A DNA stretch of 64,000 bases from positions 77,531 to 141,530 of the forward strand of contig CAZSVP010000003.1 of the NCBI GenBank assembly GCA_964610335.1. The letters are read 5' to 3'. The notes beneath the pieces are model-generated. The model had not been told where the DNA came from. It did no database searches and worked only from the letters and a program-made list of their open reading frames with translations. This document shows positions 1 to 64,000 of this stretch, piece after piece. The translations under genes were made by a program, and so were the position numbers. Origin of the DNA: an uncultured Candidatus Saccharibacteria bacterium (GTDB lineage: Bacteria; Patescibacteriota; Saccharimonadia; CAILAD01; BJGX01). How positions within the stretch are numbered: position 1 is the stretch's first letter; every line of letters begins with the position of its first letter.

Positions 1-91
1 TGAGACAGTTACACTGACCGTAGTACGCCAGGGCAAGACCATTGAGCTGCGAGCTACGCTAGGCGAAGCACCACAAAATATTCAGCAGTAA
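1..91 (+). CDS. 3' end of upstream CDS (last 29 codons, '...ETVTLTVVRQGKTIELRATLGEAPQNIQQ*'); resembles the C-terminal PDZ region of an HtrA/Ctp-type protease
   Basis: In-frame translation of frame 2 ends at TAA 89-91; the start lies outside the window. Confidence 0.3.
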   Translation, partial: ETVTLTVVRQGKTIELRATLGEAPQNIQQ

Positions 92-96
92 AATAC

Positions 97-126
97 TTGC
101 AATTGATTAATATTGTTGTGTATAGT
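97..126 (+). promoter_or_regulatory. sigma70-like promoter TTGCAA-N18-TATAGT upstream of the first paralog
   Basis: TTGCAA at 97-102, TATAGT at 121-126, in an AT-rich intergenic region. Confidence 0.4.
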
Positions 127-164
127 AAGCACAACAACTATTTAAGTAGGATTAATAACAGAAT

Positions 165-785
165 ATGCCAAACAAAACAAATACTTCACGCGCCCGAGTT
201 GGGAAACAATCCAACAAGGGTGGTTTTAAATTCCGCTGGTGGATGGCCGCTGGCCTCGTAATAGTCGTCGCGTTGGTAGGTGTGCTGGTGTTAAGGTATA
301 GTAAAGCCGCTGGAGGCACTGTTGCTCAGTTTGGTGGCTCCAATTGTACCCGGGTCAACTTAACCCATGTTTATCCCAAGGGTGCCAATGTCACAAACAA
401 TGTTTGTATGGGAACAGTGGATTTTGAAGAGTCGTTTACTTATGATACCAGCATTTCGACTGGCCGGCCTGCTACATACTGTGTTTGGGGAAGAATTTAC
501 ACTAAGAACCCAAGTGACATCATGGGCTTAAGTCTTACTGCATGGGGTACAAATCTTAGGGGACGTTCTGATAGTCAGGTAGTTGATCATACGGGTAACT
601 CTGGTGTAACAGGTTACGGAACTAATTTTACGGCCAATCCAGGAGGCAATATTAAGTTAGCATGTGTTTATGCTACTACTCCAGGTGTAAGTAGATTACA
701 ACTAAATGCCATAGCACTAGGTTCCAACCATTCCACACATTCGAGTGGGTTGGTTTTTATGGACCAAATCACAGTAGAATATTAA
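165..785 (+). CDS. Paralog 1 of a tandem family: Lys-rich N-terminus, conserved 'GGFKFRWWMA' plus TM anchor, Cys-containing extracytoplasmic C-domain
   Basis: ORF with AGGA RBS; N-terminal 45 aa and the 26-nt DNA motif 'ggtttyaaattycgctggtggatgg' are shared with the ORFs at 832 and 1297; shares a C-terminal 'ATYCxWGR' motif with paralog 3. Confidence 0.7.
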   Translation: MPNKTNTSRARVGKQSNKGGFKFRWWMAAGLVIVVALVGVLVLRYSKAAGGTVAQFGGSNCTRVNLTHVYPKGANVTNNVCMGTVDFEESFTYDTSISTGRPATYCVWGRIYTKNPSDIMGLSLTAWGTNLRGRSDSQVVDHTGNSGVTGYGTNFTANPGGNIKLACVYATTPGVSRLQLNAIALGSNHSTHSSGLVFMDQITVEY

Positions 786-831
786 AGTCATAATTGTTGA
801 AGAGTAGAACTAATTGTAAGGAGCAACATAG

Positions 832-1269
832 ATGCCAACCAAATCATCAAAATCTAGAGTCAGTAACACAACTAAGAAATCAGGTTTCAAATTCCGCTGG
901 TGGATGGGGGCGCTACTGGTAGCAGTAGTAGCGGTAATTGGAATTTATGTGATCTACAGTAGCCGAGCCAGCGGTAAGCTTTATGTGGGAACGGTCACAT
1001 ATGTCAATCGCGGCCAAGGTGCTCTGACTGTGAATATCAATGGCATGGGGCCAGTGAGCTTTGTTCAATATCCAGGTAATGTACTTAATGGTAGCGTGCC
1101 CGGCTGGAGTCAAAACTATCTGGGTTGGTGCGCGGCCGTCAATCGCGGCAGTGCTAAGAATAGTGGATCAAGCATTTATGATGTCCAGACTGGTGACAAA
1201 GTATTTGTAAGTGTGTTTGATGGTAAAGATGCCAACAGCTGTTATGGTGAAGGTGCCACACTCAACTAG
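832..1269 (+). CDS. Paralog 2 of the tandem family (shorter C-domain)
   Basis: AAGGAG RBS; N-terminus 'MPTKSSKSRVSNTTKKSGFKFRWWMG' plus TM. Confidence 0.7.
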   Translation: MPTKSSKSRVSNTTKKSGFKFRWWMGALLVAVVAVIGIYVIYSSRASGKLYVGTVTYVNRGQGALTVNINGMGPVSFVQYPGNVLNGSVPGWSQNYLGWCAAVNRGSAKNSGSSIYDVQTGDKVFVSVFDGKDANSCYGEGATLN

Positions 1270-1296
1270 AAATAACAATAAAACGAAAGAAATAAT

Positions 1297-1899
1297 ATGC
1301 CAACCAAAACTACCAAGTCACGCACTAGTAAAACATCTACTAAAAAGTCTGGTTTCAAATTTCGCTGGTGGATGGGCTTAGGTTTGGTCGTATTGGTCGC
1401 ACTCATCGGTGTGCTAGTAGTGCGATTTAGCCACGCTGGTGCAGTAGTACTGGCCAATCCAGCAGGTTGCCCAAGAGTCACTCTTACGCAGGCACATAGC
1501 AAGGGTGCAGCTACATCGGGTCTTGCTTGTCTGCAGGTAAATCGTATTAATTACGTTCAAGATGTCAATATCAGTCCGGGTGGTGTTGCGACCTATTGTG
1601 CCTGGGGCAGATATTATGGCGATGCCTATGTCAAACTCGGGGTAGCTGGTCCGGGTGTTCCTTATACCAATGGGCCACATAGTGGATGGGAGCATCATGC
1701 AGCATCAGATGCCAAAGTGACCGGCTACGGAGCTCAGTGGAATAGTACTCCAAATAACGCAGCGCCAGGTGGCGGTAGCCAATTACTGGCCTGTGTGCGA
1801 GCAAACTCTACTAATGTTAGGCAGATTGACTATGAAGTAAACACTGCTACTAATAGTTTAGTCCTGTGGGATTACATCACAGTTAGTGATATTCAGTAG
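1297..1899 (+). CDS. Paralog 3 of the tandem family
   Basis: N-terminus 'MPTKTTKSRTSKTSTKKSGFKFRWWMG' plus TM; C-terminal motifs 'TYCAWGR' and 'WDYITVSDIQ' parallel paralog 1. Confidence 0.7.
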   Translation: MPTKTTKSRTSKTSTKKSGFKFRWWMGLGLVVLVALIGVLVVRFSHAGAVVLANPAGCPRVTLTQAHSKGAATSGLACLQVNRINYVQDVNISPGGVATYCAWGRYYGDAYVKLGVAGPGVPYTNGPHSGWEHHAASDAKVTGYGAQWNSTPNNAAPGGGSQLLACVRANSTNVRQIDYEVNTATNSLVLWDYITVSDIQ

Positions 1900-1901
1900 C
1901 C

Positions 1902-2762
1902 CTAACCAGAAAAACCCAGTATCAAATATTCTTCTAAGATAGGTTTGAGACCAGCGGCTCTTGCCAGCTTAGTAAGCATCTCATGTTGCCATGGGTCGGA
2001 TTCGTGGTAGACACGGCTACCTGGCTTGATATGCGTGGGTAAATCTCGATAAAAGCGTCGATAAAGATCGAGCCCATCACCAGGGCCACCAAATAGGGCA
2101 ATGGATGGTTCTTTCTGAACTTCTGGTTTCATACGCGGTTTGTAATCTTCGCTGACGTAGGGGAGATTGGTTACTACTGTTTCGAATTTGTCATCTATGC
2201 CTTCCCAGATATCGGCTTCAATAAAGTTGATCTTAGGATCTTTACCTAGTATGTCCTCGGCATTAAGCCTAGCTACATCAATGGCTTCAGGTGATACTTC
2301 AGTGGCTGTAATCTGCAGGTCAGGCCGGTGCTTGGCAATAGCTATAGCAATCGCCCCAGATCCAGTACCAATGTCTATTAGATTAGACCTTTGTGGTGCT
2401 TCCTTGATAGCCTGTTCAGCAACTAGCTCAGTTTCTACCCGGGGTGAAAGCACGCGGTTATCGACATAAAACTCAATTCCGTAAAACTCCAGTTTGTTGG
2501 TAATGTAGCAGACTGGCTCCCGATCCAATCTGCGCTGCAAATACCCCTCAAACTGCTTACGCTGCGCTGTGGTGAGCTTTTGATCGTCATGGGCCAATAA
2601 GTACGACTTATCCACACCCAACACATCACAGAGCAATAATTTGGCATCGAGTTGCCAGCTAGGTATATCGGCAGCCTTGAGCCGCTTTTGAGCAACTTCC
2701 AAAGTCGTTTTAATAGGTGCATCAACTATTGGCTTCGAGGGCTTTTTGGATGTCGGCTTCAT
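1902..2762 (-). CDS. prmC: Release-factor glutamine N5-methyltransferase (PrmC/HemK)
   Basis: SAM-binding '[13 protein letters not shown]' and 'NLPYV' (NPPY-like) motifs; overlaps and sits downstream of prfA, which is the classic arrangement. Confidence 0.8.
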
Positions 2763-3783
2763 GAAGTTTCTCTATTAGTTCAGATATATCACCATCCATC
2801 ACCTTAGGTAGGTTGTGGGTGGTGTAGCCAATGCGGTGGTCGGTAATCCGATCTTGAGGGTAGTTGTAGGTGCGGATCTTCTCACTGCGATCACCTGTAC
2901 CGATCTGACTTCGGCGAGCATCGCCTAGCTTCTTGGCTTCCTCTTCTTGCTGCTGAGCAAGCAAGCGGCTACGTAGCACACTCATGGCTTTGATCTTGTT
3001 TTTGAGCTGTGATTTCTCATCTTGGCAAGTGACGACTATGCCTGTGGGTATATGAGTAAGCCGCACAGCGCTATCAGTGGTATTAACACTCTGGCCACCA
3101 TTGCCGGAGCTACGATACACGTCGACCCGAAGATCATTGGGGCTTATTTCAATATCGTTTTCTTCGGCCTCAGGTAGTACTGCAACCGTGGCCGTACTGG
3201 TGTGAATTCGGCCGGCACTCTCGGTGGTAGGCACACGTTGTACACGGTGTACGCCGCTCTCATACTTGAGCGTGCCGTAGGCTTGATCGCCCGACACCTC
3301 AAATATTACCTCTTTGTAGCCACCTTCGGGGTTGGGGCTTTCGCTCAGCATTTGAGCCTTCAAATCGTGACGCTCACAGAAACGTACGTACATGCGCAAC
3401 AGATCACCGGCAAAGATTGAGCTTTCATCACCGCCAGCACCGGCTCGGATCTCAATAATGGCATTTTTGCGGTCATTGGGATCGGTTGGAATTAGTGCCA
3501 CTTGGATCTGTGATTCTAGCTTGGCCAATCTGGCTTCCAACTCGGGCACTTCCGCTTCGGCGAGCTCGCGCATCTCAGGGTCATTGAGCAAGGATTGGGC
3601 TTCTTTGAGCTGCTGCTGGCTTGATTGATAACGTTCAAACAGTTCCAGTTTGGATTGAAGCTCATGAGCTTGAGCACTCAAGCCCCCAGCTCGACCTGAT
3701 TTAAAGATTTCAGGATCTCTTAACTCAGCATTGATAGATTCAAGCTGTTGAGAGGTTTCCTTGATTTTGTCTGATATATCCAT
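2722..3783 (-). CDS. prfA: Peptide chain release factor 1
   Basis: GGQ motif '[23 protein letters not shown]' and PxT-type 'RVPTTES'; start refined to ATG at 3783 ('MDISDKIKE', the ORF-track start was TTG). Confidence 0.9.
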
Positions 3784-3857
3784 AAGTGTAAGATTTAATA
3801 GTAGTATACAACACAAAACGAGCCAGGATATGGCTCGCTTAAGATAGGTCTAATTAG

Positions 3858-4211
3858 TTAAGATTCGGCTTTGTCAGCAGAGTCTTTGGCGGGTTTGTCG
3901 ACAGTATTGCCAGCTAGTTCGGCTTTCACAGCCTTAAGATCGGCCTTAACATCTGTAGTTTCAGCTTTGGAGCGCTCTTTCTTGGCTTTGGTGGGCTTAC
4001 CAACAGCCTTAGCGGCTTCTTGCTTGGCTCGGAAGCGATCTACACGACCAGCGGTATCCACTAGTTTTTGCTTACCGGTGTAGAAGGGATGACAATTACT
4101 ACAAATTTCTACCTCGATCTTATCTACTGTAGAGCGCGTATCAAAAGCGTTGCCGCAGCCATTACAGATGACCTTGGTATCTTTGAGTTCTGGGTGAATG
4201 CCGGTTTTCAT
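3858..4211 (-). CDS. rpmE: 50S ribosomal protein L31 with a Lys/Ala-rich C-terminal extension
   Basis: 'MKTGIHPE...CNGCGN...[13 protein letters not shown]' zinc-ribbon L31 signature; the extension makes it 117 aa versus the usual ~70. Confidence 0.8.
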
Positions 4212-4303
4212 AATCGCTCTATAGTAGCATATCAGATCAGAAATGTCAAAACTGAAACAGCTAGTCTTCCCACAGCTTGTTACTACTATAGATTGCGAAA
4301 AGA

Positions 4304-4720
4304 TTAGGCAGTTTCTTTGCCGATTTTGGCCTTGAGAATTAACTGACGGGTAGTGCCGGCATCGTCTGTTATCTCGGTCTGTTTAGTCTCTTCGTAATAG
4401 CTTACCAAATAGTGGCTGAGTATCTCTTCAAGATCTTTGAGTTTCAGGCGGTAATCATCGACCTCGGCACTGAGCTTTTGGTAATCTTTGTCGCTTAAGA
4501 GTAATTTCTTGGCTTCTGTGCGTTTGGTGGAAAGCTCCTTGATCTCTTCTTGGACGCGCTGGTATTCTTCGTTCTGGGTTAGGGCGTCACGTAGCTGGTC
4601 GCGCATGGTTTTAAGTTTGTCACGAGTTTCGCCAATTTCTGGCAGTAGCCGCTGGATAGCTACTAATGGGCTAGTGTCTTCAGGGGTTTGGTTTTCTTGG
4701 GTTTGATTCATGATAAGCAT
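4304..4720 (-). CDS. Hypothetical coiled-coil protein
   Basis: ORF is charged and helical with no recognisable motif. Confidence 0.45.
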
Positions 4721-4789
4721 TATACAGTTATAATGTAGCTTACCAAAAGACTTGAAATTATATGTGTTTTCCGGTATAATTTGCCGTGT

Positions 4790-5195
4790 TCAAAGATCTT
4801 TTACAGAACTGGAGACGAAAGTGAGACGCTTCACAGCGCCATTCACCAGTGTGGATTTGCCTTGGCCGGGCCCCACTCTCTAGAAAGTCTGTTATCCCTT
4901 CTGCTCTCTGGTGGTACAACCTCCCATCACCGATTGCGGACGGCAGATAGCTTTCGTCTCCATACTCTGCTCATCACAGGTACAACCGTGGCAGCCTGAG
5001 AGCCTCTTCGGCTTTCGCTCCCGCCTACGTCCATGACCACGGACCCTGTGATGAGCACTCTTTCACACTGCCAGCCCACCCGCCAGGTCGGTCCCGAGAC
5101 CACCTCCATCCCGCCGGTCTTGGGACCGCCTGGTGGCGGCTAGCTAAGTGTGATCAGGCCAAACAGCCTCTCGTCTGCAATATGCGGACGGAGGC
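4790..5195. ncRNA. Large structured ncRNA candidate (about 400 nt); possibly RNase P RNA on the minus strand, assignment unresolved
   Basis: GC-rich non-coding block between protein genes; nested long-range helices (ggagacgaaag/ctttcgtctcc, ctcatcacagg/cctgtgatgag, ccgtgg/ccacgg); minus strand reads '...GUGAAAGAGUGC...ACAGGGUCCGUGG...CCACGG...', reminiscent of the RNase P P10-P12 region; only short overlapping ORFs on both strands. Confidence 0.35.
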
Positions 5196-5213
5196 TGTCT
5201 TTGATTGAGGTTA

Positions 5214-5909
5214 TTAAATACGAGCTTGAGCGTTGCGAGCGATCTCTACTACAGTATCTTCATCGTCAGTAATTGTATAAAGACTATGGTCTTCCGGACT
5301 AATCATTTGATGTTCGAGCTGCAAGCTCTTGTGTACGGCTGTATCAATTGTTTCCCAGAACCAAGCGCCAACACACACAATAGGCACTTGGTGAATCTTA
5401 CGTGTTTGTACTAGTGTTAGGATTTCATAAAACTCATCGAGGGTACCAAACCCGCCTGGAAAATATATGTACATGCGAGCCGCAAAAGTCATGGTAACTT
5501 TGCGTGTAAAAAAGTAGTGAAACGGTACTTCTTGGGTAAGGTAGGGATTGTCGGCTTGTTCGTTGGGCAACTCTATATTCAAGCCCACCGAGTGGCCACC
5601 TGCATCATGGGCGCCGCGGTTGGCGGCTTCCATGATACCACTGGCACCACCAGTTACTACCGTATAACCAAGCTCCTTCACCAAGCGGCTAGCTAGGTGA
5701 CGGGCTTTGATGTACTCTGGGTTGTCCTCAGTAACGCGGGTCGAGCCAAAAAATGTTACTTTCTTGGGATAGCGACTGATAATGTTGAGACCCTGCTTGA
5801 TCTCTTCGTTGATTATGCAGACTCGTTGTGAGTTAGGGTCATCAGTACGATCGTCGCAGCTTTCACGTACGTCTTTGACAGAGCTGGGGTTGAATTGGTC
5901 CATAAACAT
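5214..5909 (-). CDS. LOG-family (TIGR00730) Rossmann-fold nucleotide-binding protein
   Basis: 'TGGASGIMEAANRGA' and 'PGGFGTLDEFYE' motifs. Confidence 0.75.
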   Translation of the reverse strand: MFMDQFNPSSVKDVRESCDDRTDDPNSQRVCIINEEIKQGLNIISRYPKKVTFFGSTRVTEDNPEYIKARHLASRLVKELGYTVVTGGASGIMEAANRGAHDAGGHSVGLNIELPNEQADNPYLTQEVPFHYFFTRKVTMTFAARMYIYFPGGFGTLDEFYEILTLVQTRKIHQVPIVCVGAWFWETIDTAVHKSLQLEHQMISPEDHSLYTITDDEDTVVEIARNAQARI

Positions 5910-6111
5910 AAGTATAAAGTGATTATGCTCAAGTTGAAAGGCTGTAGGGCCAACTTTAGGCTGTACACCATATGTGGTGTATGGATAGTAGGGAGACTCT
6001 ACAGATAGTGTATTAATTTACAAAAATTGTCATGCTAAATACCTTTACAAGCATGAGCGGCAAGCGTACGATAGTACTTAAGCATTAACAAAACAAATAG
6101 GAGGGTGAGAT

Positions 6112-6219
6112 ATGCCAGAGAAAACACAGCACAATGCTATCTCAGATGATTCTTGGGATAAGCCAATGGTGTGCCCAATAGATCCGGAAGAACTGAAAGA
6201 GTGTGAAGTCTGCCAATAA
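6112..6219 (+). CDS. Small ORF (35 aa, acidic, 3 Cys: 'MPEKTQHNAISDDSWDKPMVCPIDPEELKECEVCQ')
   Basis: Strong SD 'AGGAGGGTGA' 6 nt upstream of the ATG; followed 20 nt later by a canonical intrinsic terminator; possible promoter TTTACA-N17-TACGAT upstream. Confidence 0.4.
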   Translation: MPEKTQHNAISDDSWDKPMVCPIDPEELKECEVCQ

Positions 6220-6237
6220 GCATTGATTATGACGACT

Positions 6238-6266
6238 AAAACCCCCGCGCAAGGCGGGGTTTTTTG
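6238..6266. terminator. Bidirectional rho-independent terminator (AAAA-stem-TTTTTT)
   Basis: 'aaaacccccgcgcaaggcggggttttttg': 6-bp GC stem, 5-nt loop, flanked by an A-run and a T-run. Confidence 0.7.
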
Positions 6267-6339
6267 ATAGGCTTTTACCGAGTGTAAACCGACCAAAGAG
6301 TTCAATATACAATTAAGCGCTTTGGTTGGGCCGGCGCCC

Positions 6340-6708
6340 TCACACAGTGGTGAGAGCGCTGGCGGAAGCGGATGGTGTGGGGGAACGGCGACGAAGCCTG
6401 GGAACGGCTTTGATCATCTCGATCTCTGCTGTTGGATCGAGCTTGTTCAGCTCGAGCTCATACCAGCCTCGCTGACGTTCGCCAGCGACTGCTGAGCTTC
6501 GGGTACGAAGGCGCAACTGCACTGTGTGTTCGTCTCCCAAGTAGCAGTTCATGACCTTGATAACCTCGAAATGGCTCAACGCCCACAAGTAGGCTGAGGG
6601 CAGCATTTCGATCCCCCAAGCGGTCAACTGACGGCCTTCGATAGCTACCATGTCGCCGCTGCGCAACTCGCCCACCGCAGTGGGACGAAGAAACGACTTT
6701 TTGTACAA
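6340..6708 (-). CDS. Hypothetical protein (GC-elevated), TTG start with AGGAGG RBS
   Basis: RC shows 'TAGGAGGATAAG-TTG'; no recognisable domain. Confidence 0.45.
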   Translation of the reverse strand: MYKKSFLRPTAVGELRSGDMVAIEGRQLTAWGIEMLPSAYLWALSHFEVIKVMNCYLGDEHTVQLRLRTRSSAVAGERQRGWYELELNKLDPTAEIEMIKAVPRLRRRSPTPSASASALTTV

Positions 6709-6888
6709 CTTATCCTCCTAGAAGCTCTTCGGGTGAATACAAAGTTATCAAACTTCCAGTGCTTTTGCAAGCACCCTGAGATCTTCTTAATATTTGCCTT
6801 GTGAACAGACGACCCGTCCCGGAGTTAACCAGAACGGGTGAGACTGTTCGCAAGCTAGTCAGACAAGCTGACTAGGTTTGCGAGGTGA

Positions 6889-7485
6889 TTACCACCAACG
6901 GTGTGAAATCCAGAAGGCGTAAGCACCAGCCCATGAGCCGTAACGACGGACAGCGTAACTGGTAAAGTACGCATCCTCACAGGCATAGTCAAGCGTAGGA
7001 CATACGGCCAAAAGCTTCGATCCGGGACAAGCTTGACCAAGTCCGAGACAACCTGCACTATTGGCACGGGTTGGGTTGTTACCCGACTCGTGTTGGTAAA
7101 TGTACAACTTATACTCAGCGTCACTACCAGTCAATGCCGGAGCGGGCGATGTACTGACACGGGCTTGCGCCTGGGCAGTAGCAGCCTGCTTGGCAGCAGT
7201 AGCGGCTTCGGCAGCCTTTTGGGCAGCTTCAGCATCAGCTTGCGCCTTGGCAGCCTGAGTGGCTCGTAGCTTGGTTAAAACTTCTTGGTCGAAGCTACCG
7301 CGCTTAGAGACAACATCAAGGGCGCTGTCGGCCTGCATGTTTATTTTGATGTCATAGTTTGATTGTGTGGCACCAGCTGCTTCAGCGGGCTGGGCAGTTA
7401 GTTTGGCGAGTTGGGGAGCCACAGGAGCGATCGCCTGGTTCACTAAGGCTATTACAGCCACAAGTGTCATATAGAGGTTACGCAT
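6889..7485 (-). CDS. Secreted transglycosylase-like protein (IsaA/SceD/Rpf-like 'ESGGN...SG..G..Q' fold) with an Ala-rich linker
   Basis: Signal peptide 'MRNLYMTLVAVIALVNQAIA'; C-terminal 'YIYQHESGNNPTRANSAGCLGLGQA' matches the (I)xxRESGGNxxAxNxSGAxGxxQ pattern. Confidence 0.5.
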   Translation of the reverse strand: MRNLYMTLVAVIALVNQAIAPVAPQLAKLTAQPAEAAGATQSNYDIKINMQADSALDVVSKRGSFDQEVLTKLRATQAAKAQADAEAAQKAAEAATAAKQAATAQAQARVSTSPAPALTGSDAEYKLYIYQHESGNNPTRANSAGCLGLGQACPGSKLLAVCPTLDYACEDAYFTSYAVRRYGSWAGAYAFWISHRWW

Positions 7486-7832
7486 GGAATGTGTTTTATA
7501 ATTCCGCCCGAACCTTTGTACTAGTTAAAGTTCTTTAGAAGAAGTAGCTCGACCTGAGCCGTACTTCTTGTGTTAATCGCTCTTACTAAATAAGGACCAT
7601 TACTTAGTAACGGTCCGAATTCGAAGAACGACGCATACTATACCAAACATAAGCGTATTTGTCAATAGTAATTATGCAAAAAATGCTATTCTACAGATGG
7701 TATCAGGTATACCTGTATTGCTTGACGAGGCTATGATAATGTCAAATTCTTACTAATACTTATGCTCGCATTACTGTTATCAGATATGGTATAGTTGGCG
7801 CCAGATCGTTGACAAGCCCTAGGGGGGGGACA

Positions 7833-8174
7833 ATGAGTGATCAAAACTGCTTGCCTGGGTGGGTGACCGAGCGGCGTCTTGAATCGCTGCAGGGACTGCG
7901 ACTCTGGTACACCATGCAAATGCTGGTGACAATTCCACTGTTGCTGGCAACCACGGCAATCCTGGTACGGATAGGTCAGACCAGTGACACCATGTTCTTG
8001 GTGGTGTTGTTGGCCAGTTCCATCTGGTTTGCGTACTGTCAACATCGGTTGTGGCTGTTCCGACCACTTGGGCCGGCAGCTCGTGAGTACAACAGGTGGC
8101 AGTGCTATTGCATCAAGAATCAATGCTACCTCACGCCAGATCAATGGCGCGAGAGCAGGAGGAGTTATGTCTGA
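7833..8174 (+). CDS. Small membrane protein (2 TM), N-terminus 'MSDQ...'
   Basis: GGGGGG RBS; translationally coupled to the next gene through ATGTCTGA. Confidence 0.5.
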   Translation: MSDQNCLPGWVTERRLESLQGLRLWYTMQMLVTIPLLLATTAILVRIGQTSDTMFLVVLLASSIWFAYCQHRLWLFRPLGPAAREYNRWQCYCIKNQCYLTPDQWRESRRSYV

Positions 8175-8454
8175 TTGGCGTACTGGAGAGTGGCTGTGGG
8201 CCGCCCTGGGACTCATCTGTTTGCTATCTGGAGTGGCGCTCTACATCTGGGAGTTTAGCCGCGGTTGGACTCCGATTCGAATCATTCGCGAGTATCGCTA
8301 CGAGTGGCGTTGCTCCAAGACTGAAGGACGAGCTCGTCACACCAGTTACGAATGGGGAGCGAGGCTGGGCCTGGCCAACGTTCTCTGGTTCGTTGCAGCA
8401 ATTGCAGTCTTCAACATTCTGCGGTGGGACATCGCGATTCCACCCTGGCAATAA
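8167..8454 (+). CDS. Small membrane protein (2 TM), N-terminus 'MSDW...'
   Basis: ATG overlaps the upstream TGA; hydrophobic helices. Confidence 0.5.
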   Translation: MSDWRTGEWLWAALGLICLLSGVALYIWEFSRGWTPIRIIREYRYEWRCSKTEGRARHTSYEWGARLGLANVLWFVAAIAVFNILRWDIAIPPWQ

Positions 8455-8462
8455 GGAGCGAC

Positions 8463-8723
8463 ATGACAGATCAGATGAGTTTTACCCAGGTGAGAGATGA
8501 GTTGCTCAATGTGGTAGCACAGGCCAGTGATCTGGTGGAGAAGCAGCTGGAAGCCGGTCGACTGAGTGGCGACACAGCCGAAGCGATCCGAGGAGAGCTC
8601 CAGGTGATTCGCAATCGCCTTAGCTGGGTTCAACCGAGCGACAACGAGCAGCTTGATCGGCTCAGCATGTCAGTGCTGATCGCCACCATTCACGCTTGCT
8701 TCCCGGGCGTCTTCGACGACTGA
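8463..8723 (+). CDS. Small cytoplasmic hypothetical protein (86 aa)
   Basis: AGGAG RBS 6 nt upstream; same operon as the two preceding genes. Confidence 0.5.
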   Translation: MTDQMSFTQVRDELLNVVAQASDLVEKQLEAGRLSGDTAEAIRGELQVIRNRLSWVQPSDNEQLDRLSMSVLIATIHACFPGVFDD

Positions 8724-8782
8724 CGAAGCCCTGACCTTTGGCAGCTGTTTCTGGATTATATCTGGAGACGCGGTAAAACTGC

Positions 8783-8826
8783 CTCAACCAAAGTGATCAA
8801 AAAAGAGTTTGATAGTTTTGGTTGAG
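8783..8826. terminator. Long hairpin (10-bp arms 'ctcaaccaaa'/'tttggttgag') between convergent genes; terminator candidate without a clear U-tract
   Basis: Inverted repeat seen in the sequence. Confidence 0.3.
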
Positions 8827-8830
8827 TAGA

Positions 8831-10657
8831 TTAGCGCTGATTGTTGTGGCGCTTGCGCTCGTGAGGGCTCAGGTAGCGCTTACGAATGCGCAAATTCTCA
8901 GGCGTTACCTCCAGTAGCTCGTCACTTTCAATAAAGTCCAAGGCCTGCTCCAAGCTTAGCTCAGTATAAGGAGTAAGTTTGATGGCGTCATCTGACCCAC
9001 TAGCGCGTACATTGGTCAATTTCTTCTCGCGAACAACATTGATCTCCATGTCATCAGATCGAGTGTTGAGACCAATTACCATACCAGCATACACCTGTGT
9101 GCCAGGGCCGATTAAGGCAGTGCCACGAGCCTCAACTGTTTGGAGACTATAAGGTGTAGCAGTACCGTTTTCGGCGGCTATCAGAGCACCATTGCGCAGT
9201 TGTTGCAAGCTAGGACCGGCTGGAGCGTAGCCAATCGAGAGAGAATTCATAATTACAGTGCCCTTGGTGGCGGTAAGCAGTACATTGCGCAAACCCAGTA
9301 GAGTACGGGTAGGTAGCTCATATACCAGCTCACTGGTACCCTTAGTGGTGGCTCGCTGACTGGTAGCACTGGCGCGGCGCTGGCCAAGCTCACTCTGGAC
9401 CGCACCGACATACTGATCTGGTACTTCAATGGTAAGCTCTTCGATTGGCTCTTCGATCTCGCCATCAACTTCGCGGGTTACTACCTGTGGACGGCCCACC
9501 TCAAGCTCAAAGCCTTCGCGGCGCATAGTCTCTATCAAGACTGATAGATGGAGCTCACCACGTCCAGATACGACAAACTGTGTATCGCGCTCATCTACCA
9601 GCAAACCAATATTTGTTTCCAGCTCCTTATGCAAGCGCTCGGCTATCTGTCGGCTTGTAGTGTATTTACCTTCCTTGCCAGCAAACGGTGAGGTATTGGG
9701 GCCAATTGCTATCTGAAGTGTAGGTGGAGCAATAGCCATACTAGGAAGTGCTTCGGGGTTACTTGGGTCGGCGATAGTAGTACCTATCACAGCATTGTCT
9801 ATACCAGTTGCAGCTATGATATCACCAGCATGTGCCTCGGCTACTTCCACACGATTAAGACCCTGATTGACGAACACCTTATCTACCTTGGCAGCAGCTG
9901 GTTTGCCGTCGGCAGTTACCACAACTATTGATTGACCTGCCTTCAGCTTGCCGCGACGAATACGACCGATACAGTACTTACCCTGATAACTATCCCAATC
10001 TAGAGCTGTCACCAACATTTGCAGCGGTGCCTCTATATCAGTGGCTGGTGCTGGTATGTGATTGAGTATTGCTTCAAAGATTGGTGTCAGATCAGCTGTG
10101 ATGGTCATATCGGCAGGGATCTCACTCCAAGCTACGCCATCGCGACCAATTGCGTAGTAGATTGGGAATTCTAGTTGGTCATCTTGAGTTGCTAGGTCTA
10201 AGAATAAGTTACCGATTTCCTCCTCGACCTCTGATATACGAGCATCACGCTTGTCGATCTTATTGATCACTACTACTGGTTTGAGGCCCAGCTCGAGGGC
10301 TTTTTGGAGTACAAACTTAGTTTGGGGCATCGGGCCCTCTTGGGCATCGACAATCAGTAGCACGCCATCAGCCATGTTGAGTGTGCGCTCCACTTCACCA
10401 CTGAAGTCAGCGTGGCCAGGTGTGTCGATGATGTTGATTTTGGTGTCACCGTATTGCACAGCCGTTTGTTTGGCAGATATGGTGATGCCTCGTTCTCGTT
10501 CTAGATCACCGGTGTCCAAAATAGTGGTTTGGCTCATCTCGGCTTGATGCTCCGAAAATGCATTGGATTGCTTAAGTAGCCCATCTACCAAGGTAGTTTT
10601 ACCGTGGTCGACATGGGCGATAATAGCAATATTGCGGATGTTTTGGGTGTTCGGCAT
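8831..10657 (-). CDS. typA: Translational GTPase TypA/BipA
   Basis: '[15 protein letters not shown]', 'DTPGHADF' and 'NKIDK' G-motifs; length 608 aa. Confidence 0.9.
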
Positions 10658-10779
10658 AGTAGTAAAAAATAAAGCCCCGAGATGTGAGACTTAGTTAGTT
10701 AGCCAACTATAGCATAAAAACAGCTATAAGTCTACATAATGACTTGTGACTGATATTTAGCAACAAGCCGGAACCCCAC

Positions 10780-11136
10780 TCAAGTGGGATCCCGAGCGGG
10801 GTTGGGTAGGGAGTCGGTGTTGGACTCGTTTGGCTTTGTCAGGTCAATAACTCGACCGATAGTATCGCTTAGCTTTCTCAGATCGATGATCTGGGGAAGC
10901 CGCCAGACGGGCTTGAGATCGCGAGTAGCCACGTCGTAGATGACCAGTCCGTGCTTGTGCAAGATCTCAAGTGCCTCAGCTCCTCGTTCTACCGCTAGGG
11001 CGATGTCGGTGGGGTTGGTGAACAGGCTGCCTTTCTCGGTAGCCAGCGACCACAACTCTTGGTAGAGTTCCAGTACGCTGTCGCGCAATTCCTCTGCAAT
11101 GTTCTGCGGATCAATGGGGAATGGATGTTCTGTCAT
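10780..11136 (-). CDS. Hypothetical protein (GC-elevated)
   Basis: Start refined to the ATG giving 'MTEHPFPID...' with a GGGAGAG RBS. Confidence 0.45.
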   Translation of the reverse strand: MTEHPFPIDPQNIAEELRDSVLELYQELWSLATEKGSLFTNPTDIALAVERGAEALEILHKHGLVIYDVATRDLKPVWRLPQIIDLRKLSDTIGRVIDLTKPNESNTDSLPNPARDPT

Positions 11137-11283
11137 GGCTCTGCTCTCCCTATGTCTAGAACCATGCCGCTTGCACTTAGTATTGTGCGCTTGTGTTCTC
11201 AGCATTACAAGTGAATTTATGTATAACTTCGAAACCCCCTCGGGGAGGGAGCTCCGAAGGGGCTTTGGTGATGGGCGTAGGCC

Positions 11284-11883
11284 CTAGTGAATTGCTGCTT
11301 GGAGGCGTGTTAGACCATAGGCAAGGCTCAAGCGCTTTGGGCTGAATGGCACCCAGAGTCGAACATCTACGGCCTCGGCTGATCCAAAGGCCGGTACGGC
11401 TACGATTGCGAAGACCATTGGAGCATGATTGAGAGCCATAATTGGTGCCAATTCATGCCAGGTTTGTTTGGCATAGATCTGGTTGTAGCTGGCATGAAGC
11501 ACCGGTGGCTTGAGAGCACTAATTCGAGCCAAGGATGCTTCTGCTTCCTCAAACGGTTGCTTGCTGCAGTCCATCACTCTCAATTGCGCTGTGTCTGGGT
11601 TGCTGGGATCGACGTACAACCCAATTGCTCGTACTACATCGAGTGCCTGCTCGCCACTATCTTGTAGTACTGCGCCATCGAGCGTGACATCGTGCTCGGC
11701 ATCCACAAATCCAACTCCGTGATGCACCGCATAGAACAGAATCGCTGCTTCGGTCTGAGCCTCGTCGATGAAATAGTGCTGCTCGGGTTGGCAGCGAAGC
11801 ACCTTTATCTCGTTGGTCACCGGCTTTGTTGGTCGAGCTGCTGGCAGGGTTGGAGCCGTCTGCTTTCTTCTGGATCGCGCCAC
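11284..11883 (-). CDS. Hypothetical protein (GC-elevated)
   Basis: 199-aa ORF with no recognisable motif. Confidence 0.45.
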   Translation of the reverse strand: MARSRRKQTAPTLPAARPTKPVTNEIKVLRCQPEQHYFIDEAQTEAAILFYAVHHGVGFVDAEHDVTLDGAVLQDSGEQALDVVRAIGLYVDPSNPDTAQLRVMDCSKQPFEEAEASLARISALKPPVLHASYNQIYAKQTWHELAPIMALNHAPMVFAIVAVPAFGSAEAVDVRLWVPFSPKRLSLAYGLTRLQAAIH

Positions 11884-12021
11884 GATTACCTCCCAATGTA
11901 TTGGATCGTGAGTCTGTCAAGGACTGTGAGCTGTTATAGCATAGTCGGATCTGATGACGCAATGGGTTGGCAAATAATGGTAGAATATTGGTACAAGATT
12001 TAGTAGCCAATGGAGGGCAGT

Positions 12022-12534
12022 ATGTCCAAGAAGAAATCCAAGAAAAAACGCGCTGCCCAAAAGAAGCAGCACAACAAGAAACAAATACAACAGCAAGCAG
12101 GGTTAATCGAGCCAGGGGAGGTTGTAGAATCGGAAAAGCAACAGATTGCTGAAGAGGACATCGATCAATCTAGCGAAACTCCCGAAGCTCTAGTTGCTGA
12201 TATTACTGAAGAATCTGAGGAGCCTATCCCCCGCCATCCCATTTCTCAGCGCAAGATTGCAGTCGCATTACTCGTAGTTATTGGTTTGCTGCTATTAGTA
12301 ATTGGCTATTTTGTAGTTAGCTACAATACCACTAACCATCAGGAACAACTCAAAAGCCAAGATTCACTATTACAGGTCAAGCCAAGTGATGAAAACAGTT
12401 TGCAACCAGCTACTGGTACTGATGGTACAAACCCACAGACTACCAATGATCCAGGTCAGAACAGTAGTAGTGCCCAGGAGCTTCAACCACAAAGTTCTCC
12501 TACACAACAAGAGCTCAACCAACAAGATCAATAG
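12022..12534 (+). CDS. Membrane-anchored low-complexity protein (poly-Lys N-terminus, one TM, Q/S/T-rich tail)
   Basis: ATG at 12022 preceded by 'tggaggg'. Confidence 0.5.
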   Translation: MSKKKSKKKRAAQKKQHNKKQIQQQAGLIEPGEVVESEKQQIAEEDIDQSSETPEALVADITEESEEPIPRHPISQRKIAVALLVVIGLLLLVIGYFVVSYNTTNHQEQLKSQDSLLQVKPSDENSLQPATGTDGTNPQTTNDPGQNSSSAQELQPQSSPTQQELNQQDQ

Positions 12535-12586
12535 TGGCGCTTAAGCTGTAAAAATTGCTGCTTTTCTGGTACTATAAGCTGCATTT

Positions 12587-14257
12587 ATGAAACAAGCTAT
12601 CAAAGACAAGTTGGGTGCAGGAGTAATCGCCTCAGTCAGAAAGTGGGGTGGTTTAGGTGTATTGAGCCTAGCCTTGGCAATAATCATCATAGATACTACC
12701 CTGCTCAATGTGAGTCTTGGCCCGATCATCAAGGATCTCAACACTGATCTTACGGGCGTGCAATGGGTGATTACACTTTATGCTCTGGTCTTAGCCTCAT
12801 TTACAATTGCCGGCGGACGCCTTGGTGATTTGTTTGGTCGACGCAAGATGTTTGTGCTTGGCGCACTTATATTTGCGGCCGGGAGTTTTCTGGCATCAAT
12901 CTCGCACTCACTCGGTTATATGATCGCTGGTGAAGCAATTATCGAAGGGTTTGGCGCTGCATTGATGCTACCTGCAACTTCAAGTTTGCTGCTTACTACT
13001 TTTAAGGGTCGTGAACGTGCCATAGCATTTGGAGTTTGGGGTGGTGTGGCTGGTGCGGCTAGTGCTGTTGGGCCAATATTGGGAGGCTGGCTTACCACTA
13101 CCTACAGTTGGCGTTGGGGATTTCGAATCAACGTATTTGTAGCTGCTTTGGTATTGGTGGGGGCAATTTTTTTCCTCAAGGAATCCCGTGACACAAAAGA
13201 GAAGAAGCAGCTTGATGGCATAGGTATAGCACTAAGCTCTGCCGGATTGTTAGCAGTAGTATTTGGCATTATTGAGTCAGCGACTTATGGCTGGTGGAAA
13301 GCCAAGGAGATATTTAGCATTGGTGGTCAACAGATAGCCATGCCATTTGGCCTGTCGGTAACACCAGTTGCTATAGTGATTGGATTATATCTGCTGGCGA
13401 TGTTTGTTGTTTACGAAAGAATTCGCGAAAGTCGTGGCAAGACGCCACTGGTTTCAATCGGTATATTTCGCAATTGGCAGTTTAGCTCTGGTTTGCTGAC
13501 ACTGGCAGTCATGTCGCTAAGTCTAACAGGGCTGATCTTTGCCTTGCCAGTGTACTTTCAGGCAGTGCGTGGACAAGATGCTTTCCATACTGGCATGAGT
13601 TTGTTACCGCTATCAATCAGTCTTTTCATCGCCAGCCCAGTAGCCATAGTGCTAACAAAGTTCATGACTCCCAAGCGGATTATCCAACTCGGATTGGCGC
13701 TTACGGTTGTAGGGGTAATACTTATCAACTCTGGTATTTCAGTCGAGGGTACTACCGCTGCCATGTTGTGGGGACTAATTGTTTTTGGCGTGGCGATGGG
13801 GTTTGTCCAAAGCCAAATCAACAACCTCACGCTCTCGGCTGTTTCTGTTAGCCAAGCAGGTGAAGCCAGCGGTATTAGTGGTACATCGCGTCAGCTGGGT
13901 AGTAGTTTTGGATCCGCCATAATCGGTGCTGTGGTGCTGGCAACTCTCACTGCCAGCTTGGCTACGGGCGTAGCAAACAGCAGTGTGATTCCCGATGCTT
14001 TTAAGGCCAAGGCTCAGGAGGCAATAACAGCACAAAGCTCAGCAGTAGAATTTGGTGCTACTCCACAGTTGGGGCCTATGATCCCAAAAGCAATTACCGA
14101 TGAAGTCAAGAACATTGCCAATCAAGCTGCTGTCGATGGTGTGAAGCGAGGTCTCGACTTTGCACTGGTGTTTGCAGTGGCCAGCTTTTTTGTGGCCCTC
14201 GGTTTGCCAAACAAACGCAATCTAGAAACTGCTGAGTCGCCAGTCGCCAAACATTAG
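12587..14257 (+). CDS. MFS transporter, DHA2 (14-TMS drug:H+ antiporter) family
   Basis: 'GGRLGDLFGRRK' motif A, many TM segments, 556 aa. Confidence 0.8.
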   Translation: MKQAIKDKLGAGVIASVRKWGGLGVLSLALAIIIIDTTLLNVSLGPIIKDLNTDLTGVQWVITLYALVLASFTIAGGRLGDLFGRRKMFVLGALIFAAGSFLASISHSLGYMIAGEAIIEGFGAALMLPATSSLLLTTFKGRERAIAFGVWGGVAGAASAVGPILGGWLTTTYSWRWGFRINVFVAALVLVGAIFFLKESRDTKEKKQLDGIGIALSSAGLLAVVFGIIESATYGWWKAKEIFSIGGQQIAMPFGLSVTPVAIVIGLYLLAMFVVYERIRESRGKTPLVSIGIFRNWQFSSGLLTLAVMSLSLTGLIFALPVYFQAVRGQDAFHTGMSLLPLSISLFIASPVAIVLTKFMTPKRIIQLGLALTVVGVILINSGISVEGTTAAMLWGLIVFGVAMGFVQSQINNLTLSAVSVSQAGEASGISGTSRQLGSSFGSAIIGAVVLATLTASLATGVANSSVIPDAFKAKAQEAITAQSSAVEFGATPQLGPMIPKAITDEVKNIANQAAVDGVKRGLDFALVFAVASFFVALGLPNKRNLETAESPVAKH

Positions 14258-14272
14258 CTTATACTAGTCATT

Positions 14273-16060
14273 ATGAAACAAATGTGGAAAATAATTCGAT
14301 ATTCCAGTAAGCTTTGGCCCTTCTACTTGTCGGCCACGGTTTTGGTGGTGATATTGGCTTTACTGAACTTAGTGACCCCATTCCTGACCAAAGGCTTGGT
14401 CGATGGGCTAACCACTCGATTTGGTGGCGGCAATGTCGACAATAGTTACTTCATAATACTTCTACTACTGATGCTAGGAGCCAATGTAGTAATTACACTG
14501 TTGGGTAATATCAACGGGTATATAGGTGACATTATGTCAGTTAAGCTAAACAACTTGCTTAGTGAGCGCTACTTTGCGCATCTGTTGAAACTGCCAATCA
14601 GCTACTATGACAACGAGATAACGGGTAAGATCACGGCGCGTCTTGATCGATCAATCGGTACTATCAGCACGCTTATGCAGACGCTTAGCAATAACTTCGT
14701 GCAGTTCTTTCTTACTACTTTTATCACTCTTGGTGTAATAGCGTTTTATTCTTGGCCAGTTGCTCTACTACTACTTATTATTTTCCCAGCATATATTTGG
14801 ATAACACACCTTAGCAGCAAGGCCTGGCAAGCCAAGCAGGAGGGGATCAACCAAGATCGTGATGTTGCCAATGGCCGGTTTGTAGAGAGCATTGGCCAGG
14901 TGCGGGTGGTTAAGTCCTACGTCACTGAGCTGCGTGAGCTGGGGTTCTTTAGCCGTCGTCGCCAGGCAATTGTTGGTCAGACCAAAGCTCAGTCCAGTCA
15001 GTGGCATCGCTATGATGTTATGCGCCAGCTTATTTTGAACCTGGTGTTTTTTGGTATATACGCAGTCATAATATTCCAAAGCCTCAACGGTGCCTACGGG
15101 CTGGGCACCGTGGTACTCTTGATCACTCTGGTCAACCAGGCTCAATGGCCATTGTTTGGTAGCAGCTTTATAGTCGATGCCTTGCAGCGAGCCACCGCTG
15201 ATAGCAAAGATTACTTTGCAGTTATGGATACCGAGCCAAATATCTCTGACCAAGCCAGCGCCAAGAAACTCAAGGTAAGCAAAGGGTTGGTAGAATATCA
15301 CAAGGTCGACTTTAGTTACGATGATAGTCATAAGGTCCTACGCGATGTAAGTTTTGCCATCAAACCCGGCTCCAAGCTAGCATTGGTAGGTGAATCTGGT
15401 GAAGGCAAGAGCACGCTGGCCAACCTGATGCTACGATTCTATGAAGTGACGGGTGGTAGTATCAAGATAGACGGTCAGGATATCAATCACATCACTCAAA
15501 CCAGCTTGCGCGAGTCTATTGGTGTGGTGTTCCAAGAAGCCCAACTTTTCTCAGGCACGGTGCGTGACAACATAGCCTATGCACGGCCCAAGGTCAGTGA
15601 GAAGGAGTTGGTTGCTGCCGCTAGAGCTGCCAATGCCTACGATTTTATACGCAAACTGCCCAAGGGCTTTGATACTCAGATTGGTGAGCGTGGGGTGAAA
15701 CTTAGCGGTGGCCAGAAGCAACGCATCGCCATAGCTCGTGCAATTCTCAAAGATGCGCCAATATTGATTCTAGATGAAGCCACCAGTAGCCTAGATAGCA
15801 AGGCTGAGCACGAGGTTCAAGAGGCCCTGGAGCGGCTTATGCAGAACCGTACTACCATGATCATCGCTCACCGCTTGAGCACTATCGCTGCAGTTGATAC
15901 TGTAGTCGGTATTCGTGGTGGTAAGGTGGCTGAGATAGGCTCTCCCGAGCAGCTAGCCAAACGCAAAGATGGTATTTACTCAGAGCTACTTCGTCTCCAG
16001 ACTATGCCAGTTACCGAGAAGCGCAAAGCCGAACTCAAGAAGTTCGATATGGCAATGTAG
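14273..16060 (+). CDS. ABC transporter fused permease/ATPase (MsbA/exporter type)
   Basis: Walker A 'GESGEGKST', signature 'LSGGQKQR', Walker B 'ILILDEAT'; 6-TM N-domain. Confidence 0.85.
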   Translation: MKQMWKIIRYSSKLWPFYLSATVLVVILALLNLVTPFLTKGLVDGLTTRFGGGNVDNSYFIILLLLMLGANVVITLLGNINGYIGDIMSVKLNNLLSERYFAHLLKLPISYYDNEITGKITARLDRSIGTISTLMQTLSNNFVQFFLTTFITLGVIAFYSWPVALLLLIIFPAYIWITHLSSKAWQAKQEGINQDRDVANGRFVESIGQVRVVKSYVTELRELGFFSRRRQAIVGQTKAQSSQWHRYDVMRQLILNLVFFGIYAVIIFQSLNGAYGLGTVVLLITLVNQAQWPLFGSSFIVDALQRATADSKDYFAVMDTEPNISDQASAKKLKVSKGLVEYHKVDFSYDDSHKVLRDVSFAIKPGSKLALVGESGEGKSTLANLMLRFYEVTGGSIKIDGQDINHITQTSLRESIGVVFQEAQLFSGTVRDNIAYARPKVSEKELVAAARAANAYDFIRKLPKGFDTQIGERGVKLSGGQKQRIAIARAILKDAPILILDEATSSLDSKAEHEVQEALERLMQNRTTMIIAHRLSTIAAVDTVVGIRGGKVAEIGSPEQLAKRKDGIYSELLRLQTMPVTEKRKAELKKFDMAM

Positions 16061-16640
16061 CTTGTGCTTGCCAGTGCACACTGTTTGTACTAGTATATCT
16101 TCCAGCAATCACGGGCCTTCGGGCCTGTGCTCGTCCTAGGAAGTGATTTGTGGTCTGCAAACCACGATAATCCTTTCTGGGGCCGCGATACGCAACTCGC
16201 GGCGTGAGTCGGGCTAGTCACCTGATTCGACTTCGACCTACGCGACGGTCGGTGTGAGTCCAGCCTTCACAAAGCTCCAAAAGGGCAAGCTGGCGTAAGG
16301 ACATGATGCTGTCCGGTGGGCTACGTTAAACCCCACGGGGGTTGCTCCCTACTGCTTTTCCCGCTTTTGCAGTAAAAAGAACACAAAGTGGTAGCTATTT
16401 GGCATTTTCTTGCTATGAAACGAAAAGCCGTAGTGGGTGGAATAGGTCTGTGACAAGACCGAAAAACCCCGGGAGTACGTGAACTCCAAGTTCGTAATTC
16501 GATTGCAGTGTGACTGCGAGTGAGAACGCATCGGTTCGTATTAGTGGGCGGTCAAGCTCCGGCCCCGTCTCGGTACGAATACTCATTCAAAAGACACTAA
16601 GCAGTTGAAATACGCGCGAGCCTTCACTTGGTTTCGATCA
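16061..16640. ncRNA. GC-rich structured non-coding locus with tmRNA-like signatures (candidate ssrA; architecture unresolved)
   Basis: + strand 16157-16207 encodes 'ANHDNPFWGRDTQLAA' followed by TGA (a tag-like frame that begins with a GCA resume-type codon and ends in LAA); 16211-16232 'GGGCUAG-UCACCUG-AUUCGAC' matches the tmRNA 5' acceptor/D-analog spacing; several UUCG/GNRA hairpins; no convincing protein ORF; no canonical T-arm/CCA end found. Confidence 0.35.
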
Positions 16641-16761
16641 GGTGTCGAAAGCCGGTTCGGGTCCTTCGGGATCCGGCCGGCGCTTTCGTTATAATCATAT
16701 TTTTGCTACAATCCAAGCCACCATTGGGCTTGATGCGGGCGGAACCACAACCGAGGTACCA

Positions 16762-17091
16762 ATGGAGCTTTACAATTTTCCCAAGCGTGGTGAACTGCGT
16801 ACCAAACTCAAGCAAGTTTGGCCAGCTCGTGAGTACGATGGCTTGATCGAACGAGTCGCCAGGCTGGCTGAAAAGCCAGTCACGCCAGATGGCCTGTTGG
16901 CTGCTCTCAGCTTGGCCATCGAAGACTTCGTGGCTGACACTGATCGCAGCGCTGATTTTCGTGCCGCGGCCTATGCCAATCTGCCAGCGGTGATTCGTGT
17001 GTTGCTGACCGATTCCCAGATGCGCAATCTGGCTCTCAACGAGTATGTCAGCATGCATCAGCGGCTGTTGCAGATCGAAACAAGCCAATAA
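16762..17091 (+). CDS. Hypothetical small protein (uncertain; could be part of the structured non-coding locus)
   Basis: ATG ORF 'MELYNFPKRGELRTKLKQVWPAREYDG...'; a competing antisense ORF is present. Confidence 0.3.
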   Translation: MELYNFPKRGELRTKLKQVWPAREYDGLIERVARLAEKPVTPDGLLAALSLAIEDFVADTDRSADFRAAAYANLPAVIRVLLTDSQMRNLALNEYVSMHQRLLQIETSQ

Positions 17092-17170
17092 CTTACCGGC
17101 CAACCAGGCTGTTCCCTGGTTGAAAGTACCTTGGCAGCTAGTGTCGGTCTAGTTGCCACAAAACGGGCAA

Positions 17171-17198
17171 CGTGGGGTGCCCCAAAAGGCACCCCACG
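17171..17198 (+). terminator. Perfect 11-bp GC hairpin with a CCAAAA loop (terminator-like, no U-tract)
   Basis: 'cgtggggtgcc-ccaaaa-ggcaccccacg'. Confidence 0.4.
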
Positions 17199-17214
17199 GG
17201 CCTGTGCCGAACCT

Positions 17215-17243
17215 TTGACTCTTATCTTATAATCTGGTATCAT
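17215..17243 (+). promoter_or_regulatory. Promoter for rpsB: TTGACT-N17-TATCAT with an upstream TG
   Basis: TTGACT at 17215-17220, TATCAT at 17238-17243, about 95 nt upstream of the rpsB ATG. Confidence 0.5.
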
Positions 17244-17340
17244 AGAGCTCACTTACATTATTTAACAAACCCATTTGCCGTTGAATCCTGTTCCGGTTAT
17301 TTTGCCGGAATCGAGGCAAGTGTGAAGAAAGAAGGAATCA

Positions 17341-18237
17341 ATGCCAACAAGTAAAAAAGCTGAAGGCGAAAGCCCAAAGCAAGAAGAAAAAACTACTGCA
17401 AAAACTGCAGCTAAGAAACCAACTGTAAAAAAAACTGTCGCTAAGAAACCTGCCGCTGAGACAGCTACTGAGGCTAAGACCGTCAAGCCGGCGGCTAAAG
17501 TCAAGATAGATCCTATCTTGCACAAACTACTCGAGGCCGGTGCTCACTTTGGCCACCAATCGAGTCGCTGGAATCCTAAGATGGCCAAGTATATCTATAC
17601 TACGCGTGGTGGGGTACATATCATTGATCTAACACAAACTGCCCAGCAACTGGCTGTCGCTAAGAAATTTGTCGAAGATATCACCAAGAATGGTGGCAAG
17701 ATTTTGTTTGTGTCCACCAAACGTCAAGCCAAGGCAGCTGTGCAAGAAGCTGCTAAGTCAGCCAACATGCCATACGTAACCTATCGCTGGCTAGGTGGTA
17801 TGCTTACCAACCTTGAGACTATCCAAAAACGAGTTTTGCGACTCAAGAAGCTTCGTACCCAACAAGAAGAGACAAGCTTCGCTGGTATGAGTAAGAAGGA
17901 TCGTGCAGGCCTTGAGCGTGAGCTGGAACTGCTAGAACGAACATTTTCCGGTATTGCTGACATGGAAGTAGTGCCAGCGGCGGTGTTTGTGGTCGATATG
18001 CCACGAGAGCATACTGCCATACTCGAAGCTCGCAAACTTGACATCCCAGTCTTGGCTATTTGTGATACCAACGCTGACCCTGATGATGTTGATTACCCTA
18101 TTCCGGCCAATGATGATGCTATTTCTGCAATAAGCCTAATTACCAGCGAAATAGGCGCGGCTGCAGCTAGTGGCGCTGCTATTCACGCTACCAAAGTAGC
18201 CAAGGAGACACCAGTTAATCAAGGAGAGGACAAATAG
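17341..18237 (+). CDS. rpsB: 30S ribosomal protein S2 with a ~60-aa Lys/Ala/Thr-rich N-terminal extension
   Basis: 'LLEAGAHFGHQSSRWNPKM' S2 signature begins near residue 62. Confidence 0.9.
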   Translation: MPTSKKAEGESPKQEEKTTAKTAAKKPTVKKTVAKKPAAETATEAKTVKPAAKVKIDPILHKLLEAGAHFGHQSSRWNPKMAKYIYTTRGGVHIIDLTQTAQQLAVAKKFVEDITKNGGKILFVSTKRQAKAAVQEAAKSANMPYVTYRWLGGMLTNLETIQKRVLRLKKLRTQQEETSFAGMSKKDRAGLERELELLERTFSGIADMEVVPAAVFVVDMPREHTAILEARKLDIPVLAICDTNADPDDVDYPIPANDDAISAISLITSEIGAAAASGAAIHATKVAKETPVNQGEDK

Positions 18238-18831
18238 ATGACATTATCTGTTGAAGACATCAAGAAACTACGTGACAGCACTGGTGCTGGCATGATGGAT
18301 GCCAAGGGTGCGCTCGAAGAGGCTGGTGGCGATATGGCCAAGGCCCAAGAAATCCTTCGAGTCAAAGGTATTGCCAAGGCGGAGAAGAAATCAGATCGAG
18401 AAGCAAGTGCTGGCGTGGTAGAAGCCTACGTTCATGGCGGTAAGATTGGCGTATTAGTTGAAATCAATTCAGAGACTGACTTTGTGGCTCGTACCGATGA
18501 CTTTAAGGGCTTTGCTCACGATGTGGCTATGCACATCGCAGCTGCCAACCCGCTCTACCTTGATCGTGAATCAGTCCCGGCTGAAGTAGTCGACAAAGAG
18601 AAACAACTGATTACAGATGAGCTGACCGAGTCTGGTAAGCCTGCCGAACACCTCGACAAGATTGTCGAGGGTAAGCTTAGCAAGTTTTACGGCGAGGTAT
18701 GTCTTTTGGATCAAACATTTGTCAAGGATCCAGACCTGACAATTGAACAGCTACGTACCAACTTGGTAGCCAAGATTGGTGAAAACATTGTAATTCGCCG
18801 TTTTAATCGTATGGAGTTGGCTGGCGAGTAA
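18238..18831 (+). CDS. tsf: Elongation factor Ts
   Basis: 'LRDSTGAGMMDAKGALEEAGGDMAKA' UBA-like EF-Ts N-terminus; rpsB-tsf synteny. Confidence 0.9.
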   Translation: MTLSVEDIKKLRDSTGAGMMDAKGALEEAGGDMAKAQEILRVKGIAKAEKKSDREASAGVVEAYVHGGKIGVLVEINSETDFVARTDDFKGFAHDVAMHIAAANPLYLDRESVPAEVVDKEKQLITDELTESGKPAEHLDKIVEGKLSKFYGEVCLLDQTFVKDPDLTIEQLRTNLVAKIGENIVIRRFNRMELAGE

Positions 18832-18860
18832 GCGCTGAGACGGGTATACTTGATTTAACA

Positions 18861-19415
18861 ATGGATAACACACAATTACTCAAATCAGCCCGCGACAAGT
18901 TTGATGGGGCTTTGGAATTTTTTGAAGGTGAATTGGTTGGCGTGCGCTCTGGGCGTGCACATCCTGGGCTAGTAGAGAATATCAAAGTTAATGTGTATGG
19001 ACAGACTATGCCACTCAAGGGTGTTGCTACTATTTCTGCCCCCGATCCCAAGACTATTCAAATCCAACCTTGGGATCATGGACAACTTGCACCTATCGAG
19101 AAGGCTCTACGCGAAGATCAAAACCTTGGGCTAAATCCCAGCAATGATGGACATGTAATTCGTATTGCCATACCATCGTTGTCCGAAGAGTCACGCTTGC
19201 AACTCAAGAAGTTGATTGGTCAAAAAGCTGAAGCCTGCAACATTAGTCTGCGCAATATCCGTCATGAGGTGCTTGCACAGGCCAAGAAATCTGATGGTTC
19301 TACTCCGGATCAGTTGAAAGGCCTGGAAAAAGAACTAAATAAGTTGATTGACGAATACCAGGCTAAGATTACTACACAGGTTCAGACTAAAGAATCCGAA
19401 CTAATGACAGTCTAA
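18861..19415 (+). CDS. frr: Ribosome recycling factor
   Basis: 184 aa, 'VRSGRAHPGLVENIKV' motif; tsf-frr-uppS synteny. Confidence 0.85.
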   Translation: MDNTQLLKSARDKFDGALEFFEGELVGVRSGRAHPGLVENIKVNVYGQTMPLKGVATISAPDPKTIQIQPWDHGQLAPIEKALREDQNLGLNPSNDGHVIRIAIPSLSEESRLQLKKLIGQKAEACNISLRNIRHEVLAQAKKSDGSTPDQLKGLEKELNKLIDEYQAKITTQVQTKESELMTV

Positions 19416-19424
19416 GTGAGGCTC

Positions 19425-20126
19425 ATGACGCAAACTGCCCAACTCCCCCAACATATCGGCTTCATCCTAGACGGTAATCGACGTTGGGCGGCTGAGCATG
19501 GTATGCCTAAATTGCAAGGGCATCGCAAAGGCTACGACAACCTCAAGAAGATCTCGGAACTATGTTTTGACCGTGGTATCGAGGTAGTATCGGCCTATAT
19601 ATTCTCAACTGAGAATTGGAAGCGAGAGTCGGAAGAGGTGGACTACTTGATGGATTTAGCCTTGAAGATTTTTACTCGTGACCTCAAGGAATTGTCTGAC
19701 AAGGGTATCAAAATAGTTTTCTCTGGTTTACGTGATCGGCTGAGCCCCAAACTTATTGAGGCGATTGATAACACCACCGAAAAGACCAAAGACAACACCA
19801 AGGGCACAATCAATCTTTGTTTCAACTATGGTGGTCAGCAAGAAGTTGCTGAAGCAGTAAAACGAATAATCAACTCCGGGCTAGATGCCGAGGCAATCTC
19901 GCCTGATGTAGTTCGCGATCACTTGTTTCATCCTGAGCTTCCGCCGGTTGACTATATAGTGCGTACATCTGGCGAGCAGCGACTTAGCAACTTCTTGCTT
20001 TGGGACAGTGCTTATGCGGAGTTTAGATTTGTGGATCAGCATTGGCCGGCATTTGATGAACAGTTACTAGATGATGTGTTAACTGACTTTCAAAGTCGTC
20101 AACGACGCTTTGGGGGCACTAAGTGA
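19425..20126 (+). CDS. uppS: Undecaprenyl diphosphate synthase (cis-prenyltransferase)
   Basis: 'IGFILDGNRRWA', 'YIFSTENWKR' and 'DYIVRTSGEQRLSNFLLWDSAYAE' motifs; start at ATG (an in-frame GTG at 19416 is also possible). Confidence 0.85.
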   Translation: MTQTAQLPQHIGFILDGNRRWAAEHGMPKLQGHRKGYDNLKKISELCFDRGIEVVSAYIFSTENWKRESEEVDYLMDLALKIFTRDLKELSDKGIKIVFSGLRDRLSPKLIEAIDNTTEKTKDNTKGTINLCFNYGGQQEVAEAVKRIINSGLDAEAISPDVVRDHLFHPELPPVDYIVRTSGEQRLSNFLLWDSAYAEFRFVDQHWPAFDEQLLDDVLTDFQSRQRRFGGTK

Positions 20127-21202
20127 TCATTAGTATCATTGTTGTAGTATTAGTATTTTTTGGCTTGGTGATGGTGCATGAGCTTGGACACTTTTTGGTA
20201 GCTCGTCGCAATGGAGTACGTGTGCTAGAATTTGGCATCGGTTTTCCGCCACGCTTGTTTTCAAAGACCCGTAACAAGACTCGCTATAGCTTCAATCTCT
20301 TGCCGATTGGTGGCTTTGTAAGACTGAAGGGTGAAGATGGTGAGAACAAAGATTCTGATAGTTTTGCCGCCCAAAGCTATAAGACGAAGTCAAAGATTGT
20401 AATGGCAGGAGTAAGTGTCAATCTGGCAGTGGCTTACATCATATTTACCTTCTTACTGGTAGTAGGTATGCCACAGATTTTGCCATTCTCACCGCCAAGC
20501 TTTGGACCAGTACAACCAACTATTAATACTTCCACAGGAATGTTGGTCTACGGTGTCACCAAAAACAGTGCGGCTGCGGTTGCTGGAGTCAAAGAGAACG
20601 ACCAAATTATATCGGTCAATGGTGAGACTTTTTCAAGTCAAGCAGAGTTTTCACAATATTTGCGTGACCGAGCTGGGCAGAATGTACAGTTGGTTATCAA
20701 GCGAGGTAGCTCAGAACAAGGTTTGGTGGCAACACTTGGCAATGATACTAAATCTGGCGTACTAGGAGTTGTTGCGGAGCGTGAGACATACGTGAGTTAT
20801 CCGTGGTGGCAAGCACCAATCGCGGCAGTTGTGGTGGTGATTCGTTTGCTCTGGCTGACACTGGCAGGATTTGGGGCACTGGTAGTTGGATTGTTTACGC
20901 GCGGTCAGGTAAGTGACCAAGTGGCTGGACCAATTGGTATTACTTCCATCTTTGCTCAACTATTGCGTTTTGACTGGCGGTATAGCCTTAGTTTGATAGC
21001 GGCTCTATCGCTTTCACTAGCTCTAATCAATAGTTTACCGATCCCAGCACTCGATGGTGGACGCGAGTTTGTGATGACACTGCAACGTATAGGGGTGCGT
21101 ATCAAACCACGTCATGAACAACTTATACATTTGGCTGGCTTTGTACTACTATTTGCCCTAATTATCATCGTTACCATTGTTGATATAACGCGGTTGCGCT
21201 AA
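20123..21202 (+). CDS. rseP: Site-2 protease RseP (zinc metalloprotease with PDZ)
   Basis: HExxH 'VHELGHFLVA' in TM1 and a PDZ segment 'GVKENDQIISVNGE'; GTG start overlapping the uppS stop. Confidence 0.8.
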   Translation: MIISIIVVVLVFFGLVMVHELGHFLVARRNGVRVLEFGIGFPPRLFSKTRNKTRYSFNLLPIGGFVRLKGEDGENKDSDSFAAQSYKTKSKIVMAGVSVNLAVAYIIFTFLLVVGMPQILPFSPPSFGPVQPTINTSTGMLVYGVTKNSAAAVAGVKENDQIISVNGETFSSQAEFSQYLRDRAGQNVQLVIKRGSSEQGLVATLGNDTKSGVLGVVAERETYVSYPWWQAPIAAVVVVIRLLWLTLAGFGALVVGLFTRGQVSDQVAGPIGITSIFAQLLRFDWRYSLSLIAALSLSLALINSLPIPALDGGREFVMTLQRIGVRIKPRHEQLIHLAGFVLLFALIIIVTIVDITRLR

Positions 21203-21279
21203 CAATCAATGCAATAATAATCGTGGTTTTAGCCGCTTGAGCCTGGTCGTGGCCGCAAAGGCTTGCTACACTAGATCAT

Positions 21280-22332
21280 ATGATTAGTGGAATGCTCGGA
21301 AAATTCTCCCATGATATTGGGATAGACCTTGGTACTGCCAACACGCTGGTATATGTCAAAGGCCAGGGTATAGTTGTGAATGAGCCCTCGGTGGTGGCTA
21401 TTAATACCAAGAACAAGCAAATACTGGCAATTGGCGAAGAAGCCAAACGTATGGTAGGTAAGACTCCTGCCAACATTGTAGCAACACGTCCACTAGTAGA
21501 TGGGGTGGTGAGTGACTTTGAGATCACTGAGCACATGCTAAGTTACTTTATAGAAAAAGTTCATAAGCAAAGTTTTGTGTTGTTTCCAAGACCAAGAGTT
21601 GTAGTGGGTATTCCTTCAGGCGTAACAGAGGTGGAAAAACGTGCCGTCGAAGATGCCACAGTCAATGCTGGTGCTCGGCAAGCGTTCTTAATTGAAGAGC
21701 CTATGGCCGCCGCCATAGGTAGTGGTTTGGAAGTTCATGATGCCGCTGGAAGCATGATTGTTGATATTGGTGGTGGTACCAGCGAAGTTGCGGTGATAAG
21801 TCTTGGTGGCATTGTGGCTAGTCGATCACTGCGAATTGCCGGGGATGAGCTTACCAACGATATCGTTCAATATGCCAAAAACGAGTTGAACTTACAGGTA
21901 GGAGAGCGCACCGCCGAAAACATCAAAATCGCAATTGGCTCGGCTGCCAAGCTAGAAAAGCAGCTAGAGGCTCCGATTCGCGGACGTGACATGGTGACCG
22001 GCCTGCCAAAAGAGATGATCATTGATTCAGATCAAGTGCGCAAGGCTTTGGCACGCAGTGTCCGCCAAATTGTTGATAGCGTCAAGATTACCCTCGAAGA
22101 AACACCACCAGAACTAATAGCCGATATTATGGACAAAGGAGTTTATCTGGCTGGTGGTGGGGCCTTGCTAAGAGGTCTTGATGTTTTGATTAGCCAGCAA
22201 ACTAAGATGCCAGTGCACATCTCTAGCGACCCACTTACTGCGGTAGTGCGCGGGACGGGAGTGGTACTAGAGGATATTGACCGTCTCAAGGACATACTGG
22301 TGCCAACTCAATACGAAAAGGCACCGCGGTAG
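21280..22332 (+). CDS. mreB: Rod-shape protein MreB
   Basis: Actin-fold motifs 'IGIDLGTANTLVY' and 'DIGGGTSEVAVIS'. Confidence 0.9.
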   Translation: MISGMLGKFSHDIGIDLGTANTLVYVKGQGIVVNEPSVVAINTKNKQILAIGEEAKRMVGKTPANIVATRPLVDGVVSDFEITEHMLSYFIEKVHKQSFVLFPRPRVVVGIPSGVTEVEKRAVEDATVNAGARQAFLIEEPMAAAIGSGLEVHDAAGSMIVDIGGGTSEVAVISLGGIVASRSLRIAGDELTNDIVQYAKNELNLQVGERTAENIKIAIGSAAKLEKQLEAPIRGRDMVTGLPKEMIIDSDQVRKALARSVRQIVDSVKITLEETPPELIADIMDKGVYLAGGGALLRGLDVLISQQTKMPVHISSDPLTAVVRGTGVVLEDIDRLKDILVPTQYEKAPR

Positions 22333-22344
22333 GGGCAGTAACTG

Positions 22345-23142
22345 ATGCGACGTCAATTACTACCAAGCATACTTGTTACCAGCGCCATAGCTTTGCTGAT
22401 ACTGATAATTTTTAGGTTTGGAGCTTGGTGGCCCTTTCGAATAGTGCACGATCAAGTATTTAACCCTATTGGGCGTGGTTTGCATGGCCTTAGTATCCAG
22501 ATAGGCGATAGTGTGGAGTTGTTCAAAAGTGCAAATACGCTGTCGCGAACAAACGCTCAGCAGGCAATTGAAATTATTGATCTCAAAAAGCAACTGGCAT
22601 CTCTAAAAGAAGTTGCCAAGGAGAACGATCAATTGCGAGCTCAGCTACAGTTCACGGATACTAAACAGTATGATTTAGTAGCCGCGCGGGTAGTTGGCTC
22701 AGACCCTGATGCAGTGCGTCGCTATCTTAGTATTGATCGTGGTAGTAGCAGTGGTATCAAAAAAGGCATGGCAGTACTTAGCAATGGGATCTTTATAGGT
22801 ACAATCGACGAGGTCAATGATTTTAGTAGCCGCATATTCATGGTTAGTGACCCTGAGTTTAGGATTCGGGCACTTGGTCAAGATGGGCGATCACAAGGTA
22901 TTATACGAGGCCAGTTGGGCAGTGGGTTGCTGTATGAGAAGGTAGCACAATCCGAAGTACTCGGGGTAGGTGAATTTGTAATCACCGCAGGATCTGAGCT
23001 GGTACCCAAGGGGTTACTGATTGGCCAGATCCAACAAGTCAACCGCGCCGACAATGCAGTCTTCCAGAGTGCTCAAGTTCATGGATTGGTCGATCCGAGC
23101 CGAGCCGAATTGGTATTTGTAATCCGTGGTTTACAGCAATGA
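22345..23142 (+). CDS. mreC: MreC
   Basis: N-terminal TM, coiled coil, beta-rich C-domain; position after mreB. Confidence 0.75.
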   Translation: MRRQLLPSILVTSAIALLILIIFRFGAWWPFRIVHDQVFNPIGRGLHGLSIQIGDSVELFKSANTLSRTNAQQAIEIIDLKKQLASLKEVAKENDQLRAQLQFTDTKQYDLVAARVVGSDPDAVRRYLSIDRGSSSGIKKGMAVLSNGIFIGTIDEVNDFSSRIFMVSDPEFRIRALGQDGRSQGIIRGQLGSGLLYEKVAQSEVLGVGEFVITAGSELVPKGLLIGQIQQVNRADNAVFQSAQVHGLVDPSRAELVFVIRGLQQ

Positions 23143-23663
23143 TGCTTGCGCTAGGAGCATTGGTTGGCTTAGTAGTAGCGACGCTTCAAGTCAGTGTGGC
23201 AGCCACCTTTGGTAGTTTTTGGGCTGGTTTTTGGATAGTCGCTTTGGTTTCAATTAGTGAATTACTTGATTTTGATAGCCAATTGATTATGGCAGTGCTA
23301 CTTGGCTTGCTACTAGATTACTATGCGGGGGGAGATTTCGGCCTACATATGGTATTTGCTATCACAATAGTATTGGTTGGTCGACTTGTACGAGACAGTT
23401 TTGATAGTGTAAATCGACGCTTGGTTGATATATGTTTGTGTTTGGTCTTTGTATTAATTTATGGATTGGTCAGGGTTCTGCCTAGCCTCAATGTAGTTGA
23501 AACGCAGAGCTGGATAGAACTTACACGCATTATAGGCCTGCAGTTGGTTGGTGCACTTGTAAGTTATGGGATAGTGATCACAGTGATTATGGGAGTTACG
23601 GCTCTTACAGATAAAATGAAAAGTGGTGTCCTGTGGAAGCCACGTCGCCGTATTGTTAAATAG
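23139..23663 (+). CDS. mreD: MreD (polytopic membrane protein)
   Basis: ATGA overlap with mreC; hydrophobic, 174 aa. Confidence 0.65.
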   Translation: MMLALGALVGLVVATLQVSVAATFGSFWAGFWIVALVSISELLDFDSQLIMAVLLGLLLDYYAGGDFGLHMVFAITIVLVGRLVRDSFDSVNRRLVDICLCLVFVLIYGLVRVLPSLNVVETQSWIELTRIIGLQLVGALVSYGIVITVIMGVTALTDKMKSGVLWKPRRRIVK

Positions 23664-25631
23664 ATGGATCGATATTTTCGTAACAAATCAGTCAAACAGG
23701 TTCGCCATGGTAAGAAGGAGCAAACTATTCGTAGTAGCGAAGACTGGGCCCATGTACTGTTGTCAGGTAGCTCCGAGCAACCAGCTCAAGAACCAAAACT
23801 AAGCCGTAGTTTTATAGCTATGACTGCTGTCTTACTAGTGGTGGTGGGCGGAGCTCTGTTAATCCGTTTAGGCCAGATGCAAATATCTCATGCTGAAGCT
23901 TACCGTAGTCAAGCTACTTCCAATCGCGTACGAGTAGAAACTCTGGTGGCGCCCAGGGGCGCAATTTATGACCGCAATGGAGCGCTTCTAGTACGCAATA
24001 CAGCGAACTTCGATGTAGTGGCTGCGATTCACTTACTGCCTCGTGATCGAAGGGAGCTGGAGGCTCAAACGGCTGTTTTGGCGTCAGTACTACAGCGCGA
24101 CGCTACGCAACTTACCAACACCATTGTTGAAGCCCAAAAAAAACCTAATCCTCAGTTGTTAATTGCCGACAATATTGATCGTGAAACAGCGCTCAAAATT
24201 GAAGAGAAACAAAGCCAGCTGGCTGGTGTTACAGTTGAGGCTAACCCCAGTCGCGAGTATCTAGATGGTGGTAGCCTATCTCATTTTCTTGGGTATATTG
24301 GCCGTATTAATGCCGAAGAGTGGCGTGATCATCAAAATTATCGTCCGATTGATATGATTGGTAAGTCTGGAGTTGAGCGTGGTTACGAGTCGGAGTTGCG
24401 TGGGGTTGCAGGCAAGACCCAAGCCGAGGTAGATGCTATGTCTCGACCGGTAAGGTATTTGCCATCAATAGATCCCAGCCCTGGCAACAATGTGGTGTTA
24501 AGTATAGATTTTGAGTTGCAGCGCTACGCAAGTGATGCTTTAAACCGAGGCTTGGAGCGAGCTGGAGCCAAAGCTGGTACAGTGGTAGCACTCGACCCAC
24601 GCAATGGCCAAGTGTTGGCCGCAGTAAACTCACCAACTTACGATAACAATATGTTTGCTCGCGGCATTTCACAATCAGACTTTGACAACTTACAGAACAA
24701 TCCCGACAAACCACTTTTCAACCGGGTTGCTGGTGGTAGCTATCCAATTGGCTCGACCATCAAACCACTGGTCTCAATTGCGGCATTGCAGGAGCAGGTT
24801 ATAAACGCTAGTACTGTCATACAGGATCGTGGCAAGATCGAAGTTCCCAATCAATACAATCCATCAATTGTTTATACATTTAAGGGTTGGAAACCAGAGG
24901 GCCTAGGAGCGGTCAATGTTGTTCGGGCGATTGCCTGGAGTTCAGATATATTTTTCTACACGGTAGGCGGTGGATACCTGCAAGAGTTTAAAGGGCTGGG
25001 CGTAGCCCGTCTGACTGATTGGTATAAACGATTCGGTTTTGGCCAAAAAACTGGTTTAGATATTGCCGAAGAATCAAACGGCTTTATACCAACCCCTGAG
25101 TCCAAGAAGAAGTACTCCAAGGATCCTTGGTCAATTGGTGATACTTACAATATTTCAATAGGTCAAGGCGACCTACGCGCTACTCCACTGCAGCTTGCCA
25201 CTGCCACAGCAGCGATTGCCAATGGTGGCAACGTATACAAACCACAGATTCTATATCAAGTTAAGACGCCTAGCGGGGAACTTAAGAAACAGGCAACGGC
25301 TGAGATTGTGCGCAATCTTAATCTTAACCCTGCGAATGTAGCCTTGGTGCGCTCAGGCATGGAGCAGACAGTCGAAAGCGGTACGGCTTGTTGTCAAATA
25401 AAAGCTGAGGTACCAGTGCGGGTGGCCGGAAAAACCGGTACAGCGGAGACAAGTTCGGAGGGTTTTGATGGCAAGAACCCCCGCACTAAGCCACACGCCT
25501 GGTTTGTGAGTTATGCTCCTGCTGACAACCCTAGGATTGTACTTGTAGTAATGGTTGAGAATTCGGGTGAAGGCGCTGATTTCGCGGTGCCTGTTGCTAG
25601 AGAAATACTGGCGTGGTATTTCAAAAGATAG
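23664..25631 (+). CDS. mrdA: Penicillin-binding protein 2 (elongation transpeptidase)
   Basis: SxxK 'STIKP', SxN 'SSD' and 'KTGT' motifs; follows mreBCD. Confidence 0.85.
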   Translation: MDRYFRNKSVKQVRHGKKEQTIRSSEDWAHVLLSGSSEQPAQEPKLSRSFIAMTAVLLVVVGGALLIRLGQMQISHAEAYRSQATSNRVRVETLVAPRGAIYDRNGALLVRNTANFDVVAAIHLLPRDRRELEAQTAVLASVLQRDATQLTNTIVEAQKKPNPQLLIADNIDRETALKIEEKQSQLAGVTVEANPSREYLDGGSLSHFLGYIGRINAEEWRDHQNYRPIDMIGKSGVERGYESELRGVAGKTQAEVDAMSRPVRYLPSIDPSPGNNVVLSIDFELQRYASDALNRGLERAGAKAGTVVALDPRNGQVLAAVNSPTYDNNMFARGISQSDFDNLQNNPDKPLFNRVAGGSYPIGSTIKPLVSIAALQEQVINASTVIQDRGKIEVPNQYNPSIVYTFKGWKPEGLGAVNVVRAIAWSSDIFFYTVGGGYLQEFKGLGVARLTDWYKRFGFGQKTGLDIAEESNGFIPTPESKKKYSKDPWSIGDTYNISIGQGDLRATPLQLATATAAIANGGNVYKPQILYQVKTPSGELKKQATAEIVRNLNLNPANVALVRSGMEQTVESGTACCQIKAEVPVRVAGKTGTAETSSEGFDGKNPRTKPHAWFVSYAPADNPRIVLVVMVENSGEGADFAVPVAREILAWYFKR

Positions 25632-25659
25632 ATTTTTTAGACAACTTGTTTACTTATGC

Positions 25660-25688
25660 TTGACACCAAAGCCAATGTTTGCGAGAAT
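25660..25688 (+). promoter_or_regulatory. Candidate promoter TTGACA-N17-GAGAAT upstream of greA
   Basis: TTGACA at 25660-25665; the -10 box is weak. Confidence 0.3.
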
Positions 25689-25816
25689 GAAAAACAAACT
25701 ACACGTGACAGCGTAGATTCGATAGAGGTGGGTGAGTTTTAACGAAGAAAGAGGCGATCGCATAAGAGTGTACCCCCGTGGTAACACTTCTTTATGTTGT
25801 TGTTAAAGGAGAAATA

Positions 25817-26281
25817 ATGACACAACCAAAAGACTATTATCTAACCAAAGAGGGCATCGATGAGCTCAGTACTGAGCTTGAAGACCTAACTCGCAATAAG
25901 CGCAAGGAAGTTGCTGTAGCCCTCAAGGAAGCCAAAGAGTTTGGTGATCTTAGTGAGAACTCAGATTGGGACGATGCCAAATCTCGACAAGCTTTCATAG
26001 AAGGTCGGATCGCTGAGATTGAGAATATTCTCAAACATGCCAAGCTTATTGAAAAGCACGCTGATGGAGCTGTAGCTATCGGCTCGACTGTAATGGTAGA
26101 GCTAGAAGACGGTGAACAAACATTCAAGATTGTTGGTTCTACCGAAGCCAATCCAGAAGAGGGCAAGATATCCGATTCCAGCCCAATTGGCAAAGCCTTG
26201 CTAGGTAAAACTGCCGGTGAAGAAGTAAGTGTTGATGTACCAGCAGGTAGCATAGTCTACAAGATCAAAAAAGTTCAATAA
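25817..26281 (+). CDS. greA: Transcription elongation factor GreA
   Basis: Start refined to the ATG after the AGGAG RBS ('MTQPKDYYLTKEG'); coiled-coil N-domain plus FKBP-like C-domain. Confidence 0.85.
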   Translation: MTQPKDYYLTKEGIDELSTELEDLTRNKRKEVAVALKEAKEFGDLSENSDWDDAKSRQAFIEGRIAEIENILKHAKLIEKHADGAVAIGSTVMVELEDGEQTFKIVGSTEANPEEGKISDSSPIGKALLGKTAGEEVSVDVPAGSIVYKIKKVQ

Positions 26282-26308
26282 CTCTGTTTAAAGCGTATAA
26301 TAAGACGT

Positions 26309-27874
26309 ATGACTGAGAACTCCTCAGAAAATCTTCGTTACTGGCTAGACCAAGTTTGCGAAGCTGTAATTTTGGCTCACCCCACTGGCGAGTTGCTGGT
26401 TTCTAGTGGGATAAGTCCTTCGGGGCCATATCATCTAGGACATTCAAGGGAAGTTCTAACGGCCGATGCAATCTACCGTGGGCTGCGTGAAAGGGGTCGT
26501 GATATTTCACATATTCACTTTGTGGACTGTTTTGATGCTCTTCGCAAAAGGTACCCGTACTTGCCAGAGAGTTATGAGACCGAGGCTGGTAAACCACTCT
26601 TTATGATCCCAGCGCCAGATGGTAAGTCCAAAAGCTATGCTGACCAGTATTTTAACGAGTATCAAGCAGCCACCAAGCAATTAGGTATCGAGATGAAAGT
26701 TATATGGGCACCAGATGAGTACAAAAATGGTACTTTCACTGAACTAATTGCAGAAAGTATTGAGAAAAGAGATCAACTAGCAGAAATTCTAGCACGGGTT
26801 AGTGGCTATAAGGTGTCAGATGATTGGCAACCAATTCAGATTCTTGACGAGTCAAATGATAGTCTGCGCAGCGCAAAATACATAGGTTTCGATAAACAAA
26901 CCAATCTAGTCCACTATCTAGGGTCAGACGACAAAGAGCACTCTGCTGATATCAGCAAAGGTCAGGTAAAGCTTGATTGGCGGTTTGATTGGCCGGCAAG
27001 ATGGAAAATATGGGGGAATCAGGTCGAGGGTTTTGGCCGCGAGCATGCCACCAAAGGTGGCAGTTATGATACTGGCAAGGTAGTGGCTGAAGAAGTATAT
27101 GGTGTTAAGGCACCATTTCCGGTGCCCTACGAGACGATTAATCTCAAGGGCGACACTAAGAAAATGAGCTCAAGCCTAGGCAACCTTGTAAGCATCAAGG
27201 ATGTCTTAGAGATTATCCCGCCGGAAATAGTTCGCTACTTTACATTCAAGAGTAGACCAGAAAAACAGATATTTTTTGATCCAGGTCAAGGACTTTACAA
27301 CTTGGTAGATGAGTATGCCAAAACCGAGTCAGTAACTTTGGCGGGTGAAGAGCCAGAGTTCAAGCGGGCTTGGCAAATAGCTAGCTTGAGTGGGAAAGAA
27401 CATGTTGTTAGTACTGTAGCGTTTTCGCACTTGGTTATGTCTTATCAGACTGCCCAGGGCGATTCTAACAAGATTATGGAGATACTAGAGCGTACTGGCC
27501 ATGCTGAAGCTGTCAAAACCCAGTCGGAATCAATTGGTCGTGAGTTGGAATACGTCGGCCGATGGCTTGAGCGCTATGCTCCAGACAATGTAAAGTTTTC
27601 TTTGCAAACTGATCTTCCTGATTTTGAACCCACGCAAGAGCAGAAGTCATTTCTGACAAGCTTGGCTAGCTCACTTGAAGAGTCAGATTTTACAGCCGAA
27701 ACTATCCATACCACGATTTACAACTTGGCGACTGAGCGCATGATGAAGCCCGGCGATACATTTAAACTACTGTATCAGCTATTTCTCAACCAAACTGCTG
27801 GCCCTCGTCTCGGTTTCTTCCTGGCTAGCTTAGAAAAAGACTTTGTTTTGAAACGGTTACGGCGTGAAGCATAG
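26309..27874 (+). CDS. lysS: Class I lysyl-tRNA synthetase
   Basis: HIGH-type 'SGISPSGPYHLGHSRE' and KMSKS-type 'KMSSS'; roughly 520 aa, as in archaeal-type LysRS. Confidence 0.7.
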   Translation: MTENSSENLRYWLDQVCEAVILAHPTGELLVSSGISPSGPYHLGHSREVLTADAIYRGLRERGRDISHIHFVDCFDALRKRYPYLPESYETEAGKPLFMIPAPDGKSKSYADQYFNEYQAATKQLGIEMKVIWAPDEYKNGTFTELIAESIEKRDQLAEILARVSGYKVSDDWQPIQILDESNDSLRSAKYIGFDKQTNLVHYLGSDDKEHSADISKGQVKLDWRFDWPARWKIWGNQVEGFGREHATKGGSYDTGKVVAEEVYGVKAPFPVPYETINLKGDTKKMSSSLGNLVSIKDVLEIIPPEIVRYFTFKSRPEKQIFFDPGQGLYNLVDEYAKTESVTLAGEEPEFKRAWQIASLSGKEHVVSTVAFSHLVMSYQTAQGDSNKIMEILERTGHAEAVKTQSESIGRELEYVGRWLERYAPDNVKFSLQTDLPDFEPTQEQKSFLTSLASSLEESDFTAETIHTTIYNLATERMMKPGDTFKLLYQLFLNQTAGPRLGFFLASLEKDFVLKRLRREA

Positions 27875-27891
27875 CGAGGTATAATGTAGCT

Positions 27892-29199
27892 ATGCTTGAT
27901 ATCCAATTTATTCGCGACAATGTAGAGCTGGTACGGACTACCATTGCAAATAAAAAGACCGATGTTGATCTCGATAAACTTCTGCAAGTAGATGCTGAGC
28001 GTCGTAAGTTGCTTACTCAAACTGAAGAACTAGCCCAAGCTCGCAACGAACTCGCTAAGGCTCAGCAAGGAGGCAAGCCGAGCGTAGAGGCTATCAACCA
28101 AGGCAAGCAGCTTAAGACTCAGTTTGAACAGTTAAGTGACCAGCTTGATAAACTTGAAACCGAGTACTTTGGTTTACTTCACAAAGTACCCAATATCCCA
28201 TCTCAGGATACTCCGGTAGGCGCTAGTGAAGCTGATAATCAGGTCGTATCAAGCTGGGGCGACAAACCAAAGTTTGATTTTGCACCACTTGACCATGTGA
28301 AGCTGGGCGAAACTCTTGGACTAATTGACCTTAAACGCGCTGCCAAGGTATCGGGCGCTAGATTTGCTTATCTCATGGGGGGACTGGTTGAGTTGCAGTT
28401 TGCACTAATGCGCTGGACACAGGAGTTGCTGAGTAGTGAGAAGGTGTTGGCCGAAATTATCGAGGTCAATCAGCTCGAGGTGCTGCCAACACCATTCGTA
28501 CCCATGCTGCCCCCCGTGATGTTACGAACCGATAGCTATGAGGCGACTGCTCGGCTGAAGGCCGAAGAAGTTACCTACAAACTAGCCGATGACGAGATGT
28601 GGCTGATAGGTAGCGCTGAACATAGCATGGTCGCGATGTACCAAGGTGAGATATTGGATCTTTCCAGTGGGCCAGTACGATATTTGGGTTATTCTACAAG
28701 TTTTCGGCGTGAGGCCGGCAGCTATGGCAAGGACTTGCATGGCATATTGCGCATGCATCACTTCGACAAACTAGAGATGGAGAGCTTTTGTGCACCAGCA
28801 GACGGTATGGCTGAGCATAAGTTCATGATTGCCGTACAAGAGTGCTTGATGCAGCAACTAAAACTACATTATCAGGTGGTTCTTAAGTGTACTGCTGATA
28901 TGGGCGATCCCAATGCCCGTGGTGTTGATATTGAAACTTGGATTCCATCACAGGGTGCTTATCGCGAGACACACTCGGCAGATTATATGGCTGACTACCA
29001 AGCTCGTCGACTTAAGCTCCGGTTACGCGACAGTACTGGTAAAACAGAGTATGTACATACCTGTGATGCTACCGCTTTTGCGATGGGGCGAACACTAATA
29101 GCCATTATGGAACAGTATCAGCAGGCCGATGGTAGTATAATGATTCCAGAGGTGCTGCAGTCGTATATGGGCCAGAAAAAAGCCATAACTAATCAATAG
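27892..29199 (+). CDS. serS: Seryl-tRNA synthetase
   Basis: N-terminal coiled-coil arm 'MLDIQFIRDNVELV', class II core, 435 aa. Confidence 0.8.
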   Translation: MLDIQFIRDNVELVRTTIANKKTDVDLDKLLQVDAERRKLLTQTEELAQARNELAKAQQGGKPSVEAINQGKQLKTQFEQLSDQLDKLETEYFGLLHKVPNIPSQDTPVGASEADNQVVSSWGDKPKFDFAPLDHVKLGETLGLIDLKRAAKVSGARFAYLMGGLVELQFALMRWTQELLSSEKVLAEIIEVNQLEVLPTPFVPMLPPVMLRTDSYEATARLKAEEVTYKLADDEMWLIGSAEHSMVAMYQGEILDLSSGPVRYLGYSTSFRREAGSYGKDLHGILRMHHFDKLEMESFCAPADGMAEHKFMIAVQECLMQQLKLHYQVVLKCTADMGDPNARGVDIETWIPSQGAYRETHSADYMADYQARRLKLRLRDSTGKTEYVHTCDATAFAMGRTLIAIMEQYQQADGSIMIPEVLQSYMGQKKAITNQ

Positions 29200-29208
29200 G
29201 AGGACCAC

Positions 29209-29571
29209 ATGATCCAACTACAACTGTCCGGGCGTAAGTACGAAATAAGTCCTGAGATTGCTAAGTATGTGCGGCAGAAATTAGGTAAGTTGGACAAGTA
29301 CATACCACATAGCCATCCGGCGCGTGGTATGACGGTGGAGATTTTTCGAGATCCTAGTGGGCGCGAAGACAATCGCTACAAGGTGACAGCAATTCTTGAT
29401 GTACCTGGCCAGGAGATCGTTGCCGAAACTGCTACTATCAATCCTCATGCAGCTATTGATATTGTTGAAGCCAAGCTCAAAGATCAAATAAGAAAGTACA
29501 AAGACAAGCACAAACCCAAACGCTTCAGGGTAAAGGAAATGTTTGGGCGCAGCCAAGATAGCCAGAATTAG
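29209..29571 (+). CDS. hpf: Ribosome hibernation-promoting factor (RaiA/YfiA family)
   Basis: 'MIQLQLSGRKYEISPEIAKYVRQKLGKLDKY'; AGGAGG RBS. Confidence 0.8.
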   Translation: MIQLQLSGRKYEISPEIAKYVRQKLGKLDKYIPHSHPARGMTVEIFRDPSGREDNRYKVTAILDVPGQEIVAETATINPHAAIDIVEAKLKDQIRKYKDKHKPKRFRVKEMFGRSQDSQN

Positions 29572-29600
29572 CTGACAGGTTATGTCAGATAAGATATAAT
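29572..29600 (+). promoter_or_regulatory. secA promoter CTGACA-N17-TATAAT overlapping a 6-bp inverted repeat (ctgaca-ggtta-tgtcag)
   Basis: Motifs at 29572-29577 and 29595-29600. Confidence 0.45.
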
Positions 29601-29626
29601 GGATACCTGATTTAATCTGTGAGCTT

Positions 29627-32218
29627 ATGAAACTATTACAAAAAATCTTTGGTGACCCGAACGTGCGTGAGATCAAAAAAACTGATGCACGTATTACTCG
29701 TATCAACGAATTTGAGCCAACCATCAAGAAGCTCACTGATAAGCAATTGCTCGGTAAAACTGCTGAATTTCGCAAAAAACTTGAAGGTAAGGCTAAACTA
29801 GACGATTTGCTCGAGGAGGCCTTTGCAGTTGTTCGCGAGGCAAGCCACCGCACACTAGGTATGCGACACTTCGATGTTCAGCTAGTTGGTGGCATTGTGT
29901 TGCATGAAGGCAAGATTGCCGAGATGCGCACTGGTGAGGGTAAAACTCTGGTAGCCACACTGCCTCTATATCTCAATGCGCTTGAGGGTAAGGGTGCTCA
30001 CTTGGTGACAGTCAACGAATTCTTAGCCCGTCTTGGTGCGGGTTGGAATGGCCCCCTTTATCATGCACTAGGTATGAGTGTGGGTGTGGTAGTCCCCCAG
30101 GGTGCATTTGTGTATGATCCCGAGCACAACGACGAAAGTCACTTTGACAAACGCTTACAACACTTGCGTGAAGTAGAAAAACGCGAAGCTTACGGATGTG
30201 ATATTACCTACGGCACTAACAACGAATATGGATTTGATTATTTGCGTGACAATATGGTGCAAGATATCTCGCAGTGTGTTCAGGGCGAGTTGCACTATGC
30301 CATAGTTGATGAGGTGGACTCTATCTTGATCGACGAGGCTCGTACACCGCTGATCATCTCTCAGCCTTCGGCTAAAAGCTCAGATCGGTATTACCAATTT
30401 GCAGATATCGCCCGCGCCCTTAAGATAGAAACTGACTACACAGTAGATGAAAAAGCTCGCTCAGTAGCCATCACGGACGATGGTATTAAGAAGGTGGAGC
30501 GCAAGATTGGTGTTGATAACCTCTACGATCCGCAGCACATCGAGTCAATACATTTAATTGAGCAGAGCTTGAAGGCTAAGGCCTTGTTCCAGAAAGACAA
30601 AGACTATGTGATCTCAGAAGATGGTGAGGTGATAATCGTCGACGAGTTTACTGGTCGTTTACTACAAGGTCGTCGCTATTCAGAAGGGCTGCATCAAGCC
30701 ATCGAGGCCAAAGAAGGCTTGCAGATCCAAGCAGAGAGTCAAACATTGGCGACTATCACCTTCCAAAATCTATTTCGTCTTTACGATAAGCTGGCTGGTA
30801 TGACTGGTACTGCTGCCACAGAAGCTGAAGAATTTGCCAAGATCTACAGCCTTGAGGTGACTAGTATTCCAACCCATAAGCCAATGATACGCAATGATCT
30901 CAAGGACCGCATTTACAAATCTGAGTCAGCCAAGTTTGCTGCTGTAGTGGAAGAAGTGCGTGAACGTAATCAAACCGGTCAGCCAATCTTGCTAGGTACA
31001 GCCAGTATAGAAAAAAACGAAGTTGTCAGCAAACTTCTAAGTAAGGCCGGCATTGCACATAATATGCTCAACGCCAAAAACAACGAGTCTGAGGCCGAGA
31101 CCATTTCTAAGGCTGGTCAGCGTGGCGCGGTGACACTTGCTACCAACATAGCTGGTCGTGGTACAGATATTGTCCTGGGTGAGGGAGTGGTAGATCTGGG
31201 TGGCTTGCACGTGCTTGGTACTGAGCGTCATGAGTCGCGCCGTATCGACAATCAGCTGCGAGGTCGTGCTGGTCGCCAGGGTGATCCAGGCTCGAGTCAA
31301 TTCTTTGTAAGCCTCGACGATGATCTGATGCGCATCTTTGGCGGTGAGCGTATAGGTACTCTGATGAGTAGTTTGCAATTGCCTGACGATATGCCGATTG
31401 AAAACAAGATGATTACCCGGGCGCTTGAAACAGCCCAAAAACGTGTTGAGGGACATAACTTTGATATCCGTAAACATCTGGTGGAATACGATGATGTTAT
31501 GAACTCGCACCGCGAGGTGATATATAAGCGTCGCAGGCAGTACTTGACTGGCCAAGACATCAAGAAGGGTATGTTGGCAAGTTTTGGGGCAATATTTGAA
31601 CGTATTGTAAGTGCACACACAGATACTCACAACGATTCTCTCGATCTAGAAAAGATTCAGACTGATGCTGGTCAGTTTATAGAACTGCCCAAAGATTGGG
31701 CTACTAAACTACCTAAGAAGTTGCCAGCAGATGTAATAGCCAACTTGTCTGATCTAGCTACCAAGCAGTATGTACGTAAGGAAAAAGAGCTTACAGCCGA
31801 TACTATGCGTATGGTAGAACGTTTTGTTTGTCTTCAAGTAGTGGACAGTGCATGGTTGCGACATTTGGAAACTATGGAACACCTTCGTGAGGGCATTGGC
31901 TTGCGCGGCTATGGCCAACGTGATCCTCTTGTGGAGTATAAGGCTGAAGGGTTCCGACTATTTAATGATTTATTGTCGTCAATCGATGCTGAGATAGCCA
32001 GCTTGATATTCAAGGTACAGCTTCAACCTCAAGAGGTTGAAACCCCACCTCAGACCGAACTTACTCAGGCAGCTGAGCGAGCCATAGAGATCGGTGCCAA
32101 CGAAGATGCTGGTAGTAAGGCAGAGGCCAAATCCAGTCGCAAGGCTAAATCACGTACAGACACTCCGGAGCTCAAACCAATTCGCAAAAAAGCTAAGAAG
32201 AAAAAGAAGAAACGCTAA
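29627..32218 (+). CDS. secA: Preprotein translocase ATPase SecA (poly-Lys C-terminus)
   Basis: 'MKLLQKIFGDPNVREIKK', DEAD-like motor motifs, 863 aa. Confidence 0.95.
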   Translation: MKLLQKIFGDPNVREIKKTDARITRINEFEPTIKKLTDKQLLGKTAEFRKKLEGKAKLDDLLEEAFAVVREASHRTLGMRHFDVQLVGGIVLHEGKIAEMRTGEGKTLVATLPLYLNALEGKGAHLVTVNEFLARLGAGWNGPLYHALGMSVGVVVPQGAFVYDPEHNDESHFDKRLQHLREVEKREAYGCDITYGTNNEYGFDYLRDNMVQDISQCVQGELHYAIVDEVDSILIDEARTPLIISQPSAKSSDRYYQFADIARALKIETDYTVDEKARSVAITDDGIKKVERKIGVDNLYDPQHIESIHLIEQSLKAKALFQKDKDYVISEDGEVIIVDEFTGRLLQGRRYSEGLHQAIEAKEGLQIQAESQTLATITFQNLFRLYDKLAGMTGTAATEAEEFAKIYSLEVTSIPTHKPMIRNDLKDRIYKSESAKFAAVVEEVRERNQTGQPILLGTASIEKNEVVSKLLSKAGIAHNMLNAKNNESEAETISKAGQRGAVTLATNIAGRGTDIVLGEGVVDLGGLHVLGTERHESRRIDNQLRGRAGRQGDPGSSQFFVSLDDDLMRIFGGERIGTLMSSLQLPDDMPIENKMITRALETAQKRVEGHNFDIRKHLVEYDDVMNSHREVIYKRRRQYLTGQDIKKGMLASFGAIFERIVSAHTDTHNDSLDLEKIQTDAGQFIELPKDWATKLPKKLPADVIANLSDLATKQYVRKEKELTADTMRMVERFVCLQVVDSAWLRHLETMEHLREGIGLRGYGQRDPLVEYKAEGFRLFNDLLSSIDAEIASLIFKVQLQPQEVETPPQTELTQAAERAIEIGANEDAGSKAEAKSSRKAKSRTDTPELKPIRKKAKKKKKKR

Positions 32219-32219
32219 T

Positions 32220-32900
32220 ATGGACTTTGGTCATACCGGTTCAAAACATCGCAAAAAACAAATACTGATTGGACTGGTCGGGGTAGTGATAGCGTGCGTA
32301 GCGGCTGCAGCTATTTATTTCTTCTATAAATATGATCAGGCTAGCCAACCCCAGGTGGAGGTAAGTAGCGGTGGTGATCAGAAGGACAATGGCAGTGGCA
32401 TAGCGTTGCCGGGCCTGGACGATTCCGGCCAAACCCCACTTGGTACTCCTACTGGTGATAGTAGCGGTAATAGCGTGGCCCTCAACGGTGGCACAAGTTC
32501 ACCACAACAACAGCAATCTAGCAATCAATCTTCACAGCAACAAAAGCCAGTTCGCTCACAGACATTAGACAATGGGCTTAAAATTGATGAATTCAGCTAT
32601 GGCACCGGCGATCGTGCGACCAAGGTGGGAGATACTCTTGCGATGCACTATATAGGCTATCTTGCAGACGGCAAGGTGTTTGATACTAGTCTCAAAGGTG
32701 AAAAAAAACCATTTGTATTCAAGCTCGGTGCTGGCCAGGTTATACCTGGTTGGGATATTGGTTTGCAAGACATGCATGTCGGAGCGGTGCGCCGGCTTGT
32801 AATACCGGCTAGCTTGGCCTACGGAGCTCGTGGTTATCCGCCAACAATCCCGCCAAACGCTACATTGACTTTTGATGTGCAACTTATGGGGATACAGTAA
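32220..32900 (+). CDS. FKBP-type peptidyl-prolyl cis-trans isomerase, membrane-anchored
   Basis: C-terminal 'GAGQVIPGWDIGLQDMHVGAVRRLVIPASLAYG' FKBP signature; start refined to the ATG right after the secA stop. Confidence 0.75.
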   Translation: MDFGHTGSKHRKKQILIGLVGVVIACVAAAAIYFFYKYDQASQPQVEVSSGGDQKDNGSGIALPGLDDSGQTPLGTPTGDSSGNSVALNGGTSSPQQQQSSNQSSQQQKPVRSQTLDNGLKIDEFSYGTGDRATKVGDTLAMHYIGYLADGKVFDTSLKGEKKPFVFKLGAGQVIPGWDIGLQDMHVGAVRRLVIPASLAYGARGYPPTIPPNATLTFDVQLMGIQ

Positions 32901-32989
32901 GATAAGTAATAAGGCAGATAGCAGAAGTAGTATGGAATTGTTGAACTGATAGCTTTCGTCTTCAGCCTTCAGCCTTTATACTTATTGCA

Positions 32990-34321
32990 ATGAAAGTTGC
33001 AATATTAGGCTATAGTCGTGAAGGACGAGCTGCACTCGAATACTTTTCAAATAAAGGTGATGTGTGTACTGTATTTTATTACTCAAACCCACAAGCTACT
33101 GCAGACTCGCCGATTAATCATATGCCTAGCAGTATAAATACCATAGAAGTGCCTCGTGAGACTGATTATCAGGGCTTATTGGATGATTACGATCTGGTAG
33201 TACGCACAGCTGATGTGCTGCCAACACGTATCAATACTACCTCGCCAATTTGCTCCAACACGATTGAATTCTTCAAGCAGTGCCCGGCACCGATTATTGG
33301 CGTAACAGGTACCAAAGGCAAGGGCACCACAAGCACACTGATAGCCAAATTTCTGGGGGCGGCTGGGCATAGAGTACATCTGGCTGGCAATATTGGCCAG
33401 GCACCACTAGAAATTTTGCCAGATATACAGCCCGACGATCTGGTAGTACTTGAGCTGAGTAGTTATCAATTGATGGACTTAACACAAAGTCCTCATGTGG
33501 CTGTTCATCTGATGATCAGCCCAGATCACTTGGATGTACATACAGATATGGCCGAATACGTGCATGCTAAACGCAACCTATTCGCACACCAGGGTGTTGA
33601 TGATATTGCCGTCTATACTCCTCTCAACGCTTTTTCGTCTCAAAACGTTCAGGTGAGTCCGGCAAGTACCAAAATACCATATGGAGCTGAGCTGAAAGAT
33701 GTCGATGGAGTGCGTGTGGTCGGTGAGGAAATTTTGTATGGAGATGCTGTAGTGGCGAGGTTGAGTGATGTTGCGCTGGTAGGTCGGCATATGCTCGACA
33801 ATGTCTGTGCAGCTATTGCTGCTAGTTGGGATTATGTACCTGATAAATCCATTTACCCCAAAGTTCTGCGTAAGTTCACAGGCCTACCACATCGCCTGCA
33901 AGTAGTAGCTGAGGTAAATGGTGTGCGCTACATCGATGATTCTATCTCGACTGTTCCAGATACAGCTATGGCGGCAATCAGATCTTTTGCGGAGCCAAAG
34001 CAGCTCATACTAGGTGGTTCAGATAAAGGCAACGACTACTCTGATCTGGCAAAGCTGATCGCACAAGATGGCACTATCAAACAGGTCTATCTGTTGGGCC
34101 AAACTGCATCCAAGATTGCCAAGAGCCTCCAAGACGCGGATTTTGATCGTTATAGTGATACACACACAGAACTTACGGAGATAGTACAGCAGGCCTCAAA
34201 AGCTGCTAAGCAAGGCGATATTGTGTTACTTAGCCCAGCTTGTGCTAGTTTTGACATGTTTGGTAGCTACGCCGAACGCGGTGACATTTTTTCAAAAGCA
34301 GCAACAGATCTGAACGAGTAG
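32990..34321 (+). CDS. murD: UDP-N-acetylmuramoylalanine--D-glutamate ligase
   Basis: Mur ligase P-loop 'GVTGTKGKGTTS'; MurD-like N-terminal Rossmann 'MKVAILGYSREG'. Confidence 0.75.
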   Translation: MKVAILGYSREGRAALEYFSNKGDVCTVFYYSNPQATADSPINHMPSSINTIEVPRETDYQGLLDDYDLVVRTADVLPTRINTTSPICSNTIEFFKQCPAPIIGVTGTKGKGTTSTLIAKFLGAAGHRVHLAGNIGQAPLEILPDIQPDDLVVLELSSYQLMDLTQSPHVAVHLMISPDHLDVHTDMAEYVHAKRNLFAHQGVDDIAVYTPLNAFSSQNVQVSPASTKIPYGAELKDVDGVRVVGEEILYGDAVVARLSDVALVGRHMLDNVCAAIAASWDYVPDKSIYPKVLRKFTGLPHRLQVVAEVNGVRYIDDSISTVPDTAMAAIRSFAEPKQLILGGSDKGNDYSDLAKLIAQDGTIKQVYLLGQTASKIAKSLQDADFDRYSDTHTELTEIVQQASKAAKQGDIVLLSPACASFDMFGSYAERGDIFSKAATDLNE

Positions 34322-34368
34322 TTTTATATCTCAAGCATTAGAGGTATAATGGTTTGCAATGAGGACAT

Positions 34369-35955
34369 ATGGCAGATTCATCTGAAACAGGACAACCACA
34401 AACACCTGATAAAGCGTCTACCTATGAGGATATTTTAGGTAAGATTCAACGCGGTGAATCATCTGGTGATGATTTGGCTGCGGCTATTCTAAGTGATTTA
34501 AGTGGTGAGTCCAATATGGATGAGCCTAACAATCCATATGTCGATGAGTTGATTGGTGTGCTAGAAGGTCAAACTGGCGATAACCCACTTCGAGATACTT
34601 TGCTGGATGTACTTCAAAAACTAGCTCAGGGCGGTGAAAAAAACCCATTAAAACCAACAGCCAAGGAGTCAGCTGCTAAAGCAGCAGCCGAGTTAGCAGA
34701 CGAGGACCATGGTAAGAAGTTAATACCAACCTTGGGTGAGATAAGGGCTGACTTTGAAGAGCAGACCGGTTTGCGATTACCGCCTGGCGAAAGGCCGTTG
34801 GACCAAAAACTCGAAGAAGCACGACTTGAAGTAGCACTTATGAGATCAAAACGCGAGGGGCGTCATGTGCTACTGCGCGGGAGTGAGGCTCGAGTAGCCA
34901 AGGCAGAACGCGCATATTGGTTGGTATCGAATGCTCGTGTACAGTGGATATTAACGGAGCGACTAATGGCCGAAGGTGTAGCAGATCAGGATGGTAACAT
35001 AGACGCAGCTAAGGCCTCAGAAATACTTAATTCAGCTGAGTTTCAGACTCAACTGATCCAAGCACAATTAGATGAAGAAGTTAAACTATCGCAGTCAATT
35101 CTAGATGTTCGCACTGGCAAAGCTGGCGGTAATATTGTTAGCCGCTGGGGGCGACGCATGGCTGAACGCTATGCCAAACATCCTAAGGCTAGATCTGGCA
35201 TTGCAGCTGGATTGCTTGGCGTGGGTGCTACAGCTGTTGCCACTGGTGGTGTTTCGTTAGTTGCGGCTGGTGCACTCTATGCTGGGCAGCGAATGCTGCG
35301 TAAGGTGGTAGGCGAACAATATGAATCGAAGGTAAAAGCCCCCAAGTTGGCCAAGAAAACTGAGCAAAAACGATCTGAGTTCCTAACTGGCGACAAAGCG
35401 CGGGCTTTTGGAGATGTGTTATTTAAGGCTTTTACAAAAAAGCTTGATAGTGAGCAAAAGAAAGCCGCCAGGTCTAAACCAGGTAGTATGGCAGAGTTAG
35501 CAAACCAAGTTACCCTTAGGGGCGCTGATCTACCAGAGCTCAAGATACTATTAGCATCTACGTATGAGATGATCAAGAACATTCATGAAAGCGATCCTGG
35601 TAACGAACAAATCCCCGAAAACTTGCCTCAAGCAGAACGGCGTCGGATTGAACTAATCCAAAGGCTGCGAGATACAGGTGTGACCTCCTTAGAAGAGGCT
35701 TTTAGTCAGTTAAGACCCGAGATGATAGCTGATGTTCTGACACTTTCGCTTGATCGTCGGTTGACAGAGACCCGCACACTAGCTCAACAAAGAGCACCTT
35801 GGTTTGCCAAAGGGTCAGATTGGCTAAGGCGTAGTACACGGGCTACCACTGCACGAGTTTGGCGCTCGTTGACTACACTTGATAACGAGGGTGAGGTTGA
35901 AGAGGAATCAGGCTTACCTGGAGGTTTGCCAGCTACACCTCCACCTACTATATAA
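34369..35955 (+). CDS. Hypothetical protein (acidic N-terminal region, central TM, basic/coiled C-region)
   Basis: 528-aa ORF with no recognisable motif. Confidence 0.5.
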   Translation: MADSSETGQPQTPDKASTYEDILGKIQRGESSGDDLAAAILSDLSGESNMDEPNNPYVDELIGVLEGQTGDNPLRDTLLDVLQKLAQGGEKNPLKPTAKESAAKAAAELADEDHGKKLIPTLGEIRADFEEQTGLRLPPGERPLDQKLEEARLEVALMRSKREGRHVLLRGSEARVAKAERAYWLVSNARVQWILTERLMAEGVADQDGNIDAAKASEILNSAEFQTQLIQAQLDEEVKLSQSILDVRTGKAGGNIVSRWGRRMAERYAKHPKARSGIAAGLLGVGATAVATGGVSLVAAGALYAGQRMLRKVVGEQYESKVKAPKLAKKTEQKRSEFLTGDKARAFGDVLFKAFTKKLDSEQKKAARSKPGSMAELANQVTLRGADLPELKILLASTYEMIKNIHESDPGNEQIPENLPQAERRRIELIQRLRDTGVTSLEEAFSQLRPEMIADVLTLSLDRRLTETRTLAQQRAPWFAKGSDWLRRSTRATTARVWRSLTTLDNEGEVEEESGLPGGLPATPPPTI

Positions 35956-35978
35956 CTAACAAAACATAGGAGTTTACC

Positions 35979-36323
35979 ATGAATGACACCCAGATAATCA
36001 TATTAAAAGAACTAGGTATAACTGATGCTAGTCCTGAGAAGCAAGCCGATATACTAGTCAAGATGGCTGAAGTTATTCAAAACCGCGTGGCAGTTAGGCT
36101 TACTGATATACTTACTGATCAGGAGCTGCAGCGCCTGGATGAACTGTCAGACAAAGACCCCGCTGAAATGTTTGCTTGGCTACAGCAAAATGTGCCTACC
36201 TATAATCTACTAGTTCAGGAAGAGACTATTCGGCTTCGCAACGAGCTAAGTCGAGGTTCTGTTGATATTAAGCAAGCTATATCTGAATATATTGATTCAA
36301 AGGCGCAAGCTCAGAGTACTTGA
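35979..36323 (+). CDS. Hypothetical small protein
   Basis: RBS 'ataggag'; 114 aa. Confidence 0.5.
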   Translation: MNDTQIIILKELGITDASPEKQADILVKMAEVIQNRVAVRLTDILTDQELQRLDELSDKDPAEMFAWLQQNVPTYNLLVQEETIRLRNELSRGSVDIKQAISEYIDSKAQAQST

Positions 36324-36348
36324 CAAAATAGTAATTATGTAGTATACT
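36320..36348 (+). promoter_or_regulatory. Strong sigma70-like promoter TTGACA-N17-TATACT reading into the GC-rich island
   Basis: TTGACA at 36320-36325 overlaps the stop of the upstream gene; TATACT at 36343-36348. Confidence 0.5.
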
Positions 36349-36580
36349 GGCCGCGATGATTTGCTATAGAGTAAATCAGTCCTTTTAAAACCGTTTCTGT
36401 AGCAATATGTTCTGGAGGGTCGCTTTTTGTGATACCTCTTTTTTGTTTGGTATTTGCCGATCTAAGGCAGAACCCTGCGTGCTATTGTGTCATCTGCCGC
36501 CCAGTTGATGCATGGCCGCAGGACTCTGCCTTAGTAAATCGTCTGCTCCCGCTCGGGAGCCAAAACCCGAGGAGGGAGCA

Positions 36581-37819
36581 ATGTCCATATTCGGTAATCG
36601 CGATGTGCCAGTGCCTGAAGTTGATGGCATTGGTATGCCTCTAGGTGACAGCAACCGTCACGCCCCACCACGGGACGAGGACGAGCTTGCGGCTCATCTG
36701 GCAGCAGCATTGCGAGCCAAGCAGACCAGCCGACCGTCAGCCCCGCCCGGGGATCCAAAGAACCCCGAGGAGGGAGACATGACGAACCTGGGAGAGATGC
36801 TCGACGACAAGAGTCGAGCCGCCCTCGATCAAGCACGTGCCAGTGCCGAGGCAGCCGTGGACTTCTCGCTCAGCTATGAAGAGTGGGTGCCATGGCTGAA
36901 CGAGCACGGCATTCCGGTACCGAGTTCGGGAGACCCCAACCCGGACGAAGACTGGAAGCAGGTCCGAGCCTTGGTGGGACTCTTCCCGAGCGCGACGCGC
37001 AAGGCGAAGGCTCACTACCGCGAAGTACAGGCTAGTATCGAGAAGCTTCACAGCTACCTTGAGCAGGCCTGGTTGTCAGCCTGCGAACTCTTGGCGCAAG
37101 CCGGAGCGCAGTACGCCAACACCCAACCACCAGAACCAACCAACCCGACAGCCCCTCCGGGGGGCACACCAACCCCTGAGGAGGGCGTCATGAAGACCAG
37201 CGAGCAGATCAAAGTCGAGGCAGCCGAGCTGATGAAGGACTGGGCCAAACCCGAGCTGACCAGCGGTCTCTACCGCTGGGATGCCACGGTCTGGGACACC
37301 AGCCGGATCGGCGATGGCAAGATCGGCTACATTGGCCTCCTCTCGGGGAAGCTGATGTTCAGCCAGATCACGTACCTCGAGGAGTGCGTCGAGCGCGGAC
37401 GGGACCATCCCTTCGACAGCAACGACGTGCTCGACCAGCTCCACGTGCTGGTCCGCGAGTGGCTGAGCCTCGACCCGGCCTTCGTGGCCTTGGACGAGGC
37501 AGATGCCAAGCGCGAGGTGAGTCGGGCGGTCTATCGCGTGTTGCGCGGTGAGATCGCCTTCGACCAGGTGGCTTACGTGCCACCGCTCACCCCTGAGGAC
37601 CGGGCGGCAGCTCTGGCGGCGTCCATCCAGGCCGCAACCAAGCCCGAGGCCAAGAAGGTCAAGGGTCGTCGGCGCGGACGCGACAAGGGTGACAAGCCCA
37701 AGTCCGCCTCGGCGTTGCCCTCACCTCCGGTCACCCCTGTGGTGGTCGGCAGCCCGACCCTCGGTCGGTACGGCATCGCCGCCGCCACCGCCCTCGGTGA
37801 GGTCTGGCAGTCGCGCTAG
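36581..37819 (+). CDS. Island gene A: Pro/Ala-rich hypothetical protein (~412 aa) with a basic C-terminus
   Basis: Very high GC; GGAGGGAG SD 5 nt upstream of the ATG at 36581; two further in-frame SD+ATG units inside. Confidence 0.6.
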   Translation: MSIFGNRDVPVPEVDGIGMPLGDSNRHAPPRDEDELAAHLAAALRAKQTSRPSAPPGDPKNPEEGDMTNLGEMLDDKSRAALDQARASAEAAVDFSLSYEEWVPWLNEHGIPVPSSGDPNPDEDWKQVRALVGLFPSATRKAKAHYREVQASIEKLHSYLEQAWLSACELLAQAGAQYANTQPPEPTNPTAPPGGTPTPEEGVMKTSEQIKVEAAELMKDWAKPELTSGLYRWDATVWDTSRIGDGKIGYIGLLSGKLMFSQITYLEECVERGRDHPFDSNDVLDQLHVLVREWLSLDPAFVALDEADAKREVSRAVYRVLRGEIAFDQVAYVPPLTPEDRAAALAASIQAATKPEAKKVKGRRRGRDKGDKPKSASALPSPPVTPVVVGSPTLGRYGIAAATALGEVWQSR

Positions 37820-37867
37820 TTCGTGGCTGTCAGTGGTTGGTCTCGTTTGCTACAGGAGCGCGAGAGT

Positions 37868-37895
37868 GGTGTGGGGGTCTTCGGACCCCCACACC
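37868..37895 (+). terminator. Perfect 12-bp GC hairpin with a UUCG loop after gene A (no U-tract)
   Basis: 'ggtgtgggggtc-ttcg-gacccccacacc'. Confidence 0.45.
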
Positions 37896-37988
37896 TCAAC
37901 CACACTACTAGGATTAGTATTCCGATTGTGTCGAGTAGACAATTCAACATGCTTGAGACAGTCGGAAACCTGCTCCTGTAGCAACTTC

Positions 37989-38021
37989 AAACCCGTACCT
38001 CGGTGCAAACCGGGGGAATAC
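37989..38021 (+). repeat. Copy 1 of a 33-nt conserved leader element 'aaacccgtacctcggtgcaaaccgggggaatac' (plus upstream 'gctcctgta') preceding gene B
   Basis: Identical to 38519-38551. Confidence 0.8.
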
Positions 38022-38034
38022 CAAGGAGGCCCAC

Positions 38035-38361
38035 ATGGGACTCGCAGATGACCTGGCCGCACGCAAAGCAGCGAAGCAGGCTCCGCCGCCGCCCGCCAAG
38101 ACCACCATCGATGAGGTGGACAAGGCGATCGATGTGGCGCTCGCGCCCATCGTCGACGACTTCACCAAGGTCGTCACGGAGGCCCTCGCGCTCTTCGACA
38201 AGGAGACCGCGAGCGATGACTTCCTGGAGCGACTTCTGGTCGCGTTGGGAGACACCGATCTGCCCACCGGTGACGGCGTGCTCGAGGCCAAGGTGGCCGC
38301 TGCGGTCAACCGCGGCGTCGCCAACGCCATCGCCGCCGTGGTCGCCAACGCGACCAAGTGA
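38035..38361 (+). CDS. Island gene B: small acidic helical protein (108 aa)
   Basis: AGGAGG RBS; ATG at 38035. Confidence 0.6.
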   Translation: MGLADDLAARKAAKQAPPPPAKTTIDEVDKAIDVALAPIVDDFTKVVTEALALFDKETASDDFLERLLVALGDTDLPTGDGVLEAKVAAAVNRGVANAIAAVVANATK

Positions 38362-38373
38362 GCAGTTGCTCGG

Positions 38374-38404
38374 CCACCGGCGTACTCTCGTAGTACGTCG
38401 GTGG
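38374..38404 (+). terminator. 13-bp stem hairpin (one G.U) with a CUCG loop after gene B
   Basis: 'ccaccggcgtact-ctcg-agtacgtcggtgg'. Confidence 0.4.
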
Positions 38405-38518
38405 CATGAGCCACCACACATTCACATTAGATGTATAGAATCGTCTTGCTGATATTTATCTTCATGGCAATGGAGCATTACTTCGGTAGTGATCAGCAAC
38501 CGCGCTCCTGTACAAACC

Positions 38519-38551
38519 AAACCCGTACCTCGGTGCAAACCGGGGGAATAC
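38519..38551 (+). repeat. Copy 2 of the 33-nt leader element preceding gene C
   Basis: Identical to 37989-38021. Confidence 0.8.
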
Positions 38552-38566
38552 TAGTTGGAGACTGTT

Positions 38567-39067
38567 ATGGCAGCACCAATGGCCGCGGCCGCAGCTCAAG
38601 GGTTGTTGGCTGCATTTGGCGGCGCTAACCCGCCGCCGCCCGGGGGCAATCCACCCGGCGGTGGAATGCAACCACGAAATGCTGGCATCGTCGCTGGCAT
38701 CGTCGCTTCGGTACTCGCGATCCTGACCTACATCGGGTTGGGACTGTGGGACGCTGTCGGCTGGGGCAAGGGTCTGATCGGTTTCGTGCTCGTTGGTGTT
38801 CTCGCCTTCGGGGTCACGTTTCTCATCTGCATCCGTCCACCTCAGCCGCGACAGCCCGCCGCTCCGGCACCAGCACCAGCGGCCACCAACCACACCTTCA
38901 TCGCCATCATGGTGGGGTGTGGTACGACGATCGTTGCTTCGATCGTTGCGGTGGTGGCTGTCAGCCGGTTCAGCGATGACGGTGCCTTCAGGATGTTGGC
39001 CTTCCTGGCCCCATACCTGATAGCCGGAGTCATCGCCACTCGGGCACTGTTCAAGCGCGGCAGCTAG
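38567..39067 (+). CDS. Island gene C: 4-TM membrane protein with a Pro/Gly-rich N-terminus
   Basis: ATG at 38567 (the ORF-track start was TTG); four hydrophobic helices. Confidence 0.55.
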   Translation: MAAPMAAAAAQGLLAAFGGANPPPPGGNPPGGGMQPRNAGIVAGIVASVLAILTYIGLGLWDAVGWGKGLIGFVLVGVLAFGVTFLICIRPPQPRQPAAPAPAPAATNHTFIAIMVGCGTTIVASIVAVVAVSRFSDDGAFRMLAFLAPYLIAGVIATRALFKRGS

Positions 39068-39100
39068 GCCGACCATGAAGGGGAACCTCCATGGTCGGCC
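39067..39100 (+). terminator. 11-bp perfect hairpin after gene C
   Basis: 'ggccgaccatg-aaggggaacctc-catggtcggcc'. Confidence 0.4.
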
Positions 39101-39298
39101 GCGAGGCCCTGGGCTGAGTTTCTCGATTTGCGTCGAGAGACCACCCAGGTGCCCTCGCACCTCAACCTACATATTAGGCTTATGCTTTATAAGAGACCGT
39201 AACAAGTGTAATCTTAATATGTGGGCTGAATCTTGGAGAGAAAACCAAGCTTAAGCACACAACCGCACCCATACATCAACCATAGAGGAGGTGGTCCT

Positions 39299-40726
39299 AT
39301 GACACGTAGTCACAGGATCTTCGCCGCCTGTGCGATTGTCTTCACCATGCTCATTGCATTGGTGGGGGCGGTTGCCATCGGCACATCGAGTGGTCAGACC
39401 GCCTCAAGCGGCAGCACGACCACGACATCACTCGAGCCAGTCCCTGGCTCGGTCACCACCACGCCAGCGCCAACCGACAACGTGCCGGCGGCCACGCCCG
39501 AGGAGCGCAAACCCACGGTCACGGCTGAGCAGTGTCACGATCGGATCGGTGCCTCGGAAGAGAAGGACCGCGAGCTCCAGGAGCAAGGCATCACCGCCGA
39601 ACAGTGTGGTCTGCTGCTGGTGGAGCTCTGTCAGAAGGTCGACTTCGATGGCGTTCGCGCCCTCGGAGAGTCCGACCCATCAGGCAAGTGCGCCGCCGTG
39701 ATGGCCGGTGTGAGTACGACGCAGAACACCGCGCCGACCAGCACCGCGCCTGGAGCAACAGCTCCATCTGGCACAACGCCGGGCTCAACGGCACCGCCAA
39801 CCACGGCTACCCCAACGCCTCGTCAACCCGATGTGGTGGATCTCATGATCTATCTGCAGAAGGTCAGCATGGCCGAAGGGCACGTCCAAGGAGTCGGTGT
39901 CACCTGTGAGGCCAATTGCGTTCTGCGCGACGGTATCACGGCTGATACCCCCGAGGGCATGTTCGCCCAGCTCATGAGCAAGGGTCTCGTCTCGCCAGTC
40001 TTTCTCGATGATGCAGCCCGCACCATCGCGTTCCAGACCGGGCAGGAGTACACCGACACTCGAGAGGTGGGCGACGCCGCCAAGGCCGGCAGTGACACAC
40101 TGATCGTGCTGAACTGGATCAAGGACCCGAGCACCCCAACCATGTTGGAGCGCGGGATCTTGCCAGCCGGCACGACGCTGTACAACACCGTCGTACAAGA
40201 CGGCAAGGTGGTGCAGTTCAGCTACACCACCAACCGGGATCGGGTCTACCTCAAGATCTGGAAGGGCGACACCTTCCTGATGTGGTTCGACAGCTGCGGG
40301 AACAGGACGAGCGATCGTCCGACGCCTGGAGTGCCCGAGACCCCAACGCCGCCACCGCACGACGACGAGCCACCGACCACGACGACACCACCACCGACCG
40401 GTGGGCCGACCCCGACCACGACACCACCAGCGTGTCCGCCAGGCACGATCTGGAACCCGGTCACGAAGAAGTGTGGGAAGTTGGATACCCATCCAGTGGG
40501 ACCCAACAGCCCTGTTCCTACCCAGGTGCAGGGCCCAGGGCCAACCCATCCGGCAGGGCCACCCAACACGGCGATCGAGCATCCGAACCCCACGACTGGT
40601 TGCAATCCAACCTGTCCGGGGGCAACGACGCCCACCACAAGGGCGGTGACACCCACGGTGCCGCCGATCGTCACCAGCACCACGTACCAGCCGCCTCCGA
40701 CGCCCACCACCATGGGCGGGCCGTAG
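39299..40726 (+). CDS. Island gene D: secreted or anchored Thr/Pro-rich protein (signal-anchor 'MTRSHRIFAACAIVFTMLIALVGAVAIG', PT-rich C-terminus)
   Basis: GGAGGTGG RBS; ATG at 39299. Confidence 0.6.
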   Translation: MTRSHRIFAACAIVFTMLIALVGAVAIGTSSGQTASSGSTTTTSLEPVPGSVTTTPAPTDNVPAATPEERKPTVTAEQCHDRIGASEEKDRELQEQGITAEQCGLLLVELCQKVDFDGVRALGESDPSGKCAAVMAGVSTTQNTAPTSTAPGATAPSGTTPGSTAPPTTATPTPRQPDVVDLMIYLQKVSMAEGHVQGVGVTCEANCVLRDGITADTPEGMFAQLMSKGLVSPVFLDDAARTIAFQTGQEYTDTREVGDAAKAGSDTLIVLNWIKDPSTPTMLERGILPAGTTLYNTVVQDGKVVQFSYTTNRDRVYLKIWKGDTFLMWFDSCGNRTSDRPTPGVPETPTPPPHDDEPPTTTTPPPTGGPTPTTTPPACPPGTIWNPVTKKCGKLDTHPVGPNSPVPTQVQGPGPTHPAGPPNTAIEHPNPTTGCNPTCPGATTPTTRAVTPTVPPIVTSTTYQPPPTPTTMGGP

Positions 40727-40811
40727 TCGGCACTGACAACTCTGGCCTCGAGTGAGGACCGTCGCCAGAGTGAGAAGTCCCAGTCCTCCATGATGTATGG
40801 GTGCAATTGCT

Positions 40812-40839
40812 GCCCTGGGGAGCCAAAACTCCCCAGGGC
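40812..40839 (+). terminator. 11-bp GC hairpin with a CCAAAA loop after gene D, near the island's right boundary
   Basis: 'gccctggggag-ccaaaa-ctccccagggc'. Confidence 0.4.
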
Positions 40840-40890
40840 TAGCACCCACACCCTAAGCTGAAGACAGTGCAGCTACTAGCTACCTTGTCT

Positions 40891-40908
40891 TCAGGATAGG
40901 TATCCTGA
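40891..40908. promoter_or_regulatory. Palindrome 'tcaggata-gg-tatcctga' (8-bp arms), a putative regulator binding site
   Basis: Located 21 bp upstream of the -35 box of the LPXTG-gene promoter. Confidence 0.35.
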
Positions 40909-40928
40909 AAAGAAAACCATAACAAATA

Positions 40929-40957
40929 TTGACACCAATACTAAATTATGATATTAT
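40929..40957 (+). promoter_or_regulatory. Near-consensus promoter TTGACA-N17-TATTAT for the LPXTG gene
   Basis: Motifs at 40929-40934 and 40952-40957. Confidence 0.55.
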
Positions 40958-41055
40958 AACCGCTAATTGAGAGGCGGAGCTCATTTACAGCCAAATACGA
41001 TGCATTTACTAATTGAGACTTGTCAAACATTAAACCTGACAAGGAAGGAAACTAT

Positions 41056-42351
41056 ATGAAAAAGAAATCAACTTTTCGTAAAGTTCTCGGCATTGTATTG
41101 GCAACAGTAGCTTTAGTGGTAATGCCACTGGCTGCAGCTGCTGATTGGAGCCCTGAACGACCGATCAAAGAATATTATCCAGGAGTACCTGGTTTTGATC
41201 ATGTGACATTTAACTCGTTTGTTAAAACCGCCAATTATGGCGACGAACGACTTTTCTATACTGCCAAGGATGCGGCTAATACCAATTCTGGCGGTTTCGA
41301 TGACAGCATGCAGGTGCATGCTGGTCAAGAGATACTTATGCGCACCTATATACATAACGGTGCCGACTCAAGTCTCAATGCAGGTGGCACGGGCATAGCT
41401 CGTAACACCAAGGTAAAGGTAATGCTGCCAAGTGGCTATGACAAAGCCTTGCGCTCTGTTAGCTACATAAGTGCTAGCAATGCACAGCCAGGTACTGTAG
41501 CGGCTTCTGTTGATCTAAAGGGTGACAACCCATTTGGTCTGCAGTATGTTGCAGGATCTGCTATGGCTTATAGTAACCAAGCTCCCAATGGCTTCAAACT
41601 CAACGATAGTATCGTGGGTGATGGCGCCTTGGTCGGTAATGTTGCTCCAGATGGTAATGTACCAGGCTGCTTCGAGTATGGTGTGGTTGTAACCATGAAA
41701 GTGAAAGTTACAGCTGCCAACTTGAGCATTCAAAAGCAAGTTGGTATCCCAGGCTCTGGTCAATGGAAAGAACAAGTACAAGTCGGCAAAGGTGATACTG
41801 TAAGCTGGGGAATCCACTACGAAAACACCGGTGACCGCGTCATGCACAAAGAAGTAGTAACTGACAAACTACCCCCTTACCACGAAGTGGTACCAGGTAG
41901 TGTCAAGCTCTACGTGCCCAATGCTCCAGAAGGCGCTCAACTCAATGACACTTCGTTGTTTAACGAAGGTGTAATGGTTGGTGACTACGCTCCAGGAGCT
42001 GGTGGTAACATACGTTACCAAACTCGGGTCAAACAAGATGTACCTGCAAACTTGCTAATGCGTAATGTGGCTTGTATCGGATCAGATGAGACTCAGACTG
42101 ACATCTGTGATGATGCTACTACTATTACCCCTCCAACACCTCCACCTACACCGGAGTGTTTGCCAGGCATACCAGTAGGTGATAGCCGCTGTAACCCTGT
42201 AACGCCTCCCCCTACAGGTGGTCCGTTGCCAGCAACTGGTGTGGAAAGTGGCTTGGCTGCAAGTCTAGGCATGACTGCCCTTACAACCGGTGGTTATATG
42301 CTACGACGTAGCCGTAAGGACCTCAAAAAGGCCCTCACCAAAGTAAAATAA
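41056..42351 (+). CDS. LPXTG-anchored cell-surface protein (sortase substrate)
   Basis: Signal peptide 'MKKKSTFRKVLGIVLATVALVVMPLAAAADW'; C-terminal 'LPATG' plus hydrophobic stretch plus 'RRSRKD' sorting signal. Confidence 0.8.
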   Translation: MKKKSTFRKVLGIVLATVALVVMPLAAAADWSPERPIKEYYPGVPGFDHVTFNSFVKTANYGDERLFYTAKDAANTNSGGFDDSMQVHAGQEILMRTYIHNGADSSLNAGGTGIARNTKVKVMLPSGYDKALRSVSYISASNAQPGTVAASVDLKGDNPFGLQYVAGSAMAYSNQAPNGFKLNDSIVGDGALVGNVAPDGNVPGCFEYGVVVTMKVKVTAANLSIQKQVGIPGSGQWKEQVQVGKGDTVSWGIHYENTGDRVMHKEVVTDKLPPYHEVVPGSVKLYVPNAPEGAQLNDTSLFNEGVMVGDYAPGAGGNIRYQTRVKQDVPANLLMRNVACIGSDETQTDICDDATTITPPTPPPTPECLPGIPVGDSRCNPVTPPPTGGPLPATGVESGLAASLGMTALTTGGYMLRRSRKDLKKALTKVK

Positions 42352-42371
42352 ACAGACCAGACTAATTCAAG

Positions 42372-42408
42372 AAGACCCAAATCTCACCTCGAGAGGCGGG
42401 TCTTTTTG
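42372..42408 (+). terminator. Intrinsic terminator (agaccc...gggtct plus TTTTT)
   Basis: Hairpin followed by a T-run directly after the LPXTG gene. Confidence 0.55.
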
Positions 42409-42429
42409 ATTTATTGGTATAATAAAGTC

Positions 42430-43533
42430 ATGAAAGATATTGTGAAACAACTGACTGGGTTATTAAACCAGGTTGATAATGCCATAGATGCACTTAGTCT
42501 CGAAGCTGATGAGGCAAAGTTGGCTGGTATGGAAGAACAAATGATAGCAAGTGATTTCTGGCAAGACACCATGCAAGCCGAGCAGGTTAGCCGCGAGGCC
42601 GCTGAGCTTAAACGCTACATTGGGTCCTGGCGCGATTTACGCGAGGAGCTTGCTACGACCCTCGAATTGGCCGAATTGTCGAGTGATTCACAGTCAAGTG
42701 AGTTCAGTGATTTACTAGCTGATTATAATAGGCGCGTTGGGGAGCAAATGCTGGCACTCAAGCTTGGTGGAGAACACGACAAAGCAGCTGCAATTATCCA
42801 ACTAAGTGCTGGGGTTGGTGGTACAGATGCTGCTGATTGGGCTCAGATGCTCGAAACAATGTACATCAAGTATGCCAACACACACGGATTTAGCGTGGAA
42901 GTACTGGAAGAATCGCCCAGTGAAGAGGCTGGCATCAAGAGTGCAACCTTGCGAGTAAGTGGCCCATTTGCTTTTGGCAAACTAAAGGGTGAGTCAGGAG
43001 TACATCGGCTGGTGCGTTTGAGCCCATTCAATTCCGACAATCTTCGTCAAACTAGTTTTGCCTTGGTAGAGGTGTTGCCAGAAATAGTGGCAACCGAGTC
43101 GGTTTTGGATCCCAAAGATCTGCGAGTCGATGTCTACCGCAGTTCTGGCCACGGTGGCCAAAGTGTGAATACTACTGATAGTGCAGTTCGGTTGACACAT
43201 ATTCCAACTGGTATGACTGTGGCAGTCCAAAACGAGCGTTCTCAGCTCAAGAACAAACAAATGGCCATGTCGATATTGGCAGCTAAACTCAATAAACTTG
43301 CAGAAGAACAACACTTGGCAAATGTATCAGACCTCAAAACTAGCAGTAAGTCAGCCGATTGGGGAGCGCAGATACGCAACTATGTGTTGCACCCATATCA
43401 AAAAGTCAAAGATGTACGCACTGGCTACGAAACTAGTGATACCACAGGGGTCTTGGCTGGTGAACTAGAACCATTTATAGAGGCTTACCTTAATAAACAA
43501 GTAGGAAATCCCGAAAGCAAAAGGCAAAAATAA
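42430..43533 (+). CDS. prfB: Peptide chain release factor 2 (no programmed frameshift)
   Basis: 'SPF' tripeptide in 'RLSPFNS' and the GGQ motif '[23 protein letters not shown]'; ATG at 42430, with TATAAT ending 6 nt upstream. Confidence 0.85.
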   Translation: MKDIVKQLTGLLNQVDNAIDALSLEADEAKLAGMEEQMIASDFWQDTMQAEQVSREAAELKRYIGSWRDLREELATTLELAELSSDSQSSEFSDLLADYNRRVGEQMLALKLGGEHDKAAAIIQLSAGVGGTDAADWAQMLETMYIKYANTHGFSVEVLEESPSEEAGIKSATLRVSGPFAFGKLKGESGVHRLVRLSPFNSDNLRQTSFALVEVLPEIVATESVLDPKDLRVDVYRSSGHGGQSVNTTDSAVRLTHIPTGMTVAVQNERSQLKNKQMAMSILAAKLNKLAEEQHLANVSDLKTSSKSADWGAQIRNYVLHPYQKVKDVRTGYETSDTTGVLAGELEPFIEAYLNKQVGNPESKRQK

Positions 43534-43554
43534 TATCTCAGTCTTGTTATTCGA

Positions 43555-44469
43555 CTATAGTTTGAGGTGACGTGAGATTGCGAGCCAACTCGATATTGCA
43601 CCGATAGCGATACCGCCAGCATAAATACAGGCTATTACTAGTAGTATGTGACCATTGAAGTAGTTGAGCGTGGCAGCCGCATTGAGACGCTCAATCAAAA
43701 ACGAGCTAACAGCGCGTTCAAGAGGGATCAAGGCAATAATTGCAATGGTGGCGCCAAATGCACCATAGAGAGAACCTTCTACTATGAATGGACCACGAAT
43801 AAACCATTTGGTGGCACCTACCAGCTTCATGATGTCGATTTCTTCACGACGCGTAAATATTGCCATACGGATGGTATTGAAGATTATTAGAAGTGCAATT
43901 ATCAAAAAGACCACACTTAGTATCAAGCCGATGCGAGCAACACTGTTGCTGATACGAATAATGTTTTCGACTACACCCTGACGGTTTTCATCACGATTAT
44001 CAAAGCTTGTTTCGGATATGATTACAGCACCCGAGACACCTTTTATACTACTATTGGTTTCGCTAATCTTATCAAGATTCTTTAGCTTAACTTCAAAGCT
44101 AGCTGGTAGCGGGTTGCCAATCTCTTGGGCGGATTGGGCAAGTTTCTTACCCTCGCTGCTGGATTGTTCTAGCCGCTTGAGCGCATCGGCCTTGGAAATA
44201 TATTCCACGCTAGCAACATTGTCTAGACTCGTAATATTAGCCTGCAAGGCTTTGATCTCTTCACCCTTGGCTTCATCACTCAAGAAAATACTTAAGTCAA
44301 TCTTGTCTTTAACATCGGCCAGCTGAGCCCGTACAAACATAGTCGAAAAAGCAAAAAAAGTCATTACTAGTAAAGTAACCACCATAATGGCTGTAGCTGC
44401 AGTACTTAGCCAGGCATTGCGAAAAGTATTACGAAAACCACTCTTAAATATGCGCCAGAAGGTGATCAC
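43555..44469 (-). CDS. ftsX: Cell-division ABC transporter permease FtsX
   Basis: 4-TM with a large periplasmic loop; adjacent to ftsE. Confidence 0.8.
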   Translation of the reverse strand: MITFWRIFKSGFRNTFRNAWLSTAATAIMVVTLLVMTFFAFSTMFVRAQLADVKDKIDLSIFLSDEAKGEEIKALQANITSLDNVASVEYISKADALKRLEQSSSEGKKLAQSAQEIGNPLPASFEVKLKNLDKISETNSSIKGVSGAVIISETSFDNRDENRQGVVENIIRISNSVARIGLILSVVFLIIALLIIFNTIRMAIFTRREEIDIMKLVGATKWFIRGPFIVEGSLYGAFGATIAIIALIPLERAVSSFLIERLNAAATLNYFNGHILLVIACIYAGGIAIGAISSWLAISRHLKL

Positions 44470-44563
44470 TGCAAACCTCCGGTTTGCAAGGCTGAAGCAA
44501 AAAGACCCAAGGCTAAAGTGTTTAACCCTGCCTTCTGCCTTCTTCCCTTAAACCTTACTTCCT

Positions 44564-45244
44564 TCATAGTGAGTACTTTCCGATCTTTTCATCTTTGACT
44601 ATTCGACCGCGGTTGAGTGTGATCACACGTTTTTTAAGGGCATCGACAATGTCCTTATTGTGGGTAGTGAGCACTACTGTAGTACCAAAACGATTGATCT
44701 TGAGCAGTAGCTCAATAATATCCCAAGAGTTTTTGGGGTCTAGGTTGCCAGTCGGCTCGTCAGCGATCAGTATTTTTGGGTTACGGATCAAAGCTCTAGC
44801 GATCGCCGTACGTTGTTTTTCGCCACCAGATATTTCGCCTGGGTAGTGATGAGATTTTTCACTTAAGCCAACTAGTTGTAGTATCTTGGGAACCGCGCGT
44901 TTAATCTCACGTGTGCGAACGCCGGATACCTCAAGTGCAAAAGCGACATTTTCATAGACAGTGAGATTGGGTAGTAGTTTGAAATCCTGGAATACCACAC
45001 CGATTCTTCGGCGCAAGTAAGGAATGTTAGCCTTGTCGATGGTGTCGTAGTCAACTGATCCGACAATAATCTTTCCAGAAGTTGGCATTTCTTCTTTTAT
45101 CAAGAGACGGATCAAGGTACTTTTGCCAGCTCCGGAGCTACCAACCACAGTTACGAACTCCTTTGGGTTGATATGCAAAGACACGCCACTTAAGGCGACG
45201 GTTTTGTTTGGGTAAATTACCGACACTCGATCTAGTAAAATCAT
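44564..45244 (-). CDS. ftsE: Cell-division ABC transporter ATPase FtsE
   Basis: 'GSSGAGKSTL', 'ISGGEKQR' and 'ILIADEPTGNLD' motifs. Confidence 0.85.
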   Translation of the reverse strand: MILLDRVSVIYPNKTVALSGVSLHINPKEFVTVVGSSGAGKSTLIRLLIKEEMPTSGKIIVGSVDYDTIDKANIPYLRRRIGVVFQDFKLLPNLTVYENVAFALEVSGVRTREIKRAVPKILQLVGLSEKSHHYPGEISGGEKQRTAIARALIRNPKILIADEPTGNLDPKNSWDIIELLLKINRFGTTVVLTTHNKDIVDALKKRVITLNRGRIVKDEKIGKYSL

Positions 45245-45381
45245 ATTTTGTACAAGTATTGTAACATACTGCCATGCTGAACAAGCATAACAAATATCAC
45301 CTAAATGTCTTCCATCGGCATTATCTTGTTGTTATAATGATAATTATCATCTGAAGTATAAAAGGAGGGTGATAACACATC

Positions 45382-46464
45382 GTGAATCAATTAAAATCAA
45401 AAGTCCTCATATCCGCTTTGATATTAGCGGTATTTTTGGCTTTCTTACCTCAAGTAACACAAGCCGATCAATATGATGACCAGATAAACGCACTCAAGAA
45501 AAAAGTACAAGAGACCCAGGCTGCAGCAGACGCTAAAAATGCCGAAGCCGATACTCTTAAGGGTAAGATTTCTGGTATTGATAGCCAGATAGCAGCCGCT
45601 CAACAGGCATTAAATCTTACTAATGCTCAGGTGGCACAGACTCAAACTCAGATAACCAAAGCCAATCAAGATCTCGAGCGACAGCAAACTATACTCAAGG
45701 ACAATCTCAAGATGATTTATCGTGAGGGCAAGGTTAGCCCGCTAGAGGTGATTGCTAGTTCCAAGAATCTTAGTGACTTTGTTGCTAAACAGCAATATCT
45801 AGGTGCAATAAAGAAGAAAGTTGATGATAACTTACGCAAGATTGAGCAACTCAAAAAAGAGTTAGCGACCAAGAAGGATCAGCTTGCAGCTCAGTCAAAT
45901 CAGCAAAAAGAAATAGTAAATCAGATTGCCACTCAACGCGCCGAACAAGCTAGCTTGCTCGCGCGTACCCAGGGCGAAGAGTCCAACTACCGCAAAATTG
46001 CTGCTGAAGACAATAGTCGAATTGGCGAACTTCGTCGTGCTCAAGCTGCTGCCATTGCAGCTGTGTCGAGCAATGTTCACTACGGTGGCACTGGTGGTTA
46101 TCCGTGGGCAAATGCTCCGTTTCCCAATAGTATTCCTGACTCATGGGGCATGTATCAACGCCAATGTGTGAGTTATGCTGCATGGAAGGTAGCTACTGTT
46201 CATGGCAATATGCCTTACTGGGGTGGTCGAGGTAATGCCAACCAGTGGCCAAGCAATGCTCGTGCTGCGGGCATTCCAGTCGATGGCAATCCTAGGGTCG
46301 GTGATATCGCTATATTGATGGCTGGTCCGTATGGTCACGCTGCTTATGTCGAGGCAGTCTTAGGGGGTGGTAAAGTGAAAGTTAGTCAGTACAATGCCAA
46401 CTGGGATGGAGCTTACTCAGTTGCTGACATCGGTACTGCTGGTGTACAATTTATTCACTTTTAG
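45382..46464 (+). CDS. Secreted coiled-coil plus CHAP-domain peptidoglycan hydrolase (PcsB-like)
   Basis: GTG start after an AAGGAGG RBS; signal peptide; long coiled coil; C-terminal Cys ('QCVSYAAW') and His ('GHAAYVE') of a CHAP fold. Confidence 0.7.
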   Translation: MNQLKSKVLISALILAVFLAFLPQVTQADQYDDQINALKKKVQETQAAADAKNAEADTLKGKISGIDSQIAAAQQALNLTNAQVAQTQTQITKANQDLERQQTILKDNLKMIYREGKVSPLEVIASSKNLSDFVAKQQYLGAIKKKVDDNLRKIEQLKKELATKKDQLAAQSNQQKEIVNQIATQRAEQASLLARTQGEESNYRKIAAEDNSRIGELRRAQAAAIAAVSSNVHYGGTGGYPWANAPFPNSIPDSWGMYQRQCVSYAAWKVATVHGNMPYWGGRGNANQWPSNARAAGIPVDGNPRVGDIAILMAGPYGHAAYVEAVLGGGKVKVSQYNANWDGAYSVADIGTAGVQFIHF

Positions 46465-46486
46465 AAATTTGTAACCACATACCAAT

Positions 46487-47749
46487 TTGGAACCACCAAA
46501 CAGAAACACCATAAATCAGGCTGCCCAAACTCAGCCGTCAAAACCTCCTAGTCAGAAAGCAAAGGGTGGTTTTTGGCGTTTTGCACTTGTAGGTGGGCTG
46601 TTTTTTGTTCTAGGTGTAGCGGTGAGTTACCTTGGTGTCCGTGCCGGTGTGCTTTCTCCGGCCGCAAGTAATAAGATCAATCTAGACTCATTTTGGCAAG
46701 CCAACAGTATTCTGCAACAAAAATTTGATGGTGACATAGATCCAACCAAACAGTCAGAAGGTGCTACGGCTGGTATGGTGGCTAGTTTAGGCGACCCTTA
46801 CACAGTATTTTTGGACAAGAAAGCCAATCAAGAGCTTGCCAACGATCTCAAGGGTGAACTGAGCGGCGTGGGGATTGAGATAGGCATTAAAAACAACAAG
46901 CTGGTAGTAATAGCTCCAATCGATGGTGGCCCTGCTCAGAAAGCCGGTATCAAGGCTGGTGACTACATAGTGGGTATCGATGGCAAAGATGCGGGTGGCT
47001 TCACATTAGATGAAGCTGTTAAAACAATCCGTGGTGAAGCTGGTACGCAAGTAAAACTGACTGTGATACGCGGCACAAATAGCCCAAAAGAGATTACGAT
47101 CACTAGAGAGAAGATTCAGATCCCATCTGTCACAAGTGAGATTAAAGATGGCAATATTGGCTATATTAAAATACGACGATTTGGTGATGATACTGTGGCT
47201 GCAGTTAGTCAGGCAGTCAGCAGCCTAAAATCCCAAGGTGTCAAGGCAGTAGTAATAGACGTACGTGATAATCCTGGCGGATATTTAGATGGTGCTATTA
47301 AGATTAGTTCACAATTCATGAGTCAGGGTGTAGTCGTGCAAGAAAAGTCACGCCACACGGCCGACAAGAGTTTTTCAGCTATAAGTGGAGGCATGATGAC
47401 CGACATCCCAGTAATAATGCTCATCAATGGTGGTAGTGCCAGTGCTTCCGAGATTATGGCTGGTGCGCTGCACGACAACAATCGAGCAACCCTAGTAGGA
47501 GAAAAGACCTTCGGCAAGGGCAGCGTACAGGAAGTAGTTTGCCTCAATGGGATAGGCTTGAGCCTTGGTAACGATGAATGCAAAGGTGATGCGCTCAAGG
47601 TCACCGTAGCTCACTGGTACACTCCAAATGGTATCAACATATCCAAAGAAGGCATCAAGCCAGATGTCGAGGTTAAGCCTGCTGCTGAAAACGATACTAG
47701 TGACCCACAACTCCAAAAAGCACTAGAGGTCGCCAAATCTAAATTGTAG
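46487..47749 (+). CDS. C-terminal processing (S41, tail-specific) protease with a PDZ domain
   Basis: PDZ 'GDYIVGIDGKD', 'VRDNPGG' and 'NGGSASASEI' motifs; TTG/GTG start is uncertain. Confidence 0.75.
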   Translation: MEPPNRNTINQAAQTQPSKPPSQKAKGGFWRFALVGGLFFVLGVAVSYLGVRAGVLSPAASNKINLDSFWQANSILQQKFDGDIDPTKQSEGATAGMVASLGDPYTVFLDKKANQELANDLKGELSGVGIEIGIKNNKLVVIAPIDGGPAQKAGIKAGDYIVGIDGKDAGGFTLDEAVKTIRGEAGTQVKLTVIRGTNSPKEITITREKIQIPSVTSEIKDGNIGYIKIRRFGDDTVAAVSQAVSSLKSQGVKAVVIDVRDNPGGYLDGAIKISSQFMSQGVVVQEKSRHTADKSFSAISGGMMTDIPVIMLINGGSASASEIMAGALHDNNRATLVGEKTFGKGSVQEVVCLNGIGLSLGNDECKGDALKVTVAHWYTPNGINISKEGIKPDVEVKPAAENDTSDPQLQKALEVAKSKL

Positions 47750-47910
47750 ATTGTAATAGTTCAGGGTCTAATAAACAATTATAGTAGCGGACTAGTTCAA
47801 AGTAGCTTGTACATAAGTATTTCGATCAAAAAAAATGATAAACCCCTTGTGGCTATAACACGCTAAGCGCTATAGTAAATAGCATAAGTTGTTAAGTGGA
47901 GGGATGGGGG

Positions 47911-49554
47911 ATGAAAACACAAACCAAGTATATTTTTATTACAGGCGGCGTTCTAAGTGGCGTCGGTAAAGGGATCACTACAGCATCCTTGGGCAAAATA
48001 CTAGAAGCTCGAGGATTCTCTGTAAATATTCAAAAACTCGACCAATATCTCAACACCGATGCTGGCACACTCAATCCAGCAGAGCACGGTGAGGTATTTG
48101 TGACTGCCGATGGTGGAGAAACCGATTTAGACCTTGGCCATTACGAGCGCTTCATTGATCGTGAGTTGACGCGTGGTAGCTCGGTGATGAGTGGTCAGAT
48201 TTATGCTAAGGTAATAGCCGATGAACGCGATGGAGTGTATTTGGGCAAGACAGTGCAGATTATCCCTCACGTTACTGGCGAGATCCAGCGTCGCATAACT
48301 GAGGCTAGTCGTGGCTTTGATATCCAGATTACTGAGATTGGCGGTACAGTAGGTGATATGGAGGGCAATGCATTGATTGAAGCGATTCGCCAACTCCGAC
48401 AAAAACTTGGCCCAGTTCGTGTTATGTTTGGGCATGTGGTATATGTGCCTTTCCTAGGGCCAAGTCGAGAGTTCAAATCGAAACCAGCCCAAAACAGTGT
48501 ACGCGATTTGCGCGAGGCCGGTATTACTCCTGATATGCTTTTTGTGCGGTCTGAAGATAAGATCCATGGTGATATTTTTGAAAAACTTAGTTTGTTTTGC
48601 GATGTCGACGAGCATGCCATAGTGCCGCTGCCCAATGTCGAGACTGTTTATGAGGTTCCACTGGTGATGGAGAAGTCCGGTATAGTGGATGTGATCTGCA
48701 AAAGATTTGGATATGAAAACTGTAGTGCTGATCTTAGCCAGTGGGAAGACTTTGTTGCTCATGTGAAGGCGGCTAAGGCAACAGTTCGGATTGGTGTGGT
48801 TGCCAAATATCTGAGTAATGTCGATACATACCTAAGCGTGTTTGAAGCCATCAAGGCTGCGGCCTGGCAACACGATCTGGATGCCGACATTGTATGGATA
48901 GATGCAGAAAAGGTGGAGCACAATACTGACCTGCTGGAGGGCTTTGACGGGATTGTGGTGCCGGGAGGGTTTGGAGCGCGCGGCATTGAAGGCAAGATCA
49001 AAGCGGCTCAGTTTGCCCGGACGCACAAAGTGCCATATCTTGGACTATGCCTCGGTATGCAAGTCGCTGTGATCGAGTATGCGCGCCATGTGGCTGAGCT
49101 TAAAAACGCTAATTCAACAGAATTTGATAAGGAAACAATTCACCCGGTAATTGATATTTTGCCTAACCAAGATGGTATGAAGATGGGGGGTACCATGAGG
49201 TTGGGTAATTATCAAGCCAAGATTATAGGTGGTACCAAGACAGCCAAATTGTATAATTCTACCGAAATTGTTGAGCGCCATCGACACCGCTATGAATTCA
49301 ATGATACCTATCGCAAACAACTCGAAGACGCTGGTTTAGTTATTGCTGCCACAAACCCAGAGACTGGGCTGGTGGAGGTGATCGAAATCAGCGAACATCC
49401 ATTTTTTGTAGCTAGTCAGTATCATCCTGAGTTTCAGTCACGACCGGATCGTGCACACCCCTTGTTCGCTGGGTTTGTGGGAGCTTGTAAATCAGTAGAC
49501 AAATCTAAGTCGATTAAGTCCGCCAAAAAACTATCGGTTGAACAGCCAAGCTAA
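47911..49554 (+). CDS. pyrG: CTP synthase
   Basis: 'YIFITGGVLSGVGKG' P-loop-like N-terminus and a GATase C-domain 'GLCLGMQ'. Confidence 0.95.
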   Translation: MKTQTKYIFITGGVLSGVGKGITTASLGKILEARGFSVNIQKLDQYLNTDAGTLNPAEHGEVFVTADGGETDLDLGHYERFIDRELTRGSSVMSGQIYAKVIADERDGVYLGKTVQIIPHVTGEIQRRITEASRGFDIQITEIGGTVGDMEGNALIEAIRQLRQKLGPVRVMFGHVVYVPFLGPSREFKSKPAQNSVRDLREAGITPDMLFVRSEDKIHGDIFEKLSLFCDVDEHAIVPLPNVETVYEVPLVMEKSGIVDVICKRFGYENCSADLSQWEDFVAHVKAAKATVRIGVVAKYLSNVDTYLSVFEAIKAAAWQHDLDADIVWIDAEKVEHNTDLLEGFDGIVVPGGFGARGIEGKIKAAQFARTHKVPYLGLCLGMQVAVIEYARHVAELKNANSTEFDKETIHPVIDILPNQDGMKMGGTMRLGNYQAKIIGGTKTAKLYNSTEIVERHRHRYEFNDTYRKQLEDAGLVIAATNPETGLVEVIEISEHPFFVASQYHPEFQSRPDRAHPLFAGFVGACKSVDKSKSIKSAKKLSVEQPS

Positions 49555-49609
49555 GTTTTCCTTTAATCAAAAAACGTGCACTAACTGCACGTTTTTTGAT
49601 AATTGGAAT

Positions 49610-49882
49610 CTAAACTACAGATACTTCGGTCTTGTAACTACTAAGGCCAGTGAAAGCCTTCTTGCGTGTCTTTTTGAACTGCACCACACCTGCCTTAGCA
49701 GCATGAAAAGTAAAATCTACACCGACAACAACATTGTTGCCAGCTACCATTTTGGTACCACGTTGGCGAACTATGATTTCACCTTCCTTGACTGTTTGGC
49801 CACCAAAACGTTTCACGCCAAGTCGCTTACTGACAGAGTCGCGTCCATTGTTTGTAGAACCACCTGCTTTTTTATGTGACAT
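49610..49882 (-). CDS. rpmA: 50S ribosomal protein L27
   Basis: '[16 protein letters not shown]' followed by 'GVKRFGGQ'. Confidence 0.9.
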
Positions 49883-49891
49883 ATAATGCTC

Positions 49892-51028
49892 CTAATTAGT
49901 GAGAGAGTAAATGCGCCGTGCTACTAATTGATCAGCTCTGCGATACAGAAGTGATGTTTCCCCAGTCGGTGCAAATCGATCTATAGTATAGCTCATTTTC
50001 CTGATTTGGTCAATAATTGGTAGGGTAACAATCTTAGATGTGAAATGCCATTCAGGCGCACAAATTACTATTCGTTTAGGCTTGTTATTAATCTGTTGGA
50101 GTTTGGCTAAGAAGCTTAAGTAAAGTGCAGTGATATTGGTCAATGACTTATCAAACTCATTGGAGTTGACGTGAGCTACTGAAGTTGGCCCAAGATAACC
50201 CTCAGTAACAATTACGTATGAGCCCGATGGCGGTTCGAACGACTTGGCATCGGCTAGGGATACGCGATACTTCTTGGAAAGCTGAAGTTCTTCTGTAAGC
50301 CACTCAAGATTTACTTTGGCCGCCTCAACTGCACGAGGGTCATTGTCTAAGCCTATTGTTTGATAGCCCATAACTGTAGCTTCAGCTAGAATCGTACCGG
50401 GCCCACAAAATGGGTCAATTACTATGTCTGTTGAGGCAGGCTGTGCCAGATTTACCAGCATTTGAGCAAGCTTTGGCGGCACCATGCCAATATCCATATT
50501 TCGAGCTGGGCGTCCACTGTCACGTTTGGTATATGCCTCGATGTCTTGAACCCACTCCACTTCACTTAAGTACCAGTGTCCCTTGGCGGCTACGCAAAGT
50601 AATTCTATTCCCTTATCAAGTAAGCGGTTGTGAATACTAGCAGCTGCGTTCAATGCAACGCCTGACTTTGGTATTACAATACGCGTTGAACGCCCTTGGC
50701 GCTGTAGTTGCTTTTTTACCTCAAGTGTTGCTGCAAGATAATCTTTACGGCCAAGCGTAATATCTTCAAAACTAAGACCTAGCGACTTTCTCTTGATGTT
50801 TTCTGGTTTGGCCAAGTACTCCACAATCTGAGCAATCGGTAATTGTTTGGTTATAGGCAACTCTTGCACAACGCGTGCAACTTTTGTGATTCCACCTAAA
50901 TGGAAAAATGGCTTTGAACAAGACTCAAACAAAGCCGTTGTTTTGGTAAGTGGTTTTAGCCCCACGGACGTCGTGGCGAGCTCAGCTAATACCAATTCGG
51001 TTTCGCGGCCTAATAGTGCAATATACAT
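49892..51028 (-). CDS. Putative THUMP-domain class-I SAM-dependent RNA methyltransferase
   Basis: 'DPFCGPGTILAEA' motif I in the C-half; about 160 aa of N-terminal domain. Confidence 0.5.
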   Translation of the reverse strand: MYIALLGRETELVLAELATTSVGLKPLTKTTALFESCSKPFFHLGGITKVARVVQELPITKQLPIAQIVEYLAKPENIKRKSLGLSFEDITLGRKDYLAATLEVKKQLQRQGRSTRIVIPKSGVALNAAASIHNRLLDKGIELLCVAAKGHWYLSEVEWVQDIEAYTKRDSGRPARNMDIGMVPPKLAQMLVNLAQPASTDIVIDPFCGPGTILAEATVMGYQTIGLDNDPRAVEAAKVNLEWLTEELQLSKKYRVSLADAKSFEPPSGSYVIVTEGYLGPTSVAHVNSNEFDKSLTNITALYLSFLAKLQQINNKPKRIVICAPEWHFTSKIVTLPIIDQIRKMSYTIDRFAPTGETSLLYRRADQLVARRIYSLTN

Positions 51029-51124
51029 GACGCTATTATAGTAGTTTCAGATAGAAAGTGCTATGAATATGGATATCTTAAGCATTAGGTCGCATCTTAA
51101 CCTCTACCACGCTACAATATAGCT

Positions 51125-52129
51125 ATGAAGCTACGTTTGCGGCCACTACTATTCTTTATAGCTATCATTGCGCTTGGAGTGTTGATAATTACTCGCCTTG
51201 GCCAGTTGGAAAGCCTGATTAATACAATCAAAGGTGTTAATTTGTGGCTCTTATTGCTTGTTATCCCACTGCGATATATCTACTATTGGGCTAACACGCT
51301 GTACTTTCGTAAATTTTTTGAGATGTTTGATAATAATATAGAGCACAAGCACTTGTTCCGCACAGTGGTAGCCACCAACTTTATCAATATCATCATACCT
51401 TCGGCCGGCGTATCTGGGTTGAGCTATATGCGTGAGACTATTGGTAAAAAAGTTAAATCATCGATTTTGACATTATCGCATCTGGGTTACTACATGTTGG
51501 GGCTAGTGGCAGGTTTGATACTATTTGTGAGCTCATTTGCAATGCTATTGCTTTCAAACCAAGTGGTTAGGGTAAGTTCCAGGCTAATACTGCTTACTAT
51601 GTTTGTTTTCTTGGTATTTGTAGTAATTGCATTGGTGATGTTGGTGAATCGCCGACTAAGTGTCGACACTATCTTACTACTAAGCCGCCCTGTGAACTGG
51701 ATGTTGCACAAGTTACATCGGAGGCCTATCACTCGTCCGCGAGTAGAGGACTTTTTGAATGATGCGGGCGATAACCTTAACTATATTAGGCAAAATTGGC
51801 GCTTGCTAATAAAGCCATTTTTGGCGCTTTTTCTTATGTTGTTGATAGATATTTTGTCTCTGTATATAGTAGCGGTAAGTTTTGGACAAGTATTGAACCC
51901 AGCCGTAGTAATAAGTAGTTATTGTCTTGCCCAGATAGGCTCACTGGCGTCAGTATTGACTGCTGGCGTGGGCGCCTTTGAGGCTGTGTTGGCAGCAAGT
52001 TTGGTTGGCTTTGGAGTTCCATTTGACGTGGCGTTCTCAATTACTATCGTTTATCGTGGCATAGCGTTCTGGGCATTCTTGCCGGTTGGCTTGTGGTACT
52101 ACAAACGGGGAGTAATTGATGGAAAATGA
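51125..52129 (+). CDS. Polytopic membrane protein (flippase-like / UPF0104-type)
   Basis: 8-9 predicted TM segments; no catalytic motif recognised. Confidence 0.4.
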   Translation: MKLRLRPLLFFIAIIALGVLIITRLGQLESLINTIKGVNLWLLLLVIPLRYIYYWANTLYFRKFFEMFDNNIEHKHLFRTVVATNFINIIIPSAGVSGLSYMRETIGKKVKSSILTLSHLGYYMLGLVAGLILFVSSFAMLLLSNQVVRVSSRLILLTMFVFLVFVVIALVMLVNRRLSVDTILLLSRPVNWMLHKLHRRPITRPRVEDFLNDAGDNLNYIRQNWRLLIKPFLALFLMLLIDILSLYIVAVSFGQVLNPAVVISSYCLAQIGSLASVLTAGVGAFEAVLAASLVGFGVPFDVAFSITIVYRGIAFWAFLPVGLWYYKRGVIDGK

Positions 52130-53339
52130 GATTCTTACAGTTAGCCAATTTCATAGCTTCCTAAACCAGACACTAGAATTTGCTTATCCAGAAGTTGTTG
52201 TAGAAGGCGAGGTGGCAAGCTTTAAGGTCAATCAAGGCAAATGGGTGTTCTTTGATCTAAAGGATGACACTACTTCATTGGCATGTTTTATGCCAATATT
52301 TCAGCTCAAGACGGCAATTGAAGATGGTATGTTAGTAAGAGTTCATTGCAGCCCCAAGCTAACAGCCTGGGGAAAGTTCTCTTTGACAATTAAATCTCTT
52401 GAACTAGCTGGCGAGGGCAGTGTAAAAAAGGCTTTCGAACTACTAAAGGCACAGTTTGAAAAAGAAGGTTTGTTCGCTCCGGAACGTAAGCGACTTTTAC
52501 CAAAATATCCAAAGCGAGTAGCCCTAATCACATCTGCACAGGCTGCAGCATACAATGACTTTATTACCGTTTTAAGCCAGCGATATCACGCCATGCAGAT
52601 AGACCACTTACAGGTACAAGTACAAGGTGAGTCAGCTCCTGAGCAAGTTGTGCGAGCAATTGAGTTTTGTGCTTCGCGTGATGAATATGATGTAGTGGTA
52701 TTGATTCGTGGTGGCGGAAGCGCAGATGATTTGCAGGCATTCAATACTGAACCAGTAGTAAGGGCAGTGTACGGATGCAAAGTGCCTATATTAGTTGGCA
52801 TAGGGCATGAAGATGACATTAGCCTGGCGGAGCTAGCGGCAGATTTACGTGCTGCAACACCTACTGACGCAGCACGGCGACTTTCGCCTGAGCTTGAGAC
52901 CATAATCGGTGGTATCGATAAACAAGTATCATATAGTTTTGAACGGTTGAAACAACTGCTGCTCAAAAATAATCATATACTTTCTCGTAGCCAGCAAGTA
53001 ATGTCACATAAGTTAGATGATCTCAATCGAATTATTGTAGACTCTATCAGTCGATCTACCAGAGCGATTACTAAGCATATTGAGTCCACTAACATAAAGG
53101 TAGCTAGTCTGCAAAGGTCGCTGCGCAGTTTGGACCCTAGGGCAATATTACGGCGTGGTTATAGTATCGCTACAATAAATAACAGTATAGTAACCAGTAG
53201 TTCTCAGGTTACTGATACGTCTGTTGTCATGTTACAATTACACCAAGGCAAGGTACAGCTCCAAAAAATCTGTAATCGTTCAATAATAAGAAAGCCAAAA
53301 TATCATAATGTCCAAGACCAATCCCAAATCAAACTCTGA
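52119..53339 (+). CDS. xseA: Exodeoxyribonuclease VII large subunit
   Basis: OB-fold N-terminus 'LTVSQFHSFLNQTLEFAYPEVVVEGEVASFK'; start refined to ATG 52119. Confidence 0.85.
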   Translation: MENEILTVSQFHSFLNQTLEFAYPEVVVEGEVASFKVNQGKWVFFDLKDDTTSLACFMPIFQLKTAIEDGMLVRVHCSPKLTAWGKFSLTIKSLELAGEGSVKKAFELLKAQFEKEGLFAPERKRLLPKYPKRVALITSAQAAAYNDFITVLSQRYHAMQIDHLQVQVQGESAPEQVVRAIEFCASRDEYDVVVLIRGGGSADDLQAFNTEPVVRAVYGCKVPILVGIGHEDDISLAELAADLRAATPTDAARRLSPELETIIGGIDKQVSYSFERLKQLLLKNNHILSRSQQVMSHKLDDLNRIIVDSISRSTRAITKHIESTNIKVASLQRSLRSLDPRAILRRGYSIATINNSIVTSSSQVTDTSVVMLQLHQGKVQLQKICNRSIIRKPKYHNVQDQSQIKL

Positions 53340-53526
53340 TCTAGATTTTGCAGCTGAGCTTCAATCATTAGAACAAATTACTGAATATTTGGAGAGTGAT
53401 GAAGTAAATCTCGAAGAGGCAATTGCACAATTTGAGCTGGCAACCAAGAAAGCGGCTAGCCTAAAAAAATATCTTGACGAAGCTGAACTAAAGGTTGATA
53501 CCCTCAAACAAAAGTTCGATAGTTAG
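53308..53526 (+). CDS. xseB: Exodeoxyribonuclease VII small subunit
   Basis: 72 aa, 'FAAELQSLEQITEYLESDEVNLEEAIAQFE'; overlaps the xseA end. Confidence 0.85.
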   Translation: MSKTNPKSNSDLDFAAELQSLEQITEYLESDEVNLEEAIAQFELATKKAASLKKYLDEAELKVDTLKQKFDS

Positions 53527-53586
53527 TATTTAGTTCGTAGTAGGATTCTTGAACTTAATCCAAATCTAAGGTATAGTCACTGCATT

Positions 53587-53991
53587 ATGACAAAAGTGGA
53601 TATGCCAGACTATTTTTTGGCTCTAGTACGGGAAAAAACCAATGCGCTTACGCTTGAGCAAACTGCTGAGCAAACCCAGGCTGTATTGCGTGGTCTTTGG
53701 CTTAGTTTACCAGCAAACCAGCGCGAGCAAGTATTTGCACAGTTACCAAACTATTGTCAGCAGCCTAGTAGACAGGTCTTTTATTTGTCCAAGCCAGTAT
53801 ATCCAACCGAGTTTGACATAGCCATTTATGCTAAGACAGTGTCCGCATACTACCGCCAGGCTACCACATCTCAGGTTAAGTCTTATGTAGCGGGTGTGTT
53901 GTATGCCTGTAAGACAGTTATGCCATCTAGCCAATATCAACAGTTGCTCGATAGCCTACCTCCAAGCCTTCGCGATAGAGTATTATTGTAA
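53587..53991 (+). CDS. Hypothetical protein
   Basis: 134-aa ORF. Confidence 0.45.
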   Translation: MTKVDMPDYFLALVREKTNALTLEQTAEQTQAVLRGLWLSLPANQREQVFAQLPNYCQQPSRQVFYLSKPVYPTEFDIAIYAKTVSAYYRQATTSQVKSYVAGVLYACKTVMPSSQYQQLLDSLPPSLRDRVLL

Positions 53992-53993
53992 GT

Positions 53994-54845
53994 ATGCAGA
54001 CGTTTGAAGGCTTCGAGATACATGCGAACTCAGATGTAAATATAGAGGATTACTTATTTAGTTTGCCGCAAAACATGCGTCATTTGCGTAGTGTGGCTGT
54101 GTTAACTGATAAGACATTCCCCCTCAAAGTACTTGCTGACATGGCTGAGATTGTGCAGTACTTTAGGCTTGATACTAGGTATATTGCAGATCAGTCGCCA
54201 TCAGATGAACTACGATTTGATTTTTTGGAGCTAAACAAGAAGCGGACCAAGCGAACATCGGCAATAACATTTGAACAAACCGATGAAGCCACCGAGTTAC
54301 TATGTAACACACATGTGGTAGTCGCAGGATGTTTTGACCACATATCCAGTAAATACCAGCTGTTCTTGGAAAAAACTATTCAAGATTTACCGCAGCCAAT
54401 ACTATTAAGCAAAGATATAGTGTCATTATTCCAGTTCAATGTACGGTTGACCGAGCAGGCCAATCACTATTTGATCCTAACACCAGACAGTATAGTTAGA
54501 CTTTGTAGTTTGTTGGGTATTCTTACTAGACCATTGGGGCTACCAGCCAACAATTGGCACAATCTAATTCAGCTTTCAAATACTCTTGACAAGCCTACAG
54601 TCTGTGTTGCGCCAGAACACGTTCTGATTGCGATTCCGAAAGCTAGGGTACTAAAAATTGTTCGAGTTGAAGCTGCCAGCACCAAATACTATTTGTATGT
54701 CGGTCTACTAGCTTCACTGCTGGCAGCAAATACCGGTAATACTAAAGAAGTAGACTTGCACATAGATGCAGCAGCACGAATACTACAGTTAGCCAGCAGT
54801 AATGGCAGCCGATCAGTTACTCTATTCCTAAAAAACAACAGCTAA
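53994..54845 (+). CDS. Hypothetical protein
   Basis: 283-aa ORF. Confidence 0.45.
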   Translation: MQTFEGFEIHANSDVNIEDYLFSLPQNMRHLRSVAVLTDKTFPLKVLADMAEIVQYFRLDTRYIADQSPSDELRFDFLELNKKRTKRTSAITFEQTDEATELLCNTHVVVAGCFDHISSKYQLFLEKTIQDLPQPILLSKDIVSLFQFNVRLTEQANHYLILTPDSIVRLCSLLGILTRPLGLPANNWHNLIQLSNTLDKPTVCVAPEHVLIAIPKARVLKIVRVEAASTKYYLYVGLLASLLAANTGNTKEVDLHIDAAARILQLASSNGSRSVTLFLKNNS

Positions 54846-54852
54846 TAATTAC

Positions 54853-54941
54853 TGGTGCCAGAGGTGGGAGTCGAACCCACACGAGCGATAAAGCTCACAC
54901 GATTTTGAGTCGTGCGTGTCTGCCAATTCCACCACTCTGGC
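54853..54941 (-). tRNA. tRNA-Leu (anticodon CAA), class II with a long variable arm and encoded CCA
   Basis: Minus strand: acceptor GCCAGAG/CUCUGGC, anticodon loop CUCAAAA, variable stem GAGC/GCUC, T-arm GUGGG-UUCGACU-CCCAC, 3' ACCA. Confidence 0.9.
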
Positions 54942-54993
54942 AAGTTTACTGTGGTGACCGTATCGAAAGCATATTATAATAGAAAACACAGTT

Positions 54994-55938
54994 ATGGCCA
55001 AGTCAACTACAGGTAATCAAAAACCTTCAACAAAAACTTCTGAGCAAAACAGTGCAGAAAACATACCTCGCACGAAGATGAATTTGTTGTACAATCGTGC
55101 ATTACAGCCAGATACTCGCAAGCAAGAAAAGGCTCGTCAAAAGCTTAACAAATTAAAACACCGTTCTAAGTGGGCCAATGTAAGATTCGCGCTCATCTCA
55201 TTTGTGGTATTTGCCCTAGTATTTAACTATCAAGTTATTCTGGCACAAGCTCAGTTTTATTGGGCTGGTCGTAACGTTGCAAAACAAGACACTACCCAGA
55301 CTCAACAACCGGTAGAGACCACAGTTGTTAACCATGTAGTAGAACCAGAGTCAGTACCCCCTGAAGATCTAATAATCATACCTAAAATCAACGTTCGAGC
55401 ACCAATTGTTTTTGCCGATAGTGTTGTTGAGTCAGCAGTATTAAAAGCGCTGGAGAATGGAGTAGTGCACTACTACGGGACAGCTAACCCAGGCGAGGTT
55501 GGTAACGCGGTATTCTTCGGTCATTCCAGCAATGATGCTTGGGTACCTGGTAACTATAAGTTTGTGTTTGTATTGCTAGAAAAACTAGTGCCTGGTGACA
55601 CATATGAGATTCATTACAACAGCAAAAAATACGTTTACCAAGTTACTTCTACCAAAACTGTGCAGCCAACTGATTTGAGCGTATTGCGACAGACCAATGA
55701 CAAAACCTCAACTCTTATTACTTGTACACCGCCCGGGACAAGTTGGCGTCGATTTATTGTAACGGCTTCACAGATACAACCTCCTCAACAGCCAGTTCAA
55801 GAGATCGTCGAGAAGCCTGCTGCACAACCTACTTCCAAGGCTGCAGTGCTGCCAAGCAATTCACCATCATTGTTAGATAGAGTAGTTCAGTTTTTTAACA
55901 GTATTTGGATCAGCTTGACTGGTAGTAGCCCTAGGTGA
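54994..55938 (+). CDS. Sortase (membrane-anchored transpeptidase)
   Basis: N-terminal TM; catalytic 'TLITC' Cys motif; His-containing 'FFGHSS'; Arg in 'SWRRF'. Confidence 0.75.
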   Translation: MAKSTTGNQKPSTKTSEQNSAENIPRTKMNLLYNRALQPDTRKQEKARQKLNKLKHRSKWANVRFALISFVVFALVFNYQVILAQAQFYWAGRNVAKQDTTQTQQPVETTVVNHVVEPESVPPEDLIIIPKINVRAPIVFADSVVESAVLKALENGVVHYYGTANPGEVGNAVFFGHSSNDAWVPGNYKFVFVLLEKLVPGDTYEIHYNSKKYVYQVTSTKTVQPTDLSVLRQTNDKTSTLITCTPPGTSWRRFIVTASQIQPPQQPVQEIVEKPAAQPTSKAAVLPSNSPSLLDRVVQFFNSIWISLTGSSPR

Positions 55939-55942
55939 AAAA

Positions 55943-57331
55943 CTACTGTTTTGCTTGCAAACTGCCCAGTAGTAGCTGGCCATTTGGCGTGATTGCATAA
56001 AACCCTTTTTCAGATAAGTATGGATAGACTTGGTTGGCCGATGAGTTATTCTGTGATAATTCATGCAGGTTTTGGCCATCATAATCAACAATATAGGCTT
56101 TATTGTCACGTACAAACATTATCTGGTACTCGCCATACCAAGACCAAGTGTGGTAGTTAGGGAGCTGAACATCGCTGCGTGTCTGGCTAACGAACTCAAG
56201 ATCATAACTACGCATACCGCGCTTATCACTAACAATTAGGAAGCGGCCGTTTGTACTGGCTGAATAGCCATTTATTCCCGTCAATGTCTTGGTTGTTGGA
56301 TTCGTGCTATATGGTGCGCGTGTAACTAGTAGGGACCGATCTGATTCAGAATATACATACAAAAATTCTTCAAATTGGCCTTTGCTAAATGTAATGTCAT
56401 AACTTGGTGCAGTTCCAGCGAGAGTACTGATGTGTTTGCGGTTTGTGCCGTCTAGATCATAACGATAAATACTGTCACGTGTTGTGCCGTCAGAGCTTAC
56501 TTCACGTTCTGCGGTTAGAATGTTTGATTTCGATAAGGCATAACTCACGACGTTTTGAGCAAGTGGGCTTGTAGCTGTTTGACTACTTACTGTTATACGT
56601 CGTAGGTCTCCGGCGCTATACCAGTAGAGTTGGTCATTGGATGCCAAAGAGAACCTAACATCCACTAGTGTAGGTCCGAACTGACTTGTTAGGTTGATAG
56701 CCTTTTTGTTATTAGTATCCAAGTAAAAGATACTTGGAGTAGGTGATTCAGTAGTAGTCTGGCTAAAAAGCAATCTATCACCACTGGTGTTACTAGCCAA
56801 GTTCGTAAGCTTAGCGGAAGTCAAATTGTCTGTAGGGGGTACGTATACTTGATCTATAAAGTTATTTCTTACTCGCCAAATTGCAGGCAACAGGTTGTTC
56901 ACCCCAAATAGTGTTTTCTTATCGGAAGCTTGCGTAGTTGCCCCAAAGTTTATTGCCGGGTTTAGTCGAACGTATGGAATCTGAGTGGGCACCATCACGG
57001 CGTAGTCAGCATACACAACTTCATATGCTCGTACTTGCTTGGTTGATTGCCAATCCTGATAACTGGAGCGAGTTAGCTTAATACTCAACGGACCTGGCTC
57101 AACACTTTCAAAACGGGTTGGTGTCAACACCTTGGTATCAGTGCCGTTTAGAAATACTTTAGCCCCAGAAGGTTGTGAGTTTACTATAACTAATCCGGTT
57201 GTATATATAGCCCATGTTTTGGGATTTATGCGATAACCCTGGGCAAGGTATACAGTTACAATTGTACCCAAAATTATTAGTACAGTAGCTACCGCAACCA
57301 TCAAACTTTGTCGGGTTTTTTGTGATATCAT
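55943..57331 (-). CDS. Membrane-anchored PEGA-domain protein with a beta-rich extracellular region
   Basis: N-terminal TM then 'PSGAKVFLNGTDTKVLTP' PEGA-like segment. Confidence 0.5.
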   Translation of the reverse strand: MISQKTRQSLMVAVATVLIILGTIVTVYLAQGYRINPKTWAIYTTGLVIVNSQPSGAKVFLNGTDTKVLTPTRFESVEPGPLSIKLTRSSYQDWQSTKQVRAYEVVYADYAVMVPTQIPYVRLNPAINFGATTQASDKKTLFGVNNLLPAIWRVRNNFIDQVYVPPTDNLTSAKLTNLASNTSGDRLLFSQTTTESPTPSIFYLDTNNKKAINLTSQFGPTLVDVRFSLASNDQLYWYSAGDLRRITVSSQTATSPLAQNVVSYALSKSNILTAEREVSSDGTTRDSIYRYDLDGTNRKHISTLAGTAPSYDITFSKGQFEEFLYVYSESDRSLLVTRAPYSTNPTTKTLTGINGYSASTNGRFLIVSDKRGMRSYDLEFVSQTRSDVQLPNYHTWSWYGEYQIMFVRDNKAYIVDYDGQNLHELSQNNSSANQVYPYLSEKGFYAITPNGQLLLGSLQAKQ

Positions 57332-57389
57332 GGGGTTTATCAGTTTCGGATTGATTATACTCCAGAATGAATTCTAACTCTAGATACCA

Positions 57390-58646
57390 ATGCAAAAACT
57401 AATTATCAACGGGCCTGCACAGCTAAACGGCACAGTTAAGATTTCAGGTAGCAAAAATCATGTTCTACCCATGATGGCTGCTAGCTTGCTTTGCGATGAA
57501 CCAATCACGCTCCACAACGTACCACTAATCTCTGATGTGGATGTAATGTTACAAATTCTATCAGAATTTGGCGTAACCCATACTCGCAACCAACATAGTC
57601 TTACGCTTGATGCCAGTCTAGCGAAACCAGCCACAATCGGCAAAGAGCTTGCTGATCGCATGCGGGCTTCTATATTGGTTCTCGGACCTGCAATTGCAAG
57701 GTTTGGCGAAGTATCAGCTTACGAACCGGGTGGAGATATTATTGGCGCACGACCGCTAACTGGTCATATCAGAGTTTTTGAGAAGCTTGGAATTGCTGTT
57801 AGCCACAAAGACGATTTATTAGGGTTAAAAGGTAAGCCCAAGGCTACAAGTTTTATAATGGATGAACTGTCTGTTACGCCAGCGGAGAATGCTGTTTTGG
57901 CTGCTGTATTATCAGATGGGGTTACAAATATTCGTAGAGTAGCATTGGAGCCACATGTGACTGAACTTTGTAGGTTTTTAAACTCTCTCGGCGCAAAGAT
58001 TGAGGGTATTGATACTCATAACTTACAAATAACAGGCGTGTCGAAACTGCATGGTGGAGAGGGAACAATTATTCCCGATCAGCTTGAGGCTGGCACATTT
58101 GCTATTGCGGCGGCGGCAACTGGCGGCGATGTTGTTATTGAACATTTTGTTGCAAGTGATCACGATGCATTGCTGACTGTTTTTGAAAAAATGCAGGTAA
58201 ACGCTGAGATTATAGACCCAACAAGTATACATATTAGACCAAGTGAGCGGCTGATCGGTACAAGAGTAGTAACACACCCTTATCCCAATTTCCCAACTGA
58301 TTTGCAAGCTCCGATGGCTGTTCTAATGACTCAAGCACATGGCAAGTCTGAAATATTTGAAACCATGTATGAGGGACGTATGAGTTACCTATACGAGTTA
58401 CAAAGAATGGGTGCGCAAGTAAGCATTCAAGATAGTCACGTGGGGCTAATTACTGGTCCAGGTAAACTAAAGGGTGCGGAGTTGATTTCTTTTGATATTC
58501 GTGCAGGAGCTACGCTTTTGCTGGCAGCACTTGTAGCAGATGGCAAAACAGTTATAGAGCGGATTGAGCACATTGATCGTGGCTACGAACATTTTGATGA
58601 GAAACTACGAAGCCTTGGTGCTGATATTAAGCGCGTCGATGCCTAA
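57390..58646 (+). CDS. murA: UDP-N-acetylglucosamine 1-carboxyvinyltransferase
   Basis: 'INGPAQLNGTVKISGSKN', 418 aa. Confidence 0.9.
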   Translation: MQKLIINGPAQLNGTVKISGSKNHVLPMMAASLLCDEPITLHNVPLISDVDVMLQILSEFGVTHTRNQHSLTLDASLAKPATIGKELADRMRASILVLGPAIARFGEVSAYEPGGDIIGARPLTGHIRVFEKLGIAVSHKDDLLGLKGKPKATSFIMDELSVTPAENAVLAAVLSDGVTNIRRVALEPHVTELCRFLNSLGAKIEGIDTHNLQITGVSKLHGGEGTIIPDQLEAGTFAIAAAATGGDVVIEHFVASDHDALLTVFEKMQVNAEIIDPTSIHIRPSERLIGTRVVTHPYPNFPTDLQAPMAVLMTQAHGKSEIFETMYEGRMSYLYELQRMGAQVSIQDSHVGLITGPGKLKGAELISFDIRAGATLLLAALVADGKTVIERIEHIDRGYEHFDEKLRSLGADIKRVDA

Positions 58647-58689
58647 CCCCAGATTGGTCTTGAGTAAGCTAGCCTGATACAATAACAGC

Positions 58690-59697
58690 ATGATTTTTCC
58701 AAGAATAGCTATAGATCTAGGTACTTCTACCGTGCGAGTATATGTGCCAAAGAAGGGTATTGTTGCCCAAGAGCCTTCAGTGGTGGCAGTAAGTGTCGAC
58801 GATAATCGGATTCTAGCGGTAGGTAGTGAAGCTCGCGAGATGCTTGGTCGTACCCCAGACGTGATTACCGCTTCTAGACCGCTGGTGGACGGTGTGATTG
58901 CTGATTATAGAGTAACTGAGGCGCTACTTAGATACCTACTCAACAAGATTATGGGGCGTTTGCGAGTCTTTAGGCCAGAAGTAATGATAAGTGTGCCAGC
59001 TAGCATTACTTCCACAGAGCGACGAGCTGTGATTGATGCTGCAGTTAGCGCTGGCGCCAGACGAGTATATATTATTCGCACGCCCGTCGCAGCTGCCATT
59101 GGAGCCCAAGTACCAATTGCAGCGCCAGCCGGCAATCTAGTGGTTGATATCGGTGAGGGAACTACCGAAGTTGCTATTCTCAGCCTAGGTGGGATTGTGG
59201 CCCAAAAAAGTGAGCGGCTAGGCGGCGGCAAGCTTGATGCAGCCATTATGGAATATGTCCGGAAAAAACACGGTTTAATTATTGGTAGCCAATCAGCCGA
59301 AGAGATAAAAATAGATATTGGCTCAGCACTGCCGTTGACGAAAAAACTAAAGAAGCAAGTTCGTGGACGCGACGCTGTAGCTGGATTACCTCGGACTATT
59401 GAGCTCAGTTCAGATGAGATTACGGAAGCCATTAACGAGCACCTTAACGATATCTTACTAGTAGTCAAATCAGTATTAGAACAAACACCACCTGAGCTGT
59501 CCAGCGACATAATTGATCGCGGTATGATCATGACTGGTGGTGGTAGTTTGCTGCGCAACATCGACAAACTAATGACCAAGGTTACGGGTGTACCGAGTTA
59601 TGTAACAGATGATGCCCAACTTAGCGTAATCAAAGGAGCTGGCATTGCGACTGAAAATCTTTCCGAATACTTACGGAGCGTTATGAGTAATCGATGA
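58690..59697 (+). CDS. MreB paralog (Mbl-like second actin homolog)
   Basis: 'IAIDLGTSTVRVYV' and 'DIGEGTTEVAILS' actin-fold motifs. Confidence 0.85.
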   Translation: MIFPRIAIDLGTSTVRVYVPKKGIVAQEPSVVAVSVDDNRILAVGSEAREMLGRTPDVITASRPLVDGVIADYRVTEALLRYLLNKIMGRLRVFRPEVMISVPASITSTERRAVIDAAVSAGARRVYIIRTPVAAAIGAQVPIAAPAGNLVVDIGEGTTEVAILSLGGIVAQKSERLGGGKLDAAIMEYVRKKHGLIIGSQSAEEIKIDIGSALPLTKKLKKQVRGRDAVAGLPRTIELSSDEITEAINEHLNDILLVVKSVLEQTPPELSSDIIDRGMIMTGGGSLLRNIDKLMTKVTGVPSYVTDDAQLSVIKGAGIATENLSEYLRSVMSNR

Positions 59698-60995
59698 ACA
59701 AGGCTGCCTCATCCTCCAAACAATCTTGGCAACAATGGCTAAAATGGGGAGTAGTAGGCTTGTTAATATATTTGCCGTTTCATGCAATGGTTTCAATTGC
59801 GTTAGGTCATTTTGTTGGTTTTCAAACATTTTTCTCATTAGCCAAAGATGGTTTTGTGGTGTTATTAATAGTTGGATTGATTTGGCTAGGGGCTAAGGAA
59901 AAAGATTGGCGTAGTTGGATTATGCGACCTGTCAACTTGGTCGCAACTGGTATTGTTGTGCTTACACTTATTGTTACATTACTGATTAGCGCTCCACTGT
60001 CTCAACTAGTGTATGGTGTAAAAGCCAATATACTACCACTGATTTTGTTTGTAGTGATTCAACCAGCTATTAAGTTGATCCCCAAAAACCAGCTAGCCAA
60101 AATTATCTGTATACCTGCGCTTGTGATTGCTGTATTTGCTGTTTTTCAAACACTTTGGTTACCAGCGCAGTTTTTTGCTGCGGTAGGATATAGCGACTCT
60201 ACTATAGCCCCTCTACAGTTTATAGATAGCGCATCGAATATTAAGCGCGCTTTTGCCACCCTTGGCGGCCCGAACCAGCTTGGGGCGTATCTAATAATCC
60301 CAATTAGTTTTGCAACCATCTTACTTATTCGCTATCGACGTTGGCGCTATGGGGTGGTGTTGGCAGTATTACTAGCTGGCTTACTTGTGAGTTTCTCCAG
60401 AAGCGCCTGGCTTGGTGGAATAGCCGTACTAGGGCTTAGCTTGCTTAGTATTCTGACTCTCTGGCTCCAAATAGGCCTACCAGTAAGTTTGGTTACCATG
60501 GTGTTAATATTTTGGAATAACATATTGAGTAGTCTGCAAAACAGTACCAATAAGTATTTGCAGTATATTGTTCTACACGGACGATTCTTCTCAGAGAAAA
60601 ACATTGGTTCACCAGATAGCTTTCGACAAATGCACTTATTCGAACAACTTAAACTAATTGGTAGGGAGCCATTTGGCCACGGTCTTGGGTCGGCAGGCCC
60701 TGCAAGTAAACTAGGTAGCAATCCAGTGATTGCTGAAAGTTGGTATGTACAGATAGCCCATGAGATAGGCGTACTTGGTTTGGCTGGCTACCTAGCATTA
60801 TTAATACTAGGTCTATGGAGGCTGTTTTCTTCCCCAAGCTCAATGCTTCGTGATAGTGTATTAGTAATGATGGCTGGACTTATTGTTGTGAACTTGTTTA
60901 TACATGGCCTAGCCGATAGTACACTTAGCTATATGGCAGCTGTACTTGTTGGTTTAGCAATAGGAGAGTCATATGCGTATCGCGCTCGTTCATGA
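59694..60995 (+). CDS. Polytopic membrane protein, O-antigen ligase/polymerase-like (Wzy_C-type)
   Basis: About 11 TM segments; 'FSRSAWLGGIAVLGL' and 'ESWYVQIAHEIGVLG' segments; an SEDS/RodA identity cannot be excluded. Confidence 0.4.
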   Translation: MNKAASSSKQSWQQWLKWGVVGLLIYLPFHAMVSIALGHFVGFQTFFSLAKDGFVVLLIVGLIWLGAKEKDWRSWIMRPVNLVATGIVVLTLIVTLLISAPLSQLVYGVKANILPLILFVVIQPAIKLIPKNQLAKIICIPALVIAVFAVFQTLWLPAQFFAAVGYSDSTIAPLQFIDSASNIKRAFATLGGPNQLGAYLIIPISFATILLIRYRRWRYGVVLAVLLAGLLVSFSRSAWLGGIAVLGLSLLSILTLWLQIGLPVSLVTMVLIFWNNILSSLQNSTNKYLQYIVLHGRFFSEKNIGSPDSFRQMHLFEQLKLIGREPFGHGLGSAGPASKLGSNPVIAESWYVQIAHEIGVLGLAGYLALLILGLWRLFSSPSSMLRDSVLVMMAGLIVVNLFIHGLADSTLSYMAAVLVGLAIGESYAYRARS

Positions 60996-62085
60996 TTGGT
61001 TAAACCACAAGCGGGGTGGAGCTGAAGCTGTTTTGTTTGAGCTAGCTAAGCTTTATCCAGAAGCTGACATCTATACGCTAGTATATCGAGCCGAGTATTT
61101 CCCTGAACTTGTGAGTAGGAATGTAATAACTTCGAGTTTACAAAGCTACCCGAAGAAATTGCGCAACAACCCAAAGTATCTTTTACCGGCAATTGCAAAA
61201 GCAGTTGGAAAGTGGCGATTTGACAAGTATGATCTAGTAATCAGTAGTTCGAATGCTTGGGTGAAAAACATCAAAATACCTAAAAATACTAAACATATTT
61301 GTTATTGTCACACTCCAGCTCGTATGTTGTGGGACCAATGGCCAAGCTATCTAGATAAACATTTTCCGCCCAAGAGTCGACTCCAACCGACTCGTTTGGC
61401 ATTACTTAAGGTTTGTTCCGGATTAAGGGTATGGGATTACTATGGTAGCACTGGAGTAACAGAGTTTGTGGCCAATAGTATGTATGTCTCCACTCGCATC
61501 AGAAAGTTTTACAAACGTGATTCCGTTGTGATATACCCACCAGTTGCAGTCAATCAATTTAAGCCCACCAAACGGGTAGTGAAGCAAGGTTTCTACCTAG
61601 TACTATCTACACTGGCAGACTACAAACAAATCGACATTATCATTGAAGCTTTCAAAGAATCTGGTAGGGAACTAATTGTGGCCGGAGATGGTGCTGATCG
61701 AAGTAGACTCGAGGACATTGCGCAAGGTGCAGCAAATATAAGCTTCGTAGGGTATGTAGACGAGGCTCAAAAGATTAAACTATTACAGGAAGCTAAGGGG
61801 TTTGTTTTTGCAAACATTGAAGACTTTGGCATAGCGCCAGTAGAGGCGATGGCGGCCGGTACTGGCGTGATTGCATTGCGTGGTGGCGGGCTCAATGAGA
61901 CTGTCGTTGAGCCAAAAACTGGCATTTTTTTTGATAATCCTAACGCCCAAAGCCTAAACACAGCCCTAAGTAGATATGAAAAAACAAGTTTCAAAACTTC
62001 TGAATTGATTGATCAAGCCAAGAAATTCTCTGATAAAAGTTTTTTGCGAAATATTGATAAATTTGTACAAGACCATGCCAAATAA
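60973..62085 (+). CDS. Glycosyltransferase family 4 (GT-B, Glycos_transf_1)
   Basis: 'EDFGIAPVEAMAAGTGVIALRGGG' EX7E-type motif. Confidence 0.75.
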   Translation: MRIALVHDWLNHKRGGAEAVLFELAKLYPEADIYTLVYRAEYFPELVSRNVITSSLQSYPKKLRNNPKYLLPAIAKAVGKWRFDKYDLVISSSNAWVKNIKIPKNTKHICYCHTPARMLWDQWPSYLDKHFPPKSRLQPTRLALLKVCSGLRVWDYYGSTGVTEFVANSMYVSTRIRKFYKRDSVVIYPPVAVNQFKPTKRVVKQGFYLVLSTLADYKQIDIIIEAFKESGRELIVAGDGADRSRLEDIAQGAANISFVGYVDEAQKIKLLQEAKGFVFANIEDFGIAPVEAMAAGTGVIALRGGGLNETVVEPKTGIFFDNPNAQSLNTALSRYEKTSFKTSELIDQAKKFSDKSFLRNIDKFVQDHAK

Positions 62086-62824
62086 ACCACTTCTCAATAT
62101 TGCAGGGGTACCAATAGATGAACTTAATGCCGAACAGGCTATTGACCAGACAGAAGACTGGCTTCTACAAGACAAATCGGCATTAATAGTTACTCCCAAT
62201 AGCGAGATGATCATGCTTGCGCAACGTGACAACAAGCTTCGGCAAGCTTTGAGTGATGCCCAGTTGCGCTTGGCTGACTCTGTGGGCGTTACCTGGGCAG
62301 TCAGCAAATTATACAGCAAGAGAATTGATAGAATTAGTGGCTCCGATTTTGCATATTCGTTAGTAGAGCTAGCTGATAGACAGAATTTATCCGTACTGTT
62401 GGTAAGTCGCAGCGATGGCCTAGACCCAACCTCTTCCGAAACAGCCAAGTCGGTGTTGTCACAGCGCTATAAAGGTGCCAAACTCCATGCGTATGTGTTT
62501 GACAATACAAATTTGGATGTCAATCCCAAACATATGCAGTCCTATAAAGCAGATATCATATTGCTAGGTTTGGGAACACCACTTGCTGAAGTATGGGCTG
62601 CCCAACACCTTAGTAGTTTTAAAAAGCCTACAATAATGCTTTGTTGCGGCGGTGGCATAGACTTTATTGCCGGCATCCAAAAACGCGCTCCAAAGCTTAT
62701 GCGAAAACTCGGATTTGAATGGTTGTGGCGACTTATTAGACAACCGAAGCGTATATTTAGGCAGTTTGCACTGGTAAAGTTTGTAAGGCTAATTTTGAAA
62801 CAAAAACATAGTCGCACAGGCTAA
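62075..62824 (+). CDS. WecB/TagA/CpsF-family glycosyltransferase
   Basis: Family-typical 'GxDF' segment 'LCCGGGIDFIAGIQKRAPKLMRKLGFEWLWRLIRQPKR'; start refined to ATG 62075. Confidence 0.75.
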   Translation: MPNKPLLNIAGVPIDELNAEQAIDQTEDWLLQDKSALIVTPNSEMIMLAQRDNKLRQALSDAQLRLADSVGVTWAVSKLYSKRIDRISGSDFAYSLVELADRQNLSVLLVSRSDGLDPTSSETAKSVLSQRYKGAKLHAYVFDNTNLDVNPKHMQSYKADIILLGLGTPLAEVWAAQHLSSFKKPTIMLCCGGGIDFIAGIQKRAPKLMRKLGFEWLWRLIRQPKRIFRQFALVKFVRLILKQKHSRTG

Positions 62825-62884
62825 TTTTCTTATGGTATAATAAGCTCTACATTGGAGGGTGTAATAGACGCTAATTCAAACATA

Positions 62885-64000
62885 CCATGTCCCAATTGCG
62901 GCGCTACCCAGCGAATTCAAATTGCTGGAAGGATTTTTTGTGCTAATTGTGGTACCAGGCTAGATAGCGGGGCTAGCGCAAGCCAGGATACTTCGCAACC
63001 CGCAATAATTCCTACTTCTCAAACCACACATGAGCCAGCTGGCGCTATAGCTCCAGATCTAAATCAGCCCTCAGCTCAAACCGTGGCAGCTGACCCGTAC
63101 CGACCGCTTGATCACAACACCCAAACACCAACTCAGCCCGTTGCTCCATTGACAGAACAGAATACACCAGCTTCGCAGCAAACTACAGCACCAACAGCTC
63201 AGCAGTTTGTTGTTAATAAGCAGCCCCAACCAGAGTGGCTACGAGCAGCCGCTAATGATGCCGTGCAGCTTAACCAGCCGCAAGCTCAGTCTACAGCAGC
63301 TCCTACTTCAGCGCCTGCCAGTACAGCAGTATCAACAGATCCTCAAGCTGTTCAAACACCACAAATAAACCCTGCTGCCGTAGCTCAACTACAACAAGTT
63401 TACGCCGATCGAGACAACCAAGTTGCGGCCGTTACGCAAGCATCTGCTCAAGTAGCTGCGCAACAGCCGCAACAACCAATGACTGACATTTCTCTGCCAC
63501 AGCAACCAGCTCAACCAACTGAGAATATTGGTAATGAACTAGGCGGTCTGGAGGACGCTCGTAATCCTGTCATCTCAGATGCACAATTTAGTGTACTTGC
63601 TAAATCTGCCCAACAGCCAGTATCATTACCTCAACAGGCGCCGACTATGACTAATCCAACAACCCCCACACCCATTCACGACATTCGACCAGCCAAAGCA
63701 AATCTTAGTGACATTACTAAGGTTGGTGTGACGCCAACTACTATAACTAGCAATATTGAAGAATTGCCAACTCCTGCCAATACCTCTAACAAAGGAACGG
63801 GTATGAAAGTTGCCAGCGCTGTTGCCACAATAGCGGCTATTGCTATTGTTAGCATCTATGTTTGGCAGATTAATTATCCAAACCTGGCAGTGAAGGTAGC
63901 TGGTGCTAAATCTGGCTTGGCAGTGAGTATGCCGACTTATATGCCAGCTGGTTGGCGATTAAGTGGCGATATCAGTGCCAGCCCAGGGCTTGTACAATAC
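62885..64000 (+). CDS. Zinc-ribbon (CPNCG...CANCG) plus Q/P/A/T-rich low-complexity plus TM protein; truncated at the window end, start unclear
   Basis: Long open frame with a GGAGGGTG RBS at 62854 but no in-frame ATG/GTG/TTG; the ATG at 62887 is in another frame. Confidence 0.4.

Follow-up and report, generated by a model that had tools for sequence, protein, structure and literature searches.

Three genes with a common N-terminal module

The window analysed here is a stretch of 64,000 nucleotides of DNA from an uncultured Saccharibacteria bacterium. Near its start three genes, ORF1, ORF2 and ORF3, lie on one strand downstream of a gene for an HtrA-type serine protease (Table 1). All three encoded proteins begin with MP(N/T)K, continue with a stretch rich in Lys, Ser, Thr and Arg, and carry the sequence K(S/G)GFKFRWWM(G/A) followed by a hydrophobic helix. 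The layout in ORF1 is a basic n-region, FKFRWWM, a hydrophobic helix of 19 residues and the sequence RYSKA. A preliminary description of this DNA had reported the three genes and their common module, and both are real. It had also raised the possibility that they are fragments of one frameshifted gene. They are separate genes, as none of them lacks a start, a module or a stop of its own, gene calls in five independent assemblies give identical lengths, and the orthologues are of near-equal length (P0001, 200 aa; P0005, 204 aa; P0010, 144 aa).

Table 1. Positions of the genes, predicted protein regions and DNA features of the module locus in the window.
Feature	Position	Strand	Basis
3' end of HtrA-type (trypsin + PDZ) serine protease gene, upstream context	1..90	+	
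Promoter-like TTGCAA-18-TATAGT upstream of ORF1	97..126	+	consensus match only
ORF1, 206 aa, module-bearing exported protein, paralogue of ORF3	165..785	+	ORF list, BLASTP
ORF1 N-terminal module, residues 1-48, ends RYSKA, predicted cleavage after A48	165..308	+	
25-nt block encoding G-F-K-F-R-W-W-M-(A/G), copy 1	222..246	+	
ORF1 predicted mature domain, 158 aa, 4-Cys beta-sandwich family common to ORF3	309..782	+	
ORF2, 145 aa, module-bearing exported protein, mature domain unrelated to ORF1/ORF3	832..1269	+	
ORF2 N-terminal module, residues 1-46, variant c-region YSSRA, predicted cleavage after A46	832..969	+	
25-nt block, copy 2	883..907	+	
ORF2 predicted mature domain, 99 aa, 2 conserved Cys, beta-rich in low-confidence model	970..1266	+	
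ORF3, 200 aa, module-bearing exported protein	1297..1899	+	
ORF3 N-terminal module, residues 1-47, predicted cleavage S45-H-A47 / G48	1297..1437	+	
25-nt block, copy 3	1351..1375	+	
ORF3 predicted mature domain, 153 aa, all-beta jelly-roll/sandwich, confident model, 4 conserved Cys	1438..1896	+	

The three proteins had been described as paralogues that share the C-terminal motifs ATYC(A/V)WGR, TGYG and LACV. This holds for ORF1 and ORF3, which are true paralogues; their mature domains are 30% identical (BLASTP, E 2e-14) and the motifs, the first of them as ATYCxWGR, are common to these two proteins only. The mature domain of ORF2 has no detectable similarity to that of ORF1 or ORF3 (E 1.1), so that ORF2 shares the module alone, and in iterated searches the ORF1/ORF3 family and the ORF2 family stay separate.

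At the DNA level the module contains the block GGTTTYAAATTYCGCTGGTGGATGG, which is present in exactly three copies in the 64 kb window, with none expected (100 shuffles). These copies had been reported at 221, 883 and 1349 and are found at 222, 883 and 1351, a shift of 1-2 nt. The block had also been taken to show that the family arose by duplication, a conclusion that does not stand. Over the 29 codons of the module core the synonymous sites are saturated among the three ORFs (pS 0.68-0.85, against pN 0.21-0.31), which speaks against recent duplication or gene conversion, and ORF2 has only the signal in common with the other two. Codon choice at the motif is that of the genome background, and three residues within the block (W, W and M) have a single codon. 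Judged from these comparisons, the block arises as a consequence of the invariant F-K-F-R-W-W-M peptide, and the selection acting on the module is purifying selection at the level of the protein, not of the DNA. A nucleotide-level role for the block, whether as a signal in the mRNA or as a site of recombination, was rejected because of the saturated synonymous sites and the background codon use.

Anatomy of the module

The module was analysed in a logo of 151 proteins aligned without gaps on the Trp pair, with positions counted from W0. It follows the pattern F[KQ]F[RK]WWM[AG]xxLVxxVAxxG[IV]xV[LV]R[FY]SxA, which is of fixed length and free of indels; with the basic tail of ~23 residues N-terminal of the pattern, the whole module comprises ~48 residues. 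Several positions are invariant or nearly so: W in 150/151 proteins, S(+21) in 147/151, and both G(+14) and A(+23) in all 151. The residues at -3/-2/-1 follow [KQ]-F-[RK] (Phe at -2 in 145/151), and the first F of the pattern is preceded by G in 67/151 only. Information content falls from ~4 bits to ~0.4 bits within two residues past A(+23). The residue that follows this Ala is S, G or A in 140 of the 151 proteins and Cys in one.

With a median length of 23 aa, the n-region carries a net charge of +8 at the median (+4 to +15 across the proteins), and acidic residues make up just nine of a total of 3655. The hydrophobic h-region runs uninterrupted for ~19 residues from W0 to L+18, with Kyte-Doolittle 15-mer means of 3.05-3.31 in the three ORFs. 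One face of this helix is conserved, made up of A+3, L/V+6/7, V/A+10/11, the invariant G+14 and V/L+17/18. At ~19 residues the helix is long enough for a stable membrane anchor, a property that counts against cleavage. Arg stands directly after the helix in 132/151 proteins; this near-invariant residue lies at -5 of the proposed cleavage site, which is unusual among signal peptidase I substrates and likewise counts against cleavage.

The features of a Sec signal for signal peptidase I, namely a positive n-region, an uninterrupted h-region and small neutral residues at -3 and -1 of the site, are all three present. A second hydrophobic segment occurs in one of the 151 proteins and an LPXTG-like string near the C-terminus in two. 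The mature parts are rich in Cys (2.3%, compared with 0.6% in the other proteins of the window), and the number of Cys residues is even and non-zero in 136/151. The charge of the n-region, the single hydrophobic segment and the even Cys counts together place the mature parts almost certainly outside the cytoplasm.

Structure of the mature domains

Structure prediction, proposed in the preliminary description as a means of comparing the C-terminal domains, was informative for ORF3, which gave a confident jelly-roll, and not for ORF2. ORF3 is modelled by AlphaFold2 as an all-beta domain (pLDDT 93.1, pTM 0.88) with the first strand starting at mature residue 2, so that a membrane-anchored form would have no stalk. 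For ORF2 the model is of poor quality (pLDDT 64), and a PDB search with it is meaningless. The best Foldseek matches of the ORF1/ORF3 domain in the PDB are carbohydrate-binding modules of families CBM6, CBM36 and CBM4 and domain III of Cry toxins; these matches are weak and hold at the level of the fold (E 4e-3 to 5e-2, TM 0.40-0.47, 9-15% identity), and neither ORF1 nor ORF3 has a Pfam match to a CBM family.

The CBMs and domain III of the Cry toxins of Bacillus thuringiensis are extracellular binding domains that share the same beta-jelly-roll sandwich of ~120-150 residues. The ORF1/ORF3 family differs from them in its four conserved Cys and in being a stand-alone domain. The beta-jelly-roll fold is predicted with confidence, the mature domains of ORF1 and ORF3 are putatively CBM-like, and the two proteins are probable surface or glycan binders.

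Distribution and cargo

The module heads far more than the three genes of this locus, which was all that had been recognised of the family. An exhaustive search of representative proteins with the module profile finds at least 237 protein clusters (50% identity) with E<=1e-3, of which 121 reach E<=1e-10. This search superseded a word-indexed one with a 50-aa module profile, which returned only proteins of <90 aa and missed full-length members. In nearly all of these proteins, which range from 60 to 954 aa, the matching part is residues 1-50. The 18 genome loci with the motif come from eight MAGs, all of them Saccharibacteria or close relatives labelled just 'bacterium'. Thus the preliminary description was right both in reading the module as a lineage-specific N-terminal export or sorting signal and in its guess of Saccharibacteria. 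There are several module loci per genome, and those found contain ~47 motif-bearing genes, frequently arranged on one strand in arrays that reach ~11-12 genes.

The cargo consists mostly of small proteins with an even number of Cys, or of cell-wall and degradative enzymes. The known cargo domains are all extracytoplasmic: PG_binding_1, Peptidase_M23, CHAP, VanY, GDSL lipase, Big_7, DUF4185 and subtilase S8. The exported housekeeping proteins of the window have ordinary signal peptides or anchors, and the module is absent from a PcsB-like CHAP protein (45382..46464), an S41 protease (46487..47749), HtrA and others of the window.

For the three ORFs, a scan of NCBIfam gave no family at E<=1 and a scan of Pfam gave nothing significant; Cpn10 and DUF4212, which Pfam lists for ORF2 (E ~0.08), fall under the cut-off and were taken as chance matches. 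No paper containing the motif strings was found, and searches of the literature on Saccharibacteria with signal peptide or secretome, or with the apolipoprotein N-acyltransferase Lnt, returned nothing relevant. The module thus lacks a description, having neither a Pfam or NCBIfam model nor a paper that we could find.

Gene content of the locus

In the window lineage (loci L001 and L006) the gene order is signal peptidase I, a 288-aa membrane protein, HtrA, the module genes and prmC-prfA-rpmE. The signal peptidase I gene adjoins the module locus in this lineage only and not in the other module clusters. Cargo genes turn over at the fixed locus; the closest relative is without ORF1, and a more distant relative has three different module-bearing genes at the same place. 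Antigenic variation, suggested in the preliminary description, finds no support here. The locus was found to contain neither inverted or tandem repeats nor simple-sequence tracts, and ORF3 is 87% conserved with its orthologue between species, within the range of its housekeeping neighbours (76-91%).

The neighbours of the module clusters were also checked for a dedicated partner of the module and none was identified. Two neighbours of 663 aa and 938 aa were considered as secretion partners and rejected, as they are the housekeeping proteins UvrB and UvrA.

Comparison with known signal peptides

Signal peptides specialised by a conserved motif are known mainly from Firmicutes. The YSIRK/GXXS signal peptides of Staphylococcus and Streptococcus (TIGR01168), which are usually paired with a C-terminal LPXTG sortase signal, resemble the module in several respects. 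They are Sec-type signals of ~40-50 aa in bacteria of monoderm type, they combine a motif at the n/h boundary with a second conserved feature in the h-region, and only some of the exported surface proteins carry them. The sequence of the module (FKFRWWM...G...RFSxA) is entirely different and has no TIGR01168 match. In addition, the whole of its h- and c-region is conserved without indels, its cargo is without LPXTG (2/151) and its lineage is Saccharibacteria, not Firmicutes. In Staphylococcus aureus, according to a passage in PMC5962339, secretion is localised to the septum under the direction of the YSIRK motif.

The KxYKxGKxW signal peptides (TIGR03715) of glycoproteins and adhesins of Firmicutes are likewise extended and lineage-restricted, with a basic and aromatic motif that ends in Trp before the hydrophobic core. 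The module differs in motif and spacing and does not match the model. Its cargo is mostly small Cys proteins, whereas that of KxYKxGKxW is giant serine-rich repeat adhesins.

Proposed function of the module

We regard the module as more likely than not a specialised Sec-type signal peptide, itself probably cleaved, that occurs only in one lineage of Saccharibacteria and is an analogue of the YSIRK/GXXS signals, not a member of them. The very basic n-region (~23 aa, ~+8) would remain in the cytoplasm and F-[KQ]-F-[RK]-W-W-M would be positioned at the inner membrane interface. The protein would be inserted N-in/C-out via SecYEG, and the c-region R-[FY]-S-x-A would offer its small residues at -3 and -1 to signal peptidase I. 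Cleavage would most likely follow the invariant Ala, freeing the mature domain outside the membrane, where its disulfides would form. Cleavage is favoured over anchoring because the spacing between the helix and the invariant S-x-A does not vary and conservation drops directly after this site.

The conservation of the module goes far beyond the needs of a generic Sec signal, and the module is absent from exported housekeeping proteins; we therefore infer that the motif singles out part of the secretome for a certain export route, site or timing, in the manner of the YSIRK/GXXS signals of Firmicutes. Saccharibacteria (TM7) are parasitic ultra-small bacteria, and most of the surface and secreted proteins of Patescibacteria and Saccharibacteria are without annotation. 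Passages in two papers (PMC7427843, PMC11623550) describe Saccharibacteria and other Patescibacteria as living attached to host bacteria. The cell-wall hydrolases, lipase and subtilases found under the same signal fit a role at the boundary between the epibiont and its host bacterium, and suggest that the module proteins face the host. One small profile retrieves a coherent exported set of small, apparently disulfide-bonded proteins, peptidoglycan hydrolases, a lipase and subtilases. This set provides candidate host-interaction factors and a testable sorting signal. The module would mark a special part of the secretome in this Saccharibacteria lineage, and specialised signal peptides with a conserved motif would then exist in the candidate phyla radiation too.

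Alternative explanations

The proteins had been called membrane-anchored, and the module could be an uncleaved type II signal-anchor that holds the domains on the surface, with the helix face used for self-association or for docking to a membrane partner. The length and strong hydrophobicity of the helix (~19 residues, Kyte-Doolittle 3.0-3.3 over 15 aa), its conserved face with the invariant Gly, the Arg just after it in 132/151 proteins and the scarcity of any other, LPXTG-type retention at the C-terminus (2/151) are all in keeping with an anchor. An invariant Ala at -1 and a near-invariant Ser at -3, at a fixed distance from the helix, suit signal peptidase I, and an anchor would have no evident use for them. 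Moreover, conservation ends exactly at S-x-A, and the folded domain of ORF3 begins two residues on, with no stalk for crossing the cell wall. The invariant S-x-A and the collapse of conservation point to cleavage, and we consider an anchor a serious but unlikely alternative. A recently duplicated or recombining cassette with gene-converted 5' ends, serving antigenic or phase variation, would explain tandem same-strand genes with an identical 25-nt block and a gene content that differs between species. Against it stand the saturated synonymous sites (pS 0.68-0.85), a block in which W, W and M have single codons and the other codons match the background, the unrelated mature domain of ORF2, the lack of inverted or tandem repeats, and the 87% identity of ORF3 to its orthologue, as for its neighbours. 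This explanation is very improbable and largely refuted. We give still less credence to a divergent form of a known signal, be it Tat, lipoprotein, prepilin (class III), YSIRK or KxYKxGKxW. A motif at the n/h boundary is indeed common to the module, YSIRK and KxYKxGKxW, yet no signal model of Pfam or NCBIfam matches at E<=1. Tat signals have the consensus S/T-R-R-x-F-L-K, the lipobox of lipoprotein signals (SPase II) an invariant Cys at +1, and class III signals Gly at -1 and Glu at +5. Tat signals are the most similar in outline, with ~45-50 aa, a long n-region, an n/h motif and a basic residue in the c-region before a site of A-x-A type. The module has no twin arginine, since Phe occupies -2 in 145/151 proteins, its h-region is much more hydrophobic (Kyte-Doolittle ~3.2) than that of a typical Tat signal, and neither TIGR01409 nor PF10518 matches. 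With Cys at +1 in 1/151 it is no lipoprotein signal either, so that both of the known motifs named in the preliminary description as explanations to be considered fail to fit. The opening G-F of the motif is reminiscent of the prepilin G|F, but G precedes the first F in 67/151 only and the fifth residue from that F is W in 150/151 and never Glu.

Beyond a specialised signal peptide, the module may be the address tag of an unrecognised, dedicated sorting or processing pathway of Saccharibacteria, with a partner that reads the helix face; we put this forward as a speculation that is rather doubtful. The partner might be a specialised signal peptidase, an Lnt that lipidates the new N-terminus, or a machinery for host contact. 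If a dedicated partner exists it would represent a new protein-sorting system, and if the module is such a tag it would define the effector repertoire of these epibionts against their host bacteria. That the module is a substrate tag for an undescribed dedicated system, acting for instance through cleavage and Lnt lipidation or through delivery at host contact, is improbable. Its rigid, indel-free conservation over the whole length is like that of signals read by dedicated enzymes, and an equivalog of Lnt (TIGR00546, scoring 148.7 bits where the cut-off is 132.9) lies within the largest clusters of module genes, flanked by module genes in seven loci (L010, L012, L014, L016, L017, L018 and L024). 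The module proteins have no Cys at +1 and are therefore not classical Lnt substrates. The association is drawn from loci that were chosen for carrying module genes, and the window locus is without Lnt. The constant neighbour of Lnt is one module protein of ~260-300 aa (RFSxAS-xPPEE family), which may form a gene pair with it independently of the module. Module clusters also contain GDSL lipase, so that an operon for lipid scavenging would explain them just as well. A metagenome scan gave four further loci, one of which repeats the pair of Lnt and module gene.

The N-terminal module

The three tandem genes near the start of the window (ORF1, ORF2 and ORF3) each encode an MP(N/T)K start, a Lys/Ser/Thr/Arg-rich stretch and K(S/G)GFKFRWWM(G/A) followed by a hydrophobic helix, largely as the preliminary description had reported. 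A profile built on residues 1–50 of proteins with this module was searched against 1.84 billion representative proteins. It matched 237 clusters at E<=1e-3, of which 121 reached E<=1e-10. The matched part is nearly always residues 1–50, in proteins of 60–954 aa. An ungapped logo of 151 matched proteins, anchored on the WW pair (first W = 0), contains no indels and reads F(135)[KQ]F(145)[RK]W(150)W(146)M(140)[AG]xxLVxxVAxxG(151/151)[IV]xV[LV]R(132)[FY]S(147)xA(151/151)[SGA]. Information content falls from ~4 bits to ~0.4 bits in the two residues past the invariant Ala, after which the predicted mature part would begin. The conserved helix residues are spaced 3–4 positions apart (+3, +6/7, +10/11, +14, +17/18) and form one helical face. 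The n-region, of median length 23 residues, carries a net charge of +8 and almost no acidic residues (n = 151).

One genome per species was scanned for F[KQ]F[RK]WWM. There are 18 confirmed module loci in eight assemblies, several per genome, all labelled either Candidatus Saccharibacteria or 'bacterium' with content near-identical to a Saccharibacteria MAG. These loci (numbered L) contain ~47 genes with the full motif. Same-strand arrays are frequent, with ~11–12 module genes in L016 and 5–8 in L010, L012, L014 and L017. L006 is syntenic with the window, with protein identities of 76–91%, which places the window in a Saccharibacteria genome. The proposal of a sorting signal that is lineage-specific and heads surface or secreted proteins at their N-terminus is borne out, on a far broader scale than first noted.

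No signal model in Pfam or NCBIfam, including the YSIRK, KxYKxGKxW and Tat models, matched the module. The logo rules out a Tat signal (Phe at -2, hence no twin arginine), a lipoprotein signal (lipobox Cys at +1 in one of 151) and a prepilin signal (Gly at -1 in 67 of 151, and Trp rather than Glu at +5). In the literature searched, the motif strings were not found, nor anything relevant on Saccharibacteria signal peptides or secretomes. On these grounds the module is predicted to be a specialised, motif-bearing Sec signal peptide outside every named family. Functionally, the closest precedent is the YSIRK/GXXS signal peptide, which one study (PMC5962339) describes as necessary for staphylococcal surface proteins to be secreted locally at the septum.

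Proteins carrying the module

A Pfam domain was found in ~12 of 147 module proteins, and every such domain is extracytoplasmic: PG_binding_1 (5), Peptidase_M23 (2), CHAP (2), VanY, DUF4185, Big_7 and GDSL lipase. Subtilase S8 and VanY domains come from additional loci, and one module cluster carries the IMG name murein DD-endopeptidase MepM/NlpD. The remaining proteins are small (median mature length 110 aa) and G/N/S/T/Y-rich. The number of cysteines is even and non-zero in 136 of 151 mature parts, and cysteine is enriched, at 2.3% compared with 0.6% in the other proteins of the window. A second hydrophobic segment occurs in one of 151 and an LPXTG-like string in two. Taken together, these properties indicate an N-in/C-out topology with a disulfide-bonded extracellular domain. 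Very probably the module is a signal for export and its cargo is extracellular. Exported proteins of the window with housekeeping roles (HtrA, a PcsB-like CHAP hydrolase and an S41 C-terminal protease among them) have ordinary signals or anchors instead, so the module marks a subset of the secretome. The N-terminal segment of the S41 protease, KAKGGFWRFALVGG, has basic residues, GF, W, R and F before a hydrophobic helix and is loosely module-like; it gave no match to the module profile.

The ORF3 mature domain was modelled with AlphaFold2 from 11 family members (pLDDT 93.1, pTM 0.88). The model has twelve beta strands, the first from mature residue 2. Foldseek found no PDB match at E<=1e-3; the best matches were Cry toxin domain III, CBM6, CBM36, CBM4 and CBM61 (E 4e-3 to 5e-2, TM 0.40–0.47). 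The domain is predicted, at fold level only, to be a jelly-roll beta-sandwich of the carbohydrate-binding-module kind. A viral structure library gave no significant match. The ORF2 model was poor (pLDDT 64), with no meaningful structural match.

Features of the window and of related loci
Feature	Location	Strand	Remarks
Promoter-like site	97..126		upstream of ORF1
ORF1	165..785	+	206 aa; predicted cleavage S46-K-A48 / A49
ORF2	832..1269	+	145 aa; predicted cleavage S44-R-A46 / S47
ORF3	1297..1899	+	200 aa; predicted cleavage S45-H-A47 / G48
DNA block GGTTTYAAATTYCGCTGGTGGATGG	starts 222, 883, 1351	+	one copy per ORF
Class-I release factor (PCRF + RF-1 domains)	2722..3816	-	overlaps prmC by 41 nt
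ORF in G+C-rich stretch	36512..37819	+	no Pfam match
ORF in G+C-rich stretch	37944..38417	-	no Pfam match
ORF in G+C-rich stretch	38462..39160	-	no Pfam match
ORF in G+C-rich stretch	39233..40726	+	no Pfam match
ORF in G+C-rich stretch	41020..42351	+	no Pfam match
Class-I release factor (PCRF + RF-1 domains)	42406..43533	+	
PcsB-like CHAP hydrolase	45382..46464		
S41 C-terminal protease	46487..47749	+	
288-aa membrane protein	L001:6689-7555		orthologue L006:1104-1964
HtrA–prmC slot	L006:3225-4281		
HtrA–prmC slot	L022:2041-3702		
Lnt	L010:773-2341		
Lnt	L012:4462-6066		
Lnt	L014:5300-6892		
Lnt	L016:9914-11536		
Lnt	L017:11369-12952		
Lnt	L018:1503-3152		
Lnt	L024:6452-8101		

The three genes and their locus

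The ORFs are separate genes rather than pieces of one frameshifted gene: a start, a module and a stop are present in every one, five independent assemblies call an identical ORF3 protein beside the same genes, and orthologue lengths match. The gaps of 46 nt (ORF1–ORF2) and 27 nt (ORF2–ORF3) would fit a single transcription unit. Only 2 nt separate the end of ORF3 from the convergent prmC-prfA-rpmE genes. P0004, a 262-aa protein from a 1025-nt ENA contig, is 97% identical to ORF3 in the N-terminal half, with 48% coverage of ORF3, and unrelated in the rest; it resembles a chimera produced by assembly or a frameshift more than a genuine variant.

The view that the three are paralogues arisen by duplication holds for two of them. 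ORF1 and ORF3 are homologous in their mature parts (30% identity, E 2e-14). They belong to a family whose members are ~200 aa long and have four conserved cysteines as well as the motifs ATYCxWGR, (T/R/K/Q)G(Y/F)G and LACV. The ORF2 mature part has no detectable similarity to either (E 1.1), so that ORF2 has only the module in common with them; it falls in a separate small family with the database proteins P0010 and P0116 and one L006 gene. The block GGTTTYAAATTYCGCTGGTGGATGG, also read as a sign of duplication, occurs three times and nowhere else in the 64-kb window (0 expected by chance). In the 29-codon module core, 68–85% of synonymous and 21–31% of non-synonymous sites differ among the three genes, a pattern repeated within and between related loci, and codon choice at the motif tracks the genomic background. 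The identical block therefore follows from an invariant peptide that includes W, W and M, and does not point to recent duplication or gene conversion. There are neither inverted nor tandem repeats, and an antigenic-variation role is without support.

The slot between HtrA and prmC holds module genes in three species: three in the window, two in L006 and three in L022. Those of L006 are orthologues of ORF3 (87% identical) and ORF2 (65%); L006 has no ORF1 orthologue. In L022 the flanking genes are 57–72% identical and the module alone is common with the window genes. The site of insertion is fixed and its cargo turns over, since the mature domains differ in the more distant species; the locus is conserved, the cargo is not. 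The gene order is signal peptidase I, a polytopic membrane protein of 288 aa and HtrA, followed in the window by the three module genes; this order is also kept in the closest relative. The membrane protein, encoded just upstream of the window in L001 (the window's own locus), has no family match in Pfam or NCBIfam. The signal peptidase I of L001 has a low-complexity N-terminal extension of ~100 aa.

Possible mechanism

The basic n-region, hydrophobic core and small residues at -3/-1 are the anatomy of a long monoderm-type Sec signal peptide, which signal peptidase I would cut directly after the invariant Ala. The main rival is an uncleaved type II anchor, in which the conserved helix face would mediate helix packing. 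On balance we think cleavage probable, because the anatomy is of Sec type, conservation stops exactly at the -3/-1 site and the modelled folded domain begins right after it.

Generic Sec export does not depend on such sequence conservation. Purifying selection acting on the aromatic/basic n/h-boundary motif, on one helix face and on Arg at -5, together with the restriction to a subset of cargo, suggests an additional factor that would recognise the module and determine by which route, where or when its cargo is exported. We give a specialised sorting role an even chance; that the module is part of a dedicated new pathway seems unlikely.

Other associations

An equivalog of apolipoprotein N-acyltransferase (Lnt; TIGR00546 at 148.7 bits, cut-off 132.9) lies among the module genes of seven related Saccharibacteria loci with the largest module-gene clusters, in a sample conditioned on the module because loci were chosen for carrying it. 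In all seven, Lnt is followed by one module protein of ~260–300 aa from the RFSxAS-xPPEE family. Module proteins have no lipobox cysteine, and the Lnt clusters also contain GDSL lipase. Lnt may act on module proteins, or the clusters may be lipid-scavenging operons; we regard both readings as a lead, not a conclusion.

Window positions 36000–42400 have a G+C content of 0.53–0.61 against ~0.45 in the rest of the window, and may be a horizontally acquired island. Two of its five ORFs have ordinary signal peptides. The two class-I release factor genes of the window are ordinary, and are consistent with the standard code (table 11) used to read its ORFs.

Follow-up and report, generated by a model that had tools for sequence, protein, structure and literature searches.

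A GC-rich interval downstream of an ABC exporter gene in a Candidatus Saccharibacteria (Patescibacteria) chromosome carries two features that recall tmRNA, a short reading frame resembling an SsrA tag and a string resembling the 5′ end of the tRNA-like domain (TLD). Is this locus an ssrA gene permuted or reduced in some novel way, a degenerate ssrA, or a different large non-coding RNA (ncRNA) whose motifs are tmRNA-like by coincidence? An earlier sequence-only reading of the surrounding 64,000 nucleotides of DNA (the window) had put forward all three, and it is the last that the evidence presented here backs. We consider it about two-in-three probable that positions ~16104–16690 of the + strand constitute an independently transcribed gene for a folded ncRNA of ~590 nt, which belongs to no known family and is not a tmRNA.

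Organization of the Locus

The non-coding gap after the ABC exporter spans 16061–16761 (~700 bases) and ends at a 109-aa gene preceding rpsB-tsf-frr. The structured, non-coding character assigned by the sequence-only reading to 16061–16640 was borne out, but not those limits: the gap extends to 16761, the RNA element occupies ~16104–16690 (+ strand), and the start of the gap is taken up by a promoter-like site (16068–16096), where the RNA has not yet begun. The interval is GC-rich, as had been stated (53%–57% versus ~46% in the surrounding genome), and contains no ORF with a coding signal; the GGCC-UUCG-GGCC hairpin noted earlier is present as GGGCC-TTCG-GGCC at 16113–16124. Different Saccharibacteria have different small genes, some of them of high GC content, in the slot separating the ABC exporter from rpsB. 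The features of the element are as follows.

16068–16096, + strand: promoter-like site, sigma-70-like (TTGCCA, 17-nt spacer, TAGTAT), from a consensus scan
~16103–16105, + strand: putative transcription start, as placed by the promoter-like site
16110–16129, + strand: H1, 8-bp hairpin with a UUCG loop (CACGGGCC-UUCG-GGCCUGUG), from the local fold
16135–16181, + strand: H2, long bulged hairpin with apical loop CUGCAA
16157–16207, + strand: tag-like frame (GCA...GCG GCG TGA), encoding ANHDNPFWGRDTQLAA followed by the stop, inside H2 and H3
16182–16203, + strand: H3 (helix 6), 7-bp hairpin with 8-nt loop UACGCAAC, encoding the end of the frame (...GRDTQLAA)
16205–16229, + strand: H4 (helix 7), 9-bp hairpin, UGAGUCGGG-CUAGUCA-CCUGAUUCG
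16230–16255, + strand: H5 (helix 8), hairpin with 8-nt loop UACGCGAC, second copy of the H3-type module
16258–16314, + strand: H6-junction-H7 (helix 9), with H6 (CCAGC...GCUGG) around an inner hairpin, invariant junction GCUGGCGUAAGGA, and H7 with a conserved UGAUGC loop
16316–16489, + strand: central variable region, H8–H13 (helices 10–16), with hairpin sizes that differ between species and stems kept by compensatory changes
16490–16617, + strand: 3′ domain (helices 17–21), branched core closed by the long helix UUCGAUUGCAGUGU / ACACUAAGCAGUUGAA
16625–16644, + strand: H18, 8-bp hairpin with a UUCG loop, from the local fold
16646–16704, + strand: terminal 18-bp hairpin (helix 23) and U-rich tail, CGAAAGCCGG-U-CGGGUCC-UUCG-GGAUCCG-GCCGGC-GC-UUUCG

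The promoter hexamers are kept at the homologous place in a second, divergent lineage that has the RNA (L089; TTGCCA-17-TAATAT), where the spacer has diverged. At the other end, the long terminal hairpin (hairpin proper, 16646–16688) is almost invariant between the two lineages (51 of 52 nt identical in one block) and, together with its U-rich tail, is probably an intrinsic terminator and the 3′ end of the RNA; the consensus terminator scan missed it because the U tract is interrupted. Transcription and both transcript ends are deduced from the sequence.

Conservation of a Strand-Specific Fold

Between the window and L089 copies, substitutions show no preference for any codon position, whichever frame is read, and coding is excluded in the central region by indels of 1, 3, 4, 15, 17, and 20 nt. 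ORFs of the region have no Pfam match, and searches of 5.8 billion clusters and 1.84 billion representatives gave no relative of a 165-aa ORF called on the − strand of L089. A protein-coding gene or pseudogene was rejected on the lack of codon periodicity, the frame-breaking indels, and the lack of a Pfam match.

The RNA itself is 66% identical in aligned columns, compared with 34%–39% at the fourfold-degenerate sites of the flanking genes, which are saturated, and ~17 helices are kept between these two species with saturated synonymous sites. MFE z-scores for the window and L089 copies are −4.6 and −4.5 on the + strand versus −2.5 and −1.9 on the − strand. Alignment with relatives, which the sequence-only reading had suggested as a way of looking for covariation, was made with these two divergent copies and gave an RNAalifold structure of 141 pairs, derived from and tested on the same two sequences, in which 21 pairs have both partners changed and no pair is lost. 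This degree of covariation was reached in 0 of 500 shuffles, and controls with slid partners gave at most two double changes versus the 21 observed. The 21–23 G-U pairs fit the + strand only, and alifold energies are −147 (+ strand) and −100 (− strand).

H2 has four pairs with double compensatory changes (helices 3–5), and five pairs are changed on both sides in helices 17–21 of the 3′ domain, which also contains the invariant segments GUGUGACUG and GUGAGAAYGCAUCGGUUCGU. In H4, a G-C pair of the window is A-U in L089 (G to A at 16212, C to U opposite) and a G-U pair is G-C; its 7-nt loop, CUAGUCA, is invariant. The hairpins nearest the ends are kept in place and altered in form: the L089 counterpart of H1 is a hairpin of another size with a CGAA loop, and that of H18 is a 7–9-bp hairpin with another 5′ strand and loop. 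A long-range pairing of CACCUGAU (16221–16228) with AUCAGGUG (16636–16643) was rejected, as it is not kept in L089, whereas the local H18 is. The RNA also contains an internal 50-nt module duplication, H3 and H5 are the two halves of an internal 22-nt direct repeat, and enrichment among 4-mers is highest for UUCG and UACG. Conservation above the neutral level, a non-coding sequence, a strand-specific covarying fold, and a putative promoter and terminator of its own are together, for these two sequences and with transcription deduced, what would be expected of a stand-alone structured ncRNA.

Distribution among Related Lineages

Of four related species-level lineages, two have the RNA (that of the window and L089); it is absent at the syntenic site in the other two (L084–87 and L088/L134–137), both of which retain both flanking genes, and a conserved 60-nt region upstream of the 109-aa gene is likewise kept in relatives without the RNA. 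The window lineage groups with L084, and L089 with L088, with two independent deletions of the RNA; L084, one of the two without it, retains a decayed promoter remnant. Because it is missing from two of the four, the RNA is accessory rather than housekeeping.

No further copies were found by blastn against phages and plasmids, in five motif scans of IMG/VR, in one motif scan of JGI metagenomes, or by blastn and covariance-model search of all 140 loci fetched, and the lack of homologs in the phage, plasmid, IMG/VR, and JGI searches implies a very narrow distribution for an RNA that could be young or decaying. Scans with S2 in genome contigs and with the ABC exporter in metagenomes returned only relatives at ≤51% and ≤58% identity, respectively. 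No protein that might be a partner follows the RNA in its presence and absence.

The tmRNA-like Motifs Lie within Conserved Hairpins

Both motifs reported in the sequence-only reading are present. An AN...[LAV]AA-stop frame, expected ~0.02 times per window, occurs once, at 16157–16207, and GGG-N10-GATTCGAC, expected 0.03 times per window, also occurs once, as GGGCTAG-TCACCTG-ATTCGAC (16211–16231), 3 nt past the stop of the tag-like frame. The counterpart of the frame in L089 is ungapped (ARHESISQGRDTEIAA and a stop) and keeps the length, the Ala start, and the ...AA-stop end; the frame is therefore conserved in length and termini in this one divergent homolog, a point in favor of the sequence-only reading, which had named lack of conservation as refuting evidence. 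However, the frame is less conserved as peptide than as nucleotide sequence. Nucleotides of the frame are 71% identical (36/51) and amino acids 50% (8/16), and its middle codons change along with their pairing partners in H2. The lower amino-acid identity and the match of the changes to H2 pairing point to constraint at the level of RNA rather than peptide. The supposed resume codon GCA (16157) is contained in the apical loop of H2, the 3′ strand of which comprises tag-like codons 2–8, and the TLD-like motif forms the loop and 3′ strand of H4, paired with the upstream UGAGUC. Judged by this sequence context, the frame keeps its length and termini but comes before the 5′ motif and is enclosed in H2 and H3, and it is probably no working tmRNA tag.

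It is extremely unlikely that the element is the organism’s ssrA in some new form (permuted, reduced, or non-canonical in another way), with 16157–16207 as the tag and GGGCUAG...GAUUCGAC as the 5′ half of the tRNA-like domain. Such a gene would account for two individually rare motifs being adjacent, for the conserved length and ends of the frame, for first five codons (ANHDN) that resemble the ANDEN start of the E. coli SsrA tag, for a GGGNNNN-N8-UUCGAC string spaced as in a tmRNA 5′ end, and for a structured RNA with many stable tetraloops; moreover, there is no other ssrA and no smpB within the 64-kb window. However, the remainder of a tmRNA is missing. The sequence-only reading had found no T-arm/CCA strand complementary to GGGCUAG, and motif searches and ARAGORN agree: there is no CUAG(Y)CC(A)CCA-like 3′ acceptor strand on the + strand in or near the locus with ≤2 mismatches, nor in L089, and the GGUUCG strings at 16526 and 16654 lack T-arm geometry (5-bp stem, 7-nt loop). 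ARAGORN reported nothing at the locus at default settings and nothing on the + strand at relaxed thresholds (ps70–95, permuted mode included) that gave 24 false tmRNA calls elsewhere in the window, and the standard and permuted Rfam tmRNA models (RF00023, RF01849–RF01851) had no match at E ≤ 10, even with a 201-nt query. The frame lies 3 nt before the 5′ motif, whereas a tmRNA tag lies ~90 nt after it, an order that fits neither a standard nor a permuted gene; read as a permuted two-piece gene, H3 and the tag-like frame lie upstream of GGGCUAG with no T-arm or CCA. For the group I intron form, the tmRNA and Intron_gpI models had no match at E ≤ 10, and no 5′ tRNA-like strand occurs upstream of the frame. 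A resume codon in a hairpin loop, a tag in a ~20-bp hairpin, and a 5′ motif that is itself a hairpin with a compensatory change (helix 7) also argue against an ssrA gene, and an essential single-copy ssrA would not be missing at this site in two sister lineages. In Patescibacteria, tmRNAs of the ordinary standard form number 5252 in 6765 genomes (PMC11915505, Supplementary Table 2), and tmRNA genes with a group I intron have an interrupted T-loop and measure at least 545 bp (PMC11915505).

Neither the novel permutation or reduction nor the degenerate ssrA is thus supported, given the lack of any ARAGORN or covariance-model signal, T-arm, or 3′ acceptor strand, the location of the motif in the covarying H4, and the absence from two sister lineages. 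The side-by-side occurrence of two tmRNA-like features, improbable by chance, counts against the ncRNA reading, which accounts for it only as convergence plus structural constraint. In a more exotic sub-reading, the H2–H4 region would be an exapted relic of a duplicated ssrA, which, if true, would be the reason why the tag-like frame lies beside a TLD-like string.

Alternatives to a Stand-Alone RNA

A micro-protein of 17–19 aa, alone or encoded by a dual-function RNA, is very unlikely. An in-frame TTG or GTG is found just 5′ of the Ala codon in both species (window, TTG 16148 ... TGA 16207, MWSANHDNPFWGRDTQLAA; L089, GTG-GCU..., MARHESISQGRDTEIAA), with AGGAAG 4 nt upstream of the TTG in the window, and the frame length is kept in L089; however, its amino acids are less conserved than its nucleotides, the radical replacements (P/I, F/S, and W/Q) fall where base pairs have undergone compensatory change, H2 buries both the start and the SD-like sequence, and the frame accounts for only 57 of the ~590 conserved nucleotides. 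Quite unlikely, too, is a cis role within a flanking mRNA, be it as a long structured 3′ UTR of the ABC exporter or as a leader controlling the 109-aa gene and the rpsB operon via the terminal hairpin. The terminator scan called no strong terminator between the ABC exporter stop codon and the element, the succession of promoter, structured RNA, terminator hairpin, and gene is attenuator-like, and UUCGAC (16226–16237) might pair with GUCGAA (16644–16649) in place of the base of the terminal hairpin. Against a cis role, relatives without the element keep both flanking genes and the 60-nt region upstream of the 109-aa gene, the element has its own conserved promoter hexamers, its size (590 nt, ~17 helices) is far above that of known attenuators, and no riboswitch, T-box, or ribosomal-protein leader model matches it.

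Non-functional or selfish DNA (a mobile-element remnant, ORF-less intron, or pseudogene) in the course of being lost from a variable slot would suit the patchy presence, the two independent deletions, the varied small genes found in the same slot in other Saccharibacteria, and the GC content above the genome average. It is nevertheless unlikely, given 66% identity despite saturated neutral sites, with changes that preserve pairing. No terminal inverted or direct repeats flank the element, no second copy occurs in the window or in the relatives’ loci, no intron, ribozyme, or IS-associated RNA model matches, and there is no transposase, reverse transcriptase, or integrase near it in the 64-kb window. 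An integron attC cassette or MITE was rejected (no core sites, no terminal repeats, single copy).

Comparison with Known RNA Families

Searches of Rfam 15 with three stretches (1001, 801, and 201 nt) gave nothing at gathering thresholds and, at E ≤ 10, only chance-level matches to miRNA, snoRNA, and sRNA families (bits 14–17, E 4–7.5). Stand-alone structured ncRNAs are familiar in general. As an RNA family, this one, represented by two sequences, appears new, being in none of 4227 curated families.

ROOL, GOLLD, and OLE are among the nearest known systems. The element resembles them in size class (~590 nt; ROOL is ~580 nt long), in its many helices and stable tetraloops, and in being a stand-alone gene with no obligatory protein-gene neighbor, and it shares a patchy, accessory distribution with ROOL and GOLLD. 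In contrast to these RNAs, it is not beside tRNAs or in a prophage and is so far limited to two Saccharibacteria lineages, and neither their models nor those of HEARO and raiA match it at E ≤ 10. Cryo-EM shows ROOL, GOLLD, and OLE to be RNA-only homo-oligomers (PMC12286853); for this RNA, oligomerization is pure conjecture. The repeated hairpins with related loops (UACGCAAC, UACGCGAC, and CUACGUUAAAC) and the 50-nt module duplication are reminiscent of protein-sequestering sRNAs of the CsrB/RsmZ type, but there are only three to four such loops, they lack the GGA motifs of CsrA sites, and the structure is mostly unique and non-repetitive.

In the window copy, AGUCCAGCC, GGGCAAGCUGGCGUAA, and AAACCCCACG bear a short collinear resemblance to the P4–P9 region of E. 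coli RNase P RNA. Type A RNase P RNA (RF00010, E. coli M1 RNA) was rejected: the resemblances are not kept in L089, CCAGC/GCUGG pair locally and not as P4, CR-IV/CR-V and an Rfam match are missing, and sister lineages lack the element. Group I and II introns, self-cleaving ribozymes, T-boxes, riboswitches, ribosomal-protein leaders, 6S, SRP, and Y RNA gave no Rfam signal. A TIGR array (PMC12045711), CRISPR, or a type III toxin-antitoxin RNA was discarded: a tandem unit array and Tas or Cas genes are missing, and the 109-aa gene downstream also occurs where the RNA does not.

Proposed Role and Implications

Our best guess, by analogy with other large RNAs, is that its folded shape lets the RNA act in trans, binding protein or assembling with itself as an architectural “ornate” RNA, and that neither tag delivery nor antisense pairing would be involved. 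Contacts might be made by the hairpin modules that recur with UACGCRAC loops, by the CUAGUCA loop, which is invariant and complementary to the likewise invariant UGACUG at 16509–16514, and by the nearly invariant terminal hairpin. More tentatively, and at somewhat less than even odds, the element may represent an undescribed class of ~590-nt ornate RNA confined to a small Saccharibacteria clade, an accessory RNA-only element that comes and goes as a whole at a variable chromosomal slot and acts by its three-dimensional fold (self-assembly or protein capture).

To our knowledge, bacterial ncRNAs longer than ~400 nt with a complex conserved structure are few (rRNAs, RNase P, tmRNA, group I/II introns, OLE, GOLLD, ROOL, and HEARO). 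Large structured bacterial ncRNAs have mostly proved to be ribozymes, RNP cores, or RNA-only assemblies. Saccharibacteria are ultrasmall episymbionts, and Patescibacteria genomes, at ~1 Mb, have little room for non-essential sequence. The locus carries a caution that two textbook hallmarks of tmRNA can co-occur in sequence that is not tmRNA. The presence and absence of the RNA among close relatives provides a natural knockout comparison, and a new large RNA in Patescibacteria, if true, would be an example from a phylum in which RNA biology has hardly been explored.

A putative structured RNA gene between the exporter and the 109-aa gene

The putative RNA gene (about 590 nt, approximately 16104–16690, + strand) occupies most of an intergenic gap, with the following features:

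14273–16060, +, ABC exporter gene
16061–16761, 701-nt gap between the exporter and 109-aa genes
16068–16096, +, promoter-like TTGCCA-17-TAGTAT
After the predicted start, hairpins H1–H7
Thereafter, H8–H13, the variable central region
16490–16617, branched 3′ domain, with H18 next
16646–16688, +, 18-bp terminal hairpin with a U-rich tail, at the RNA 3′ end
16762–17091, 109-aa gene without a Pfam match, followed by rpsB-tsf-frr-uppS-rseP

Comparison with L089, a divergent relative whose exporter and 110-aa genes flank a homologous element, indicates a conserved, non-coding, structured RNA encoded on the + strand. In the flanking genes, fourfold-degenerate sites are saturated (34–39% identical), while the element is 66% identical over aligned columns, close to coding DNA. 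There is no codon periodicity, substitutions being even over the three codon positions in every frame; the indels are of 1, 3, 4, 7, 15, 17 and 20 nt, and ORFs of the element gave no Pfam matches. Folding z scores were −4.6 (window) and −4.5 (L089) for the + strand, and −2.5 and −1.9, respectively, for the − strand. Both sides are changed in 21 of the 141 pairs predicted in the RNAalifold consensus, and none is broken. No column shuffle of the same alignment (0/500) attained the observed covariation, and sliding the partners by 1–3 columns gave at most two double changes. As the fold being tested came from these two sequences themselves, the covariation control is a generous one. The presence of 21–23 G-U pairs, together with a consensus energy of −147 kcal/mol (+) versus −100 kcal/mol (−), identifies the + strand as the RNA strand. 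The most enriched 4-mers are two UNCG-type loop sequences, UUCG and UACG.

The promoter-like site implies a predicted transcription start near 16104; its L089 equivalent (TTGCCA-17-TAATAT) keeps the hexamers, with a diverged spacer. The 52-nt terminal-hairpin block is identical at 51 positions in the window and L089. H3 (16182–16203) and H5 (16230–16255) are two copies, 50 nt apart, of one module (stem, UACGCRAC loop and GUGAGUC), reflected in a 22-nt direct repeat (16189–16210 and 16239–16260, 77% identity, 50-nt spacing); this looks like a module duplicated within the RNA.

Origin of the tmRNA-like motifs

The features quoted by a sequence-only reading, which offered a tmRNA as one possibility, are all present: a tag-like frame at 16157–16207 (ANHDNPFWGRDTQLAA, then a stop), a 5′ TLD-like string (GGGCTAGTCACCTGATTCGAC, 16211–16231) and a GGGCC-TTCG-GGCC hairpin at 16113. 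By chance, such a frame would be expected ∼0.02 times and such a string ∼0.03 times per window, so each is rare. The frame is also conserved in L089, which favors that reading: ungapped, it reads GCU CGC CAC GAA AGU AUC UCA CAG GGU CGC GAU ACG GAA AUC GCG GCG UGA (ARHESISQGRDTEIAA, then a stop), with the same length, alanine start and ...AA-stop end. The tmRNA assignment itself is not supported. ARAGORN found tRNA-Leu alone in the whole window, and even with settings so loose that the window yielded 24 spurious permuted tmRNAs, it placed nothing at the locus on the + strand. The 4227 models of Rfam 15, among them those for standard, alpha, beta, cyano and mitochondrial tmRNAs, gave no relevant match to the element at gathering thresholds, nor at E ≤ 10 with 1001-nt, 801-nt (L089) and 201-nt stretches. 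No T-arm (5-bp stem, 7-nt loop) was found at the locus, and on the + strand no sequence complementary to GGGCUAG is followed by (A)CCA. Ordinary standard-form tmRNAs have been reported in Patescibacteria (5252 in 6765 genomes; PMC11915505, Supplementary Table 2).

The predicted fold accounts for both hallmarks. In H4 (UGAGUCGGG-CUAGUCA-CCUGAUUCG, 16205–16229), the TLD-like string provides the loop and the 3′ side of the stem; the L089 stem is UGAGUCGAG/CUCGAUUCG, with one G-C replaced by A-U (both strands changed) and one G-U by G-C (helix 7 of the consensus). Since pairing is kept through compensatory change, the constraint on the string is that of a hairpin rather than of a free acceptor strand. 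H2 (16135–16181), a long hairpin, has the “resume codon” GCA in its apical loop, and the remaining frame runs along the H2 3′ strand and through H3, whose stem corresponds to the conserved GRDT..AA-stop; the variable middle (P/I, F/S, W/Q) shifts jointly with its H2 pairing partners (helices 3–4). Identity across the frame is lower for amino acids (8/16) than for nucleotides (36/51). In our judgment, the chance survival of an open 16-codon frame with a GCN start would be unsurprising given conservation at the RNA level.

Distribution and genomic context

The loci compared were contigs of the 109-aa homologue clusters, of which a large protein collection holds only six, and contigs of exporter orthologues. 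In the window’s own strain (L001–3) the RNA is identical or differs by one C/T change at 16102. The element is absent from L084–87 and L088/L134–137, where just 100 and 81 nt, respectively, occupy its site; in farther Saccharibacteria unrelated small protein genes fill the slot. The exporter sequence groups the window with L084 and L089 with L088; therefore, the element was most likely present in the common ancestor and deleted twice. The deletion end points differ between the element-less lineages, and L084, without the RNA, still carries the promoter region in decayed form. An RNA that is essential and single-copy, tmRNA or RNase P RNA for example, would not be expected to show such a pattern of loss.

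No divergent copies beyond those of the window and L089 were found in the collections searched: blastn of phage and plasmid collections, motif scans of IMG/VR and JGI, an H3–H5 covariance model applied to the window plus 30 loci from relatives, and protein searches with a 165-aa ORF over the L089 copy were all negative. This ORF (L089 789–1286, − strand, antisense to the RNA), annotated as a gene in the source assembly, lacks a Pfam match, shows no bias by codon position and has no relatives in the two protein collections; almost certainly, it is a false gene call overlying the RNA gene.

The exporter–rpsB slot (window 16061–17340) is variable among Saccharibacteria (L084–L095, L132–L140): some lineages have both the RNA and the 109-aa gene in it, others just the 109-aa gene, and still others small genes unrelated to these, including 133-, 141- (high GC), 154- and 206-aa genes, an abhydrolase and a 105-aa gene. 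Every relative, whether or not it has the RNA, keeps about 60 nt 5′ of the 109-aa gene (16703–16761; TACAATCC...CCACCATTGG...GCGGGCGGAACC...GAGG), probably the promoter belonging to that gene together with a conserved element of its 5′ UTR.

Exporter homologues are labelled Candidatus Saccharibacteria or Patescibacteria in their source records, and housekeeping chromosome makes up the remainder of the window (prfA, prmC, L31, typA, mreBCD-pbp2, greA, lysS, serS, hpf, secA, prfB, ftsEX), with neither smpB nor mobility genes within it. The ribosomal protein S2 gene (17341–18237) encodes an N-terminal extension of ∼60 residues: residue 63 is where the Pfam match begins, tblastn matches in other bacteria mostly begin near residue 60, and the closest S2 by pattern scan (185,579 GTDB species representatives) is 51–55% identical. 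A ∼4-kb block (36800–41000) has a GC content of 60–63%, versus 41–54% elsewhere in the window, and long ORFs on both strands; its plausible genes (36512–37819 +, 38462–39160 −, 39233–40726 + and, just outside, 41020–42351 +) lack Pfam matches, and the block resembles a foreign island or a set of genes for unusual surface proteins. The window also has two genes for class-I release factors (PCRF and RF-1 domains), at 2722–3816 and 42406–43533, the latter with a listed TTG start directly 3′ of a 443-aa gene without Pfam matches.

Proposed identity and mode of action

Sequence constraint is strongest in the loops and junctions CUAGUCA, GCUGGCGUAAGGA, GUGUGACUG and GUGAGAAYGCAUCGGUUCGU and in the terminal hairpin, a pattern that would be expected of tertiary contacts or protein-binding sites and does not look like that of an antisense seed. 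The invariant H4 loop CUAGUCA (16214–16220) is complementary to an invariant UGACUG in the 3′ domain (16509–16514; six pairs, one G-U), and its CUAG is self-complementary; these suggest candidate intra- or intermolecular loop contacts, at positions identical in both species.

The nearest analogies are ROOL and GOLLD, which assemble as RNA-only structures (PMC12286853); the resemblance lies in size, ornate structure, patchy distribution and the absence of a partner gene, and there is no homology. The evidence shows the putative RNA gene to be an accessory, stand-alone structured one belonging to no curated RNA family, the product of which would act in trans via its fold.

Follow-up and report, generated by a model that had tools for sequence, protein, structure and literature searches.

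Composition and genes of the operon

The window, which is the whole 64,000-nt stretch of DNA analyzed here, comes from a Saccharibacterium, as the original prediction held and as the source names confirm. It contains a GC-rich operon of four genes, A to D, adjoining a sortase-anchored surface-protein gene. The features of the locus are listed below.

36320..36348, + strand: sigma-70-type operon promoter, TTGACA-17-TATACT
36414..36449, + strand: terminator-like hairpin GGAGGGTCG...ACCTC then U-run TTTTTTGTTT, in the 5' leader (sequence, alignment, consensus fold)
36458..36541, + strand: long conserved leader hairpin, invariant apex UGCCGCCCA at 36495-36503 (fold, covariation, covariance model)
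36544..36580, + strand: hairpin pairing the gene A Shine-Dalgarno (GAGGAGGG, 36569-36576) with upstream sequence (MFE and centroid folds)
36581..37819, + strand: gene A, 412 aa (ORF; GC3 0.76)
37868..37895, + strand: perfect 12-bp GC hairpin with UUCG loop after gene A (-27.6 kcal/mol, z -3.7)
37988..38021, + strand: 34-nt exact direct repeat (family D2), copy 1, directly upstream of the gene B RBS; also in L001
38035..38361, + strand: gene B, 108 aa, acidic, Ala-rich (ORF; GC3 0.84)
38365..38414, + strand: GC hairpin after gene B (-34.8 kcal/mol, z -6.4)
38518..38551, + strand: 34-nt exact direct repeat (family D2), copy 2, upstream of gene C
38567..39067, + strand: gene C, 166 aa, membrane protein with four hydrophobic segments (ORF; GC3 0.69)
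39067..39158, + strand: two GC hairpins in tandem after gene C (39067-39100, 39101-39158; -68.1 kcal/mol, z -9.9)
39299..40726, + strand: gene D, 475 aa (ORF; GC3 0.75)
40798..40848, + strand: operon-terminal GC hairpin, inner perfect 11-bp stem at 40812-40839 (-36 kcal/mol, z -5.6)
40929..40957, + strand: promoter of the next unit, TTGACA-17-TATTAT (11/12 positions; conserved in L014, L015)
41056-42351: LPXTG/DUF11 surface-protein gene (anchor 16.7 bits against a cut-off of 15.9, TIGR01167)

Between 36.46 and 40.85 kb the GC content is approximately 62%, compared to approximately 46% in the rest of the window. GC in the successive 1-kb windows spanning 37001-41000 is 0.631, 0.621, 0.606 and 0.605, and all remaining 1-kb windows lie at 0.404-0.537. 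The predicted abrupt switches at about 36460 and 40860 are correctly placed, since the 100-nt profile rises from 0.45 (36400-36499) to 0.54 (36450-36549) and falls from 0.56 (40800-40899) to 0.37 (40850-40949), with a peak of 0.74 at 37700-37799. These edges correspond to the 5' leader, approximately 120 nt upstream of the gene A start codon, and to the terminal hairpin, directly 3' of which background GC resumes; the promoter at 40929..40957 forms the right-hand boundary and lies outside the GC-rich operon. The three spacers inside the operon have cores (37900-37999, 38400-38499 and 39150-39249) with a GC of only 0.41-0.46.

All other real genes of the window have a GC3 of 0.33-0.53. GC1 and GC2 are also elevated in A-D, so that all three codon positions are shifted, and the operon favors ATC (0.84), AAG (0.91), GAG (0.84), TTC (0.89) and CTC+CTG (0.75). 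Classical translational optimization fails as a cause of this bias because the ribosomal and translation-factor genes of the window have no GC3 rise (rpsB 0.41, tsf 0.47, frr 0.40). Coding windows of the island have a mean folding z of -1.74 versus -0.37 in the flanks (dinucleotide shuffles, P = 2.5e-4), a difference that may be inflated since GC3-rich genes have a three-base GC periodicity that shuffling breaks.

The island genes are real, as their substitutions are skewed to third positions with dN/dS of 0.12-0.18 (0.18 for gene A versus L023). Their products have the predicted lengths and characters, i.e. a Pro/Ala-rich, an acidic, a four-segment membrane and a Thr/Pro-rich protein with Cys pairs, and they remain undescribed envelope-type proteins. 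In protein A (Ala 13%, Pro 9%, no transmembrane segment) an N-terminal block is conserved (LSYEEWVPWL...GIPV...SATRKAKA), the C-terminal half is variable, and a PPGGTxxPEEG linker is present; its AlphaFold model is unusable (pLDDT 38), and only four homologues were found. In protein B, 18 residues are acidic and 11 basic. Protein C has a conserved C-terminus (LAFLAPY..G.I....F..G) and homologues in L013, L015 and L023. Protein D comprises a membrane helix or signal at its N-terminus (modeled at residues 3-28), a helical Cys-containing domain (~67-142), a conserved alpha/beta core (~175-350), Thr/Pro-rich linkers and a Pro/Thr/Cys-rich tail, with Thr at 17%, Pro at 13% and several Cys pairs. 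The claim that every gene has a GGAGG-type Shine-Dalgarno is slightly overstated: it holds for A (GAGGAGGG), B (AAGGAGG) and D (AGAGGAGG), whereas C has only GGAG (TTGGAGA).

Leader RNA and hairpins

The promoter matches consensus at 11 of 12 positions, just as originally described, and a promoter scan returned no further promoter-like site inside the island. In L013 (7154-7182) and L015 (6281-6309) the same TTGACA-17-TATACT element lies directly 3' of the DUF5663 gene, and the operon promoter can be aligned across lineages. The terminator-like stem of the leader is likewise kept in the cross-lineage alignment and consensus fold, with a counterpart in L013 and L145 (GCAGG...CCTGC plus U6), and is a candidate attenuator.

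The long hairpin at 36458..36541 folds with a z of -8.8. Across seven sequences, 87.7% of cells are paired versus 73.6 +/- 1.9 in shuffles, and 15 pairs are changed on both sides versus 8.0 +/- 1.9, a count that none of 500 shuffles reached; slid controls are 31-42% paired. A search with a covariance model (R1) gives a single hit at each of these loci: the window, L001, L023, L015, L064, L145, L013, L021 and L018. Hits lie in front of the A-D operon only, and the hairpin is lacking in L014 and L147. In six lineages the operon is preceded by the 5' leader RNA. It has zero matches among 4227 Rfam families, and this RNA with its invariant UGCCGCCCA apex is previously undescribed. The third leader hairpin, as folded, may regulate gene A.

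All four post-cistron hairpins fold far better than shuffles. It had been proposed that each gene is followed by a long perfect GC hairpin lacking a U-tract; the hairpins are present and no U-run follows any of the four, but two are imperfect (one has G-U pairs, one a bulge), and the gene C hairpin is followed by a second. Hairpins occupy the position corresponding to 37868..37895 in L013, L014 and L015, and L015 has a comparable CCCTGGGGAG...CTCCCCAGGG hairpin 3' of gene D.

Conservation of the locus and maintenance of its GC content

At least eight further lineages of Saccharibacteria have the operon at the equivalent locus (secA...DUF5663 / operon / LPXTG gene-prfB-ftsEX), and in all relatives recovered the cluster sits at this same place. 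L013, L014, L015, L147 and L022-L026 share the order SecA-FKBP-MurD-(unknown)-DUF5663, operon, surface protein-PrfB-FtsEX; in L146, L021, L018 and L145 the locus is shorter or rearranged, and the portion present is consistent with the common order. Housekeeping proteins of the operon-bearing lineages have 53-74% identity to those of the window, e.g. MurD 53%, PrfB 59% and FtsX 69% versus L013, and PrfB 74%, D ~40% and A 38% versus L015. In L013, L014, L015, L146 and L147, with genomes of 46-50% GC, the operon has a GC3 of 0.64-0.92, while the background lies at 0.38-0.51. The excess is smaller in L021 (0.71-0.77 versus 0.57-0.61) and nearly gone in L018, a relative of 55% GC. Given L018, the rule may be a GC3 near 0.7 and not a GC3 above that of the genome.

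An exhaustive profile search of 1.84 billion protein representatives recovered only 18 relatives of gene D. Those with a readable context or source name are all Saccharibacterial, the others have no taxonomic label, and none of the 18 was traced outside Saccharibacteria. No A-D homologue was found in the family libraries.

Polarized third-position changes indicate that the region is not ameliorating, since the implied equilibrium GC3 is 0.71 in gene D (10 GC-to-AT, 8 AT-to-GC) and 0.67 in gene A (37 and 23), compared to 0.40 in the flanks (91 and 84). Synonymous GC-to-AT changes are rarer in the operon than in flanking genes, and A and D pooled differ from the flank-rate expectation at P = 1.8e-5; this test uses 78 polarized changes from recombining strains, in which imported GC-rich alleles would also look stationary. 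A GC3 of ~0.7-0.8 persists in lineages with saturated synonymous sites. The signal is tied to coding sequence, as seen in the low-GC spacer cores and in divergent alleles that stay GC-rich (gene B in L023, 45% identity, GC3 still 0.83; gene C, 35% identity, GC3 0.71). GC-rich codon usage is an actively maintained property of the coding sequence and not the decaying scar of a transfer.

Interpretation and comparison with known systems

With a probability of roughly 0.7, this is an ancient, vertically inherited, lineage-specific envelope or host-interface operon, probably expressed conditionally, with host-like codons most likely kept by selection. It is best read as restricted to a single Saccharibacterial group (order Saccharimonadales), not as a recent import. 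Transcription would start at the genome-type sigma-70 promoter (36320) and cross a structured leader of approximately 230 nt containing the terminator-like stem with its U-run, the UGCCGCCCA hairpin and the SD-occluding hairpin. From this architecture, expression is probably conditional, through attenuation or translational gating by some factor. A would be cytoplasmic, B small and acidic, C a membrane protein with four passes and D an exported, membrane-anchored protein with long Thr/Pro linkers; judging from hydrophobic segments, linkers and gene neighborhood, the products most likely form a cell-envelope or host-interface assembly. The post-cistron hairpins are probably transcript-end or stabilizing structures. 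The GC bias most likely arises from selection on the transcript or its decoding, e.g. a structure-rich or RNase-resistant mRNA, or deliberately atypical codons.

A possible, though clearly less probable, origin is ancient acquisition from a high-GC donor, e.g. an actinobacterial host, by the ancestor of the Saccharimonadales group, followed by vertical inheritance with the composition kept by selection. Actinobacterial-style codon usage (AAG, TTC), Ala/Pro/Gly/Thr-rich proteins with Thr/Pro linkers, and post-cistron hairpins without U-tract are consistent with such a donor, and Actinobacteria are reported as the growth hosts of cultivated Saccharibacteria (PMC10633639). However, the few relatives of D and A, with every placeable D relative in a Saccharibacterial context, and a promoter and leader of the resident type argue against it. 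It also accounts for origin alone and still requires the maintenance mechanism of the vertical-inheritance reading.

It is unlikely that GC-biased gene conversion, or some other mutational bias acting regionally at a recombination hot spot, raised the local GC with no selection on the genes. Such a bias would fit the GC shift at all three codon positions, the patchy differences between the window and L001, and the mosaic locus of strains whose core proteins are 94-99.8% identical, where unk528 has no detectable similarity and DUF5663, B and C have 38%, 45% and 35% identity. Yet the equally hypervariable unk528 (GC3 0.36) and DUF5663 (0.35-0.41) keep normal GC3, as does the LPXTG gene (0.37-0.39), whose dS of 0.25 versus 2.08 for PrfB suggests recent exchange. 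Gene D, in contrast, is GC-rich despite background-level divergence between the window and L023. Regional bias should raise non-coding DNA most, but the spacer cores are low in GC, and the GC edges match the leader and the terminal hairpin.

A recent transfer, with an actinobacterial host or an actinophage as donor, is very improbable. The compositional contrast and the hairpin and Shine-Dalgarno style are all that recommend it. The original prediction offered acquisition from a high-GC actinobacterial host, or a phage or plasmid remnant. The former is contradicted by homologues that share both the locus and the GC excess in relatives only 53-59% identical in MurD and PrfB (family-level divergence), by stationary substitution directions with no drift toward the genome's composition, and by D relatives traced only to Saccharibacteria. 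The latter found no support in phage (tblastn, 50,697 records, zero matches), plasmid (blastn, 72,556 records, zero matches) or PHROGs searches (nothing below E = 0.01). The predicted absence of mobility genes and RNA target also stands: no integrase, other mobility gene, tRNA target or flanking repeat was found at the island, and the sole tRNA in the window lies at 54853-54941.

An assembly chimera, in which a high-GC fragment was fused to a Saccharibacterial contig, has only the abrupt composition change in its favor and was rightly rated less likely from the start. It is ruled out because independent assemblies cross both junctions: the left (DUF5663-to-A) in at least 10 independent samples and D-to-LPXTG in many others. 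Six contigs, each from a different sample (L001, L022-L026; one is a 300-kb JGI contig), carry the complete island together with both junctions. The 34-nt exact repeat is the only place where Logan contigs break, e.g. the two of sample SRR14932609 end and start at its two copies.

The operon resembles several known systems in part. A classical horizontally acquired genomic island shares its sharp compositional edges, atypical codons and genes without assigned function, but the operon has no mobility genes, tRNA or repeat borders, donor homologues or amelioration signal, and lies at the same locus in all relatives recovered. SPI-1 is AT-rich, a property linked to H-NS silencing. Like SPI-1, the operon is a compositionally deviant cluster at one chromosomal site, inherited vertically across a clade, whose deviance has outlasted acquisition. 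Unlike SPI-1, it deviates in the opposite direction, GC-rich in a mid-GC genome, mainly at synonymous sites of its ORFs with spacers near background, and has no known silencer system, secretion machinery or known family. The vls antigenic-variation locus of Borrelia is a GC-rich, GC-skewed surface-protein locus in an AT-rich genome. It is likewise surface-related and fast-evolving, with high GC kept across species despite sequence divergence; however, silent cassettes and long internal repeats were not found in the island, whose GC-richness does not follow the hypervariable genes and which comprises four genes in one operon behind a regulatory leader. Leader and attenuator RNAs (riboswitches, T-boxes, ribosomal-protein leaders) share the long 5' UTR, the terminator-like stem with U-run, the covarying hairpin with invariant loop and the occluded Shine-Dalgarno, but the operon leader matches none of the Rfam families searched and was found ahead of this operon only. 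Finally, codon usage in Patescibacteria has been proposed to be complementary to that of GC-rich hosts, with host-like codons avoided genome-wide (bioRxiv 10.64898/2026.06.21.733656). This proposal deals with the same bacteria along the same axis, AT-leaning epibiont codons versus GC-rich host codons, and the A-D operon, with its host-like codons, is a conserved exception to it.

Composition and gene content of the island

The GC-rich island of the window is apparently an undescribed native orphan envelope operon, with a host-like composition that is maintained and a structured leader RNA of its own; a search of the literature on a GC-rich island in Saccharibacteria, or on DUF5663 (encoded by the left neighbour of the operon), found nothing relevant. 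In 1-kb windows across the 64-kb stretch, GC content is 60.5-63.1% at 37-41 kb and 40.4-53.7% in the remaining windows (overall 0.62 in the island vs 0.46 elsewhere). In 100-nt windows the step up lies at ~36450-36550 and the step down at ~40850. Window GC and ORFs thus bear out the original prediction of an abrupt high-GC island with four same-strand genes, named A to D. The promoter predicted to read into the island is present, and a GC hairpin does follow each gene (4 of 4), folding into far more stable structures than shuffled sequences. A GGAGG-type ribosome-binding site had been predicted for every gene; this holds for three of the four and fails for gene C, which has GGAG only. The elements of the operon, followed by the promoter of its right-hand neighbour, are as follows:

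36320-36348, + strand, operon promoter TTGACA-17-TATACT, 11 of 12 positions matched
36581-37819, + strand, gene A, ORF of 412 aa
38035-38361, + strand, gene B, ORF of 108 aa
38567-39067, + strand, gene C, ORF of 166 aa
39299-40726, + strand, gene D, ORF of 475 aa
40929-40957, + strand, promoter of the downstream LPXTG surface-protein gene, a second site of the same promoter type

The GC3 is 0.76 in A, 0.84 in B, 0.69 in C and 0.75 in D, compared with 0.33-0.53 in the remaining real genes of the window. The shift is mostly synonymous, GC1 and GC2 being raised too, and codon usage follows an actinobacterial pattern (ATC 0.84, AAG 0.91, TTC 0.89). In the spacer cores between the ORFs of the island, GC returns to 41-46%. 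Moderately GC-enriched stretches (52-57%) also occur at 6300-8700, 10780-11900 and 16600-17100; their ORFs have no Pfam match or look spurious, and no rRNA, tRNA or Rfam family lies within these stretches. Three tandem paralogous ORFs (165-785, 832-1269 and 1297-1899) share the N-terminus MPTK..SR...K.GFKFRWW, and a Pfam scan of the first and third gave no match.

Genes A-D are real genes. Of the 38 differences in D between the window and the related contig L001, 27 affect the third codon position. Values of dN/dS are 0.12 (D) and 0.18 (A), compared with 0.00-0.08 in six flanking genes. A non-coding RNA in their place is disfavoured by the bias of substitutions to third positions and by conservation at the protein level. 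A profile search of PDB sequences gave no match. Protein D has a hydrophobic helix at its N-terminus, linkers of Thr and Pro, a helical domain that contains Cys, an alpha/beta core (about residues 175-350) and a Pro/Thr/Cys-rich tail; 35 positions of the well-conserved core are invariant, C203, C207 and C333 among them. Both D domains were modelled at pLDDT ~80-88, and the models match nothing among solved or viral folds. The product of gene C is a membrane protein of four segments, conserved at its C-terminus. In gene A, an N-terminal block and a PPGGTxxPEEG linker are conserved; its AlphaFold model was unusable (pLDDT 38). The start of A differs by gene caller, giving 412 aa in some contigs and 347 aa in L001. 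The frame of A contains three copies of CCCGAGGAGGG-N4-ATG (PEEGxM in the protein), at 36566-36583, 36764-36781 and 37172-37192; one lies at the annotated start and two are internal, the third being conserved in the related locus L015. This repetition may reflect nested internal initiation or a domain boundary.

A sortase signal (C-terminal LPXTG, hydrophobic segment and basic tail) was found in none of A-D; only the downstream gene at 41056-42351 carries one (LPATG; TIGR01167 16.7 bits, cut-off 15.9). Because this sortase-substrate gene adjoins the operon, an envelope or host-interface role appears most plausible for A-D. The ribosome-binding sites of B and C are each immediately preceded by a copy of a 34-nt exact direct repeat, CAAACCCGTACCTCGGTGCAAACCGGGGGAATAC (37988-38021 and 38518-38551). 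The repeat contains a small CCUCGGU/ACCGGGG stem, and distant lineages do not have it in this form. In comparison with the vls antigenic-variation locus, 36000-41300 holds only short repeats, the longest being these 34 nt in two copies; a vls-type cassette locus was rejected, as no array of silent cassettes or repeats was found in this interval and the 64-kb window has no other stretch of comparable GC.

Conservation of the locus and origin of the island

Relatives of D are few, with 13 among 5.8 billion clustered proteins and 18 when 1.84 billion representatives were searched exhaustively with a profile. Those that are named all come from Candidatus Saccharibacteria or Saccharimonadales, and none of the 18 could be traced to Actinomycetota; for the distant relatives, looking up their clusters yielded no taxonomy. 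A scan of genome contigs with the D profile returned a single locus, L018. In all related loci recovered, the operon occupies the same position. To the left the order is hpf-secA-FKBP-murD-(unknown)-DUF5663, the operon itself runs A-like, small proteins, C-like, D, and to the right follow a DUF11/LPXTG-type surface protein, prfB, ftsEX, a peptidoglycan hydrolase and ctpB. This order, or the portion covered by the contig, recurs in L013 (GCA_016191105.1), L014, L015, L146, L147, L021, L018 and L145. Identity to L013 is 53% for MurD, 59% for PrfB and 69% for FtsX, and identity to L015 is 74% for PrfB. Synonymous sites are saturated because the lineages are far apart (e.g. PrfB dS vs L146 = 2.1). 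The ftsE-ftsX pair (43555-45244) lies on the minus strand in the lineage of the window, in L022-L033 and in L146, and on the plus strand in L013 (14319-15910), L014 (14526-16117) and L147; the difference is a local inversion.

GC3 of the operon and of background genes in related loci

Locus: operon; background
L013: 0.69-0.85; 0.43-0.51
L014: 0.73-0.79; 0.38-0.49
L015: 0.64-0.91; 0.38-0.51
L146: 0.74-0.92; 0.41-0.44
L147: 0.72-0.78; 0.38-0.45
L021 (GC-richer genome): 0.71-0.77; 0.57-0.61
L018 (GC-richer genome): 0.61-0.71; 0.60-0.66

High operon GC3 is kept in every compared genome of 46-50% GC, and the gap narrows in the richer genomes. The operon appears to have a GC3 set-point of its own, around 0.7-0.8. 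Recent horizontal transfer from a high-GC actinobacterial host had been the preferred origin in the original prediction. Since distant relatives carry the operon at the same locus and with the same GC3 excess, an outcome which the prediction itself had named as speaking against transfer, that origin is refuted.

The direction of substitutions was polarised with three strain clades (window, "X" and "O") that share 95-97% mutual identity over the D-to-FtsE region. At third positions of D, 10 GC-to-AT and 8 AT-to-GC changes imply an equilibrium GC3 of 0.71 (observed 0.75); at the per-site rates of the flanks, ~58 GC-to-AT vs ~13 AT-to-GC would be expected. Four flanking genes gave 91 GC-to-AT vs 84 AT-to-GC changes (equilibrium 0.40, observed 0.39-0.45), and gene A gave 37 vs 23 (equilibrium 0.67). 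Pooled, A and D have 47 GC-to-AT vs 31 AT-to-GC changes (P = 1.8e-5 vs the flank expectation of ~81% GC-to-AT); these counts are small, and since the strains recombine some changes may be imports from other GC-rich alleles. Amelioration toward host composition was looked for at the third positions of A and D and was not found; as their substitution directions are near stationary, the island is at or near its own compositional equilibrium. The mild GC-to-AT excess is as expected if AT-biased mutation is counteracted by a force that favours GC. The island has the deviant composition of a recently acquired genomic island and lacks mobility genes, a patchy distribution among the related loci recovered, homologues traceable to a donor lineage, and amelioration. 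The recent-transfer interpretation was rejected.

The operon comes closest to ancient core islands whose composition never ameliorates, for example Salmonella SPI-1 (PMC7232297). It shares with them a locus fixed across a clade and a persistently deviant composition, whereas its own deviation is opposite in sign, synonymous and confined to ORFs. The excess of 16 points in GC and 35 points in GC3 is an inherited, maintained property of a native operon. This calls for caution in the detection of horizontal transfer, where compositional islands are routinely taken as foreign DNA, and in genome binning and decontamination for CPR bacteria, where a region of this kind risks being removed as contaminant sequence.

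The suggestion of a prophage or plasmid remnant was likewise rejected, since nothing similar turned up among phage and plasmid sequences. Genes A-D have no significant match in Pfam, PHROGs, NCBIfam or PADLOC. Nor was any match obtained when A and D were compared with 50,697 phage records (tblastn) and the island with 72,556 plasmids (blastn), and a BFVD fold search returned nothing at E <= 0.001. As originally noted, the island has no integrase or tRNA target; the sole tRNA of the window is at 54.9 kb, 14 kb away. A search for flanking direct repeats gave only a 15-nt match (14/15) within the loops of two hairpins, one before A (36552-36566) and the terminal one after D (40815-40829), which share GGGAGCCAAAAC. 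This similarity is kept among close strains only, and since 5 kb of sequence should yield roughly such a match by chance, it was set aside as an att-like repeat.

An assembly chimera, earlier judged the less likely explanation, is ruled out by junctions reproduced across many samples and assemblers: that from DUF5663 to A was recovered from at least 10 independent samples, that from D to the LPXTG gene was found in many further samples, six contigs (including the 300-kb JGI contig Ga0172278_1055) carry the whole island with both flanks, and short-k-mer assemblies break only at the 34-nt exact repeat upstream of B and C.

Maintenance of the GC-rich composition

Selection on the coding transcript or on its decoding probably keeps A-D GC-rich. 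Coding windows of the island fold more stably relative to dinucleotide shuffles than those of the flanks (mean z -1.74 vs -0.37, P = 2.5e-4), a score that may be inflated by three-base GC periodicity, and this extra stability fits selection for structured mRNA. The operon is a natural test case for synonymous-site selection in a reduced, host-dependent bacterium.

A mutational bias of the region, or biased gene conversion, could also raise the GC of the island; this is disfavoured on three counts. The internal spacers of the operon are near background GC, and GC-richness does not track the hypervariability of alleles. In a strain comparison (window 34369-36323 and 38035-39067 vs 4922-6853 and 8623-9767 of L023) in which core proteins are 94-99.8% identical, unk528, an uncharacterised gene between murD and DUF5663, is unalignable, and identity is 38% for DUF5663, 45% for B, 35% for C, 92% for A and 96% for D, a mosaic of divergent alleles as expected under diversifying selection. 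Every allele nonetheless keeps its gene-specific GC3 (B 0.83, C 0.71; unk523 0.36, DUF5663 0.41). Lastly, the LPXTG gene was apparently exchanged recently, yet it is not GC-rich. Between the window (41056-42351) and L146 (4297-5595) this LPXTG/DUF11 gene has a dS of 0.25, with 2.08 for prfB and 1.18 for D, which suggests recent exchange of the surface-protein gene between the two lineages.

Classical translational optimisation is unlikely, as the GC3 of the translation genes rpsB, tsf, frr and rpmE is ordinary (0.40-0.47), and an amino-acid-driven rise in GC was set aside because GC3 is the most shifted codon position.

Leader RNA and possible regulation

The 5' UTR of the operon is ~230 nt long and conserved across lineages. 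Its elements, with the long hairpin in related loci, are as follows:

36414-36449, + strand, terminator-like stem with U-run
36458-36541, + strand, long covarying hairpin with invariant apical UGCCGCCCA (apex 36495-36503)
+ strand, hairpin in which the Shine-Dalgarno site of gene A is paired, from folding
L013 7305-7391, L015 6408-6490 and L145 3363-3450, long leader hairpin in relatives
L021 56-133 and L018 6042-6120, long leader hairpin in the deepest relatives

In a covariation test on seven sequences from six lineages, 87.7% of cells of the long hairpin are paired vs 73.6 +/- 1.9 in shuffles (reached in 0 of 500), with slid controls at 31-42%. Changes on both sides occur in 15 of 30 pairs vs 8.0 +/- 1.9 in shuffles, again reached in 0 of 500. 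A covariation-supported structure in the 5' UTR is shared with known cis-regulatory leader RNAs, and the long hairpin is a candidate new cis-regulatory RNA outside described RNA families. Because the leader combines a terminator-like stem, a covarying hairpin and a hairpin pairing the Shine-Dalgarno site, its sequence suggests that expression of the operon may be conditional, via attenuation or translational gating. The terminator-like stem has its U-run and the last hairpin would occlude the Shine-Dalgarno site; neither a ligand nor an alternative pairing was identified. Protein A, whose N-terminal block resembles a helix-turn-helix, is one candidate for binding the leader RNA at its UGCCGCCCA loop. 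The operon contributes four orphan protein families and a new structured leader RNA beside a sortase-anchored surface protein, which are plausible candidates for the epibiont-host interface, itself poorly understood.

Uptake of host RNA by a patescibacterium has been reported in a 2026 preprint, and Patescibacteria have been argued to avoid the codon usage of their GC-rich hosts (10.64898/2026.06.21.733656, 2026 preprint). The operon is a conserved exception to this avoidance, which prompted a speculative reading that we consider improbable. Genes A-D would be written, as a translational gate, in host-type (GC-rich, Actinomycetota-like) codons avoided by the rest of the epibiont genome and, if host tRNAs or decoding capacity were also imported, would be translated efficiently only when the cell is host-attached and feeding. 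Together with an attenuator-type leader RNA, the operon would then be a sensor and effector module for host contact. In a weaker form, the atypical codons might merely throttle or pace translation of envelope proteins.

A search of Rfam 15 gave no leader match at E <= 1 except a chance snoRNA match. The covariance model finds no leader hairpin in L014 or L147, whose leader differs; elsewhere, L018 and L021 included, it finds exactly one copy per locus, always ahead of the operon. A scan of metagenomes for the leader motif picked up 108 stretches, a single one of them (L064) being a true leader.
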